45,143 bases of DNA from Gammaproteobacteria bacterium (GCA_029862885.1 JAOTWM010000002.1:1-45143); one strand, 5' to 3'. Numbered from the stretch's first letter, positions 1 through 45,143 are shown. The notes: generated by a model not told the origin, from the sequence alone. Translations and numbers: made by a program.

Positions 1-33
1 TTTCGGCGCGCTGCGTTCGCTCACTGGATTCTG

Positions 34-477
34 TTGAAGCTCTTTCTCCATCATATCGATGTACTCAACCAGGACTACTGTTCGGGGTGGTGTTTTCATC
101 GCGTGTTCAGGCGCCGCCCGGTATCCCTGTCATTTCTCCTCGGAGACCGGCTGCTGGGCACCACGACGGCGGATCGATACCGGGAGGACCTGTACCAGCC
201 GGATCTTCACCCGAGTGGAATGTGCGGGTTCGAGTTTCCGTTTCCTGCCCGTATTGCCATCGACAATAAACAGCCAGTCTCCATCCGCGGGAACGGCGGG
301 GCCAATCCGTTTATCACGCTGCCGGCGGAACGAATACAACAGCTTGTCGAAACCGGCGGCAAGAAAGTGTTTTTTATGCATATCCCCAAGGCGGCGGGCA
401 CAACCTTCAATAACTACGTGCCCCGGTTCTTCGGGTATCGCAGGGCGGCTTCGATTTCCGGCTTTACGGCAAGATAG
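34..477 (+). pseudogene. Truncated sulfotransferase family 2 protein with an N-terminal accessory domain
   Basis: FFMHIPKAAGTTF is a 5'-PAPS-binding motif. The N-terminal SGW...ADRYREDL...GMCGFEF segment resembles domains on glycan-modifying enzymes. Similarity ends near 440, where the antisense of hsdM begins. Confidence 0.65.
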
Positions 478-620
478 CGGCTGTAAGCATGCCGCAGGAA
501 AATGAATCCCATCACCGGCAGAAGATATTCGTTACTCGCGTAGTTGCTGTTCGAACGCAGGGTGTCTGCGCTGCTCCACAGGCGCTTTTCAATGGATTCG
601 ATATTGTCAAACTGCGTCAT
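414..620 (-). pseudogene. hsdM: Type I restriction-modification methyltransferase subunit M, N-terminal fragment only
   Basis: IEKRLWSSADTLRSNSNYASNEYLLPVMGFIFLRHA is a typical HsdM N-terminus. The ORF is only 68 aa and is cut after EIEAAL. Confidence 0.8.
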
Positions 621-775
621 CGTTTTGCGTGTTGTCCTCTCTTATTTGGTCTTACTCCGACTTGTGCCAGGTACGCAATCAACTCGTCAGGTGTTGGCTT
701 CGGCTAGTTACATGATTTCGATCGTTTTTTAATGGTCGCTGGTTGAGACTTAATGCGAGCCGATTATCGCGATGT

Positions 776-1615
776 TCAATTCAAGTTCGAGTGAAAACCT
801 TCATAAAAACTTGCAAGTAGCTTGAGACTACGATCAACCAGAGTTCCTGTCTCGCCAATAAGTTTTAGACCACCATCCGGGTTGATTTCGCCTTCGAGTA
901 TGCTTTCCACGACTTTAACAACCCGGTCTGGTTGTTCGCTGTGATTCGAGATACAACTCCTAGCATCGTGACCCGTAAGCCAAGCCCCGGCCGACTCATA
1001 GTCGAAGTCATCTGAGTTCAATAAATGCGCGGCGTCAGTGTAGAGTCGTTTCGTGTTTTCGCCATTGAGATAGCTTCTTAGAATGAGAAAAAGATCAGCG
1101 GCATCCTTTCCAGGACTTCTTGTGTGGCGGTCTGCCCAAGCAAGCACCTTTAATAAGGCGAGCATGGGTATCGAGACAGTTGCCAGTGTTTTCTCTTGCG
1201 GAAGGAGCAGTTCTACCGCAGATGCTCGCGCCTCGTGGTAGCCCAAGACGCTCATTACGCTGTCGTCAGGCCACATGATGCTTCCATCTGCACGCTCAAC
1301 ACCATCAAACGGTATGAGGTCGACGGGCATGCCATCGCTATGAATTAGCCGGTGACTTGCAGGTTGACCCGGACTGAAATCGTCAGATGCGAGTAAAGCA
1401 TCACGGACTGAATTGAACTCACCCCAGTTAGCCACTGCGAACGCGAAGTCGACATCTTCGGTAGCGCGCGATACAGGTACCCCAAAGCCATAGTGAAGTA
1501 ATAAGTCTCTGGCCATGGCCCCTACTACGAATGGTTCATGAGCGGGGGCTGCTCTCCGGAAGTCGGTGATCAATTCTCCCAGCCAGGTCAACTCTTTTTT
1601 ATTGGACAAATCCAT
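776..1615 (-). CDS. AbiEii/AbiGii-family nucleotidyltransferase toxin (type IV TA)
   Basis: VVGAMARDL...RATEDVDFA nucleotidyltransferase motif, VDLIPF, LLKVLAW..R and KDAADL motifs. Overlaps the end of the upstream antitoxin gene. Confidence 0.85.
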   Translation of the reverse strand: MDLSNKKELTWLGELITDFRRAAPAHEPFVVGAMARDLLLHYGFGVPVSRATEDVDFAFAVANWGEFNSVRDALLASDDFSPGQPASHRLIHSDGMPVDLIPFDGVERADGSIMWPDDSVMSVLGYHEARASAVELLLPQEKTLATVSIPMLALLKVLAWADRHTRSPGKDAADLFLILRSYLNGENTKRLYTDAAHLLNSDDFDYESAGAWLTGHDARSCISNHSEQPDRVVKVVESILEGEINPDGGLKLIGETGTLVDRSLKLLASFYEGFHSNLN

Positions 1616-2615
1616 CCGCAATCTTTTGGTAGATTAATTCTGCGGTCTCTAAACACCGTGCGTCGCCAATAAAAAGGAGATCTGCGTAGATTAAGGGCAA
1701 CGGAGCGATATTTTTGTCATCGATCTCGAATTTCCAAAATCGTTTGAGTATTTCGACAGGTCCCCCTGGATCCTGCCGCAGTTTGTAGTCGAGCAATAAT
1801 CGTGGCTCAGCTTTCTCGCCGTACAATGTGACAGTCTCTGGTCGCAAATATTTAGTCACTCGTTCGGCTGCCGGCTCCCCGCCCAAGAGTACTTGATACT
1901 TGTGAGGCTGGAGCTTCGTCCACCACTGTTGCTTGTCGGTACGATACCGACCAATAGCCAGTTTTGGTCGCAAAGTCCGTGCGTATGCCTCGGCCCATTG
2001 CTTTAACAGCAATTCTGGCTGTAGTAGGCGACGCCTACCCGCGACGTCGGCGACATACCCGAGCCTTGGTAGTTCGGCCATGACCCAGCCGACGGTGCCG
2101 TGTGCGACGCCTGCAAGCGTCGCGATTTCTCGGTAGGGCTGGCCGACCCAGTCGGGATGGCATAGCAATGCAAACAAGACCTTTAAACCGCTTGCCTGAA
2201 ATGCACGTCCCGTGCCTTCCTTTGCAGTGGGTTTTTCACGGGGCCTTTCCCCCTTTACCCATAAGAACAATGGTGGCTGGTTCACGAAAGCATTACCAGC
2301 TGTGTCTAGAAAGGCCACGCCGCGCTCTCTTAATGCCTCGGCGAGGGGGGGTGTCACGTAGTCGGCGATCAGTAGTGGAGGTTTTCCAGTTCCCTCAAGT
2401 TGATGGAGGGTCGCCCCCAGCGTCGCCGGCCGAAGCCCTTTTTTTACCTCGGCAACATAGGTGCGCGCCTGGCGCCCTTGGCCGATGCGGACGAGTGCAT
2501 CGATGTGCCGGCCGTCTAGTACGGGCTCGAGCTGCGCAATTTCGATCTCGATACCGAGCCGTCGCACACGGGCCAGAGCGTTCTCCAATAGGTTGTGTTC
2601 GGTACGGTTGTCCAT
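1599..2615 (-). CDS. Type IV toxin-antitoxin AbiEi-family antitoxin
   Basis: AEVKK, FLDTAGNA, HTH-like PYREIATLAGVAHGTV, GGEPAA and PLIYADLL...DARCLETA motifs. Directly upstream of the toxin. ATG 2615 is preferred because the promoter/operator lies just above it. Confidence 0.85.
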   Translation of the reverse strand: MDNRTEHNLLENALARVRRLGIEIEIAQLEPVLDGRHIDALVRIGQGRQARTYVAEVKKGLRPATLGATLHQLEGTGKPPLLIADYVTPPLAEALRERGVAFLDTAGNAFVNQPPLFLWVKGERPREKPTAKEGTGRAFQASGLKVLFALLCHPDWVGQPYREIATLAGVAHGTVGWVMAELPRLGYVADVAGRRRLLQPELLLKQWAEAYARTLRPKLAIGRYRTDKQQWWTKLQPHKYQVLLGGEPAAERVTKYLRPETVTLYGEKAEPRLLLDYKLRQDPGGPVEILKRFWKFEIDDKNIAPLPLIYADLLFIGDARCLETAELIYQKIADGFVQ

Positions 2616-2664
2616 AAAAAGCGATTGTCCACGTAACGTGGACATAAGTCAATAGTGGACAATC
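2609..2664 (-). promoter_or_regulatory. TA operon promoter with overlapping inverted-repeat operator array
   Basis: Perfect palindrome TGTCCACGT-A-ACGTGGACA (2626-2644) and a 10-bp IR GATTGTCCAC (2623-2632)/GTGGACAATC (2655-2664). Minus strand carries TTGACT-17bp-GACAAT. Confidence 0.7.
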
Positions 2665-2905
2665 ACGCTGAGGGTCCCGAGCTGTCCGCATTCCTTTAAC
2701 GCTGGTCCGGACCGAGTAATCGATCACGAAGAATGTAGAAAGCCACTCAAGCAATGTGGAAAATACTTGATAATTCTCCCTTATGGCGCGAGAAGGTCAA
2801 AATCCACCCAGTTTCACCGCGGAAGTAGACTCAAGTCGGTATCTGCAACTCACCGCTTCTGCTTTTACCCGCAGGTTGCCTCGTGCTCCCATGTGTTGAT
2901 CGGAA

Positions 2906-3676
2906 ATGGTATTGTTTGATTACTACATAGGCATTGACTATTCGGGCGCCGAAACACCGACGAGTCGACTCAAGGGCTTGAAGCTTTGCATGGCGAATCG
3001 TAACTTGGAACCCGCAATCGTTACGACACCGACCCTAGGTGCTAAGAACTGGACCCGAAAGGAGATCGCGCAGTGGTGCGCGGAGAAGCTGGCTGACGAT
3101 GAACGAGGAATCATCGGGATCGATCACGGATTCTCGTTTCCCGTCACTTACATGCAGCGTTATGGGCTGGAGAACTGGGACCAGTTCCTGGGAGATTTTC
3201 TAACGCACTGGCCGACAGCGGATGACCACACCTATGTGGATTTCCTAATCGAGGACAATCAAAGAATCGGGGATTCGAGCGAGTTTCGTCTATGTGAAAA
3301 GTGGACATCGTCTACAAAAAGCGTCTTCCAACTGGATGGTCAGGGCACCGTTGGTAAGTCGACCCACGCAGGGATTCCGTGGCTTCTCTATCTACGCGAG
3401 GATCCGCGTCTTCGGGACAAACTCCACTTTTGGCCGTTCGATGGATTCGAGATACACACGGATAAGTCAGTGATAGCGGAGGTATATCCGTCGATCTTCC
3501 GCCGGCGATATCCTCGCGAGGATAGAACACTTGATGAACATGATGCGTGGTGTATTGCTGCGTGGATGAAGTCGATGGATTCGAGTGGGGCTCTGGCAAG
3601 ATACTTTAAGCCGCCGCTGACATTGGCAGAGCGTCGTCAATGTCGACTTGAGGGTTGGATCCTGGGCGTGTGGTAA
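2906..3676 (+). CDS. Hypothetical protein, DUF429-like predicted RNase H-fold nuclease
   Basis: YIGIDYSGA, IGIDHGFSFP, AEVYPS and DEHDAW acidic motifs in the order seen in DUF429-like proteins. Confidence 0.55.
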   Translation: MVLFDYYIGIDYSGAETPTSRLKGLKLCMANRNLEPAIVTTPTLGAKNWTRKEIAQWCAEKLADDERGIIGIDHGFSFPVTYMQRYGLENWDQFLGDFLTHWPTADDHTYVDFLIEDNQRIGDSSEFRLCEKWTSSTKSVFQLDGQGTVGKSTHAGIPWLLYLREDPRLRDKLHFWPFDGFEIHTDKSVIAEVYPSIFRRRYPREDRTLDEHDAWCIAAWMKSMDSSGALARYFKPPLTLAERRQCRLEGWILGVW

Positions 3677-3714
3677 GCGCGTCACTACACCGCGCCAGCG
3701 GGTAGTAACGCGCT
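3676..3714 (+). terminator. Long imperfect hairpin immediately after the stop codon
   Basis: AGCGCGTcACTAC-a-CCGC-gcca-GCGG-GTAGTaACGCGCT. No U-tract follows. Confidence 0.35.
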
Positions 3715-3948
3715 GGGAAACGTAAGTCTGGCGCGGCTCTGGAGAGCAAAAACGAAAGTGCCGACTAAGTGACGATTTAGGGCTTATCAGGGAATACGCA
3801 GCGGAAATAAAATAGCCACCATCTGGCGAAAGTCGGATCGACAGATTTCCATCACGCCGCTCGTTCGTGGCTCCTCTGGGGCAAATCGAGTAAGACGTCA
3901 TGCTGATTGTAGGGCGTCCTCTGGCGTAAGCCAACCGGATCTTTCCAT

Positions 3949-4608
3949 TTGGGATTAAGGGCCGGACCCGAGCCGTTCAGGAAGGCGATTCGATGGGGCA
4001 TGGTAACGGTAAATCCGTGCACAGGCATCGAACGATTCCATGAAAAACCGCGAGAACGATACGTTGAGGATTGGGAATTCCAAGCATTTCGAGAATTCGT
4101 ACTGGCGACATCTCTTACACCCGGCCGTCATATTAGACACACCGGTCCATTGATCGCCGCCTATTTGGACTTCAAACTACTAACGGATCTTAGAAAAGGC
4201 GATATATTGTCGATCAAGTCGGAACACCTCAAAGACGACGGTATTCACGTCCATATATCGAAAACGAAGAAAGATATCATCATCGAATGGACGGACGCGC
4301 TAAGGAAGTCTGTTCATACTATTCGGTCTTTACCTCGACCGAGAAAAGTTACTGGTTTGTACCTCTTTTGTACACGTGAAGGGCGTCCGTACACGGTGAC
4401 AGGGTTCAGCTCCATTTGGCAGAGAAAGATGAAGGCCGCTATTGAACAAGGGGTTATCAGGGAGCGCTTTACTGATCACGACTTGCGCGCCAAGTCAGCA
4501 AGTGATACTGACATCGAACACGCTACGCGTTTGCTCGCACACTTAGATCGAAAGACGACGCAGCAACATTACCGTCGTAAGGCGGAGAAAGTACGGCCGC
4601 TGAGATAG
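3949..4608 (+). pseudogene. Tyrosine recombinase/phage integrase, catalytic domain only (N-terminally truncated)
   Basis: Catalytic residues R (LRKGD), K (SKTKK), HDLR, H (LAH) and Y (QHYRR) are present. Recognisable sequence starts at KAIRWG...NPC, the end of the core-binding domain. Ends about 70 bp from the tRNA 3' end. Confidence 0.75.
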
Positions 4609-4675
4609 TTTTTTTGGAAAGAAGCCCGAATATTGGAAAGACGAACAAGCGAAAGCGTCGTAAGTTATTGTTTTT

Positions 4676-4751
4676 TGGTGGCCAGGGACAGAATCGAACT
4701 GCCGACACGGGGATTTTCAGTCCCCTGCTCTACCGACTGAGCTACCTGGCC
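4676..4751 (-). tRNA. tRNA-Phe(GAA)
   Basis: Reverse complement is GGCCAGGTAGCTCAGTCGGTAGAGCAGGGGACTGAAAATCCCCGTGTCGGCAGTTCGATTCTGTCCCTGGCCACCA: 76 nt, cloverleaf, GAA anticodon, encoded CCA. Confidence 0.98.
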
Positions 4752-4762
4752 ATATGTGAGAC

Positions 4763-4803
4763 GGGAGCGCGGCATTAGAAATCAGAGCGCCAGCGCGAGT
4801 CAA
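4763..4803 (-). promoter_or_regulatory. Sigma70 stable-RNA promoter for tRNA-Phe
   Basis: Minus strand TTGACT-18bp-TCTAAT followed by a GC-rich discriminator GCCGCGCTCC. Confidence 0.55.
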
Positions 4804-4823
4804 GCCGAACCGACCCCGTGCCC

Positions 4824-5102
4824 TCAGTTGCTATCGGACTTCGGCACGTAACCCTCGGGCTGGTCAACATCACCGCCGAACAAGTATTTTTCCATCTGCT
4901 CGGTCAGGTAGGCTTTGTGTTCGGGATCCCGGACGCTCAGATGTTTCTCGTTGATGAGCATCGTCTGATGGGCGAGCCATTCGCTCCAGGCCTGTTTCGA
5001 GACGCTATCGAAGATGCGCTGACCGCGCTCGCCGGGCAATGGCGGGAAATCGAGGCCCTCGGCGTCGATACCAAGTTTGGCGCAATGTACCTGGCGAGTC
5101 AT
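4824..5102 (-). CDS. yggX: Fe(2+)-trafficking / oxidative damage protection protein
   Basis: [10 protein letters not shown]...[18 protein letters not shown]...EGYVP. Downstream of mutY with a 4-bp overlap. Confidence 0.95.
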
Positions 5103-6154
5103 GAAGCGGTCCTCAGTGTTTCGATCAGGCGTTTTACGGGCGCGGCCAGACCGCGGCCGCCCGGGGAGTCGGGGTTATACCAAACCCGTTCGGGAGACTC
5201 CATAAGCGCCGGCAGTTCACCCCGTTTGCGCGCGGGCACCGGTGTGATGTCGAGATGGTAATGGCTGAAGCTGTGCCGGAGCGGCGGCCACGGCGGCTCG
5301 ACGTCAACAACGAGCGCCAGGCGATGTTCGCACCATGTTGCGATGTCGGCATCGACCGCGCACTCGGGCAGGCTCCAGAGTCCGCCCCAGATACCGCGGT
5401 CCGGGCGTTTCTCGAGCAAAACGCGGTCCGTCGTGTCCTGGATCATTAACATCGCGACCGATTTCTCGGGCTTTGTCCTCCGCGGCCGGGGTACGGGATA
5501 GTCGGCCGTCACCCCGTCACGGTGCGCGGCACACGAGGCCGCGACCGGACATTCGATGCATTGCGGTGTGCGCTTACAGACCGTCGCACCCAAATCCATG
5601 ATGGCTTGCGTGTAGTCGGCGATGCGTTCGGCCGGAGTATGGCGGTCCGCCCATTCCCAGAGTTGCGCTTCGGTGGCACGCGTCCCCAGATGGCCGTCGA
5701 TGCGGTGATAGCGCGCGAGCACACGCTTCACATTGCCGTCCAGGATCGGCTCGCGCTGATCGTATGCGAATGCGAGTATCGCCGCGGCGGTGGAGCGGCC
5801 GATTCCAGGTAATGCACACAACCCCTCGAGATCGTCGGGCAGGCGCCCATTATTGCGTTCACACACCTGTTGGGCGGCGCGGTGCAAATGACGCGCCCGG
5901 GAGTAATAACCAAGTCCCGTCCAGTGGTGTAACACCGAGTCTTGCCCGGCGCGCGCCAGTGCTTGAATATCTGGAAACGCCGAGACGAAACGCAGAAAAT
6001 ACGGGATGACGGTCGCGACTTGGGTTTGCTGTAACATGATCTCGGACACCCAGACCCGATACGGATCGCGCGAGCGGTGCCAGGGCAGGTCTTTGCGGGC
6101 GTGTCGGCTATACCAAGCCAGTACCGATGCAGTAAAAGGCGTACCGGGAGACAT
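5099..6154 (-). CDS. mutY: A/G-specific adenine glycosylase
   Basis: [23 protein letters not shown], Hh[18 protein letters not shown], 4Fe-4S cysteines and a C-terminal NUDIX-like domain. Start placed at ATG 6154. Confidence 0.96.
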
Positions 6155-6289
6155 CGCACGGTTGTACCGGAAACTGAGCACCGCGGTCCAGTACGCTGAA
6201 CCATTTAGCCAGCTCTGACACTCTATTCGGACGAGGATTTCTCTATGTGTATAGCCCGTTTCCAAGCGCTACCTCTCAATGTTGTCCGT

Positions 6290-7252
6290 ATGACGACGTT
6301 GCTGATAGTGCTGGCCGCGCTGAATGGCTGCGCGGGATTGCCCACTGCCACCCCACCCGGTACGGTTTATATACCCACCGAGGACGGGATGTTTGGCCGC
6401 TTCGCGCCGTTGTTTGTGCACGAAAACGACGCGCATGCTTATAACCGAATCGGACGACCTGCAGCACGCTACGACGAAAGGGGAGAGGTCAGCGTCTACG
6501 TCGATCCGCTACGGCCCGCTATCTTTACCGAGCGTCGCGAATTCGAGAGCAGCAACGGCACGAGTTACACGAACTTTATATATCGGGTGCACTTTGAGAG
6601 CGTGCCGGTGCGTTTCCGACCGTTCCACATCAGCGCTGGGCGCAATGTCGGATTGTTGGTGGTAGTGACCGTAAACGAAAAACAAGAACCGGTGCTGTAC
6701 ACGACAGTTCATACCTGCGGGTGCTATACGGCTTTCGTTCCGACCGGATTTTTGCCAGCCAGCGCTAGACCGGCGAATTGGGAGGAGCGCAACCAAGAGC
6801 TATGGGGCGAGCAATTACCCGCCGTGATTACGATCGCGCGACCCGACGACGGCGAACAACGTCCGCTGATCACACTGCGTGCGGGCTCGCACCGCGTGAA
6901 AGACATAGGCGTTACCACGCTGCCGCTCGCGCGATCGGAATTTCGCGCGGTAGCAGCACCGCTCACACCGGTCACCGATCTCAAGTACTTAGCGCTCGAC
7001 AACGGCACGACGGTGTCGTTCTTCGATACCGAGGGCGCGCGGGCGGGCTATGTACGCGGCACCTTCAAGCCGTTTGAGTTGTTACTGGTAAGTTGGTGGG
7101 CGCTCGACGTGCGCGCCGGTGTCGATAAAGATTACGGCAGGCCCGGTGACGACGGTCCGCGCTTCTATACGAGCTTCAGACCCTGGAAGCGCAACAGCTC
7201 CGACATGCGGGATTTCGCGGGTTTCCTCGATTACTGGGGTTGGCGTTTGTAG
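6290..7252 (+). CDS. Hypothetical lipoprotein
   Basis: MTTLLIVLAALNGC lipobox-like signal, long ORF, HTCGCY motif. Confidence 0.7.
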   Translation: MTTLLIVLAALNGCAGLPTATPPGTVYIPTEDGMFGRFAPLFVHENDAHAYNRIGRPAARYDERGEVSVYVDPLRPAIFTERREFESSNGTSYTNFIYRVHFESVPVRFRPFHISAGRNVGLLVVVTVNEKQEPVLYTTVHTCGCYTAFVPTGFLPASARPANWEERNQELWGEQLPAVITIARPDDGEQRPLITLRAGSHRVKDIGVTTLPLARSEFRAVAAPLTPVTDLKYLALDNGTTVSFFDTEGARAGYVRGTFKPFELLLVSWWALDVRAGVDKDYGRPGDDGPRFYTSFRPWKRNSSDMRDFAGFLDYWGWRL

Positions 7253-7389
7253 GTTGTCGTTGTTTTCGCGGTCCCGGTGCGCGGCGGCAGGCGTTCTCCC
7301 CGGGCAATTAAGCGGCGGCTTTTACTCCCCTCAGCACTCATCCATAATGCGCGCACACGATTCGACTGCATCGGAAAACCGTACGACGA

Positions 7390-9375
7390 ATGAGTAGCAT
7401 GGCCTCAAGCGGCAACAATTCGTATTGCAGTATTCTGTGCACCGCGCTGGTCATGCTGGCGATGCTGACGACACCCGATGCGCAGGGCGAGGAAGATGTC
7501 GTTATCAGCCACGCAATCGCGATGCACGGCGACCCCAAGTATCCGGCTGACTTTCCCCATTTCGACTACGTGAATCCGAATGCGCCCAAGGGCGGCACGC
7601 TGCGAATCGCGGCGCAAGGGACTTTCGACAGCTTTCACCCGTTCATCCCCAAAGGCAACGCCGCCAACACGGGTTCGGTTGAGACATTGCTGACTTCGAG
7701 CGCCGATGAGCCATTCACCGAATACGGACTGATTGCCGAGTCGCTCGAATACCCCGCCGACCGTTCGTGGGTCATCTTTAATTTACGCCCGGAGGCGCGC
7801 TGGCATGATGGGGAACCGATCACGACCGACGATGTGGTGTGGTCGTTTGAAACCCTCGTGGCGAAAGGCTCGCCCGCTTATCGCTTTTATTACGGCAGCG
7901 TCGCGGGGGCGGAAAAACTCGGGCCGCGCAGGGTGAGATTCACATTTAACGAAAAGGGCAACCGGGAGCTGCCGCTTATTGTCGGGCAACTATCGATTCT
8001 TCCCAAACACTTTTGGGAGGGACGCGACTTCGAAAAAACAACGCTGGAACCGCCACTTGGCAGTGGGCCGTATCATGTCTCCGAATACGAGGCCGGTCGA
8101 TATTACATACAAGAACGTGTAGAGGATTACTGGGGCAAGGACTTGGCAGTAAACATCGGTCTTCATAACTTCGACCGCATTCGCGTCGATTATTATCGCG
8201 ACGACACAGCGATACGGCTGGCGCTCAAATCCGGAGACATCGACTATCGCGAAGAGAATCAATCCAAAGCGTGGGCTGTGGATTACGATGTCCCGGTGGT
8301 GAACAAGGGCTGGCTCAATAAGGAGTTGATACGCCACCGGCTGCCGACCGGCATGCAGGCTTTCGTCATGAATACAAGACGCGACGTATTCAGCGACATC
8401 AAGGTGCGGGAAGCATTGGCCTACGCGTTCGATTTTGAATGGACCAATAAGAATTTATTTTTCGGTCAATATACCCGCACGGAAAGCTATTTCTCCAATT
8501 CCGAACTGGCATCCCGAGAGTTACCGCAAGGAGAGGAGTTAGAGATTCTTGATCGCTACCGGGACCGACTCCCGGAACGCGTATTCAGCGAGACCTATCG
8601 TGCGCCGTCCACCGACGGCAGCGGTTGGCCCAGGGCAAACCTGCGCAAGGCATTTGCAGTTTTACGAGAAGCAGGTTGGGTTGTCCGGGAGCAAAAGCTC
8701 GTCAACGAGAAAACCGGTCAACAGATGCGGTTTGAGATACTGCTGGTGAGTCCGGCGTTCGAACGGATTGTGTTGCCGATGACGCGTAATCTGCAGCGTC
8801 TCGGCATCGACGCGCGTGTGCGGCTTGTCGATCAGACTCAATATATAAACCGGTTGCGCAGTTTCGATTTCGATATGTTTATTTTCACCTGGGGCCAGTC
8901 CGACTCTCCAGGAAACGAACAACGCAACTACTGGAGCAGCGCTGCCGCAGACAACCCGAGCAGCCGCAATTTCGCGGGAATTCGGGATCCCGTGGTGGAC
9001 GAATTGATCGAATTGGTGATTACCGCACCGACCCGGGAGAGCCTCGTGGCGCGCACTCGCGCCCTCGACCGCGTGCTGCTAGCGGGCTTTTACGTGATCC
9101 CGAACTGGCACATTCGGGCCGACCGCGTTTTGCATTGGGACAAGTTTTCGCGGCCTGCGATGGCGACAAAGAATGGCGTTATGACCAGCCGCTGGTGGTA
9201 CGACGACGTTAAGGCGCAGGCTTTGATCCAGGCGATGGACAAAGACGAATCGCTGACAGCGAATACGAGTGATGCGACGCGCCCCGGCGTCGGCGTTACG
9301 CTGGCCGCTGTGATCGGCGTCTTGGCACTTGGCTATATGGTATTTCGACGCGCCATGCGGCCACGGGGGGCGTAA
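7390..9375 (+). CDS. yejA: Peptide/microcin C ABC transporter substrate-binding protein
   Basis: HAIAMHGDPKYPADFPHFDYVNPNAPKGG, YGLIAES, AFDFEWTNKNLFFGQY, SPGNEQRNYWSS. First gene of yejABEF. Confidence 0.93.
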   Translation: MSSMASSGNNSYCSILCTALVMLAMLTTPDAQGEEDVVISHAIAMHGDPKYPADFPHFDYVNPNAPKGGTLRIAAQGTFDSFHPFIPKGNAANTGSVETLLTSSADEPFTEYGLIAESLEYPADRSWVIFNLRPEARWHDGEPITTDDVVWSFETLVAKGSPAYRFYYGSVAGAEKLGPRRVRFTFNEKGNRELPLIVGQLSILPKHFWEGRDFEKTTLEPPLGSGPYHVSEYEAGRYYIQERVEDYWGKDLAVNIGLHNFDRIRVDYYRDDTAIRLALKSGDIDYREENQSKAWAVDYDVPVVNKGWLNKELIRHRLPTGMQAFVMNTRRDVFSDIKVREALAYAFDFEWTNKNLFFGQYTRTESYFSNSELASRELPQGEELEILDRYRDRLPERVFSETYRAPSTDGSGWPRANLRKAFAVLREAGWVVREQKLVNEKTGQQMRFEILLVSPAFERIVLPMTRNLQRLGIDARVRLVDQTQYINRLRSFDFDMFIFTWGQSDSPGNEQRNYWSSAAADNPSSRNFAGIRDPVVDELIELVITAPTRESLVARTRALDRVLLAGFYVIPNWHIRADRVLHWDKFSRPAMATKNGVMTSRWWYDDVKAQALIQAMDKDESLTANTSDATRPGVGVTLAAVIGVLALGYMVFRRAMRPRGA

Positions 9376-9379
9376 CCAG

Positions 9380-10483
9380 GTGACGGCCTATATTGTTCGG
9401 CGATTGTTACTCATGATCCCGACACTGTTCGCGATCATGGTCATCAACTTCGTCGTGATTCATGTCGCGCCGGGCGGCCCGGTGGAGCAAATTATCGCTC
9501 AACTGACCGGCCAAGGCGCGGATATTACGGAACGCGTGACCCGTAGCGGTACCGGTGAAAGCACGGTTCGCGCGGACACGGCTTCCGGGTCGAGTTCGGG
9601 TAAGTATCGAGGCGCGCAAGGACTGGATCCGGAGTTTATCGCGGAGTTGGAAAAACAGTTCGGTTTCGACAAACCGTTGCACGTACGATTTTTTTCCATG
9701 GTCAAAAACTATGTGCTGTTCGATTTCGGAGACAGCTTTTTCCGCGATCGCAAAGTCGTGGATCTGGTCATCGACAAGATGCCGGTTTCGATCTCACTCG
9801 GCGTGTGGACGACATTATTGGTTTACATGATCTGCATCCCGCTTGGTATCGCCAAAGCGAGACGCGACGGCAGCCGTTTTGATGTATGGACCAGCGTTAC
9901 AATCATTATCGGCACGGCAATACCGGGCTTTTTGTTCGCTGTTTTCCTTCTCGTCGTGTTCGCGGGGGGCAGCTATCTCGATTGGTTTCCATTGAGCGGC
10001 CTGACATCGGAAACCTGGAATGAGATGAGTTGGCCTAACCGTATTTTGGATTATTTCTGGCACCTCGTGTTGCCCATTACCGCGATGACCATCGGTGGCT
10101 TTGCGACCCTGACGATGCTCACGAAGAATTCATTTCTCGACCAAATTCATCAACAGTATGTGATTACCGCAAGGGCCAAAGGTTTGAGCGAACGCCGTGT
10201 CATGTATCGCCATGTGTTCCGTAATGCGATGCTTATCGTGATCGCTGGTTTCCCGGGCGCGTTTGTGGGCATTCTGTTTACCGGGTCACTATTGATCGAA
10301 ATAATTTTTTCACTTGATGGCCTCGGTCTATTGGGTTTTGAGGCCGCGTTTAACCGCGACTATCCGGTGATGTTCGGAACTTTGTACTTCTTCTCACTAC
10401 TGGGATTGTTGATGAACCTCATAGGCGATCTCATGTACACGATAATTGACCCGCGAATTGACTTCGAAGCGCGCGAGGTTTGA
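9380..10483 (+). CDS. yejB: Microcin C/peptide ABC transporter permease
   Basis: AYIVRRLLLMIPTL, PGGPVEQ, TKNSFLDQI, TARAKGL, DPRIDFEAR. GTG start at 9380. Confidence 0.93.
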   Translation: MTAYIVRRLLLMIPTLFAIMVINFVVIHVAPGGPVEQIIAQLTGQGADITERVTRSGTGESTVRADTASGSSSGKYRGAQGLDPEFIAELEKQFGFDKPLHVRFFSMVKNYVLFDFGDSFFRDRKVVDLVIDKMPVSISLGVWTTLLVYMICIPLGIAKARRDGSRFDVWTSVTIIIGTAIPGFLFAVFLLVVFAGGSYLDWFPLSGLTSETWNEMSWPNRILDYFWHLVLPITAMTIGGFATLTMLTKNSFLDQIHQQYVITARAKGLSERRVMYRHVFRNAMLIVIAGFPGAFVGILFTGSLLIEIIFSLDGLGLLGFEAAFNRDYPVMFGTLYFFSLLGLLMNLIGDLMYTIIDPRIDFEAREV

Positions 10484-10484
10484 T

Positions 10485-11549
10485 GTGACCAGCACTGCTG
10501 TTGCCACTTCGGGATTTTCAAAAATGAGGATATCGCCGTTAACGCGCCGTCGCTTTGACAGTTTTAGAGCGAACCGGCGCGGCTGGTGGTCGTTGTGGAT
10601 CTTCCTCGTGATTTTCGTAGTTACTTTGTTGGCCGAGGTTGTCGCGAACGATAAACCGTTTCTCGTTTACTTCGATGGCGGAGTGTATAGCCCGGTGTTT
10701 AAGGCATATCCCGAAACAGCGTTCGGCGGAGAGTTCGAGACGGAGGCTGACTATCGGGATCCTTTTGTGGCGGAGCTAATCAACATTAAAGGTTGGATGG
10801 TTTGGCCGGTGGTGCGCTACAACCACCGCACGGTTGCATGGGACCTACCGGTGCCCGCGCCGGCGCCGCCTGACTCTCAGCATTGGATCGGCACCGACGA
10901 CCAAGCCCGCGATGTGGTGGCCCGATTGATTTACGGATTCCGTATCTCGGTGCTATTCGGTTTCGCGCTAACGATAATCAGCGCTGTCGTCGGCGTCACC
11001 GCGGGCGCGGTGCAGGGGTATTTTGGCGGCTGGCTCGACCTGTTATTTCAGCGCTTCATCGAAGTTTGGGCGGGTCTACCGACATTATATTTGTTGATAA
11101 TTCTGGCCAGCATCGTCGAGCCGAATTTCTGGTGGCTGTTAGGGTTGTTACTGTTGTTCAGTTGGATGGGATTCGTCGGTGTCGTGCGGGCCGAGTTCTT
11201 ACGGGCTCGAAATTTCGACTATGTGCGCGCGGCGCGTGCACTTGGGGTCGGCAATCTGCAGATTATGTTTCGCCACGTATTGCCGAACGCGTTGGTGGCA
11301 ACATTGACCTTTTTGCCGTTTACGCTCGCCGGTTCCGTTACGATTCTGACTTCGCTGGATTTCCTCGGTATCGGCCTGCCACCGGGGTCTGCGTCTCTCG
11401 GAGAAGTGCTGGCCCAGGGCAAGGCGAATCTGCAGGCGCCGTGGCTCGGGCTCTCGGGATTCTTTGTCATAGCGATAATGCTGAGTCTGTTGATATTCAT
11501 TGGCGAGGCTGTACGCGACGCGTTCGATCCACGCAAAACAATCGGATAG
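10485..11549 (+). CDS. yejE: Microcin C/peptide ABC transporter permease
   Basis: NRRGWWSLWIF, YPETAFGG, GTDDQARDV, VRAEFLRARNFDYV, GEAVRDAFDPR. Confidence 0.92.
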   Translation: MTSTAVATSGFSKMRISPLTRRRFDSFRANRRGWWSLWIFLVIFVVTLLAEVVANDKPFLVYFDGGVYSPVFKAYPETAFGGEFETEADYRDPFVAELINIKGWMVWPVVRYNHRTVAWDLPVPAPAPPDSQHWIGTDDQARDVVARLIYGFRISVLFGFALTIISAVVGVTAGAVQGYFGGWLDLLFQRFIEVWAGLPTLYLLIILASIVEPNFWWLLGLLLLFSWMGFVGVVRAEFLRARNFDYVRAARALGVGNLQIMFRHVLPNALVATLTFLPFTLAGSVTILTSLDFLGIGLPPGSASLGEVLAQGKANLQAPWLGLSGFFVIAIMLSLLIFIGEAVRDAFDPRKTIG

Positions 11550-11558
11550 CGCATAGCA

Positions 11559-13199
11559 ATGAACACAGATCAACGCGCTACGCTGCTCGAGGTCGAGGAC
11601 TTGTCGGTCGGTTTTCGCTCGGGCCATCGCGACAACATCGCAGTGGATCGTATCTCGCTGCGTATCGACGAAGGCGAAACCCTCGCGTTGGTAGGCGAAA
11701 GCGGGTCCGGCAAATCGGTCACTGCGCTATCGATCATGCAACTGCTCCCCTACCCCGCCGCACATCATCCGAGCGGCAGCATCAAGTTTCGCGGGGAACA
11801 AGTGCTCGGGGCCGGGCCGGAGCAACTGCGGCGAATCCGCGGCGATCGCATCGGTATGATTTTTCAGGAACCGATGACGTCATTGAATCCGCTGCATAAA
11901 GTCGAAAAGCAGATCAATGAAGTGTTGATATTGCATAAAGGCTTGACTGAGTCCCAATCTCGGGAGCGTGCGTTGGAGCTAATGCGGCTGGTGCAGATTC
12001 GCGACCCCGAAAGCCGCCTGCATTCCTATCCACATCAACTCTCAGGCGGGCAACGCCAACGGGTCATGATTGCGATGGCGCTCGCCAACGAACCCGACCT
12101 GCTGATTGCGGATGAGCCGACGACCGCGTTGGATGTCACGATTCAAGCGCAGATACTTAAACTTCTTAAGGAATTGCAGCACAAACTCAAGATGTCGATG
12201 CTGCTGATTACCCACGACCTCGGTATCGTGCGCAAAGTTTCCGATCGAGTGTGCGTAATGCGGGGCGGTAAGATCCTCGAGCGGGGCCCGACCGAGCAGA
12301 TCTTTACCACGCCGGAGCACGAATACACCAAGGAATTGCTCGCGGCTGAGCCGTCGGACCATGAGCGGCCGGCCGATGCGAATGCCGCAGAGGTGATGCG
12401 CGCCGAGCAGGTGCGGGTATGGTTCCCGATACGCCGTGGGGTGCTGCGCCGTACCGTGGACTACATCAAAGCCGTGGACGACGTGTCGGTGCAGATTCGT
12501 GAAGGCCACACCGTCGGTGTGGTGGGGGAAAGCGGTTCCGGCAAAACCACTTTGGCGCTTGCGCTGCTGCGATTAATCAGCAGCAGAGGAGGAATTTGGT
12601 TCAAAGGTCAAGCGATCGACGCCCTCGGAGGCAAGATCCTCAAACCGTTGCGCAAGGAAATGCAGATTGTTTTTCAAGATCCGTACGGCAGCCTCAGCCC
12701 GCGGATGTCGGTCGGACAGATCATTGCGGAAGGGCTTGAAGCGCATAATATCGTCAAGCTTGAGTCGGAACAGGATGCACGCGTCGTCGCGGCGCTCGAA
12801 GAGGTCGATCTCGATCCGGACGTGCGCCACCGTTACCCGCATGAGTTTTCAGGTGGGCAACGCCAGCGCATCGCGATCGCGAGAGCGATGATTCTTAAAC
12901 CGAAGTTGCTGGTGCTTGACGAACCGACCTCGGCGCTCGACCGATCGATCCAGGTGCAGATCATCGAGCTGCTTCGCGGCTTGCAATCGGCGCATAAGCT
13001 CGCCTACATATTTATCAGCCACGACCTCAAAATCGTACGCGCATTGAGCGACGATCTCGTCGTGCTACGTGAAGGCCGGGTCGTGGAGCAAGGGTCGGCG
13101 GAGTCGATTTTCAATAACCCGGAGCACACCTATACCCGGGCGTTGCTCAAGGCTGCATTCGATTTAGAAACGGTGGAGAGTGCTGAGCTCGCGCAGTAG
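11559..13199 (+). CDS. yejF: ABC transporter ATP-binding protein with two NBDs
   Basis: Two GESGSGK Walker A motifs, two SGGQRQR signatures and two DEPT Walker B motifs. Confidence 0.93.
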
Positions 13200-13201
13200 T
13201 A

Positions 13202-13270
13202 TCGCTCCGGCTACGGACGGATCCGGGCGCCGTGGGAAACCCATAGCGCCGTAGGCCGGACACAGCGACA
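13202..13270. terminator. Extended nested stem-loop between convergent genes
   Basis: Pairings TCGCT/AGCGA, TCCGGC/GCCGGA, TACGG/CCGTA, GGCGC/GCGCC and GTGGG-AAA-CCCAT. Confidence 0.4.
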
Positions 13271-13350
13271 CCGAAATCCGGCATTCAATTAGATGGATTG
13301 AACCACCGCAAGCGATATCGTTCCATTACACAAGCCGAGTCTCGCCGACA

Positions 13351-13761
13351 TCAGGCGTCCTGCAAATCGACCAACCCATTCAACACGATCTCATCGTAGC
13401 CTATTATTCCTTTTATCTCGCTCTCCTCGAGAACCGGCGCCACCGCAAGCCCGAAATTGTCAAACAACCGAGCGCAATAACGTATATCCATATTCGGCGA
13501 AACGGAAATGACCGGCTTCGACATGATCTCATAAGTATTAACACGGTCTGGAGATCGGTTGTTGGCTAGGACGTATTTAGCGATATCGGATAAAAGAACA
13601 ATGCCGTACTCGTCGTCGTCGTCGCGTTTCCTCACGATCAGCGCCCGGGAGTTACGATTTTTCATGGTACGCAACGCGTCACGAACTACGGTCAGCCCAT
13701 CGACTAACTCATAGTCTTGGGTCATTACATCCCGGACTTTAATGCGTTTTCTCTGATTCAT
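13351..13761 (-). CDS. CBS-domain protein
   Basis: VRDVMT, YGIVLLSDI, EIMSKPVISVSPNMDIRYCARLF (CBS pair). ATG 13761 overlaps the stop of the PII gene. Confidence 0.88.
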   Translation of the reverse strand: MNQRKRIKVRDVMTQDYELVDGLTVVRDALRTMKNRNSRALIVRKRDDDDEYGIVLLSDIAKYVLANNRSPDRVNTYEIMSKPVISVSPNMDIRYCARLFDNFGLAVAPVLEESEIKGIIGYDEIVLNGLVDLQDA

Positions 13762-14108
13762 ATCTGCTGTTCCACAACATGGGTTAAGGTTTCGATTTGG
13801 TGAGCTACGCCAACCGCATCTTCGACATCGAGTTGTACCGCGATTCCGGTTCCCGGCGTAGCGTCGAATTCGCCAACGTCGGCGATACACTCCAAAATAT
13901 GACGACTTAGATGTTCTGCGACGAGAAACAACAACACATCGCGTTGGGACTCGAGAGTCAACCCGAGGAATGTTTTGCCCTTGGTCACACCTTCCCCACG
14001 AGCGTTATTCAGGATTGTCGCGCCGGTCGCACCAGCATCACGGGCGGCCTGCATGACGTTTTCGGTGTGACGATCTTCGACAAACGTCACAATCAATTTG
14101 AATCGCAT
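13758..14108 (-). CDS. P-II family signal transduction protein
   Basis: MRFKLIV...AARDAGATGATILNNARGEG...PGTGIAVQLDVEDAVG. Confidence 0.88.
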   Translation of the reverse strand: MRFKLIVTFVEDRHTENVMQAARDAGATGATILNNARGEGVTKGKTFLGLTLESQRDVLLFLVAEHLSRHILECIADVGEFDATPGTGIAVQLDVEDAVGVAHQIETLTHVVEQQI

Positions 14109-14149
14109 GGTGTGTTCTCCACGTTGGTTTACCGGTGGTTTACCGGTGA

Positions 14150-14935
14150 TTAAGGTCCTGCCTCGTCGGTCTCTTTTACCGGTCGGCGGTTGAAGTAGGC
14201 CGACAACTGCGCATAAGCCATTACGGTGATTATCGGAAACAAACACGCAAAAGCGATTAAGCCAAAACCATCTATCAAAGGATCGCGGCCCGGTACGGCT
14301 TCGGCGAGACCTAGCCCGAGTGCCGCAACCAGCGGTACCGTTACAGTGGATGTTGAGACCCCACCGGAATCGTAAGCCAGAGGTATGATTAATCTAGGAG
14401 CGAAGTAGGTTTGGGCGACTACGACAATATAAGCGGCGATTATAAAGTAGTGAATCGGCGCCCCCACGACAATTCGCCAAGTGCCCAGTGATATGCCAAT
14501 CGCTACTCCCAATGCGACCGCAAGCCGTAACCCCCATGTCCCGATCGCACCGGCCGAGTTTTTATTGGCTTGTATAGCCACCGCGATTAACGCCGGTTCG
14601 GCCATGGTTGTACCAACGCCCACTAGAAACGCAAAAACGTATACCCAAAGATAACTCGTCCAATCGACCGCGGCGTCGGACAATCCTCCGGTGACTTCCG
14701 GATGGGTCAATTGCGCCGCCATCAACCTGCCTATTGGAAACAATGCTTTCTCCAGACCGAACAGGAACAGCGCCATACCCAACACCACACACAGCAATCC
14801 GATCAGCGTGCGGCCCCAGTTGGGCATAGGCTTGCGGATCACAAAATATTGAAATCCGCCGAGGATCGCGATGATTGGTAGCACGTCGTGCAAAGTACCG
14901 TACAGGGCAGTCCAGATTTCTACTATCACATTCAC
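14150..14935 (-). CDS. DUF1538 family membrane protein
   Basis: [43 protein letters not shown]. Confidence 0.9.
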
Positions 14936-15657
14936 GACAAGAACAATCCGTACAACATGACAAACAACATTGGGAACAATGATGCAAACGCGATAAGGCC
15001 AAAGCCGTCTATCATCGGGTTGCGGCCACGGATGCTGCGTGCGAGTCCGATACCGAGCGCGGTAACCAACGGTACGGTAATCGTAGAAGTAGTAACACCG
15101 CCGGAATCGTAAGCAATGCCTATGATCTCGCGAGGCGCCAGCGCCGTCAGCGCTACCACCAAACCGTAGCCCACCATGATCATGAGGTGCAGCGGCCAGC
15201 CCTTAAGAATTCGGATCACGCCGACCAAGATCGCGAGACCGACCGATATAGCCACGGTCAGCCGTAACTGCAAAGCGAATTTTTCGCGCGCAGTATCGGA
15301 TTCAACGATAAGACCGGACTGCGCGGCTACCGTGGAAGCTTCGTCGGCCACAGCAATCAACGCTGGTTCGGCTACCGTGGTGCCAAATCCGAGCGCAAAC
15401 GCGAATGCCAGCAGCCATACTGTACTGCCTTTCTTGGCAAACGCATAAGCCATCGATTCGCCGACTGGAAACAACCCCAGCTCGAGACCGTAGAGAAATA
15501 GCGCGAGTCCAAACATCACACAGATTACGCCCGTCAATAAATCCAGAACATTGGGCATCGGCTGCTGGAGGATGACGATCTGAAAGAAAGCAATGATGAT
15601 AATGATCGGAGCCAGATCCCGAGCGCTACTCAACAACGGCTGAAACAGAACACGCAT
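14932..15657 (-). CDS. DUF1538 family membrane protein
   Basis: [46 protein letters not shown]. Paralog of the neighbouring gene. Confidence 0.9.
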
Positions 15658-16016
15658 AGTAAGTTGCTTTTATCCTTTTGCTGAGTTGAATAAATGCGCG
15701 ATCGAGCAATTTTCGACCACGAACCAGACCGCAGCTGTCCAGTAATTGTACTGCCCCAACGGCGCATCGTTGCGACTTCCACGTACGATAACCCAAGCAC
15801 GACTATTGTTGAGCTGATAGAGCGCAAATAGTAATTCGCTCGAGGGCCACCCCTAGCAGCCGATGTCACAACAAGATGCCCCGCCAGGATGTTCTGCGAC
15901 GATCCGTCCGGGTTACAAGACATCCACAAGTGATGAGCATTAAAGGTATATTGATGTACATATAATGTCTATACTAGATCATTGGTAGATATCAGGGTAG
16001 GCGTCAATTATGCATA

Positions 16017-16075
16017 TAACTTATTGATGTATAGAAGATAATGCCAAATTCGTTAAATCTGGCATGAATCTTGGA
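16017..16075 (+). promoter_or_regulatory. Putative sigma54 promoter with upstream IHF site
   Basis: TGGCATGAATCTTGGA at 16060-16075 (GG-N10-GG, deviant -12). CATCAATAAGTTA (reverse strand, 16017-16029) closely matches IHF WATCAANNNNTTR. A sigma54 activator is encoded in the same locus. Confidence 0.6.
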
Positions 16076-16115
16076 TTGTAGTAGGTATCAATTTAACCAA
16101 TCCAAGGAGCAAATC

Positions 16116-16766
16116 ATGATGTCAACCCTAAAACGACTCTCAACCACGATCTTTAGCCGTGTCGATCATGCGGTGACCCAAATCGAGAATCACGACGCGG
16201 TGATCGAAGCGTCGGTGCGCGACGCCAAGCGCGCGGCGGCGCGCGCCAAGGTACGTTTGGCACGGGTTCACGCAGACGGCGAACGATTACGTACCCGAAT
16301 TACTAATGTGGAGAAGAGTAAAGTGAGTTGGGCCGAGCGCGCACGCTCGGTGGCCGTGAAAGATGAAGACACAGCCCTTGAGTGCCTGCGCCGCAGTAAA
16401 GCGTGTCAGCAACAACTCGAAGAACTCCGCGTGGCTCTGGAACGGCATCAATGTGTCGAGTCGCGTTTAGCCAGCGACATACACGAAGCCGAATCGCGAT
16501 TGGGCAATATTACGCAGCAACGTAACCTTATGCGTACGCGTCAGTCCGCTGCCGAGGCGCTGAAGTTTACGAGCACACTCGACCGTGCGCCAGCCAGCGA
16601 CCTAGACGACATCTTCGAGCGCTGGGAAGTTCAGGTGACGGAGACTGAGTTGGCTCTTGGCAACGATGACCCGGTCGACACGCTCGATCGCCAGTTTCTG
16701 GCCGATGAGGAACGCACCGAGCTGCGCGCCGAACTTTCCGCAATGCTTGCGAGCGACGAGGAATAG
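16116..16766 (+). CDS. PspA/IM30 family protein
   Basis: About 216 aa coiled coil with IENHDAVIEASVRD, WAERA...DEDTALECL and DDIFERWE pattern. AAGGAG RBS before ATG 16116. Confidence 0.8.
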   Translation: MMSTLKRLSTTIFSRVDHAVTQIENHDAVIEASVRDAKRAAARAKVRLARVHADGERLRTRITNVEKSKVSWAERARSVAVKDEDTALECLRRSKACQQQLEELRVALERHQCVESRLASDIHEAESRLGNITQQRNLMRTRQSAAEALKFTSTLDRAPASDLDDIFERWEVQVTETELALGNDDPVDTLDRQFLADEERTELRAELSAMLASDEE

Positions 16767-16769
16767 ATC

Positions 16770-18113
16770 ATGACAACCGACGCAACAAAAATCGACGCAG
16801 TGGACACACCGGAGCTTTCTAAATTCGCTCAATTGTTTTCGAGTTTCGAAAAACTATCCGGTTTACTGCGGATACTCGGCGCCTCAGTGCTGGTCGCCGC
16901 TATGTCCGTATTTCTGCTACAGAACTGGGATTCCGGCAACGATATCAATCGCTATTTACTATTGTTGGCTCACACCGTGATATTAGCCGCGGTGGGTTTA
17001 GCGAGTGGCCACTGGATCAGAGAAAATAAGGGGGCGCGGCTATTTCTCGCTCTCGCCTTAGGCTCGGTGGCGGTGAATTTTACGATTCTGGGTAGCCTTG
17101 TTTTTTCCCGATTTTGGGGGGAGGAATTGCTGATTTTGTATCCGCAATTCGCAACCTGGCGAGCGGAGAGTCTGATAAGTGCTCTGATCACGGCGGGAGG
17201 CAGTTTTGTGATACTGGCACCGGTCACATATCTGGGTTTCCTGACGCTCGCAAGGCGGTCGGCGGCGCATCTTACGCTACTAAGTATGCTCAGTAATGCG
17301 GCGTTGCTGCTGCCTTTTCGCAGCTCAATGGCCGTAACCTCCCTATTGATCGTGCTGACTTTGGTACTTGTCCACCAGCTCGCTGCGGCATCACGTCGTG
17401 ACAATACTCTGCAAAATGCCGAAGGCCGGTTTGCCCGTGTTGTGCCGCTGCTACCGCTAGGCATTATGCTTGGTCGGAGCTTGTACCTGTACTCTATCGA
17501 TGCATTCCTCGTAACCGCCGGTGGGCTTATGGTGTTTGCGATTCTGCGACAGGTTAGTTTACAAATGGGTGTGAAATCCAGGCTACGTATTGGCATTGAG
17601 CGTTTGTCCGTTTTTCCGGCATTGGTGACAGCGGGATCATCAGCCTGGCTGATTTCCGATACGTTCCCGACGACCGATGTATATAGCTTGCCGGTCGCGG
17701 GCATTGTGTTTGCGTGCATGATGTTCGAGCTGTCGCTACGCTCAATCGGCCGCGGCGCGGGTTTCCGCCGCATCGCGAGCATCGGGCTGGCGGCGAGTGC
17801 ATTAGTCAATCTGTTCATGGTTGGCGGCATCATGGCCGCGGCCCTGTGCTTATTGGTTGGCCTGGCACTCATCATCTATGGCGGCAGCGTACAGCAGCGG
17901 GTAATTGCCGGTTTGGGCTTGGTAACACTGTTATTCGGGCTCGGCTTCCAGGTTAGCTATGCCATCGATGCCTTCGATTTCGGCAGTTGGGGAAGCCTTG
18001 CACTACTAGGTACTGCTGCGATTATTGCCGGCTCGATATTGGAGCGTCATGGCGTCAACATTAAGACACGCGTAACGACTTGGTGCGAGCAGTTCGGCGC
18101 CTGGAGTAATTGA
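16770..18113 (+). CDS. Polytopic membrane protein (DUF2157-like)
   Basis: Numerous hydrophobic segments. Starts 3 bp after the pspA-like gene. Confidence 0.75.
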   Translation: MTTDATKIDAVDTPELSKFAQLFSSFEKLSGLLRILGASVLVAAMSVFLLQNWDSGNDINRYLLLLAHTVILAAVGLASGHWIRENKGARLFLALALGSVAVNFTILGSLVFSRFWGEELLILYPQFATWRAESLISALITAGGSFVILAPVTYLGFLTLARRSAAHLTLLSMLSNAALLLPFRSSMAVTSLLIVLTLVLVHQLAAASRRDNTLQNAEGRFARVVPLLPLGIMLGRSLYLYSIDAFLVTAGGLMVFAILRQVSLQMGVKSRLRIGIERLSVFPALVTAGSSAWLISDTFPTTDVYSLPVAGIVFACMMFELSLRSIGRGAGFRRIASIGLAASALVNLFMVGGIMAAALCLLVGLALIIYGGSVQQRVIAGLGLVTLLFGLGFQVSYAIDAFDFGSWGSLALLGTAAIIAGSILERHGVNIKTRVTTWCEQFGAWSN

Positions 18114-18134
18114 TCGCTCCCAACACCTACCGCG

Positions 18135-18166
18135 CAACGCCCCCGGCGATTCATACGGGGGCGTTG
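18135..18166 (+). terminator. GC-rich 11-bp hairpin
   Basis: CAACGCCCCCG-10nt-CGGGGGCGTTG shortly after the stop codon. No clean U-tract. Confidence 0.5.
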
Positions 18167-18232
18167 TCGCCTGCGGCGGTCGCTTTGATTCGACTGCATT
18201 TACTAGTTTAGACGACATCGGATTTATAACTA

Positions 18233-19723
18233 ATGACAACTCTACAACGATTGACGCCTGACGAACGCGGTTTTTTTGATACCGTCTCCTCAATTATTTT
18301 TTCAAATCCATTCACCGTAAATCGCGCTGCGATCGAGGCGGTTCTGGACCGATCGGCCGGAACAACAACTGGGAGTGCTGACCACTATTTCTGGGAATTA
18401 CTACCGGAAGTCGAAGCGAGCCTATCGAGACTGTCGGCTCGCGGAATCGTCAAATTGCAGTCGGTACAAGCATCCGATCGTGAGCGGCTGCGACACGTAT
18501 TTCTGTTCAAGGTCTACGATCGATACCTTACGCAGTTCGATGCTCTTATCCGGGCGCAGAGTCGCCACGGTGCTGAACCGCTTGCAGCGGAGTTCGGTCG
18601 CGAATTTCTTCGCGACCTGTACGACTACGGGTTCAGCGATGACGATGCGTTGAGCTATCTGGCGCTCTGCTATCAAGTGCGCCGCGCTTACTTCTTTATT
18701 TACCACACGCTGGTGGGTGACTCTAATAGCATGGAGGATCTGCGCCGGGCTCTCTGGGATAATGTCTTTACGGCCGATATTCGCACCTACCGCGATCACC
18801 TTCGTCACCGGATGGAAGATTTCTCCACGCTGTTGCTGGGCGAGACGGGCACCGGCAAGGGCTCGGCCGCAGCGGCGATCGGCCGTTCGGGACTGATTCC
18901 CTACGACCCGAAGTCCGGTCGCTTCAAGAGCAGCTTCACGGACACGTTTATTACCATCAATTTGTCGCAGTTTCCCGAGACTTTAATCGAGTCGGAGCTG
19001 TTCGGGCATCGCAAGGGCGCATTTACCGGCGCCATTGATCAACATGAAGGGGTATTTCAACGCTGCAGTGCATACGGATCGTTATTCTTGGATGAGATCG
19101 GCGAAGTATCGGTGCCGGTGCAAATTAAATTGCTCAATGTACTGCAGAATCGCGAATTCACGCCCGTCGGCGCGCACCATAGCAAGCGATTCTCTGGTCG
19201 CGTTATTGCCGCCACCAACCAATCAATCGAGACTCTACGTCGCGGCGGCCGTTTCCGGGACGATTTTTTCTATAGATTATGCTCAGATGTGATCGAAGTA
19301 CCGCCGCTACGAATTCGCATCGAGCAGTCGCCCACCGAACTCGAGCAATTGGTATCATTACTCGTAGAGCGCATGGTCGGTTCACCGAGCCCTGAACTTG
19401 GCAAGCAAGTGCTGGACGGATTACATAAGGATTTGCCAAAGGACTATGCTTGGCCAGGCAATGTCCGCGAACTCGAGCAAGCAGTGCGTCGCGTCGTGCT
19501 ACGCGGTTCGTATCAACCACAGGTTGATACCGACGCCGCCGATGTCGGCTGGCGCGATCGAGCCGTGCGCGGGCAACTGGGCGCCCATGAACTCCTGGCG
19601 TATTATTGCCAAGATCTGTATCAGCAATTTGGAACTTACGAAGAAGTCGCACGCCGCACCGAACTCGATAGACGTACTGTAAAAAAGTATGTGGAGTCGG
19701 GACGCACCCGAACGGCGCACTAG
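18233..19723 (+). CDS. Sigma54-dependent transcriptional activator (bEBP) with an unrecognised N-terminal domain
   Basis: GETGTGK Walker A, ESELFGHRKGAFTGA, LFLDEIGE, FRDDFFYRL, WPGNVRELE and a C-terminal HTH. Confidence 0.92.
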   Translation: MTTLQRLTPDERGFFDTVSSIIFSNPFTVNRAAIEAVLDRSAGTTTGSADHYFWELLPEVEASLSRLSARGIVKLQSVQASDRERLRHVFLFKVYDRYLTQFDALIRAQSRHGAEPLAAEFGREFLRDLYDYGFSDDDALSYLALCYQVRRAYFFIYHTLVGDSNSMEDLRRALWDNVFTADIRTYRDHLRHRMEDFSTLLLGETGTGKGSAAAAIGRSGLIPYDPKSGRFKSSFTDTFITINLSQFPETLIESELFGHRKGAFTGAIDQHEGVFQRCSAYGSLFLDEIGEVSVPVQIKLLNVLQNREFTPVGAHHSKRFSGRVIAATNQSIETLRRGGRFRDDFFYRLCSDVIEVPPLRIRIEQSPTELEQLVSLLVERMVGSPSPELGKQVLDGLHKDLPKDYAWPGNVRELEQAVRRVVLRGSYQPQVDTDAADVGWRDRAVRGQLGAHELLAYYCQDLYQQFGTYEEVARRTELDRRTVKKYVESGRTRTAH

Positions 19724-19772
19724 CCTACGTAGCGATTTGCATCACTGGTTCGAGTCGGATGTAATCTGCAAC

Positions 19773-20012
19773 GTGAACAAATCGACTCCGATTTCGCCCG
19801 ACCACGGGCAAATTCACTGGGAGGTGGAGATAGATGGGCAATGGCATCGGGTAAGCTCGCAAGCGCTTCCTGACAGCATCCGCAGTAAGAAATCGGTTCG
19901 CTTTGCGTACCAAGGCGGCATCATCGACGTGCCCGGTCCGAATGGGGAAACTCTCCGCTACCGATTGGTTCGAGGCGATAAAGAAAATGCTGATCTACAT
20001 ACTCACTTTTAG
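19773..20012 (+). CDS. Small hypothetical protein
   Basis: Protein-like composition (WEVEIDGQWHRV...YRLV) from GTG 19773. Confidence 0.45.
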   Translation: MNKSTPISPDHGQIHWEVEIDGQWHRVSSQALPDSIRSKKSVRFAYQGGIIDVPGPNGETLRYRLVRGDKENADLHTHF

Positions 20013-20256
20013 TATCGAGCGCTAGCACCGCGGCGACAGAGAACGGACAGCCAATGAGGAATTCTGCACTCCTAGCTGTCTGCCATCGCATTTGGAGAGA
20101 TCATGTCGGTGATTTCAGAAATATCTTTTGTGATCGAGAGTGCATATAATGAACTCAAATGCGATAACAATACCGATAAATTTCTATTTTTCATTTTAGC
20201 AATTCGCGAACCGTACTCTTCAACTTTACGTTCCATATCTAACTGAACGGCCCGAA

Positions 20257-21258
20257 ATGGAAACGCTTGGTGAGTATACAGTTCAGGCGCGTTTGACGAG
20301 CGGGCCCGATGCGGAGTTAATTTTGGGGCGGTCGGCCGACGATTCACAACTGATTATCAAACGCTTGCCCATTGCCTATCGTTTTGACAAGCAGCGGCGA
20401 CAGACATTCACGTATGAGGCGAATCTTGCAAGCAAGCTCAGTCACCCCGGCTTTCGAAACCTTATCGCTTTATCAGAAATTGATGGTGAATTAGTTCAGA
20501 TTTATGACTGGGCTGGCGGTCAATCAATAGCCTCTTTGTTGACCACGTGTCGGCGGCATTATAAGCGAATACCCATTGCCATCGGCTTTGTTCTCCTCCG
20601 CCAAATAGTTGCCGCATTGGACGAACTACATAATCGGGTTGCTGAGGATGACTCGCTACCCTCGGATCTGCACGTAGCATTGCGACCGGATGCATTGAAT
20701 CTGTGCGATGATGGGCAATGTCAGATTTTACAATTCAGCCTGATCCCTCCGCCGTCGATCACTAGGTCCATTATTTACTCGGGAGAGCAGTCCTATGCCA
20801 TGTATGCGGCGCCCGAGCAGTGTGTGGCCGGACCGATACCGGATTTCCGTGCTGATTTCTTCACGCTGGGAATGCTCGGATTTGAATTATTGACATCAAA
20901 GTCATTATTTTGTTTGGAGTCAGGGGAAATGAAAATGTCGCTAGTAAATCGACGGAAAATCCGCTGTCTGCATCCGTTATTGTCCGATGTGGATCCAGAC
21001 CTCGAGAAATACGACGATGCCGTGATTGGCCTGCTTCAACCCTTGCCCGAGTTACGCACCGGTCAGCTGGATACATTTAGGAGTTCGATCACCGATGCCA
21101 TAGCCCACGGTGACGTTATGGCTGGCACGTCCGACGTATGTGCCTTTATTACCGAAATGCAAAACCTCGAGCGCGCCGAAACCCTCCGTGAGAGCGTCTC
21201 TGATAGTTCATCCAAACCAAGCATGATGAGCACAATCGCCCAATACAACGCTTCTTAG
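20257..21258 (+). CDS. Ser/Thr protein kinase-like protein, probably a pseudokinase
   Basis: IIKRL, FTYEA, HPGF, YAAPEQ and DFRADFFTLG are present. The catalytic loop reads HVALRPDA and DFG reads QFS. Confidence 0.75.
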   Translation: METLGEYTVQARLTSGPDAELILGRSADDSQLIIKRLPIAYRFDKQRRQTFTYEANLASKLSHPGFRNLIALSEIDGELVQIYDWAGGQSIASLLTTCRRHYKRIPIAIGFVLLRQIVAALDELHNRVAEDDSLPSDLHVALRPDALNLCDDGQCQILQFSLIPPPSITRSIIYSGEQSYAMYAAPEQCVAGPIPDFRADFFTLGMLGFELLTSKSLFCLESGEMKMSLVNRRKIRCLHPLLSDVDPDLEKYDDAVIGLLQPLPELRTGQLDTFRSSITDAIAHGDVMAGTSDVCAFITEMQNLERAETLRESVSDSSSKPSMMSTIAQYNAS

Positions 21259-21331
21259 GATCCACGAATAGCACATATTGATATTCACCTATTATTAGGC
21301 CCGTGCTTGGCCATCGACTCAGATATAAGTC

Positions 21332-22114
21332 GTGCTCGTATTCATCACCTCAATTCGCCATCCGCGCAACTGCAATTCCTACGACCGAGTCGTGCAGTTG
21401 TTGGACCAAACCCTTAATTCCGTTTGCGCGCAAACAAGCATCAACTACCATGTGGTGGTTGTCGCTAATAAGACACCGGACCTCGTCGACAGAAAAAATG
21501 TTCATTTCGTTGAAGTTACGTTCCCCCCTCCGAGTGAACTGGAACAACCCAATACAGGAATGCAGGCAATCAGGGTCGACCGGGGATCAAAATATGTAGT
21601 AGGGCTGATTTATGCGAAACGATTCATGCCGGATTACATTATGTTCTTCGATGCTGATGATTATATCAGTCGGCGGATCGTGGAATTCGTGGAGCAGAAT
21701 CCCACGGAAGACGGTTGGTATTTTGAGCATGGTTATCGTTACAAGTATGGGTCGGATAAGGTAACTCTGCTTGACGAATTTAACAAAGCTTGTGGAACGA
21801 GCCACATTATCCGTTATTCCCTATTTGAAATACCGAAGGAACTCACAGTCGGGTCGCCGCTATCTTCGATTGAAGATAAGATTGACAGCCGCTACTTGAA
21901 CTTTACGCTCGGTAGTCACCGATTTGCTCGTAGGCAATTTCGGGAGATTGGCGTAACGCTCAGCGCGCTACCGTTCCCGGGCGCCGTCTGGGTCCTGGGT
22001 AATGGTGAAAATCATTCCGGCAAAAAGGGGCGCCCCGGCGATCTTCCGTTGACGGACCGGATTCGGGAAGAATTCACCCTATATGAGCCCGCAACCATCG
22101 CCCCGACGGACTAA
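21332..22114 (+). CDS. Glycosyltransferase, GT-A/family 2-like
   Basis: TLNSVCAQT, YIMFFDADD (DxD), CGTSHII, GNGENHS. Confidence 0.75.
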   Translation: MLVFITSIRHPRNCNSYDRVVQLLDQTLNSVCAQTSINYHVVVVANKTPDLVDRKNVHFVEVTFPPPSELEQPNTGMQAIRVDRGSKYVVGLIYAKRFMPDYIMFFDADDYISRRIVEFVEQNPTEDGWYFEHGYRYKYGSDKVTLLDEFNKACGTSHIIRYSLFEIPKELTVGSPLSSIEDKIDSRYLNFTLGSHRFARRQFREIGVTLSALPFPGAVWVLGNGENHSGKKGRPGDLPLTDRIREEFTLYEPATIAPTD

Positions 22115-22235
22115 GGTGGTTTTGTTTGTAATCATTAATAATACCTCCATCATCGATTTTGCCGGATGCGACTCAATATTATTGGGTTGTGTGTGGGCCC
22201 ACATCGAGTAGATTTAGAGTGGCTACTAAACCACA

Positions 22236-23804
22236 ATGAAAACGGCCTTCATTTCCTGCTTCGAAGTATCGGTTAAACGACCGCCAATTCACACGATCTT
22301 AGTTTTTTTGGCACTTAGTTTGCTCTCTTGCTCTAGGTTCGCTGCGGCAAGTGCGGCTGACGGTGAACCTGGCGACTTAAGTTGCGAGGGCTGCAATGTA
22401 CTGTTTTTAAACCTGGACTTTTTGAGGTCCGACTATACTGGCCTGATAAGTGACAGCAAGCACACGCCGAACATTGATCGGTTCTTCAAGAACTCGATCA
22501 TTTTTGAGAACGCGTTCTCGCCGGCGGGATCCTCGTATCGCGGAAACCTAGCCGTATTAACCGCGACGGACGCGCATATATACGGAGTCGATGTTCAAAG
22601 CTTTCATTTACTTAAGGCAAGGAAACAATTAGGGCCCTGGAAGAAGATCTATACCTATCATAAGACGATCGCCCAAGTGCTGTCTCGGCACGGGTACCGA
22701 ACAGTGAACCTGAATAAGGGCACTCGATCGGGACGCGGCACTTTTCTCGACCGTGGCTTTGACGAATATCAGCAGTTTCATATAAGGCTGACGATCGAAG
22801 ATCTCCTGCCGCCACTGGAGACGCATATCCGATCGACCCAAAAGCCATTCTTTATTCTATTCCATGCTGTACCTACTCGACTACACCGGGCATTTTACCC
22901 GTTAAATCGCGATCGAATTCTTGATAAGCATATTATTTACCAAGAGTATTCGATTCAGAATAGACCATACGGATACAAGGTGATACGTGACAGAAGTGCG
23001 TCTCCGCAAATACAACGAGAGACAGAACACAAGATTTATATGCAGCAATTGAAATATGCTGATGATACTCTCTCTAAACCGTTCGACATGCTGAGGGAGT
23101 TTGAACGCAATACTATTATCGTCTTGTATTCAAATCATGGAACACAGATCGGCGATAAGGGAATTTATGCCTCAAATGGCGTCTCATACCAGTCATCAGT
23201 TCGCGTTCCGCTGATGATAAAACATCCTAAGGTTAAGACACCTATGCGAATTGCTACGACAATTTCGCTCGTCGATCTTGTGCCGACGATCTATGAAATG
23301 TTGGGCGTGTTCAAACCCGGGCACTCAACTGGCCAAAGTCTAATTCCACTGATAAACGGTGAGGAGTATTACAAGGACTACATCGTTGGGAAAAACGATC
23401 CAGACGAATATATTCTGTCTGGAAAATGGAAGCTTATTATTCGATATCACAAAGAACGGCGGCTTTATAATCTTAAAGTCGACCCATTAGGTCGCGAAGA
23501 CCTTTCCGAAAAGCGGAAACTTATCGCGCGCAGGATGGAGTATCAATCGGTTATGGACCTGGACGAGAGTAAAACTATCGTCAACGACGAATGGAAACTT
23601 ATACTGACGCAGAAGAAGAATCTGGAACTATACGACCTTGACGCCGACCCTGACGAGTCCACTAACGTGGCGGCGGACTACCCAGAGGTTACCCGTACGC
23701 TTGAAGACAAGCTCATCGAATTCAAGCATCAAGCGAGACAACGGCGCATCGATATTATCGGAGACACGCTGAGAGATGGAAGTACAGGACAAGACGAAGA
23801 CTGA
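22236..23804 (+). CDS. Sulfatase-like hydrolase/transferase (non-canonical active site, duplicated C-terminal module)
   Basis: Signal-like N-terminus, CEGCNVLFLNLDFLRSD, TPNID, SNHG, VPLMIKHP, LVDLVPTI. No CxPxR. Confidence 0.8.
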   Translation: MKTAFISCFEVSVKRPPIHTILVFLALSLLSCSRFAAASAADGEPGDLSCEGCNVLFLNLDFLRSDYTGLISDSKHTPNIDRFFKNSIIFENAFSPAGSSYRGNLAVLTATDAHIYGVDVQSFHLLKARKQLGPWKKIYTYHKTIAQVLSRHGYRTVNLNKGTRSGRGTFLDRGFDEYQQFHIRLTIEDLLPPLETHIRSTQKPFFILFHAVPTRLHRAFYPLNRDRILDKHIIYQEYSIQNRPYGYKVIRDRSASPQIQRETEHKIYMQQLKYADDTLSKPFDMLREFERNTIIVLYSNHGTQIGDKGIYASNGVSYQSSVRVPLMIKHPKVKTPMRIATTISLVDLVPTIYEMLGVFKPGHSTGQSLIPLINGEEYYKDYIVGKNDPDEYILSGKWKLIIRYHKERRLYNLKVDPLGREDLSEKRKLIARRMEYQSVMDLDESKTIVNDEWKLILTQKKNLELYDLDADPDESTNVAADYPEVTRTLEDKLIEFKHQARQRRIDIIGDTLRDGSTGQDED

Positions 23805-23862
23805 GGTTTTTCCGGCACTACGTCATTGAGATCTAATCGTCTTGATATGGTAGGCGAGGATT

Positions 23863-25257
23863 ATGATGCCCGCTAACGCCAGTCTACAAATGGCTGCGGC
23901 ACTGATTGCCGGCGCATTACTGTTTGTATCGGGCTCCAGTAGCCGAGCCGACGGAGGAACCGATAGCCCATCGGTAGACGGCCAAGTAACGGGCAGCGAA
24001 TCGCTGGCAGCACTTGATTTATCCTGCCCCAATTGCAATGTGATTCTGCTCAATATAGAGCTGCTACGAGCGGATCACGTGGGATTGCTTAGTGGATCTA
24101 CGGATAGCGCAACGCCCAACATCGATAGTTTTTTTGGTCGCTCTATCGTCTTTGAGCAGGCATCCGCGCCAGCGGGTGAGAGTTACCGGAGCAATCTGGC
24201 CGTACAAACAGCCATGCACGCGTTTCACTATGACGCCGATCAGAGTGTTATCGATAAATTTGCGAAGCGTGGTGCCAAGGCATTACCACCTGAAGAGGCG
24301 CGGAAGATGGTGGCGATGCTTACTCGCTACCCGACGATGGCCGAAGTATTGAAGGAAAATGGTTACCATACCGTAAGCCTTAACCAAGGCATTCGTGCGG
24401 GGGAGCGATTGTTGCTTGACCGGGGTTTTGATCAGGCGATCGAATGGGGTCGCCGAAATACTTCATTTCGGGATACGGTCGCGGATCTTGGGAAGCGGCT
24501 CAGTACCGCTGATGGGAAATCATTTATTTTGTATCGTCCCGAAGGCCTCCATCCTTACCCCTACTATTATCCACCCGATCGACCGCGCGTTATCCAGGAA
24601 AATAAGATTCTTTATAAATATCGCCCGAGGTTCGGAAGGTTCAATGTCACGTTTAATGTGGCACTGCCCCAGCCCGAGCAGAGAAAGATTCATCGTTTGA
24701 TCTACCGCCAGCAGCTTAAGTACATCGATGAGGAACTGGGTAAGGTATTTGGGTTAATCAAGAAGGAGCAATTGAACCGATCCAGCGTAATTGTTTTGTA
24801 TGCGAATCACGGTAGCGGGTTAGGCGATAATGGCGTTCATCGACTGGCCGTATCCTACCAATCATGTATCCACGTTCCCTTAATAATATATCATCCAAAG
24901 ATAACTCGTCAGATCAGAGTATCTGACCCAGTAGCCCTTATTGACCTGGCGCCCACTATCTATGAGATCGTCGGTGCAAGTAATATTCCGCAATCTGACG
25001 GGCATAGTTTGATTCGTGACGACAGCACCAATAAAACGGATCTCATTGGTCGCAACGACATCGACGAATATATCCGGATGGATAATATGAAGCTAATAAT
25101 AAAGAATGCCGTTCAACGAGAGCTGTATGACTTACGTGTAGATCCTCATGAGAATGACAATTTGATCGACAGTTTACCTTCAGTAGCACGTCGACTGGAA
25201 GCGATTCTGCTGGCGAGGAAGATTCAACTATTGCAGAATGCACCCGAACGGCATTGA
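23863..25257 (+). CDS. Sulfatase-like hydrolase/transferase (non-canonical active site)
   Basis: Signal peptide, CPNCNVILLNIELLRAD, TPNID, ANHG, HVPLIIYHP, LIDLAPTI, ELYDLRVDPHE. Confidence 0.8.
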   Translation: MMPANASLQMAAALIAGALLFVSGSSSRADGGTDSPSVDGQVTGSESLAALDLSCPNCNVILLNIELLRADHVGLLSGSTDSATPNIDSFFGRSIVFEQASAPAGESYRSNLAVQTAMHAFHYDADQSVIDKFAKRGAKALPPEEARKMVAMLTRYPTMAEVLKENGYHTVSLNQGIRAGERLLLDRGFDQAIEWGRRNTSFRDTVADLGKRLSTADGKSFILYRPEGLHPYPYYYPPDRPRVIQENKILYKYRPRFGRFNVTFNVALPQPEQRKIHRLIYRQQLKYIDEELGKVFGLIKKEQLNRSSVIVLYANHGSGLGDNGVHRLAVSYQSCIHVPLIIYHPKITRQIRVSDPVALIDLAPTIYEIVGASNIPQSDGHSLIRDDSTNKTDLIGRNDIDEYIRMDNMKLIIKNAVQRELYDLRVDPHENDNLIDSLPSVARRLEAILLARKIQLLQNAPERH

Positions 25258-25286
25258 CTCACAATCACTGATTCTAGCCTGACTTG

Positions 25287-27362
25287 TCAATTCATAATTT
25301 CTTTCAGTACATGACCTTCAACAAACTCTGGTATTTCCCTGCCAAGCAACGACATGATAGTTGGATATTGATCCACGTGCTGAATAGGAGTCTCAATTTC
25401 ATAATTGCTCTTGATGCCGGGGCCCATGACGATGAAGGGCGTCCACATACCACTTTGATCGTCCGGTAACACGGCCTGTTTGTATCCGCTTGTTATAGAT
25501 GCGACGAAACTTTCAAGGTTCTGGCTAATATCCTCCACCCATCCATAGCCGACGTTGTTGGCAATTATCAAATCACCAACTCGATCGGGCGGTAAACCAA
25601 CAGACTCAGCGTCTTCCCACTTAGTAACACGGGCCAGCGGTTCTACTCCGGATTCATCCCTCAAGTCCTCAAGAATAGTAATTACATCATTCCTAAGCTG
25701 CTCATACTTTGGACCTGACGCACGCCTATAGTTTCCGCCCAACCCGGCGGGATTTATATAGATGTTATCCATCTTAAGAAACACGACCTTACTGTCTCGC
25801 CAGTTTATTTTATAGATCCCAGTGGACTCATCATATGAGTACTTCAGTAGCCCCTCTTTGGCGAAAATATTATTCAGTCTTACCTCAGTGTTTAACGGCA
25901 CAATTCCGTGATCCGAACTCAATATCACATAAGCGTCACCGTCAACTCGCTCCAATATTTCTCCAATAATTGCATCGATACCTTTGTATAGAATCTTCAC
26001 TTCTTGCCACAGCTTCTGCCGCTCTTCTTCGGTTATCTCGTTGTACCGGGTACTTTTTGGGTCAAGATAACCAAGCCACCAACGGCTAGTTAACATCTGA
26101 TTGGGTGTATACACATCGTGTATAATGACGTCGCTGCCCGTTTCTTCTATTAGGTAACCAGCTGCCTCCTTATGCCATTTAATACTCATCGCCGACTCTT
26201 CTAGAAAAGTTGATTTATCTTCATCGTAATAAATCAACTGTGGTGGAAAATTATCCGCGAAATCTACCATAGGACCAATTGACTCGCCCATGCTTGAGGC
26301 AATATGCGCCGGCTTTGTTACGTATTGGTTCATGTTGTCATATAAAAAACGAATCCGGAAAAAATCCTTTTCGCCAAGTTTTATCACTTTAACCCTTGCC
26401 TGAGTTTTGACGTCTATAGTTGCCAGTTCGCGCTCCCAATCCATCTTTTTGGGGCTAGTGATTTTGTAATCGTTATTGGTTTGATACTGAACAGTAAGGG
26501 GGGTCCAGTCGCTCCATTCGCCGACTCGTACCCGTGTCCATACATTATTTTTATCTGGGGAAAACAACACGCTATCGTAATTCTCCACTGAGTCATCGGT
26601 AGAATCGTAAATCAATCCAAACATGCTGGCACCCCAGTTGGATAGCAGCACTTCCCTTGCGGGACTGAAGCTTTGCGGGAGCGCGATCTGCCAGTCGGCC
26701 GGCTTCGCAACCGAGACGAATTTGGTCAATTCGGAACCAAGCTCAAATAGGCGGTTCCGGTGTCCCAGCGATGCACGTATATCGGTGTCCGTATTCGTGT
26801 GAAAGTTTATAGCGGGAAAATCAAGTCCCCAGCCGCCCCATCGGCCGCGAATCGTAATGCCGCGCGACAATTCCGGCGGCGTCGAGCCAGGAACGGATAG
26901 TAAGGTAACAACATCGCCTGCCTTTTCTAGTGTGAACCAGATCGGTGGTACTTTCTTGGCAACGGAGCTAAAACCACTTTTCGAAACGACATTAAGTGGA
27001 TAACCGCTTATCCGCATTGGTCCATCAGCGACACCATGGACTTTGGGAGTTGCACCCGTCAGTAAGGTGGCGAAATTGGTAGGCGTATGGCCTGGGAATA
27101 CCGGCACCGAATAACCGTAAGATCCACGATCCATCATCTTCTTGATATTCGGCAACTCGCCGTTGCTGGCCCACTCGAACACCTTGAAGACATGAGGATC
27201 TGCCCGAAAGCCATCCGGGATAAACCAGTACAGACGAATGGACTTTGCGACCGAGGGCGAATGATCGCCCACCTTAAGATTATCGACATCTGGAAGATTC
27301 CGGATGACTAGACCAGCAATTAGCGCTATGGCGATTGCTGCCGCGACAATGCGCCTATCCAT
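25287..27362 (-). CDS. Alkaline phosphatase superfamily / type I phosphodiesterase-nucleotide pyrophosphatase protein
   Basis: N-terminal anchor, IPDG, HTPTNFATLLTG (Thr nucleophile), LSSDHG, GPGIK, VDQYPTIM. Start placed at ATG 27362. Confidence 0.82.
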   Translation of the reverse strand: MDRRIVAAAIAIALIAGLVIRNLPDVDNLKVGDHSPSVAKSIRLYWFIPDGFRADPHVFKVFEWASNGELPNIKKMMDRGSYGYSVPVFPGHTPTNFATLLTGATPKVHGVADGPMRISGYPLNVVSKSGFSSVAKKVPPIWFTLEKAGDVVTLLSVPGSTPPELSRGITIRGRWGGWGLDFPAINFHTNTDTDIRASLGHRNRLFELGSELTKFVSVAKPADWQIALPQSFSPAREVLLSNWGASMFGLIYDSTDDSVENYDSVLFSPDKNNVWTRVRVGEWSDWTPLTVQYQTNNDYKITSPKKMDWERELATIDVKTQARVKVIKLGEKDFFRIRFLYDNMNQYVTKPAHIASSMGESIGPMVDFADNFPPQLIYYDEDKSTFLEESAMSIKWHKEAAGYLIEETGSDVIIHDVYTPNQMLTSRWWLGYLDPKSTRYNEITEEERQKLWQEVKILYKGIDAIIGEILERVDGDAYVILSSDHGIVPLNTEVRLNNIFAKEGLLKYSYDESTGIYKINWRDSKVVFLKMDNIYINPAGLGGNYRRASGPKYEQLRNDVITILEDLRDESGVEPLARVTKWEDAESVGLPPDRVGDLIIANNVGYGWVEDISQNLESFVASITSGYKQAVLPDDQSGMWTPFIVMGPGIKSNYEIETPIQHVDQYPTIMSLLGREIPEFVEGHVLKEIMN

Positions 27363-27553
27363 AAATCGCGATACCAATCGGAAAATCGAAATTCGACATG
27401 CTAATTTTATCTGTACTCTCCCCCGAACTAACGATGACGTAGTCTGGGTTAGTTTGTACAATAAGAATTACATAATAGTGGCCACCGTTTCGCTTCGCGA
27501 AATCCAAAAATCGCAACGAACTATCGGCTAAATTTTGAATCAGCAGTCTAATT

Positions 27554-28471
27554 GTGACAAATATCTTCGGAATTCCAATTGTTATCGCAATCATTTTGGG
27601 GATTATCTTCCCATACACCGCTATTTCGTTAATGCCATACGGTGTTGCTTTTCTCTTTATACTGATGATGTCCGCAGGAATTACAATCGATTGGCGTAAG
27701 TTACGATATTTTACCTACCGCTTACCGGAATTGCTTATCGGACTAGTATTTTTATTTGCCATATTCCCAATAGGTCAATGGTTGATCGCTCGGTGGTTAG
27801 TTACCGACGACCAGTTTCTATATGGTTTAGTGTTTGCGTCGCTGTGTCCTGTTGCAATTGTCGCGCCGTACTTCAGTAATTTGATTGAGGCCGACGATGA
27901 ATTTGCGTTCGTCCTGATGATCTGGTCGATGATTCTTTGTCCGCTAATTGCGCCTATTATGTTGAAGATCTTACTGCAACCGTCGGTCGCTCTCAACGTG
28001 TTACCTCTTACCAAATACATGCTTCTCCTGGTGACTACGCCAATCGCATTGAGCTATGCGATAGATCGAGTATTCCCGAGGTGCAAAGTGATCTTACGAC
28101 CACTTTTGGGACTATTAAATATGGGTAGCCTAAGCGTCCTGATATTTATCCTTTTCGGCACTGCGGTGGGCCGCTTGAATCTTCACTACACCCCCATAAA
28201 TGACTTGTTTGTCTTGCTTTTTTTAATGTTTCTGCAAGATTTCGGGGTACTAGTCGTGGCCCGTCGAATATTCTCCTTCTGGCTTAGCCCTGAAATCGTC
28301 GGAGCACTTTCAATATCGCTGTCGATGCGAAACGTTGCCATAGCGGCGGGGGTGCTATTATTTTATGATCCCAAAGCGTCTTTTCCTGCGGCATTGGGCT
28401 TCATAGCCCACGCATTCTTGTTCACGTTCATTTCGATGCGCCGCAGGTCCAAGTGGTTCCGCCCCGTATAA
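27554..28471 (+). CDS. Bile acid:sodium symporter (BASS/ACR3-like) family transporter
   Basis: Multiple TM segments with LCPVAIVAP and SMRNVAIA motifs. Confidence 0.7.
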   Translation: MTNIFGIPIVIAIILGIIFPYTAISLMPYGVAFLFILMMSAGITIDWRKLRYFTYRLPELLIGLVFLFAIFPIGQWLIARWLVTDDQFLYGLVFASLCPVAIVAPYFSNLIEADDEFAFVLMIWSMILCPLIAPIMLKILLQPSVALNVLPLTKYMLLLVTTPIALSYAIDRVFPRCKVILRPLLGLLNMGSLSVLIFILFGTAVGRLNLHYTPINDLFVLLFLMFLQDFGVLVVARRIFSFWLSPEIVGALSISLSMRNVAIAAGVLLFYDPKASFPAALGFIAHAFLFTFISMRRRSKWFRPV

Positions 28472-28540
28472 GGTAATTTCGCGTTGCAGGCAGAGTGTGC
28501 GACGCTTGCGTAGGAACTTAGCTCGCCTGGCTATTTGCGG

Positions 28541-29176
28541 TTATGGCCTCCACCTTCGCATGCTCGGAGGACCATGCGACGGAGATTTTCTCTTCACATT
28601 TGGGTATGGATTGCGAGAATCCAACTCCAGAAACTCGGATAACTTCTCCGCTTTATTCGGATCCGAAAGATCGATGGCCAGTAATTGGTCCGAATAATTC
28701 ACAAAGAATGATAGCACCTCGTCGACATGCTGCCGGTGGATATTTTGCAACAGCACGCGATCCTTGGCGCTGACAACCGATAGTTCCGAGGACGCATAGT
28801 TGTTATACTGAAGATACTCGTAAGGATCGAGTCGCCTAGTTCTTCGGTTCTTTAGTTGCCAATGTCGCGCCACAGATTCCCACCATTGGTCGCTATCCCG
28901 GGTAACCAATACGAATCTGCTCTCCTTGTAGCGTCGGTGTAACTCCGTATACAAAGCAGGGAACGGTACATCGGTAAAAGCGTCATGCGATTCGATTACC
29001 GGTGCTAGGGTATCGACCACCAGCTTCTTGCTGGTCAGGCATGTGCCGCACATTTTTTCGTAATTAACGCCATTCACCGAGTGCGGCCAATGTATGGAGC
29101 GAAATCCCACACTCCGAAAAAAACGATTCAGACTTTTGGTTCCTGTTTTCTGAAACCCAATACCGAATACCTTCAT
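28541..29176 (-). CDS. Sulfotransferase family protein (P-loop type)
   Basis: MKVFGIGFQKTGTKSL, AFTDVP, FVLVTRDSDQWWES. Confidence 0.8.
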   Translation of the reverse strand: MKVFGIGFQKTGTKSLNRFFRSVGFRSIHWPHSVNGVNYEKMCGTCLTSKKLVVDTLAPVIESHDAFTDVPFPALYTELHRRYKESRFVLVTRDSDQWWESVARHWQLKNRRTRRLDPYEYLQYNNYASSELSVVSAKDRVLLQNIHRQHVDEVLSFFVNYSDQLLAIDLSDPNKAEKLSEFLELDSRNPYPNVKRKSPSHGPPSMRRWRP

Positions 29177-29341
29177 GATCTCACATCAAAAGAAGATGGT
29201 TGAAGCGGCGAGCACCGCCCAAAGACAATAACCCATTCCACATGCCGAGCAATAGCCCTTGACGGTCCAAGTCCAACTTTAGAAAATGAGCTGCAGACAT
29301 CTGCCACGTGTATTTCGATCGCGAACCCCGTCCACGAAGCA

Positions 29342-30088
29342 ATGATTTCCAAGAAATTCAATTGCCTGTTTGTCCATATACCCAAAACCGCAGGCGAAAG
29401 TATAGAGCGATATTTCATGAAGTTACAGAATCTAACCTGGAATGAACGCTCCGAATTGCTAATTAGCAGGAATCATGACGTGGACTCCGGCCCACCTAGA
29501 TTGGCCCACTTGATGGCCTCCGAGTATCTTAATTACGGTCACGTGGGTGAAGTGGAATTTCGCGATTTTTTCAAATTTGCCATCGTTCGCAATCCCTGGG
29601 AAAGATTAGTGTCGGAATTTTTCTTTAATCACTACGGCCGTTACGAGTTTAAAGTATTTATCTTTGACAGATTCCCAACCGCGATCGACGACGATTACAA
29701 GACGGGATCCGACAGATTTCGTCACATCATACCGCAGTACGATTTTCTTCACGACGAGGAAGATCGGTGTCTGGTCGATTTCATCGGCAGATTCGAGTCG
29801 TTGGGTTCGGATTTTGAAAGGGTCTGCCGACGCCTGAATTTGCCGGTAAAACCGCTAGAGAAACTAAACAGCTTCGAGCGGTTAATGGTACGTCGGCTTC
29901 ACAAATCTGGAAAGCTCAAGACCGGCCAGAAAGTCCAAGTCGAGAAACCGCATTATTCTCAATTTTATGATGACGAGAGTCGAGAGTGGGTGGCAGAGAT
30001 GTACGCAAAGGATATAAAAACCTTCAATTATCAATTCGAGCGGGGTGCCAGGGGTACACGTCCTGTCGTCCGAGTGGTGCGCAACTAA
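29342..30088 (+). CDS. Sulfotransferase family 2 protein
   Basis: FVHIPKTAGESI, VRNPWERLVSEF, HIIPQ, DFIGRFESL, YAKDIKTFNYQF. Confidence 0.87.
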   Translation: MISKKFNCLFVHIPKTAGESIERYFMKLQNLTWNERSELLISRNHDVDSGPPRLAHLMASEYLNYGHVGEVEFRDFFKFAIVRNPWERLVSEFFFNHYGRYEFKVFIFDRFPTAIDDDYKTGSDRFRHIIPQYDFLHDEEDRCLVDFIGRFESLGSDFERVCRRLNLPVKPLEKLNSFERLMVRRLHKSGKLKTGQKVQVEKPHYSQFYDDESREWVAEMYAKDIKTFNYQFERGARGTRPVVRVVRN

Positions 30089-30091
30089 CTT

Positions 30092-30676
30092 CTAATACTT
30101 ACAGTCGATCGTATCGACAAGGGGAGCTCTGGCACTACCACTGTCTAAGGATCGAAAGTGATCGATTTCGAACATTGTCGTGTAATCAGCACAATACAGG
30201 AATGCGTTAACGGCCGAGTATTTAATATCCTCCTCCGAACATGCGCCGGCGGAGAACCTTTCGTTCGCAAATCCAACAAAGTAGCGCAGGTGCCCACCAT
30301 CGACTGCCTTCTCGAAGAATTTCGGCTTAAAGCTATCGGGGCACTCAATATATTCGGTGTGCTGCCCTCGGTACCCTACTCTCTGCTTCTCAAATAGAGC
30401 GCGGAATACGGCGACTTTCTGTACGATCAGCGCATCAGCTACGGACTGATCGATTCCGGTAACCTCCGTCACATTTAATTTTTCGTTCTCGCCAAGATAC
30501 TCTAAGAACGCGATATTGTCCCCATAAGTTGTACGGGAGAATCGGTATCCCCAGAACGAATCGCCCGCCGGGAGAGCGTCGCCTCGCTTTGTGTAATAAA
30601 CCAACACCAGACCCACGGTCGCGACGAGAACGACAATCGGTAATGCTATGACCAACAGTTTGCGTCTCAGAGTCAC
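30092..30676 (-). CDS. Hypothetical membrane-anchored protein
   Basis: N-terminal TM helix followed by a soluble domain with four cysteines. Confidence 0.7.
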   Translation of the reverse strand: MTLRRKLLVIALPIVVLVATVGLVLVYYTKRGDALPAGDSFWGYRFSRTTYGDNIAFLEYLGENEKLNVTEVTGIDQSVADALIVQKVAVFRALFEKQRVGYRGQHTEYIECPDSFKPKFFEKAVDGGHLRYFVGFANERFSAGACSEEDIKYSAVNAFLYCADYTTMFEIDHFRSLDSGSARAPLVDTIDCKY

Positions 30677-30872
30677 GATGGCTATAAGTTGGGAATCCGG
30701 GAGGTTATATGGCCTCTAACGATAGTTTTAATCGAGTCCGTGGCGTTGTCGGTCAAGATGCTACCGGTCGACTCGTGATGTGGGACGAAATGCGGACAAG
30801 TAGTAACTATTCGGTGGTGTCCTTTACCGAAGGCCATACAATTCGGCTGTCATAGACTGGGCCTGTACGCAC

Positions 30873-32153
30873 TTAGTGACGAGCATATTTTATCTTATGG
30901 TTCAGCAAAGTAGCCTCTAGCCTATTGGCGATAATAGGCTCCTTTAAGTATAAGTCGATGGATTCGTGTGGGTCCGATTTTATATTGAATAATAATTTAA
31001 ATCGTCCGTACCGAACAATCAATTTCCATGGGCCGATACGGATGTATTCGTCCCAATTGTTTTTCCCAATAAGAACTTTCTCCTCGGTGTTACGGCCACT
31101 CAGTACATCAAAAAGGTGGTCGTTGGAGATAGGTGTTGCCCACGGTATTTCGAGCATCTTATATATTGCGGGGGCGAGATCCGCTAGAGCAACGGCACTC
31201 GGTACGCGAACAGTTATACTTATTTTCGGATGTAGTATAAGAATTGGAACGTGAACACACGACTGATATGCGACCCCATGCTTAAAAATCCCATTATCGC
31301 CCAATCCGGTTCCGTGGTTGGCATAGAGAACTACGATGCTGTTGTCGTTATAACGCTCCTGTAATACCTTAAATACTCGACCAAGTTGTGCGTCTGCGTA
31401 GCTTAGTTGTCGACTGTAAATATGTCGTTCTATTTGTTGCGCTCGTTCAGGCTCAAGATCTCTCTGCCTTTTCAAGAAATATGCGTATCTGTTCGTTCCA
31501 TTAGGAGCTTGATATTCATAGCGGCGGGCATTAATTGAAGATGCATACTCAGTGTCGGGTTGTATCGGATGTCGATATTGATGATTATGTAATAACGTCG
31601 GGCGAAATAAAACAAATCTTGGGTGATCGCTCGGTCGTTCGAGTTTGTCGATTAGAAGATCGACAAGGTCTTCCATCAAGATTTTTGATGACCACTGCGA
31701 GTAGTCGGCAAATCCCCTATCCAGGAAGACATGTTGGCCCGCCCGACCGCCTTGATTGATATTTATCGTGTGGTATCCGTGTTGCGAGAGAACTTGAGCC
31801 ATGGACACGGAGCTAGTGAGCGACTTCTCGATTTTCAGTTGCTTGATAAGATCGAGTTTCTTGTACCGATCGATTTCCGCAGGCATTACAGGAATCTGGT
31901 GGGGCAATGTTAAGGTCAGTACTGAAGTATTGCTTAGGAATGTCTCCCCTGCCGGGGCGGAGGCATCCTCGAATACTACTCCGTGTTCAAAGAACGCATC
32001 GATATTTGGCGTTAAATCTGCGTTGCTGATAAGTCCGGTAAAGTCTGCTCTTAGTAATTCAATATTCAAGAAGATTACATTGCAACCACGGCAAGCCAAA
32101 TCGCGCGGTGCGCCAGCGGCATCGGGGCTGCCAAAGAGCGTACTCGAATTCAT
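30873..32153 (-). CDS. Sulfatase-like hydrolase/transferase (non-canonical active site), third paralog
   Basis: CRGCNVIFLNIELLRAD, TPNID, ANHG, HVPILILHP, LADLAPAI. No signal peptide in the ORF as called. Confidence 0.8.
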   Translation of the reverse strand: MNSSTLFGSPDAAGAPRDLACRGCNVIFLNIELLRADFTGLISNADLTPNIDAFFEHGVVFEDASAPAGETFLSNTSVLTLTLPHQIPVMPAEIDRYKKLDLIKQLKIEKSLTSSVSMAQVLSQHGYHTININQGGRAGQHVFLDRGFADYSQWSSKILMEDLVDLLIDKLERPSDHPRFVLFRPTLLHNHQYRHPIQPDTEYASSINARRYEYQAPNGTNRYAYFLKRQRDLEPERAQQIERHIYSRQLSYADAQLGRVFKVLQERYNDNSIVVLYANHGTGLGDNGIFKHGVAYQSCVHVPILILHPKISITVRVPSAVALADLAPAIYKMLEIPWATPISNDHLFDVLSGRNTEEKVLIGKNNWDEYIRIGPWKLIVRYGRFKLLFNIKSDPHESIDLYLKEPIIANRLEATLLNHKIKYARH

Positions 32154-32169
32154 AATCTAATTATGAATT
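32147..32169. repeat. Perfect 10-bp inverted repeat overlapping the start codon
   Basis: AATTCATAAT-CTA-ATTATGAATT. Confidence 0.8.
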
Positions 32170-32285
32170 AGCGGCCGAGCGCATATAGCTGTGAATGTGA
32201 AAATAATGCCTTGAGTATCTCTGATCATGACTAGGGAAGTAATAACTCTGAAACACGCTCTGCAGTAGTTAGATCAAGACGACCT

Positions 32286-33047
32286 TCACCTCGACGATAG
32301 CATGGACTGGATTTTGTCAGTCCAGTAGTCGTTTCGTTCTTTATCCAATTTGGAATACTCGCAGTCATCGTCGGATAACAAATCACACGGAACAACATCG
32401 CCAGGCCCTCGCAATACCAACACAAAGCTACTGAGCATGACGGCCTCTCGAATATCATGTGTTATCAGCACGGTACGTGAATTGATCCGAGCGATGGTTT
32501 GACGGAAGTAGCGTTGAACTACATTCTTTGTATCCTGGTCCAGCGAACCAAAGGGTTCATCCATTAGCACACATAATGGGTCCACCGCGAGCGCACGCGC
32601 CAATCCGACTCGCTGCTGCATTCCACCAGACAGTGATTTTGGATAAAGCCCTTCAGTGCCTTCTAATCGCATTGTCTTCAATATCTCGCGCGCACGTTGG
32701 TTTCGCTCCCCATTTGGTAAACCTTTCGCTTTTAAGCCAAACTCAACATTCTCTAACACATTTTTCCATGGATACAAATTATGGTCTTGAAATACCACCG
32801 GGCGAGCAGCGGATGGGCCCATCACCTTATCGCCGCAAATCGATATGGCACCTGCATCTGCTGATGAAAAACCGGCGAGCAACGCTATTAATGTGGATTT
32901 ACCGACACCACTTTGACCGACAACCGCCAATACCATATGGCGGTCATCCAGCGTTAACGATAGATCGCTAAAAATCGGCATGCCGGGATACGAAAAATCG
33001 ACATTGTCGATCTGCATCCAGACTTCTGGGGAACTTCCTTCAGCCAT
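32286..33047 (-). CDS. Nitrate/sulfonate/taurine-type ABC transporter ATP-binding protein
   Basis: GQSGVGKST, VVFQDHNLYPW, LSGGMQQR, LMDEPFGSLD, ITHD. Confidence 0.9.
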   Translation of the reverse strand: MAEGSSPEVWMQIDNVDFSYPGMPIFSDLSLTLDDRHMVLAVVGQSGVGKSTLIALLAGFSSADAGAISICGDKVMGPSAARPVVFQDHNLYPWKNVLENVEFGLKAKGLPNGERNQRAREILKTMRLEGTEGLYPKSLSGGMQQRVGLARALAVDPLCVLMDEPFGSLDQDTKNVVQRYFRQTIARINSRTVLITHDIREAVMLSSFVLVLRGPGDVVPCDLLSDDDCEYSKLDKERNDYWTDKIQSMLSSR

Positions 33048-33786
33048 CGTCCCGCCAATGGCTTAGTCGTAAATCAATTCGCTGCAGGAGGAAGTTACTC
33101 ACATAACCAAGCATGCCGATTACTAGCAGGTAGGAATACAATTTTTCCATTTCGATATTCAGACTGAACAATTGAATGCCATAACCCAACCCACTTGAAG
33201 CTCCCATCATTTCTGCCGCAACAACACAAAACCAGCCGAGGCCGACCCCCAGTCGCAACCCATGGAATGCGTAGGGAAGAGCCGATGGGACGATCACGTC
33301 TGTGAGCTGCAGCAGTTTCCCACAACCGAAGCTTTCAGCAGCGAGGATATGGGATCGCTTGACCTCCATCAAACCTTGCTGAATACCCAACCATATCGGG
33401 AAAAACGCGCCCAGTGCGACTATTGCTATCGCCGGTTGAGTACCCACACCGAATGCAACGATGGCGAGGGGTGTCCAAGCGATCGGTGGAATAGGCCGGA
33501 ACAATTCAATGCCGCCCGATAAGTAGTCGGGAAACGACCTCCAGTATACCGCGACTAAGCCTAGTACCGCCGCGAGTAAAGAGCTAATCGCGACACCGGC
33601 CAACACCCGAAAAAGGCTCGCAAAAGCATCCTTTAGTAATATTCTCGAACGCAGTAACTCCAAAAAGCTCCAGAGCACATCATTTAATGGAGGAGTGAGC
33701 ACATTATTTTTTGATGTTGATAAATGCCACGCTAGCAAAATCACGCACACTCCGACGCTTGCTCGCGCTTGCTGGGGTAGCTTCAT
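33040..33786 (-). CDS. Nitrate/sulfonate/taurine-type ABC transporter permease
   Basis: RPIPPIAWTPL, AFFPI, VVAAEMMGASSGLG (SsuC/TauC pattern). Confidence 0.9.
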   Translation of the reverse strand: MKLPQQARASVGVCVILLAWHLSTSKNNVLTPPLNDVLWSFLELLRSRILLKDAFASLFRVLAGVAISSLLAAVLGLVAVYWRSFPDYLSGGIELFRPIPPIAWTPLAIVAFGVGTQPAIAIVALGAFFPIWLGIQQGLMEVKRSHILAAESFGCGKLLQLTDVIVPSALPYAFHGLRLGVGLGWFCVVAAEMMGASSGLGYGIQLFSLNIEMEKLYSYLLVIGMLGYVSNFLLQRIDLRLSHWRDDG

Positions 33787-33824
33787 CTATCAAGATTCCC
33801 GAGGTCATCCAGTTAAATGAGAGT

Positions 33825-34865
33825 CTAATTTCGTATTTCGATGTTTTCCAAAATGCCACTCTGATCGGCCTCAGAAATAATCTCTTTCATTATTCCAAGG
33901 TCAGTGTACGCTCTCGCATCTATCGGAGACTTTATGATATTGCGCTCAACAAGGAACCGACTGGCCTGGTCGAATATCTCAAAATCTTCGGGAATAAAAT
34001 CAAATCGCAATTCTTGAATGGAGTGGACCCACCGATTCGGTTCGACGGAAGCCGCATCATCAAGCACTGCATCGCTAACATGCAATCTCGATTCAGTCGA
34101 GAAGTATTGGTTAAGAAAACCCGGATTATTTGCAAAGATATGCCAGCTCAATCTGAACGCAGACAAAAATGATTTCAGTTTCTCCCGGCGCTTACTTAAC
34201 ATTTCCGCAGTCGCGATAACCACAGAAACCACCTTTCCACAATGAAGTATTTTAGCTTTGCCTTGTTCTTCGAACACCGCCGGCAGTGGATCGAACCCGT
34301 AAAGCGCATCGACTCCGGGCCAAGTGGAGTTATCCTTTATGTTTGCAAGTAGCGCCGATTGTTGGGACATGTCGAGCTTTCCAGTACGAATGCCGGACAA
34401 GTCAATACCTGCAGTGGCAATAGCGGACATGGCAACTCGCTCCGCCGCAGCACCAACGGGTCCCATTATTGTTTTGTTTGCCAACTCGGTTAGAGCATTG
34501 ACGCCAGAACCAACCGGTACATATATGCAGACCCGGTTATACATCATTCTAGCCACAATCCGATAGGTCGGATCCTTCGAGAGCAATACCAGTGCAGGTT
34601 GGTCGGCCGTTAACAGAACATCCACCTCACCAGCCAGTGCAGCTCGATTCAGCGGCCCACCATAGGCAAATCCTATGTATTCAACTTCTAAATCCACTAG
34701 CTGCGGGATATTCGTATGCTTAAGGCCCATGACTAGCTGCCCTTGCGTCGCCCAGGGGATTTGCCAGCCAAGCCGCAATGCAGGCGAACCTTCCGCCACA
34801 ACGGTCATTGCATAGCCGCAACCAATACAAAAAAGCAGCATTTGACTACAGAGTTTTCGCATCAT
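33825..34865 (-). CDS. Nitrate/sulfonate/taurine-type ABC transporter substrate-binding protein
   Basis: Signal peptide, LRLGWQ, FAYGGPLNRAALAGEVDV (SsuA/TauA-like). First gene of the ABC operon. Confidence 0.82.
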   Translation of the reverse strand: MMRKLCSQMLLFCIGCGYAMTVVAEGSPALRLGWQIPWATQGQLVMGLKHTNIPQLVDLEVEYIGFAYGGPLNRAALAGEVDVLLTADQPALVLLSKDPTYRIVARMMYNRVCIYVPVGSGVNALTELANKTIMGPVGAAAERVAMSAIATAGIDLSGIRTGKLDMSQQSALLANIKDNSTWPGVDALYGFDPLPAVFEEQGKAKILHCGKVVSVVIATAEMLSKRREKLKSFLSAFRLSWHIFANNPGFLNQYFSTESRLHVSDAVLDDAASVEPNRWVHSIQELRFDFIPEDFEIFDQASRFLVERNIIKSPIDARAYTDLGIMKEIISEADQSGILENIEIRN

Positions 34866-34998
34866 AAGAATGGTTCCGGGCCTCAAGTGAATTGCGGTTC
34901 GATTTTCCTGATATATTAGTCTATCTCGGCACCTGAACAAACTGAACTTCCGCTCAATAGTTACCGAGGGAGGCTGTACTAATCGTTATTCAACAATT

Positions 34999-35916
34999 TT
35001 GAAACGCTCGATGAAGAGTACGACGCATAGAACAAAGACCGAACTGGTCGAGAAAACGCTAGCCAAAGAGATGTTTTTTATCGTCGGTGTAGCCAAATCC
35101 GGCACCACGTGGTTGCAACACTTACTGGATTCTCATCCAGAAATCGTGTGTCGGGGCGAGTCCCACTTTATCGATATATTTCATGCCTCATTAGTGAAGG
35201 CGTTCGAAGAGTACAACAACGCGGTGGTCAAACAGGGCGGTGTTGTCGCCCATTTAAAGGAGTACGGCGGTCATGTTGATACGCTTCGTTATGACTTGAA
35301 CGACTCATTTTACTTACTCGTCCAGGCAATTGGGCTTATGTTTGGTAAGTGGAATAACGATCCCTCGATTAGACTAATTGGGGAAAAAACGCCCGACAAC
35401 ATTGCGTGCCTCAGTTTATTGTCGAGTATATTTCCCTCGGCTAAATTCATACACATTATTAGGGACGGCAGGGATAGCGCTGTGTCGGGGTGGTTTTTTA
35501 ACCAGAGTGGGCTCGCTAAGAACAAACAGATCGTCCAAACGTTCGACGAGTATGTGCGGGGATTTGCGAAGGCATGGAGTAGTCAGATTAACCAAGGATG
35601 TGCGATCGGCGCTGGTCTCGATGATCGTTACATGGAAGTACGGTACGAGAACCTAGCCTTTACCCCAAATGACGAAGCGACGAAGCTACTGCGATATTTG
35701 GATGTTGACGATTCCGAGCAGTGTATTAACAACTGCCTGAAAGCATCTTCTTTTCAATCACTTACTGGTGGCCGACGTCCCGGAGAAGAAGACCCAGAAG
35801 CCTTCTTCCGGAAAGGAGTGGTAGGTGACTGGAGAAATAAATTTAGCGATGACCTCAGAGACGATTTTTACAACATAGCCGGAGACACACTGACCCGTTT
35901 CGGATATGAGGGATAG
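34999..35916 (+). CDS. PAPS-dependent sulfotransferase
   Basis: GVAKSGTTWL, EKTP, IIRDGRDSAVS, VRYENL, FFRKGVVGDW. Confidence 0.9.
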   Translation: MKRSMKSTTHRTKTELVEKTLAKEMFFIVGVAKSGTTWLQHLLDSHPEIVCRGESHFIDIFHASLVKAFEEYNNAVVKQGGVVAHLKEYGGHVDTLRYDLNDSFYLLVQAIGLMFGKWNNDPSIRLIGEKTPDNIACLSLLSSIFPSAKFIHIIRDGRDSAVSGWFFNQSGLAKNKQIVQTFDEYVRGFAKAWSSQINQGCAIGAGLDDRYMEVRYENLAFTPNDEATKLLRYLDVDDSEQCINNCLKASSFQSLTGGRRPGEEDPEAFFRKGVVGDWRNKFSDDLRDDFYNIAGDTLTRFGYEG

Positions 35917-35960
35917 ATTGATGCGCACCCATCAGAATCGATGCTGATCGCGGCAATAGT

Positions 35961-36878
35961 ATGGCGACTATTAGCGACAAATTAGAATTGGCTGGGCGTA
36001 ATATTAAGCTGCTCGATAAGAAGCGGCTGTTCTTTGTTTCGGGTATATCCAAATCGGGAACTACCTGGCTGGAGCGGGTTTTGGATAGTCACCCGGAAAT
36101 CATTTGCAAGGGTGAGGCTCATTTCGGCAGTCTCCTAGAGCCAGCGATCCGTAATACCGTAGCGGAATATAACGCCCGTATACCTAGGCAGGGAAATTGG
36201 TCACGCCATAGAAAAGAGAACACGACCGATAATAGTTCATCCTCATATATCTACGACACCAGTGATTTGGATTTCCTGCTCGCCACTGCCATCAAACTAA
36301 TGCTTGTGAAATGGGCCAATGTCGATACCGTAAAATGCGTAGGAGAAAAGACACCAAATAACTTTACTTATTATCCGCTCCTCGCCCGATTATTTCCGGA
36401 CTCGAAGTATATTTATATGATTCGAGATGTCCGCGACGTCATAGTTTCCGCTTGGTTCTATAATTTAGCCGTTGGCTCCGATCAAATGCTACGGCAATTC
36501 GTCAGCATCGAACGATACGCCGTACACGTTGCAAAAGTGTGGGCAGCCGAGGTATCGAGCGCGATGACATTGGGGCGGCCGCTCGGTAACAATTATTGTG
36601 AAATTCAATATGAGAACCTTTGGCAGAACCCGGAACATGAAGTAGGTCGACTCCTCGAGTTTCTCGATGTGTCCACGTCGGATTCAGTTATCAATGAATG
36701 TTTGGGGCTTACGGATTTTTCAAAGTTGTCGGGAGGCCGGCCACGCGGCACCGAAAACAGAAGTTCGTTCTATCGAAAGGGGGTGGTCGGGGACTGGAAG
36801 AATCATCTTGATGACACGTCGATTGCTGAAGTAAAGAACCACTGCGGTAGCTTGATGAGTGAATTGGGATATGACTAG
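35961..36878 (+). CDS. PAPS-dependent sulfotransferase (tandem paralog)
   Basis: GISKSGTTWL, EKTP, IRDVRDVIVS, IQYENL, FYRKGVVGDWKN. Confidence 0.9.
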   Translation: MATISDKLELAGRNIKLLDKKRLFFVSGISKSGTTWLERVLDSHPEIICKGEAHFGSLLEPAIRNTVAEYNARIPRQGNWSRHRKENTTDNSSSSYIYDTSDLDFLLATAIKLMLVKWANVDTVKCVGEKTPNNFTYYPLLARLFPDSKYIYMIRDVRDVIVSAWFYNLAVGSDQMLRQFVSIERYAVHVAKVWAAEVSSAMTLGRPLGNNYCEIQYENLWQNPEHEVGRLLEFLDVSTSDSVINECLGLTDFSKLSGGRPRGTENRSSFYRKGVVGDWKNHLDDTSIAEVKNHCGSLMSELGYD

Positions 36879-36925
36879 GGTTCGCCCGCTAACCCGGATA
36901 TTTCATGTATGGTTTGGAGTGATGC

Positions 36926-37729
36926 CTATGGTATTTCGCCGCCATAACTGACACCGGATAAAATAGTTTGAAGTTCGGTCGCTGAAATATACTGCCATGC
37001 TTTGTGAACCCCAACAGGCGAAGGATGATAGATTCGCTCTACAGCAAATCGACGTGCCAATTCAACAGAAGGTAGGTGATACTTGTCGGGCATGAGGTGC
37101 ATATTGATCGAGTAAAACGCATCTTCAGATCCAATAATCCATGGATTTGCGTTGCTGGCTTTACATACCTCAATCATCGCCATTTTGCGTCTCACTGACA
37201 GTCCACCGCTCCCGAAAAGACACCATGGGGAAATCACACTATCCGGCCATGGTGCGCCGACGTAGTCATACTCCAGGAATGCTTCTACTTCATTGGAACA
37301 TAGCATAGAGTCGGAATTGAAAAATAACTGAACCTCGCCCTTGATGGATTTCCAGAAGCCTACTTTTCGTTTTACTGTATCTGCAAAGTCTCTTCCCGAT
37401 TCTTGCAACCCCACCGGTAAACTGTTTATGTGTACGTACTGCCAGCCACTCAGGACTTTCATTATCCAATCCCTCATATCCCGAGAAACGAATACCTGTA
37501 GACCCCATTCTTCTCCAAGGAAAAACATGATGTTACGGATCGCGAATTCCGTAAATGGAGATCGCTTCGTTTCGATAAAGACCGCAAATTTGTTGGAATT
37601 GATTGGGATGCCCGTGAAATCGACCGCGCGTAAGGCCGGTAGCATTTCATTGATGTGGTGGCGACGAACACCTAATGCTTCACTGACTTCTCTTGGATCC
37701 CGCTCCGACATTTGGTCAGTGAAATCCAT
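36926..37729 (-). CDS. DUF5672 family protein (predicted glycosyltransferase-like)
   Basis: YDYVGAPW, GSGGLSVR, EDAFYS, FAVE, PVGVHKAW. Confidence 0.78.
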   Translation of the reverse strand: MDFTDQMSERDPREVSEALGVRRHHINEMLPALRAVDFTGIPINSNKFAVFIETKRSPFTEFAIRNIMFFLGEEWGLQVFVSRDMRDWIMKVLSGWQYVHINSLPVGLQESGRDFADTVKRKVGFWKSIKGEVQLFFNSDSMLCSNEVEAFLEYDYVGAPWPDSVISPWCLFGSGGLSVRRKMAMIEVCKASNANPWIIGSEDAFYSINMHLMPDKYHLPSVELARRFAVERIYHPSPVGVHKAWQYISATELQTILSGVSYGGEIP

Positions 37730-37735
37730 TAGATG

Positions 37736-38524
37736 CTAGTACTCTATCGTAGACAGTAATTGCCGCACTTGCTCGGTGGGTAAATACTTCCACAGTTTGT
37801 GCAAGCCCAGGGGGTTTGGGTCATAGACACCCTCGACTGCAAATCGCTTCGCCTGCTCATAGGTGCCCAGTTTAAAAGTTCCCGGTTCTTTCGCGTTACA
37901 TAGAGACATATTGACGCAAAAGAAAATATCCTCCGGCTCAAATAATGAATGATGCGGATTGGCGACAGCAGCGATTCGCAACATTGCAGATCTACGTCGC
38001 AGCGATAGGCCACCATTGCCGACTCGACAGGCCGGGGAAACTGCAAATTGTTTGCCCCACGGAGCGCCTATATAATCAAGGTGCATAAACTCATCAATGC
38101 CCGTGCGGCGAAATATACTGTCCGGCTCCATCCAGAGAATGTGCCCGGTCCGGATTTGCTCCCAGAATGTGTATTGTTTTTTTAAGGAATTGTAGTCACG
38201 CGTACTCAAATCATTGGTATCCAGTTTTTCGATGCCGACATAACCCCAAGATCGAGTTAGTTCCTTAATGTACGAAAAGTTATCCGGCCCAGTGAAAATC
38301 TCTAATCCCCACTCCGGTCCAAGAAAGTACATGGCGTTGCGTAACACATATTCGAGATGGGGATGCTTTCTTGGCTCAACTAACACGACGCTGCGCTGAG
38401 AGTCTTTTGGAATCGACGGCCGAGGCAGCTGCCGGACTATCGGATACGTGCGTTCTATAAACTCATTCCAAATCTGATAGTTCGTTTCTTCCCGCAGCCT
38501 GGATCGACTAATCGCCTCACTCAT
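37736..38524 (-). CDS. DUF5672 family protein (predicted glycosyltransferase-like)
   Basis: VEPR.HP, DYIGAPW, VGNGGLSLR, EDIFF, FAVE, PLGLHKLW. ATG 38524 overlaps the upstream stop. Confidence 0.8.
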   Translation of the reverse strand: MSEAISRSRLREETNYQIWNEFIERTYPIVRQLPRPSIPKDSQRSVVLVEPRKHPHLEYVLRNAMYFLGPEWGLEIFTGPDNFSYIKELTRSWGYVGIEKLDTNDLSTRDYNSLKKQYTFWEQIRTGHILWMEPDSIFRRTGIDEFMHLDYIGAPWGKQFAVSPACRVGNGGLSLRRRSAMLRIAAVANPHHSLFEPEDIFFCVNMSLCNAKEPGTFKLGTYEQAKRFAVEGVYDPNPLGLHKLWKYLPTEQVRQLLSTIEY

Positions 38525-40095
38525 GGCGCCCTCGCTTTTGGGCAACCGGAGATTTCAGCTTTCAGCGCGTTGGCGATTTGACCTACAACGCTGTCCCAGT
38601 CGCCGTGTCTCGGCTGTCGAAATAATCGCATGCTTGGATACCAAGGGCTATCGGTACGGTTCTGCAAATATCGCCAGCAATGCGCAAACCACAACATTGT
38701 CCATACTGGCTTACCTAACGCCCCGGCCAAATGTGCGGTCGCGGTATCGACTGTTATTACCAAATCCAGCGCCTCAATAAGAGCTGCAGTATCGCCGAAG
38801 TCGCGAAGTTCTTCGGTGAAGTCAATGATCTTAAGTTGTTTCGGGCCGCCTTGCAGCTGCTCGGCTGCAGGCCCAACTTGTATACTGTAAAATGCTGAAC
38901 CATCGACAGCCGCTAACGGCGCCAACGCTGACAGCGGGCACGACCGATATTTGTTGTCCTTCTGTCCCGGATTACCGGCCCACACCAGACCCACCGTAAT
39001 ACGCTCTTTTTCTAATTGCCCTCGCCAAGCGTCCACCTTCGAGCTATCTGCTCTCAAGTAGGGGGTCACACGCGGGATCGACTCTAATGTTGTGCCGAAC
39101 ACCCTTGGTAGGCTCAGCAAAGGTATCTGCACGTCGTAATGGATTCTCTCTATAGCCTCCGGTGTCTTGCACTTATCGACCAATCGATGGACTGCCGTGT
39201 TTCTCTCGAACAATGAATGCAATGACGCATCGCACATAAACACAATTTGACCGCCACGTTCCGCGACCATGGGCAGGTATCGTGAAAAGTGAATTACATC
39301 GCCGATGCCCTGTTCGCCATACACCAACAGGGTTTTACCGCAAAAATCGCTTCCGTCCCAGCGTGCTCGGCCCGAGCAACGGAATAATTCGAATGACGCA
39401 TCGGATTGGCGAAATTCGTAATCGTCCCAACCCTCGGCAAGTCGGCCCAATTTCAAGAGGGCCGAACCTCTGCCGATATGAGCATCGGCATAATCCGGAT
39501 TTCGCTTTAGCGCCTCTCCATAAGCGTCGATCGCTTCCTCTAGCCTTCCTGTATATTGCAGGCAGTTTGCCAACTGGTAGTGCGCCTGAGTCCAGTCGTC
39601 GTCGAGCTCGATAGCGTGACGAAATGCCACAACAGCATCTTCGAACCGATCTTGAATCCAACACGCATTGCCCAGGTTGAAATACGCCTGTACAAATTCA
39701 GTATCGAGACTCGCCGCCAGTTGAAATTCCGACCACGCATCGGCGACTCGACCTTGATTCCAATAGGCATTACCGAGATCGTTGTGATACACCGCAAGAT
39801 CCGGCCGTATTGCCACCGCACGCTCAAGATACTCTAGGACTTTTTGTCGATTCTCCTGCTTTCTACCGCCTAACAACGCTAGGCCGAGCAAGTGATTTGC
39901 ATCCGGATTCTTATCGTCGAGCTGCAACACTTCTTCATACAAGGCTATCGCTTTTGTCAAACGGCCGGCCCGATGATGATTAACTCCCTGGCGGAGGCGG
40001 TTCGCGATACTGTCGTTTTTTGGTGCTGTGCCTATATTTAGATTCGGCACACCGTTAAGAGGTTCGTCCGCATTAGAATCCATCGGATTCGACAT
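38521..40095 (-). CDS. TPR-containing glycosyltransferase (GT9-like C-terminal domain)
   Basis: N-terminal TPRs, EQGIGDVIHFSRY, GLVWAGNP, DTAALIEALDLVITVDTATAHLAGALG, SPWYPSMRLFRQ. Confidence 0.88.
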   Translation of the reverse strand: MSNPMDSNADEPLNGVPNLNIGTAPKNDSIANRLRQGVNHHRAGRLTKAIALYEEVLQLDDKNPDANHLLGLALLGGRKQENRQKVLEYLERAVAIRPDLAVYHNDLGNAYWNQGRVADAWSEFQLAASLDTEFVQAYFNLGNACWIQDRFEDAVVAFRHAIELDDDWTQAHYQLANCLQYTGRLEEAIDAYGEALKRNPDYADAHIGRGSALLKLGRLAEGWDDYEFRQSDASFELFRCSGRARWDGSDFCGKTLLVYGEQGIGDVIHFSRYLPMVAERGGQIVFMCDASLHSLFERNTAVHRLVDKCKTPEAIERIHYDVQIPLLSLPRVFGTTLESIPRVTPYLRADSSKVDAWRGQLEKERITVGLVWAGNPGQKDNKYRSCPLSALAPLAAVDGSAFYSIQVGPAAEQLQGGPKQLKIIDFTEELRDFGDTAALIEALDLVITVDTATAHLAGALGKPVWTMLWFAHCWRYLQNRTDSPWYPSMRLFRQPRHGDWDSVVGQIANALKAEISGCPKARAP

Positions 40096-40136
40096 TCCTC
40101 GTTAGCAATCAATAGAATTCGGATTTCGTAAATATG

Positions 40137-42149
40137 CTAACGACCCAAGTGTTCTTCCAAGGCCTTGCATACTTGTGCGATTACGCTATCCCAATCACCG
40201 ATTCGCGGCTGTCGAAACAAACGCATACTCGGGTACCACGGGCTGTCGTCCCGTTCTCGTAAGTATCTCCAACAATGCGCGAACCATAATATGGTCCAAA
40301 CCGGCCGCCTCAGTGCTCCAGCCAAATGTGCCGTCACTGTATCCACGGTTATTGTTAGGTCCAATGCACTCATCAGTGCGGCGGTATCGGAAAGATCATT
40401 CAAGTCTCCCGTAAAGTCTACGATTTTCAGACCCTCTGGCGGAAGCAGCAACTGCTCCGCTCCGGCACCCTTCTGAAGACTGTAATAAGTAACACCTGCT
40501 ATTCTTCCCAGCGGTGCCATGGCAGATAACGGGCATGACCTATGTACATTTTCTTGTTGATCGGGATTTCCGGACCACACCAAGCCGACGTTTACCTGCT
40601 CGCGGTCAATACGATTCTGCCAATTCACGATATTCGAATCATCGGCGCGCAGATATGGCACTTCAGTCGGAATTGTAGCCAATGTCGTATTAAATATTCG
40701 CGGCAGACTCAATAACGATACGTGATAGTCGAAATCGACTCGGAGAGGCTCGCTGCGATCGACAAATTCGTCGATTTCAGGCACCGTCCGCAGCAATCGC
40801 ATTAACGCCGGCGCACATGCCAAAACGATCCGCCCGCCAAGTTGCTTCACCATTGGCGCGTACCGGATAAAATGAATAACGTCTCCCATCCCTTGTTCGC
40901 CCAGTATCAGCAATGTTTTGCCGTGAAATGCCGCTCCCGACCATTCAGGGCGGGCCAAATCCTGCGGGCCAATGTTTAGCCGGCCGTGCACCTCGAATCG
41001 CCATTCATAATGCCGCCAGCCCTTCTCGAGACGACCGGCTTTGAGCAACACGATGGCTTTGCCCAGATGTGACATTGCATGGTCGGGTTGCAACGCGAGC
41101 GACCGCTCAAAACAACTGATCGCGTTATCCAAATCACCTATGCGGCGATACGTAGTAGCTAGATTCATCCATGCCTGTATCATCTGCGGATGCAAACGAA
41201 TAGCGGTTCTGTATCCATCGATTGCTTCGTCATATCTATGCAGCATATATAAAATGCTAGCCATATTTACCCATGATGCCGCCCAGTCTGGATCGATTGC
41301 GATAGCCCTCTCAAACAGAGGCAAAGCTTGTTCATGGTCGCCTTGCTGGTGAAGCAAAAATCCAAGATTGTATAGGGGCCACAGAGACCGCGCCTCCAGC
41401 TCGAGCGAGCGCCGAAATGCCGCAATTGCCTCTGCCGTTTCTCCCTGCTGGTGATATATCGACCCGAGATTATTATGCAATTTCGCGTCGTTCGGCGAGA
41501 GCGCAAGGGCATTGTGAATTGCGATGAGCGCCGACTCCAATTCTCCAAGGGACTGCAGGGCGTTCGCGAGATTCGCGTGAAAATCGAACCGCGCCGGCTC
41601 TAATTCAAGCGCTATCTTAAATTGCTGTATCGCCTCGTGATAGCGCTGGCTACCAAGATGGAGCAATCCTATGTCGTTATAGGCATTGACATAGCCCGGA
41701 TCAAGATCAAGTACCCGTTGGTATTCGGATGCCGCCTCTTCGTATCGATGTAGATCGCGGAAGGTGTTACCCAAGTTATAATGGGCTTCTACATAGTCGT
41801 CTTTAACCGAGACTACGCGCTGAAAAACATCATTAGCTTCGGATATCTGACCAATTTGTGAGTAGGCCGCCCCAAGGCTGTTCAGAAATATCGGTTGATC
41901 AGGATAGGCCTTAAGTGCTTGTTGAATAAGTTCGATGGCCTGATCACTATCGCGGTTCTGTCGCAGCAGTGCCACTGCCAGCAGGTGACAGGCATCGGGA
42001 TGGTCATCTTGAATCAATCGGGCATTTCTAAAGCACTGCTCCGCGTCTCCGGGACGATTGACTTCCAACCACTTTAAACCATCTCTAATTAGAGAGGATA
42101 CATTGGATATTGTCTGGTTTTTCCCGGAGTCGATGGATTCCGTGCTCAT
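40137..42149 (-). CDS. TPR-containing glycosyltransferase (GT9-like C-terminal domain)
   Basis: About 10 TPRs, EQGMGDVIHFIRY, GLVWSGNP, LDLTITVDTVTAHLAGAL, SPWYPSMRLFRQ. Confidence 0.88.
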   Translation of the reverse strand: MSTESIDSGKNQTISNVSSLIRDGLKWLEVNRPGDAEQCFRNARLIQDDHPDACHLLAVALLRQNRDSDQAIELIQQALKAYPDQPIFLNSLGAAYSQIGQISEANDVFQRVVSVKDDYVEAHYNLGNTFRDLHRYEEAASEYQRVLDLDPGYVNAYNDIGLLHLGSQRYHEAIQQFKIALELEPARFDFHANLANALQSLGELESALIAIHNALALSPNDAKLHNNLGSIYHQQGETAEAIAAFRRSLELEARSLWPLYNLGFLLHQQGDHEQALPLFERAIAIDPDWAASWVNMASILYMLHRYDEAIDGYRTAIRLHPQMIQAWMNLATTYRRIGDLDNAISCFERSLALQPDHAMSHLGKAIVLLKAGRLEKGWRHYEWRFEVHGRLNIGPQDLARPEWSGAAFHGKTLLILGEQGMGDVIHFIRYAPMVKQLGGRIVLACAPALMRLLRTVPEIDEFVDRSEPLRVDFDYHVSLLSLPRIFNTTLATIPTEVPYLRADDSNIVNWQNRIDREQVNVGLVWSGNPDQQENVHRSCPLSAMAPLGRIAGVTYYSLQKGAGAEQLLLPPEGLKIVDFTGDLNDLSDTAALMSALDLTITVDTVTAHLAGALRRPVWTILWFAHCWRYLRERDDSPWYPSMRLFRQPRIGDWDSVIAQVCKALEEHLGR

Positions 42150-42588
42150 AAAGATAAACTACAAGAAACCAGCCGAAATGAAAAGTCACTACTATTGACG
42201 GTGAGTTTGATCGTTAGTTGAGAAATGGGATCGCCGCGGTAGCAACGGCGATCGGTTTTGCTAGCAGTTGGTGGCTGGTTGTGCACGCATGACGCCGTAC
42301 GTGCTGATTCGAATACTTGAAGATTGCAAGCGGTACTATACGAAGATCCGCGTTACTCTATCCACTTGCAAATACGAAAATGAGAGTGTGCCAATTTTGG
42401 AACTACGATAGCCGCAATCGCACACCAAAACTCACCCGTCCCGGGGTGGACAATGTGCTTGGCTACGATCTAACTAAGCATTGTGAATTTACGCGCGATT
42501 GCATCAGGCCTGTGTTGCAAGCGCGAGTATTAGAGAGACACGTTGGCAGGACTACCAACGCCTATGTAGTTGCGTACAATTGGGACTA

Positions 42589-42611
42589 GTGAGCCTCTAC
42601 GAGAGGCTCAC
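42589..42611 (-). terminator. Perfect 10-bp hairpin after the Cys-rich gene
   Basis: GTGAGCCTCT-ACG-AGAGGCTCAC, 14 bp downstream of the stop at 42626. Confidence 0.6.
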
Positions 42612-42625
42612 GATTATCCGGTCAA

Positions 42626-43171
42626 CTATGCTACGGTGCCGACCCCGGAACATATACAAACACCACCCCAATTGAACCTTAACGTCACGCTATCGCCCGA
42701 CACCACGCTGTGGCTTCCCGCCGCAACTTGAACCGAACAAGAAACCAGACACTGGCCTACGGTACCCGTACAGTCACCAGTGCCAAAGCCACTGCCCTGA
42801 TACGTTCCACCGTCCGGATCTGTCCCGACGATAAGGCCGTCACAACCCAGTATTGCGCAACTGAGCGATACCGACGGATTGGATCGGCAACCGGGCGGAA
42901 TATCCGCTTCTCCAACTACCACCAAGTCACCCCCTCCCAACACCACCGCGGCAGTGACAACGGCCGACATACCGGAGGTACACGAACCAAGCGGCGCACA
43001 CGTGGTTTGTGCGTGAGCAGGCAACACCATGGCATCGACAACGGGCGTAGCCCATTTTTTCGGAATTACTCCCGCGACAGCACCTGTCGCGGCAAGTGTT
43101 TTTAGTGCTTTACGGCGGGAGGAACTTTCTTCTATTGTCCTCGTGTCTCGGTCATCCGTCTTCTTAGTCAT
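42626..43171 (-). CDS. Cys-rich exported protein with a twin-arginine-like WxxPVVxxxxLPAHAQ leader
   Basis: GAGG RBS before ATG 43171. Leader SRRKALK-hydrophobic-WATPVVDAMVLPAHAQ, then a Gly/Ser/Thr/Val-rich mature region with 10 Cys. Confidence 0.8.
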   Translation of the reverse strand: MTKKTDDRDTRTIEESSSRRKALKTLAATGAVAGVIPKKWATPVVDAMVLPAHAQTTCAPLGSCTSGMSAVVTAAVVLGGGDLVVVGEADIPPGCRSNPSVSLSCAILGCDGLIVGTDPDGGTYQGSGFGTGDCTGTVGQCLVSCSVQVAAGSHSVVSGDSVTLRFNWGGVCICSGVGTVA

Positions 43172-43468
43172 ATTCGACCTCACGATAGCGCATTCAGGTG
43201 ATTGTGATGCGAGTCCAACCGTTTGAAGGTTAACGCATTTCTTGACATATGTATATATTTCGCGCAATTTGCCAAAATTATGGCCGATATGCCTACATGA
43301 GATATAAGTTATTGAAAATAATTGTTTATTTAGAGTGGCTCGCCGCTGTCTACAAAGTATGAGACGGCCACTAAGACCGTTTGCATCGATGCATAGGTGC
43401 GCTCTTTACATCGCTACTGATCGGTGCGCGCACCCATCGCATCGACTTCTGGCACCTTCTCGATACGC

Positions 43469-44602
43469 ATGAACACACTATCGGTGATTGGTATTGGGCG
43501 TATCGGCCTGTGTTTTGCTCTGTTCCTCGAACGTGCGGGTTATAACGTAATCGGCTGCGACCGCGACCGCCGTCATGTTGACTCTATAAACAACCGAACC
43601 CATCGATCAACGGAACCGCGTGTGATTGATTTACTAGCCCAATCGACAAACTTTCGAGCCACTTCGAGCCTCACTGAGGCGGCCGAGGCGAGTCATTTTC
43701 TTTTTGTATGCGTTCGAACCGAATCGGAACCGGATGGAAAATACTGTCATTCTCAAATCGAATCGATGCTTGGCGAATTGGAAACACTGGGGCGCCACAA
43801 GCATACTAAGCGCTTGGTTATTTGCTGCAATATTAACCCGGGCTATAGCGACGCTGTCGCATTGAGGCTGCAGCCTCTAAATTACAGCGTAACTTACAAT
43901 CCGGAATGGGTACGACAGGGATCTATTCTCGATAATTTCACCAACCCCAATACTGTCGTGATTGGCGAGCCTGATGTATCCACAGGCGATGACTTAAGCG
44001 AAATTTATCGGCGTGCCTGCAATAATACACCACGGATAATTAGGACGACTCGATTGACCGCGGAGGTTATCAAGATTGCCCTTAATTGCTCGCTGGCAGC
44101 CAAGATCGCTTTGGCGAACATGATCGGGGATCTCGCAATTTGCAAGGATGTTGACCCCCACCAGGTACTTGATGCCATTGGTTCGGACCCACGCATAGGG
44201 GCACAGTTTTTTGCTTACGGGTTTGGGTACGGCGGTCCGTGCCTACCTCGAGACACTCGGGCATTTCGATATTGCGCCCGATCATGTGGTGCTGATGCAG
44301 CGATAATAGAAGCCGTCGAATCTGCGAATCGCGAACATTTAGACTTTCAGGTAGAACGATTTTGCAGCACCCACAGCATAGACGATATCGTATTAATCGA
44401 TGAAGTGTCCTATAAGCCGGGCGTTGATATCTTGGACGATTCACAGCAACTCCTGTTTGCCGTCAAGATTGCGCAACGAGGGTATAAAGTGAAGATACGA
44501 AGCACGAAACAATTAGTAGATAAGATCAGCCGATTATACGGCGATATGTTCGACTTCGACATCACCGATGCCTCTCCAACTATTGCGTCGGACGGCGCCT
44601 AG
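43469..44602 (+). CDS. UDP-glucose/GDP-mannose dehydrogenase family protein
   Basis: Rossmann GIGRIG, YNPEW, AEVIK...N, DPRIG, catalytic GYGGPCLPRD. Short C-terminal domain. Confidence 0.88.
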   Translation: MNTLSVIGIGRIGLCFALFLERAGYNVIGCDRDRRHVDSINNRTHRSTEPRVIDLLAQSTNFRATSSLTEAAEASHFLFVCVRTESEPDGKYCHSQIESMLGELETLGRHKHTKRLVICCNINPGYSDAVALRLQPLNYSVTYNPEWVRQGSILDNFTNPNTVVIGEPDVSTGDDLSEIYRRACNNTPRIIRTTRLTAEVIKIALNCSLAAKIALANMIGDLAICKDVDPHQVLDAIGSDPRIGAQFFAYGFGYGGPCLPRDTRAFRYCARSCGADAAIIEAVESANREHLDFQVERFCSTHSIDDIVLIDEVSYKPGVDILDDSQQLLFAVKIAQRGYKVKIRSTKQLVDKISRLYGDMFDFDITDASPTIASDGA

Positions 44603-44661
44603 CCGACAATGCCGAACTTTGGAACCTTCTTCGATCCATCCGGGCGAATAATCATCTAACG

Positions 44662-45143
44662 ATGGTATCTTGTCTTCGAGTCGTTTCGTTCGGATTAATA
44701 GCGTCGCTTGCTTTAACGAACTGTAGCCCGAGTCGGCCTGCTCCACCGAATGTGATAATTTTTTTTGCCGATGACGCCGGATACTCCGATTTCGGATTTC
44801 AGGGCAGCGGCACCCATGTGACGCGGTGGATAGATTCCCTTGCGGAGCAAGGGACACGATTTTCGCAAGCTTACGCGTCTTCGTCAGTTTGTAGCCCCTC
44901 ACGAGCGGGACTGTTAACGGGCAGGTATCAGAATCGCTTTGGCGTTGAATTCAACCTTCCTACGTTTTCTAGCCAGCAATATTCACTTGAAAAACAAGGG
45001 TTGCCCTTATCGGAGATTACGCTAGCCGACCGGGCGAAACAGCACGGCTACCGCACGGCGATGATAGGCAAATGGCACCTTGGCGAGGCACCACAGTTTT
45101 TGCCCGATCAACGTGGATTCGACGAATACTTCGGACTGTTGGG
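44662..45143 (+). CDS. Arylsulfatase-type sulfatase, partial (runs off the window; absent from the ORF track)
   Basis: Manual translation: MVSCLRVVSFGLIASLALTNC...PNVIIFFADDAGYSD...VCSPSRAGLLTGRYQNRFG...GYRTAMIGKWHLG...RGFDEYFG. Confidence 0.9.
   Translation, partial: MVSCLRVVSFGLIASLALTNCSPSRPAPPNVIIFFADDAGYSDFGFQGSGTHVTRWIDSLAEQGTRFSQAYASSSVCSPSRAGLLTGRYQNRFGVEFNLPTFSSQQYSLEKQGLPLSEITLADRAKQHGYRTAMIGKWHLGEAPQFLPDQRGFDEYFGLL

Follow-up and report, generated by a model that had tools for sequence, protein, structure and literature searches.

The three paralogous proteins A, B and C, encoded in a stretch of 45,143 nucleotides from a Gammaproteobacteria bacterium (GCA_029862885.1 JAOTWM010000002.1:1-45143; hereafter the window), are probably extracytoplasmic metalloenzymes with a Thr or Ser nucleophile that act in the manner of LtaS and EptA and not as formylglycine sulfatases. 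According to this reading, these members of the alkaline-phosphatase superfamily would have kept the two-domain architecture of the S1 sulfatases, with the formylglycine chemistry replaced by a Thr/Ser hydroxyl and a single metal site.

All three proteins match the Pfam Sulfatase family PF00884 above its gathering threshold of 25 bits (A 90.9, B 71.4 and C 77.5 bits), A and B also exceed the cutoff of Pfam SGSH_C, and their pairwise identity is 39-40%. The motifs described in an earlier note on this DNA were all recovered: an N-terminal DLxCxxCNV (DLSCEGCNV in A, DLSCPNCNV in B, DLACRGCNV in C), the nucleophile segments SPAGSSYRGN, APAGESYRSN and APAGETFLSN, NHG in place of DHG in all three, and Glu for the first Asp in two of them, B and C, with Asp kept in A (Table 1). 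What the three have in common is thus the CxxC, E/D plus a hydrophobic residue instead of DD, [ST]-x-x-[SG]-N instead of (C/S)xPxR, and NHG. The residue assignment made in that note also holds in HMMER alignments to the solved sulfatases 3ed4, 7oz8, 7stt and 9ihk, where T/S aligns with the Cys/Ser nucleophile, L/R with the Pro, N with the Arg, E/D and L/F with the first and second Asp of DD, and N with the first residue of DHG. The C-terminal 60 or so residues of A are duplicated (second match at residues 445-506), as they are in its A-type relatives P0049 and P0052. The same window carries, as an internal contrast, a canonical sulfatase, and the same genome has four FGE-family matches.

Table 1. 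Features of the window, with positions counted from its first letter.
Feature	Position	Strand	Details
Protein-kinase-like protein	20257..21258	+	333 aa; homologs in L010, L014, L015, L023
Small GT-A-like protein, weak GT2 match	21332..22114	+	260 aa; E 5e-5; homologs (48-52%) in L010, L014, L015, L023
Paralog A, Ser-type rewired sulfatase-fold protein	22236..23804	+	522 aa; CEGC, NLDFLR, GSSYRGN, SNHG
Paralog B, Ser-type rewired sulfatase-fold protein	23863..25257	+	464 aa; CPNC, NIELLR, GESYRSN, ANHG; signal peptide
NPP-type (Pfam Phosphodiest) alkaline-phosphatase-superfamily protein	25287..27461	-	724 aa; N-terminal membrane anchor; 85 bits
SBF (bile acid:sodium symporter family) transporter	27554..28471	+	homologs in L009, L010, L014, L022
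Sulfotransfer_4 sulfotransferase	28541..29176	-	in no related locus
Sulfotransfer_2 sulfotransferase	29342..30088	+	in no related locus
Conserved partner of about 190 aa, PsbP/Mog1/DcrB-type fold	30092..30676	-	N-terminal membrane anchor; four conserved Cys; RVxYPGQ, GYAN
Paralog C, Thr-type rewired sulfatase-fold protein	30873..32153	-	426 aa; CRGC, NIELLR, GETFLSN, ANHG
Leader-like in-frame stretch MIRDTQGIIFTFTAICARPLIHN, then TAG, directly upstream of the ATG of C	32157..32228 (approximate)	-	C-type orthologs have hydrophobic leaders
ABC importer: NMT1/TauA-type binding protein, permease, ATPase	32286..34940	-	co-directional with C and partner; arrangement kept in L009, L010, L022
Rest of low-GC island	34999..42149	.	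two Sulfotransfer_1/3, two DUF5672, one TPR+GT9, one TPR; syntenic with L009
Canonical sulfatase	44662..45141		DD, CSPSR, GKWH

The fold itself is that of the S1 sulfatases. The AF2 model of C (pLDDT 92.2) shows their two-domain architecture, the best 50 Foldseek matches listed are without exception S1 sulfatases (TM about 0.68, E 1e-21), and the likeness extends over the fold as a whole (SulfAtlas S1; 6psm, 9ihk, 7stt, 3ed4, 7oz8). The best sequence matches are the choline sulfatase 7oz8 (E 6.7e-12) and, with the subfamily profile, 9ihk (103 bits), and the first carboxylate ligand, a mid-domain His (H189 in C) and the His of DHG are retained. The active sites differ, however: (C/S)xPxR has given way to a T/S nucleophile with Pro and Arg absent, GKxH is missing, the second Asp of DD is Leu or Phe, NHG stands for DHG and is followed by H, L or N at the Lys position, and the N-terminal CxxC is an addition. 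Positions near the pocket also vary among the paralogs, the Lys-equivalent being N in A, L in B and H in C, a point against the reading we favour.

In the excerpt of PMC5066984, S1 is defined in SulfAtlas by two signatures: PS00523, containing (C/S)-x-P-x-R, with a Cys or Ser nucleophile and an Arg conserved at 99%, and PS00149, G-[YV]-x-[ST]-x(2)-[IVAS]-G-K-x(0,1)-[FYWMK]-[HL]. The first is absent from A (SSYRGN), B (ESYRSN) and C (ETFLSN), A and B having the Ser without the Pro and Arg, and the second is absent from GYHTININQGGR, GYRTVNLNKGTR and GYHTVSLNQGIR, whose register is ambiguous by +/-2, no register giving G-K-x-H. The same excerpt gives the S1 metal ligands as Asp-Asp ... Asp-Asn/His, with Asp317 conserved at 99% and N not among the replacements it lists there (E, T, A, R, Y); A, B and C have E/D-L/F and N-H. 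As for the named NCBIfam sulfatase subfamilies (arylsulfatase, choline-sulfatase, Mn-arylsulfatase, PehA), the best score, 107.9 bits, fell well short of the cutoff of 481, and no NCBIfam model reached its cutoff. Formylglycine formation requires (C/S)xPxR; since Thr is not convertible to formylglycine and the signature Pro and Arg are absent, no formylglycine can form. An identity of A, B and C as formylglycine sulfatases was accordingly rejected, in agreement with what had been proposed.

These replacements recur in 79 proteins from bacteria and archaea, counted as those scoring at least 340 bits against the subfamily profile, and therefore do not reflect chance. The nucleophile position is T in 70, S in 7 and a gap in 2, with no other residue; the first ligand is E in 57 and D in 19 (76 of the 77 filled); and the NHG has N in 74 and D in none at its first position, which is that of Asp317, with His and Gly invariant (79/79 each). 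The sulfatase Arg position holds N in 57, A in 10 and never R, the Lys after DHG is H in 58 and never K, and Pro is kept in only two proteins. The suggestion that the shared substitutions mark a conserved, selected subfamily is thus borne out. Within it, A, B and C fall into separate clades (A-type, 6 rows, support 100; B-type, 8 rows, 99; C-type, 14 rows, 100, in a quick tree search with SH-aLRT support only), and are, judging from these sequences, three old orthogroups maintained separately. The claim of a new subfamily stands for NHG, E/D-L, the loss of Pro and YQS, which are novelties of this inner clade, but not for the Thr nucleophile and the CxxC: on alignment, both are older and common to a larger outer clade (160-340 bits on the same profile; CxxC, DT, TxPSH, DH(D/E/N)). 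These outer proteins, themselves uncharacterised, share with the inner subfamily the N-terminal CxxC, the Thr, the His at the Lys-equivalent, the length and the fold class, and some also adjoin NPP-type and PsbP-like partners, but they keep the Pro and the Asp of DHG, and have His for Arg and DT rather than E/D-L. No solved or characterised close relative of the A/B/C subfamily was found among solved structures and NCBIfam models.

Members of the superfamily with a Ser/Thr nucleophile include the transferases LtaS and EptA, which also belong to the broad Pfam Sulfatase family and combine a Thr nucleophile with a Glu and Asp-His metal site. The subfamily has conserved Thr/Ser, Glu/Asp and His that would correspond to these by order and spacing, with Asn where LtaS and EptA have Asp. 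With Asn there, the metal site loses a negatively charged ligand, so that metal binding could be weaker. An N-terminal multi-pass membrane domain is a defining feature of LtaS/EptA-type transferases and is absent from A, B and C, which have a single N-terminal hydrophobic leader, a soluble domain filling their 426-522 aa and an S1-type C-terminal subdomain instead of the five-helix membrane domain. That they lack such a domain to reach a lipid donor, unlike LtaS, EptA and OpgB, counts against the favoured reading. Sequence likeness is also weak (EptA 5fgn, E 7e-3), and the NCBIfam scores stay far below the cutoffs, with 18-21 bits for EptA NF008619, where 660 are needed, and 23.6 bits for LtaS NF053595, where 970 are needed. 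The excerpt of PMC7576196 describes a 5TM domain in YejM and transmembrane domains in EptA and LtaS, and gives as site residues Glu31, Thr70, His180, Asp250, His251 and His263 for MCR-1, Glu240, Thr280, His383, His453 and His465 for EptA, and Glu255, Thr300, Asp475 and His476 for LtaS. E27, T71, H189, N279, H280 and H292 of C come in the same order, a match by order and spacing rather than by alignment, and the last two His lie 12 residues apart in EptA, MCR-1 and C (spacing only). A Thr/Ser nucleophile acting at one metal, which is coordinated by Glu, Asp/Asn, His and additional His, is predicted for A, B and C by comparison with these enzymes, which they also resemble in their extracytoplasmic location. 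By this order and spacing, the Ser/Thr-nucleophile transferases are probably the closest mechanistic analogues, as the earlier note had put forward. The NPP family shares the Thr nucleophile, in a T-F-P-N-H motif resembling the T-x-P-S-H of the outer clade, and the subfamily's constant neighbour is of this NPP type. NPPs have a two-metal site, however, Pfam Phosphodiest gives A, B and C weak scores or none, and by fold C lies nearest to sulfatases.

Signal peptides or lipoprotein signals were found in A, in B and in nearly all homologs, the LLSC of A being a putative lipobox-like signal. The expected extracytoplasmic location is supported for these proteins but not for C as encoded here, which has no signal peptide, its leader-like stretch being ended by an in-frame TAG whose read coverage comes from the probable source run only.

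Two further genes accompany the subfamily. The NPP-type gene is the best-conserved partner (11 of 13 related genome loci, 47-58% identity, against 30-47% for the sulfatase-like proteins), and its product is remote from all solved structures. The second encodes a protein with no Pfam or NCBIfam family, whose model (pLDDT 83.7) gives VIA Z values of 9.7 to DcrB and 8.8 to PsbP. This partner adjoins a subfamily gene in 11 of the 13 loci; in a reciprocal search covering 34 metagenome loci it was neighboured by a sulfatase-like gene in 23 and by an NPP-type gene in 17; and on two metagenome contigs (L041, L043) it is fused to a sulfatase-like domain. In these fused forms the DH pair is AS or GS, so some members may be inactive. 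This, together with the loss of most canonical catalytic residues, the Asp-to-Asn change at the metal site, the diverging paralogs and the far better conservation of the NPP-type partner, would suit pseudoenzymes whose old active-site pocket binds a glycan carrying sulfate or phosphate and perhaps offers this anionic ligand to the NPP-type enzyme. We consider this unlikely, as the nucleophile hydroxyl is never lost in the 77 filled positions and the E/D, His and Gly persist across bacteria and archaea even where identity is about 30%, whereas such residues usually disappear irregularly in pseudoenzymes.

Only 4 of the 13 loci have GT2 immediately upstream of the NPP-type gene, which counts against the reading we favour. 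The ORFs for GT2, the NPP-type protein, the partner and the sulfatase-like protein touch or overlap in L012 and L017; L016 and L020 keep this order, with about 70-125 bp separating GT2 from the gene that follows, and have GT4 and ABC-2 exporter genes downstream. The neighbours are mixed, and the ABC importer and SBF symporter genes adjoining the gammaproteobacterial loci also fit scavenging. The NPP-type and sulfatase-like enzymes could form a catabolic module that breaks down phospho- or sulfo-esters outside the cell (nucleotides, phospholipid head groups, organosulfates) and so feeds uptake, as the extracytoplasmic nature of all three core proteins would allow; DPANN archaea, in which we take the module to be present, depend on scavenging. 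The tight packing with GT2, the exporter and glycosyltransferase genes, and the biosynthetic sulfotransferase, DUF5672 and GT9 genes of the window and L009 speak against it, leaving this alternative a small chance.

In the window, the module lies in a low-GC island with four sulfotransferases; GC is 0.47-0.485 between about 20 and 38 kb, 0.52-0.585 on the left side and 0.50-0.52 on the right. These sulfotransferases, together with the S1 fold, the SGSH_C-like C-terminal subdomain and the TauA/NMT1-type importer co-directional with C, in whose transporter family the sulfate-ester importer AtsRBC belongs, could point to true sulfatases of a new mechanism, in which Thr/Ser hydrolyses sulfate esters, trimming the sulfotransferase product or freeing sulfur for the importer. 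Nevertheless, the S1 sulfate-binding residues are gone (Arg and the Lys after DHG 0/79 each, GKxH lost), a sulfo-Ser/Thr intermediate has no gem-diol release route, and 12 of the 13 related loci have no flanking sulfotransferases, L009 being the only exception, all of which makes this very unlikely.

For Thr/Ser-nucleophile metalloenzymes of the LtaS/EptA kind, the mechanism would be that of LtaS, EptA/MCR-1 and NPP. In C, the predicted site would comprise E27, T71, N279 and H280, with H189 and H292 on its flanks; the metal-activated Thr/Ser would attack a phospho- (less likely sulfo-) ester, yielding a covalent enzyme intermediate resolved by water or an acceptor hydroxyl. A, B and C would act in a conserved extracytoplasmic module with the NPP-type Thr enzyme and the membrane-anchored PsbP/DcrB-fold adaptor, often beside GT2, and this composition makes an exported envelope glycoconjugate or lipid-linked precursor the likely substrate. 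Here, the module would have been triplicated, and the acquired island around it would sulfate the product as well.

The subfamily is unstudied, and in bacteria as well as in tiny archaea the same two partner genes go along with it. A bolder proposal, which we regard as quite unlikely, is that one or more Thr-type sulfatase-fold enzymes join the NPP-type protein and the PsbP/DcrB-fold anchor in a soluble extracytoplasmic machine, common to DPANN archaea and bacteria, which would install or remodel phospho- or sulfo-ester decorations of exported glycoconjugates, and which would have been recruited here to a sulfated product, handling sulfate esters through Thr/Ser-O-sulfate without formylglycine. 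If this were true, action on sulfate esters without formylglycine, whether hydrolytic or by sulfuryl transfer, would have its first sulfatase-fold examples in A, B and C, and the machine would be a previously unrecognised one that is not membrane-embedded.

The three paralogous sulfatase-fold proteins of the window, here A, B and C, share 39-40% pairwise identity and all score above the Pfam Sulfatase threshold, and A and B also pass the model of the SGSH_C C-terminal subdomain. Their open reading frames and all the motifs quoted for them in the earlier note are present in the sequence exactly as given: the CxxC motif (DLSCEGCNV in A, DLSCPNCNV in B, DLACRGCNV in C), the nucleophile segment (SPAGSSYRGN, APAGESYRSN and APAGETFLSN, respectively), NHG in the three alike, and a first metal ligand that differs between A (Asp) and the other two (Glu). 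From the topology, the CxxC would lie where strand 1 begins, opposite to the ligand at the strand end. In A, the last conserved segment (WKLI...LY.L..DP.E) is tandemly doubled. A second match to it also occurs in P0049 and P0052, relatives of the A type, which makes this duplication of about 60 residues a feature of the A-type orthogroup.

Coordinates of the features discussed (window positions unless a related locus is named)
Feature	Position	Strand	Length	Remark
A	22236-23804	+	522 aa	Pfam Sulfatase PF00884, 90.9 bits
Doubled C-terminal segment of A	23568-23753			
B	23863-25257	+	464 aa	Pfam Sulfatase PF00884, 71.4 bits
C	30873-32153	-	426 aa	Pfam Sulfatase PF00884, 77.5 bits
Signal-peptide-like stretch before C	32157-32228	-		
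NPP-type protein	25287-27461	-		Pfam Phosphodiest
Small partner	30092-30676	-	about 190 aa	
ORF	19689-20012		107 aa	no Pfam match
Two DUF5672 and a TPR protein with GT9-like C-terminus	36926-40095; L009:1974-5179			beside sulfotransferases
PqqD-like gene	L014:1964-2338; L015:205-507			peptide-recognition type
AbiEii/AbiEi pair	776-2645	-		type IV toxin-antitoxin
Integrase fragment	3949-4608			phage-integrase family
Canonical sulfatase	44662-45141			partial, right window edge
Fusion ORF, L041	2521-4395		625 aa	partner 71-193, sulfatase-like 218-621
Fusion ORF, L043	4890-6914		675 aa	partner 86-207, sulfatase-like 248-668

The AlphaFold2 model of C, built from a 44-sequence alignment, is of high confidence (mean pLDDT 92.2, pTM 0.92), and S1 formylglycine sulfatases occupy its best 50 Foldseek matches in the PDB throughout, carrageenan, GalNAc-6, choline and mucin sulfatases among them (E down to 1e-21, TM about 0.68, 15-18% identity). 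The sequence match is likewise nearer to S1 (7oz8, E 6.7e-12) than to EptA (5fgn, E 7e-3). SulfAtlas defines S1 by at least 25% identity to characterised enzymes plus two PROSITE signatures, and reports Arg55 and Asp317 as each 99% conserved, with E, T, A, R and Y as replacements (PMC5066984). Neither signature matches A, B or C, and all three break the Asp317 rule; they are thus not S1 in the SulfAtlas sense, despite their S1 fold. Nor could they be placed in a characterised sulfatase subfamily, the outcome that the earlier note had set against its own reading: no NCBIfam model matched them at its curated cutoff (best 107.9 bits vs 481).

A word-indexed search with C returned 43 close relatives (205-564 bits; next score 69 bits) from Desulfosarcina and Gammaproteobacteria MAGs, under the database names "arylsulfatase A-like enzyme", "sulfatase-like hydrolase/transferase" and "arylsulfatase". 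The exhaustive profile search, run over 1.84 billion representatives, gave 498 proteins at E <= 1e-30; canonical Cys-type proteins are few among the best 150 of these, and those are tandem-domain proteins. The residue register was set by HMMER alignment to the solved sulfatases 3ed4 and 7oz8 and, as a second source, by aligning the subfamily profile to 9ihk, 7stt, 6hr5 and 7oz8, and key columns were read from 187 proteins aligned to that profile. What we call the subfamily, or inner clade, is the set of 79 proteins scoring at least 340 bits, including A, B and C and excluding their duplicates P0045, P0020 and P0001, while the 107 proteins at 160-340 bits mostly belong to a different, larger group, the outer clade.

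Active-site positions of S1 sulfatases and their counterparts (numbers of proteins)
S1 position	A, B, C	79 subfamily proteins	107 proteins at 160-340 bits
Cys/Ser nucleophile	T or S	T 70, S 7, gap 2	T 92, S 5, C 2
Pro of CxPxR	L or R	P 2	P 64
Ser/Thr of CxP[ST]R	S or G		
Arg of CxPxR	N	N 57, A 10, R 0	H 48
First Asp of DD (first ligand)	E or D	E 57, D 19, G 1, gap 2	D 84
Second Asp of DD	L or F	L 73, F 4	usually T
Conserved mid-domain His	H189 (C numbering)	H 72, R 6, N 1	
Asp of DHG	N	N 74, S 2, T 2, G 1, D 0	D 80
His of DHG		H 79	
Gly of DHG		G 79	
Sulfate-binding Lys, 12 residues past DHG His	N (A), L (B), H (C)	H 58, K 0	
CxxC, both Cys		66; remainder truncated or replaced	most

The proposed conservation of the Thr/Ser nucleophile and of NHG is borne out by the profile, with Thr or Ser in 77 and the Asn of NHG in 74 of the 79 proteins, and the GKxH signature is absent from A, B and C in every register, the alignments varying by +/-2 there. 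Judging from these columns, the pattern is selected and not due to chance. The earlier suggestion of a selected new subfamily that is not a sulfatase is therefore supported, since the substitutions are kept across the 79 proteins and both S1 signatures fail. As a hallmark of the subfamily, the rewiring holds only in part: NHG and the E/D-Leu pair stand, while Thr and CxxC are common to the larger outer clade and are thus older than the window's subfamily. As read from the alignment, the inner-clade novelties are NHG, E/D-Leu, the loss of Pro and a YQS motif. No solved Thr-type relative was found for the outer-clade example P0146, and a search of the open-access literature, with subscription journals outside its scope, yielded no description of a Thr-type, CxxC-bearing S1-like clade or of a module with NPP-type and PsbP-like proteins.

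The enzymes that mature sulfatases recognise (C/S)xPxR, the signature defining FGly-sulfatases. Formylglycine is excluded in A, B and C, because the Pro and Arg of this signature are absent and because oxidation of Thr would yield a ketone and not formylglycine, as argued in SulfAtlas (PMC5066984). The same genome offers an internal control: the gene cut off by the right window edge is a textbook sulfatase (IIFFADDAGY, CSPSR, GKWH), and the genome also has four matches to the FGE-sulfatase family PF03781 and about ten more weak sulfatase-like matches. The canonical sulfatase and the FGE-family matches indicate that the organism makes ordinary formylglycine sulfatases, and hence that, in this organism, A, B and C alone are rewired. 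That canonical gene, which extends past the window, has a lipoprotein-like leader and adjoins a UDP-glucose dehydrogenase-like gene. A, B and C could still be true sulfatases, working with Thr on the S1 fold that they keep; set against the loss of the S1 signatures and of the sulfate-binding Lys, we consider this unlikely, and the database labels "arylsulfatase" and "sulfatase-like hydrolase/transferase" are almost certainly wrong for function.

The best analogy comes from the metal-dependent Thr enzymes of the superfamily. Reported sites comprise Thr300, Glu255, Asp475 and His476 with Mn2+ in LtaS; Thr280, Glu240, His383, His453 and His465 with Zn2+ in EptA; Thr70, Glu31, His180, Asp250, His251 and His263 with Zn2+ in MCR-1; and Thr302, Asp268 and Asn403 with Mg2+ in YejM (PMC7576196). 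The predicted site of C (T71, E27, H189, N279, H280 and H292) has the same residue order, with its last two His 12 residues apart as in MCR-1 and EptA, a putative correspondence drawn from order and spacing and not from a residue-level alignment. The reaction would then run as in LtaS, EptA and NPP, a metal-activated Thr/Ser hydroxyl giving a covalent ester intermediate. A, B and C are not, by their sequences, members of the LtaS/EptA family itself: contrary to those enzymes, they have no multi-pass membrane domain, they score far under the cutoffs of the LtaS/EptA models, and they carry Asn where LtaS and EptA have Asp. By this analogy, A, B and C are most likely extracytoplasmic Thr/Ser-nucleophile metallo-esterases or transferases, the kind of ester and the substrate being predicted.

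An extracytoplasmic location is consistent with the hydrophobic N-terminal leader of A, B and nearly all homologs. Lipobox-like signals appear in archaeal and planctomycete members, and LLSC in A is a putative one. DLSC was rejected as a lipobox, since its residues deviate from that pattern and since about 50 aa separate it from the leader in B. C as encoded lacks the leader that its orthologs have; directly upstream of its ATG and in frame, a signal-peptide-like stretch, MIRDTQGIIFTFTAICARPLIHN, is followed by TAG. This codon is covered by reads of the probable source run X1 only, and no contig over it was found in runs X3, X4 and X5; the TAG may be a genuine nonsense codon, a site of read-through or a mistake of the assembly.

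The three genes lie in an island, where GC falls from 0.52-0.585 to 0.47-0.485 across about 20-38 kb. The gene order is kinase-like, GT-like, A, B, NPP-type, SBF transporter, Sulfotransfer_4, Sulfotransfer_2, small partner, C, NMT1/TauA-type ABC importer, two Sulfotransfer_1/3, two DUF5672, a TPR-GT9 gene and a TPR gene. Partial synteny was found at the related loci L009, L010, L014 and L015 and in genome G037 (loci L022 and L023). Among the related loci compared, the Sulfotransfer_2 and Sulfotransfer_4 genes occur in the window only and the two Sulfotransfer_1/3 genes in the window and L009 only; the DUF5672 genes and the TPR protein with a GT9-like C-terminus stand beside the sulfotransferases in both. 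At L014 and L015, both gammaproteobacterial, a PqqD-like gene immediately precedes the kinase-like gene; the window showed no equivalent of it, and the 107-aa ORF found there matches no Pfam family. Far to the left of the island, the toxin-antitoxin pair and the integrase fragment are a mobile-element remnant.

Among 151 sampled genomes of the order, the subfamily was found in two, one of them that of the window, and not in the single genome of the same genus, a rarity that fits horizontal acquisition. The window's assembly (G000) measures 5.5 Mb in 727 contigs and the same-genus genome (G007) 2.7 Mb, a gap that may stem either from genuine accessory content or from mixed binning. In a quick maximum-likelihood tree with SH-aLRT support, A falls in a clade of 6 rows (support 100), B in another of 8 (support 99) and C in a third of 14 (support 100), all nested in a clade of 30 rows (support 99) whose locus-labelled rows all come from Gammaproteobacteria MAGs. 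L010 is placed in the A and C clades, L014 and L015 in the A and B clades, and L009, from the same MAG as L014, in the C clade; since related MAGs have members in more than one of these clades, the triplication is old and maintained.

Relatives are encoded at 13 reference-genome loci, in which the island proteins were searched by tblastn. Seven are bacterial (four Gammaproteobacteria MAG contigs, a Planctomycetaceae, a beta-proteobacterium and a MAG labelled Asaia; 77 of 77 ORFs annotated) and six come from DPANN or other archaeal MAGs (Altiarchaeota, Nanoarchaeota, Woesearchaeota; 50 of 70 ORFs annotated, distal ones left out). An NPP-type protein of 650-720 aa, homologous to that of the window (47-58% identity), is present at 11 of the 13, the exceptions L009 and L015 both ending at a contig edge. 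The small partner adjoins the sulfatase-like gene also at 11, and is missing at L014 and L015, loci that cover the A/B half of the cluster. A GT2 gene stands directly upstream of the NPP-type gene at four loci (L012, L016, L017 and L020), with abutting or overlapping ORFs at L012 and L017. At L016 and L020, from Nanoarchaeota and Woesearchaeota MAGs, the module is lined up like an operon with GT2 and GT4 genes and with exporter genes of the ABC-2 type (Wzm/Wzt-like), which suggests that in DPANN archaea it is linked to an exported polymer. A scavenging role, for which one could point to the importer and the SBF transporter of the window's island, appears improbable beside these exporter genes.

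At its N-terminus, the small partner carries a membrane anchor or a lipoprotein signal; four of its Cys are conserved, R, Y, G, P and N positions are invariant, and it matches no Pfam or NCBIfam family. Its model (pLDDT 83.7) shows a PsbP/Mog1/DcrB-type fold, with VIA-align Z values of 9.7 (DcrB, 6e8a), 8.8 (PsbP, 2xb3) and 8.4 (PknH sensor domain, 4esq), modestly higher than the typical background of 7-8. Foldseek gave no match at E <= 0.001, and a protein atlas no usable feature match (TM about 0.5 to unnamed or PsbP-related clusters). A START domain, suggested by weak Foldseek rows (TM about 0.33), was set aside in favour of the PsbP/DcrB/Mog1 matches. Reciprocally, a metagenome scan starting from the small partner gave 34 loci, 23 with a sulfatase-like neighbour (at least 40 bits to the subfamily profile) and 17 with an NPP-type neighbour, most of those lacking one being short contigs; ten carry the full inner-clade motif set and most others are outer-clade variants with CxxC, Thr and (D/E)HG. 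At L041 and L043 both domains are fused in a single ORF, which supports a direct partnership. The DH metal pair of these fused domains is AS or GS, so they are possibly inactive and may be adaptor-only forms. That A, B and C themselves are non-catalytic binders has a similarly low probability in our view, the fused forms speaking for it and the His of NHG, kept in every subfamily protein, against it. As metallo-esterases or transferases, A, B and C would act with the NPP-type enzyme and the PsbP-fold adaptor on a putative envelope glycoconjugate.

By analogy, the clade would be an S1 sulfatase scaffold turned to the Thr/metal chemistry of phospho-transferases, and as such a natural case of activity transition within the alkaline-phosphatase superfamily. 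Its genes are not to be counted as sulfatases in sediment-metagenome surveys of the sulfur cycle and glycan degradation. An envelope pathway not yet described, and testable with three defined proteins, is suggested by the fixed partnership with an NPP-type protein and a small PsbP-fold protein in both bacteria and DPANN archaea.

Follow-up and report, generated by a model that had tools for sequence, protein, structure and literature searches.

The window, by which we mean the whole 45,143-nucleotide stretch of gammaproteobacterial DNA analysed, contains a small gene at 42626..43171 (minus strand) whose 181-residue product is rich in cysteine and carries a leader. The gene was called from its ATG-start ORF, the Tat-signal family TIGR01409, its composition and its homologues; read from a TTG start, the ORF gives 213 residues. 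A GAGG ribosome-binding site, read from the sequence, stands 6 nt ahead of the ATG (43178..43181, minus strand), and the gene with its own ribosome-binding site described in the original prediction is real. The leader claimed for it, with paired arginines, a short hydrophobic stretch and an AHA|Q site, was borne out: residues 1-54 (43010-43171, minus strand) run from SRRKALK, a motif of the S/T-R-R-x-F-L-K type, through a weak hydrophobic stretch to WATPVVDAMVLPAHA|QTT, and the protein scores 23.9 bits against NCBIfam TIGR01409, over the cut-off of 16.7. The mature part (127 residues; 42629-43009, minus strand) has the expected Cys-rich, Ser/Thr/Gly-rich and Lys-free composition, with 10 Cys, no Lys, 2 Arg and 39% S+T+G. 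In the AF2 model it is all-beta, a small beta-sandwich, and the leader is of low confidence. The window's 181-aa protein has no Thr/Pro-rich linker. Its homologues in L026, L024, P0002 and P0003 show 40-49% identity, and the window's genome encodes a Tat translocase (TatC, PF00902, 245 bits, on G000:C267).

The small gene's stop codon is followed by a GC-rich 10-bp hairpin (42589..42611, minus strand), with a folding energy of -23.9 kcal/mol (z -4.39) that 0 of 200 shuffles equalled. This had been described as a terminator; the hairpin itself stands, but it has no U-tract and is absent from the output of a consensus terminator scan. It probably curbs read-through towards the enzyme genes, four of which lie tightly packed beyond a gap of 476 bp. 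Hairpin and gap together separate the small gene from the enzyme operon of the window, an arrangement that counts against the proposal developed below.

The downstream genes are as originally predicted, with matches to the corresponding Pfam families: two TPR transferases and two DUF5672 genes, co-oriented with the small gene and converging on two sulfotransferases. The TPR proteins, of 670 aa (40137..42149, minus strand; TPR families) and 524 aa (38521..40095, minus strand; TPR families and PF01075 Glyco_transf_9), share a C-terminal domain with 58% identity (286 aa of the 670-aa protein). PF01075 exceeded its cut-off (26.4 against 22 bits) in the 524-aa protein only, over a mere 32-residue stretch (434-465), and a profile of 11 C-terminal domains reached heptosyltransferase I in the PDB at E 0.23 only; the GT9 assignment, as judged from sequence, is weak. 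At an E-value of 1e-20 or better, a homology search with the transferase domain recovered at least 6007 proteins; the matches listed come from several phyla and carry only generic annotations such as 'tetratricopeptide repeat protein'.

DUF5672 protein a (37736..38545) and protein b (36926..37729), both on the minus strand, match PF18922 at 89.3 and 86.8 bits (cut-off 24.4). The AF2 model of protein a (pLDDT 96.3) has a GT-A-like predicted fold. Its best Foldseek matches are glycogenin (GT8), RmlT, GlyE and SpsA (E ~1e-7, TM ~0.5), and the matches cover GT8, GT2 and GT6 enzymes; on this modelling, DUF5672 is a GT-A glycosyltransferase fold. D142 is invariant in both alignments and E140 among the 14 close orthologues only, and the E-P-D motif that they form may be equivalent to the metal-binding DxD. 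Genes resembling protein a are rare, found in three of the order's 243 genomes and in two of the 61 relatives of G243.

PAPS-type sulfotransferases 2 (35961..36878) and 1 (34999..35916), on the plus strand, belong to Sulfotransfer_3/1, with Sulfotransfer_3 scores for the pair of 110.7 and 107.3 bits, over the cut-off. KSGTTW and RDxRD stretches, which we take to be the PAPS-binding loops, are visible in their translations. Their best solved relatives are the protein-tyrosine sulfotransferases TPST1/2 (full-length alignment, E 5e-12 to 1e-9). Because no Tyr is conserved across the small-protein family, however, the sulfation acceptor is probably not tyrosine. By eye, the translations of the cassette's enzymes have no N-terminal hydrophobic segment; the enzymes therefore look cytoplasmic, which makes modification before export the logical order.

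A nucleotide-sugar dehydrogenase gene (43424..44602, plus strand; TIGR03026, 217 bits, cut-off 189.8) diverges from the small gene and has no counterpart in L026, L024 or L106. It is a possible sugar supplier outside the conserved module. The window as a whole, with four sulfatases, four sulfotransferases and an SsuA-type ABC transporter, is a broader sulfatase/sulfotransferase island. Among the genes scanned between 16.8 and 45.1 kb, none matched polysaccharide polymerase, flippase or exporter families.

The cassette in other genomes

Sequence comparison identifies the small protein and the enzymes as a module kept together in four genomes. It comprises the leader protein, a hairpin, two TPR/GT9-like transferases, one or two DUF5672 genes and two sulfotransferases. 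Besides the window's genome, three others have it, at protein identities of 36-52%. L026 has the same gene order, with an orthologue of the small protein (47%), both TPR transferases (670-aa protein 48%, 524-aa protein 47%), two DUF5672 genes (a 52%; b 37%, L026:15012-15869) and two convergent sulfotransferases (1, 48%; 2, 47%). L024 holds the small protein and the first TPR transferase (48% to the 670-aa protein) before the contig ends. L106, from genome G009, encodes a leader protein, two TPR transferases (38% to the 670-aa protein), one DUF5672 protein and two sulfotransferases (36-45% to sulfotransferase 1, 30-42% to sulfotransferase 2), at 36-45% identity for the cassette, and also a stand-alone PqqD gene (L106:15472-15762). 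The mature part of its leader protein is weakly similar to that of the window (hhalign probability 8.7%, E 0.004). Each of the four cassettes has a hairpin or terminator 3' of its small gene; in the three outside the window, the hairpin at the equivalent site is accompanied by a U-tract.

Synteny between the window and L026 reaches into the flanks (a sulfatase and the SsuA-type ABC transporter), so that this pair alone leaves the module not isolated. The flanks of L106 otherwise differ from those of the window. The window's genome has only two TPR transferase and two DUF5672 ORFs, all of them in the cassette, beside one of its four leader genes.

These neighbourhoods bear on whether the small protein is the acceptor at all. 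The acceptor might instead be a lipid, an oligosaccharide or some other protein (a large adhesin, for instance), on which the enzymes would build a sulfated glycan; the small protein would then be a mere conserved neighbour, perhaps with a binding or structural role in the sulfated-glycan metabolism of the same island. A leader gene lies directly beside a TPR transferase homologue in 5 of 16 loci (12 genomes) and was not detected in the other 11; several of these 11 (L109, L114 and L119) pair the TPR transferase with sulfotransferases alone, so the enzyme pair can function where no leader protein is encoded close by. The hairpin and 476-bp gap, the sulfatases, sulfotransferases and SsuA-type transporter of the window, and the spread of the transferase domain over at least 6007 proteins, with several phyla among the matches listed, also speak for an acceptor of this kind. 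Yet leader genes make up a very small share of all genes, which gives adjacency in 5 of 16 loci some weight, and G009 keeps its leader protein with the enzymes despite different flanks. The genes scanned include no polymerase, flippase or exporter family, and TPR arms fit protein acceptors (PMC7591256). On balance we regard another acceptor as somewhat unlikely, and return to the small protein as substrate.

A widespread leader on unrelated cargo

The leader is not private to the 181-aa protein and belongs to a very large undescribed family. A 45-position leader profile matched 4248 clusters, with the consensus SRRKLLKSIAAGSGAIVAGKSLPESWS[RK]PVVDSVMLPAHA|QTS over about 45 residues. Median identity between leaders is ~81%, whereas 239 of 9453 pairs have similar mature parts, which indicates mostly unrelated cargo; this is the combination of conserved leader and variable core that characterises RRE-type RiPP pathways. 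Leader genes form tandem arrays, with up to 55 matches per genome. In the literature searched, the leader motif did not occur, and Arenicella and twin-arginine were not mentioned jointly.

YxxPxL is the leader motif of lasso peptides, and WATPVV in the leader of the 181-aa protein matches the letters of this pattern. The leader could be a dual-purpose tag, its front half a Tat signal and its WxxPVVxSVxLP half a docking strand to which cytoplasmic glycosyltransferases, ligases and sulfotransferases would bind through their PqqD or TPR modules, although we consider this unlikely. Were it correct, RiPP-like logic would apply to whole folded proteins, modified first and then exported by Tat, and would extend across Arenicellales and related marine Gammaproteobacteria to variable cargo proteins numbering in the thousands.

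Other leader genes adjoin PqqD-GT2-GT25, PqqD and GT2, TPR-GT2-GT25 or TTL ligase genes. Across 77 loci, PqqD occurs six times near a leader gene and never far from one, and TTL five times and never, respectively (near being at most two genes away; 290 near and 661 far genes). Of the 107 Pfam PqqD matches in 41 genomes, 18 are at most 10 kb from one of the leader matches listed, against a rough expectation of ~5.7. The proposed enrichment therefore holds in so far as leader genes are over-represented beside TPR- or PqqD-bearing glycosyltransferases, but most leader genes have no modifying enzyme adjacent, and the commonest neighbour cluster appears in 7 of the 77 loci. The absence of an RRE/PqqD gene from the window, noted originally, was confirmed: PF05402 has no match on its contig, and a local PqqD profile found none in the window, L026 or L024.

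The small protein may also be modified by its neighbours through recognition of the mature domain, the leader being purely a lineage-specific signal for Tat export and processing; this is a tentative but real possibility. The same leader heads thousands of unrelated cargo proteins, mostly without modifying neighbours, its conservation extends through the AHA|QTS processing site, TIGR01409 is passed by the window's protein and by 3 of 15 other members scanned, and the window has no PqqD gene. The median leader identity of 81%, however, far exceeds the conservation that Tat targeting is known to need. The enrichment of PqqD beside leader genes also argues against a role in export alone, PqqD being a known leader-binding module (PMC7470986, PMC12710340). 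RRE-Finder noted uncharacterised RRE-glycosyltransferase fusions among the RiPP pathways with PqqD-like recognition elements (PMC7470986, PMC12710340). The leader family resembles such PqqD-type RiPP pathways in its hyperconserved leader and hypervariable core and in the PqqD domains, either fused to glycosyltransferases or encoded next to them, that adjoin leader genes in relatives. It differs in having as its 'core' a folded domain of 100-200 residues, in its Tat-like leader with an AxA site, and in the absence of a PqqD gene from the window.

Some features would also suit Tat-exported fibre or pilus subunits, in which the conserved N-terminal stretch serves assembly (e.g. by strand donation) rather than docking, and any glycosylation only coats the fibre. 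The mature part is a small beta-sandwich, the genes stand in tandem arrays and reach up to 55 matches per genome, and longer family members end in a C-terminal Peptidase_S74 trimerising chaperone domain. AxA is the canonical cleavage site, though, and it follows the conserved stretch, which should therefore be removed by cleavage. Among the genes that recur beside leader genes, none was seen to encode an usher, chaperone or sortase-like partner, and the cargo domains are mostly unrelated to one another. Even with Tat-dependent strand-donation pili described for haloarchaea (PMC12337348), we think a fibre very unlikely.

Proposed modification before Tat export and related systems

We propose that the region is a self-contained module that would decorate a secreted protein. 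From a strong ribosome-binding site of its own, the small gene would yield a precursor whose Tat-type leader (~54 residues) precedes a beta-sandwich domain of 127 residues that is capable of forming disulfides. The TPR arms of the two TPR/GT9-like transferases would grip this precursor in the cytoplasm for addition of the first sugars, the two DUF5672 enzymes, with their predicted GT-A fold, would extend the glycan, and the two PAPS-type sulfotransferases would place sulfate on the glycan or, less likely, on the protein. Tat would then export the folded, decorated protein, with cleavage at AHA|Q. We infer the small protein as acceptor, the order of steps and the dependence on Tat, and the conserved WxxPVVxxVxLP part of the leader may double as the enzyme docking site. 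That the enzymes glycosylate, and perhaps sulfate, the small protein in the cytoplasm before Tat export seems to us an evenly balanced proposition from the sequences. The four-genome module and the cytoplasmic-looking enzymes uphold this part of the original prediction; the leader, a generic tag mostly without enzyme neighbours, weakens it.

A close parallel in architecture is FlmG, the flagellin O-glycosyltransferase of Caulobacter, whose N-terminal TPR binds the protein substrate and whose C-terminal GT-B domain spans ~290 aa (PMC7591256). The TPR transferases of the window share this layout, with a putative transferase domain following the TPRs, and the proposed system would share cytoplasmic action on a protein that is exported later (PMC7591256). 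FlmG differs in its flagellin substrate and flagellar export, and no twin-arginine leader, DUF5672 gene or sulfotransferase is described for it (PMC7591256).

The matches listed for cytoplasmic glycosylation before Tat export included no bacterial example, and the single paper listed for DUF5672 deals with an unrelated topic. The conserved cassette and the leader family point to an unstudied form of protein decoration before export. If the proposal is correct, bacteria would have a pathway that glycosylates, and possibly sulfates, folded secreted proteins while they are still in the cytoplasm and passes them to Tat afterwards, and RiPP-type leader recognition would be tied to protein secretion. 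The proposal would also give DUF5672 a first functional context, provide one for the TPR/GT9-like family (at least 6007 scored members), and supply a reason why thousands of cargo proteins with no other relationship keep one leader at ~81% identity.

Cytoplasmic glycosylation before export is familiar from TibC and AAH, GT9-like heptosyltransferases encoded beside the beta-rich TibA and AIDA-I that they glycosylate. They differ from the window's enzymes, whose GT9 likeness is weak, in having no known TPR arm and in serving Sec and autotransporter export. The glycan of the serine-rich-repeat adhesins is assembled in steps by a set of cytoplasmic glycosyltransferases, GT-A (GT8) enzymes among them, on a protein with an unusually long conserved signal peptide. 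That system is Gram-positive, uses the dedicated SecA2/SecY2 route of accessory Sec export and has huge repeat substrates and no known sulfation; GlyE, one of the Foldseek matches of DUF5672 protein a, belongs to its pathway. Within the leader family itself, acceptor-like features are seen in L110, L062 and L082, where the leader proteins encoded next to glycosyltransferases have long linkers rich in Thr and Pro, a kind of sequence that undergoes O-glycosylation, and this favours the proposal.

Organisation and conservation of the gene module

The small gene (42626-43171, minus strand) encodes a leader-bearing, Cys-rich protein of 181 aa and has a GAGG 6 nt upstream of its ATG, bearing out the original prediction of a reading frame with its own ribosome-binding site. 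It is followed on the minus strand by genes for a TPR-repeat protein of 670 aa whose C-terminal domain spans ~286 aa (40137-42149), a 524-aa paralogue of it (38521-40095), DUF5672a (37736-38545) and DUF5672b (36926-37729). These co-oriented genes converge with two plus-strand Sulfotransfer_3/1 genes, sulfotransferase 1 (34999-35916) and sulfotransferase 2 (35961-36878), and the predicted arrangement was thereby recovered in full. The GT9-like C-terminal domains of the two TPR proteins (hereafter TPR-GTs) are 58% identical to each other; Pfam Glyco_transf_9 exceeded its cut-off for the 524-aa protein only, across residues 434-465 only.

The four enzyme genes overlap or are separated by at most 41 nt, and a 476-bp gap (42150-42625) lies between the small gene and the first TPR-GT. 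The same spacer measures 113-114 bp in the related cassettes L024 and L026 and 240 bp in a third, L106. A terminator hairpin had been predicted here: a 10-bp hairpin does follow the stop codon (42589-42611; -23.9 kcal/mol, z -4.39), and it lacks a U-tract and is absent from the terminator-scan list. A strong hairpin lies 3' of the small gene in all four cassettes, accompanied by a U-tract in three.

L026, in genome G243, has the same gene order, with a small-protein orthologue of 47% identity, TPR-GTs of 48% and 47%, DUF5672 proteins of 52% and 37%, and two convergent sulfotransferases of 48% and 47%. The contig of L024 breaks off after the small protein (46%) and the first TPR-GT (48%). In L106, from genome G009 of the same order as the window's genome, a leader protein of 172 aa occurs with two TPR-GTs, a single DUF5672 gene and two sulfotransferases, with identities of 36-45% to the window; its other genes (GT2-type, PhyH, Stf0, Sulfotransfer_2, kinase-like and, at L106:15472-15762, stand-alone PqqD) are unlike the window's, and the mature part of its leader protein is weakly similar to that of the window (hhalign probability 8.7%, E 0.004, last 45 columns).

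The window's genome contains two TPR-GT and two DUF5672 ORFs, all inside the cassette, and four leader genes. A search of 243 genomes of the order found DUF5672a-like genes in 3, and one of 61 relatives of G243 found them in 2. Based on these rarity counts, chance adjacency of the module genes was rejected, and the patchy distribution of the cassette together with its constant content argues for one functional unit. A metagenome scan with DUF5672 kept 80 loci, in 76 of which DUF5672 was the only query family present, and the family as a whole is therefore unlinked to this module. One more locus carried a sulfotransferase and two a sugar dehydrogenase; the GT-GT-DUF5672 arrangement was seen in a single locus, L123.

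Further sulfur-related genes surround the module. The regions 20257-33786 and 44662-45141 form a sulfur-ester island: besides four sulfatases it has two more sulfotransferases, of the Sulfotransfer_4 and Sulfotransfer_2 families, along with genes for a phosphodiesterase, a kinase-like protein and an SsuA-type ABC transporter. The window shares its flanking sulfatase and SsuA-type ABC genes with L026. L026 is also the window's best syntenic match, and its genome is not one of those in which the search of 243 genomes of the order matched DUF5672a. The window's assembly amounts to 5.5 Mb in 727 contigs, and a same-genus genome to 2.7 Mb. A mis-binned contig, or horizontal transfer of the island, is possible.

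Enzyme folds and the candidate acceptor

Sequence searches of the PDB gave no match for DUF5672a and no significant solved relative for the transferase domain of the TPR-GTs. Modelling of DUF5672a from 45 sequences was confident (pLDDT 96.3), and Foldseek matched the model to the GT-A glycosyltransferases glycogenin (GT8), RmlT, GlyE and SpsA (E ~1e-7, TM ~0.5). Residue D142 is invariant family-wide, and E140 among 14 close orthologues. The TPR-GT transferase domain belongs to a family of at least 6007 proteins (E <= 1e-20); among the matches listed with names, these are called 'tetratricopeptide repeat protein' or something similarly generic. Among solved structures, sulfotransferase 2 is closest to protein-tyrosine sulfotransferases (E 5e-12 to 1e-9, full-length alignment); tyrosine sulfation of the small protein was discounted, since its family lacks a conserved Tyr. 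A polysaccharide cluster was also considered; no polymerase, flippase or exporter family was matched among the genes scanned.

The leader of the small protein runs from SRRKALK through TLAATGAVAGVI to PKKWATPVVDAMVLPAHA|QTT. As predicted, it is of the twin-arginine type, scoring 23.9 bits against TIGR01409 (Tat signal; cut-off 16.7), and the mature part of 127 aa is Cys-rich and Lys-free (10 Cys, 0 Lys, 39% Ser+Thr+Gly). An AF2 model from a five-sequence alignment (mean pLDDT 56, strands 70-79) is all-beta in the mature part, with a low-confidence leader. The Atlas model resembles Ig-like beta-sandwich domains (TM 0.55-0.61), a likeness that is uninformative on function. Scanning metagenomes with the mature domain returned 371 pattern matches, none of them confirmed.

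Since PAPS and nucleotide sugars are cytoplasmic and no N-terminal hydrophobic segment was seen by eye in the translations, the module enzymes look cytoplasmic. The small protein is taken as the putative acceptor since it is the sole conserved non-enzyme member of the module. The TPR-GTs would prime it with a sugar, the DUF5672 enzymes would lengthen the glycan and the sulfotransferases would add sulfate to that glycan; Tat would then export the folded, decorated protein, to be cleaved by signal peptidase at AHA|Q. TatC was found in the window's genome. We give roughly even credence to this route, read from gene content, with the small protein as acceptor.

A less likely reading is that the enzymes instead act on another acceptor. 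Among the homologues of the TPR-GTs, a leader gene directly adjoins in 5 of 16 loci and none does in the other 11, and in L109, L114 and L119 TPR-GTs are paired with sulfotransferases alone. Leader proteins adjoining glycosyltransferases in L110, L062 and L082 bear long Thr/Pro-rich linkers; the window's small protein contains none.

The module resembles both the TibC and AAH heptosyltransferases and the serine-rich-repeat adhesin pathways. It would also work like FlmG (PMC7591256). The pairing of a conserved leader with a variable core, and the PqqD link, are reminiscent of RiPP pathways, and uncharacterised RRE-glycosyltransferase fusions have been noted in that context (PMC7470986, PMC12710340). 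Compared with all of these, the module alone joins a Tat-type leader, a folded cargo of 100-200 residues, DUF5672 proteins and sulfotransferases. With moderate confidence, it would represent cytoplasmic glycosylation of an export-bound protein, a kind of system already known.

The leader family

Four proteins of the window's genome, including those at L001:9735-10310, L002:4259-4768 and L003:2913-3476, share the leader, with unrelated mature parts and different neighbourhoods. Searching with a 45-position leader profile gave 4248 cluster representatives at E <= 1e-3, of which 1392 remain at E <= 1e-10. Among 150 listed representatives (64-345 aa), the match begins within the first 21 residues in 149. 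Parsing divided 138 of them into leader and mature part: the median identity between pairs of leaders is 81%, and only 239 of 9453 pairs of mature parts show similarity (BLASTP E <= 1e-3). Cys counts are even in 91% of the 138, median Lys content is 0.7% and QTS directly follows AHA in 110; the RR pair in this set is a product of the parsing rule and the seeds used. Leader matches occur in 23 of 41 related genomes, often in tandem and with up to 55 per genome, and the 77 loci of a species-representative collection are, by record title, mostly from Arenicellales, Arenicella or Gammaproteobacteria MAGs. The leader has no Pfam family, and NCBIfam offers generic Tat-signal models only. That these proteins are fibre subunits using the conserved N-terminus in assembly seems improbable.

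A second AHA motif is present in 27 of the 138 proteins (28-47 residues past the first in 22), in a conserved context, L[IV]xxAHAG; 0.9 such motifs would be expected from composition alone. The motif may mark a pro-region or a second site of processing. A Peptidase_S74 (endosialidase chaperone) domain forms the C-terminus of longer family members (P0015, P0087 and L110:5326-6105), suggestive of a trimeric, fibre-like cargo.

Genes adjoining the leader

Modifying enzymes around the leader were tested for enrichment, as originally proposed. Within two genes of a leader gene (near, 290 genes), local profiles matched PqqD 6 times, TTL 5, TPR-GT 4, sulfotransferase 2 and DUF5672 0, against 0, 0, 2, 2 and 2 among 661 far genes; detection is biased because the seeds came from the same loci, and position is unbiased. 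No single family dominates: the commonest neighbour cluster is shared by 7 of the 77 loci. The recurring close neighbours are for the most part protein-modifying enzymes: TPR-GTs, PqqD-GT2-GT25 and TPR-GT2-GT25 fusions, PqqD with GT2, a pyruvyl-transferase-PqqD fusion, TTL-type ATP-grasp ligases and sulfotransferases.

As an independent check, Pfam PqqD gave 107 matches in 25 of 41 genomes (leader and PqqD in 21, leader only in 2, PqqD only in 4, neither in 14). Counted by hand, 18 of these PqqD matches are no more than 10 kb from a listed leader match and 14 no more than 3.5 kb (rough uniform expectations ~5.7 and ~2.0), using 150 listed leader matches of 208 and related, non-independent genomes. 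Given the PqqD and TPR enrichment beside leader genes, the WxxPVVxxVxLP stretch may also be a docking site. A leader serving purely for export is a reading of somewhat less than even probability, and is compatible with the small protein as substrate.

Other associations were also seen. PqqD domains are unusually numerous in the order (up to 11 matches per genome in G009, G021 and G037), many inside large ORFs of 600-1300 aa. In the window's genome, a 4-kb contig (L203, G000:C268) carries an NTP_transf_5, PqqD and HPr-kinase-like trio (723-3060), an arrangement that resembles the tailoring genes of lasso-type clusters; this short contig shows no precursor gene. Tubulin-tyrosine-ligase-type ATP-grasp genes adjoin leader genes in five loci (L034, L036, L060, L066 and L067), in L036 alongside a pyruvyl-transferase-PqqD fusion. 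In 6 of the 77 loci (L032, L042, L051, L083, L085 and L089) a small leader protein is encoded directly after a giant DUF7933 repeat protein (up to 2222 aa), and three of these loci have DsbH-like thioredoxin genes upstream; the leader proteins of L042 and L085 have 6 Cys in mature parts of 59-61 aa, and the window's genome has a comparable pair (L002:4259-9055). At L003:35-2798, also in the window's genome, a JmjC-type oxygenase and a PMT_2 (GT-C) glycosyltransferase flank another leader gene.
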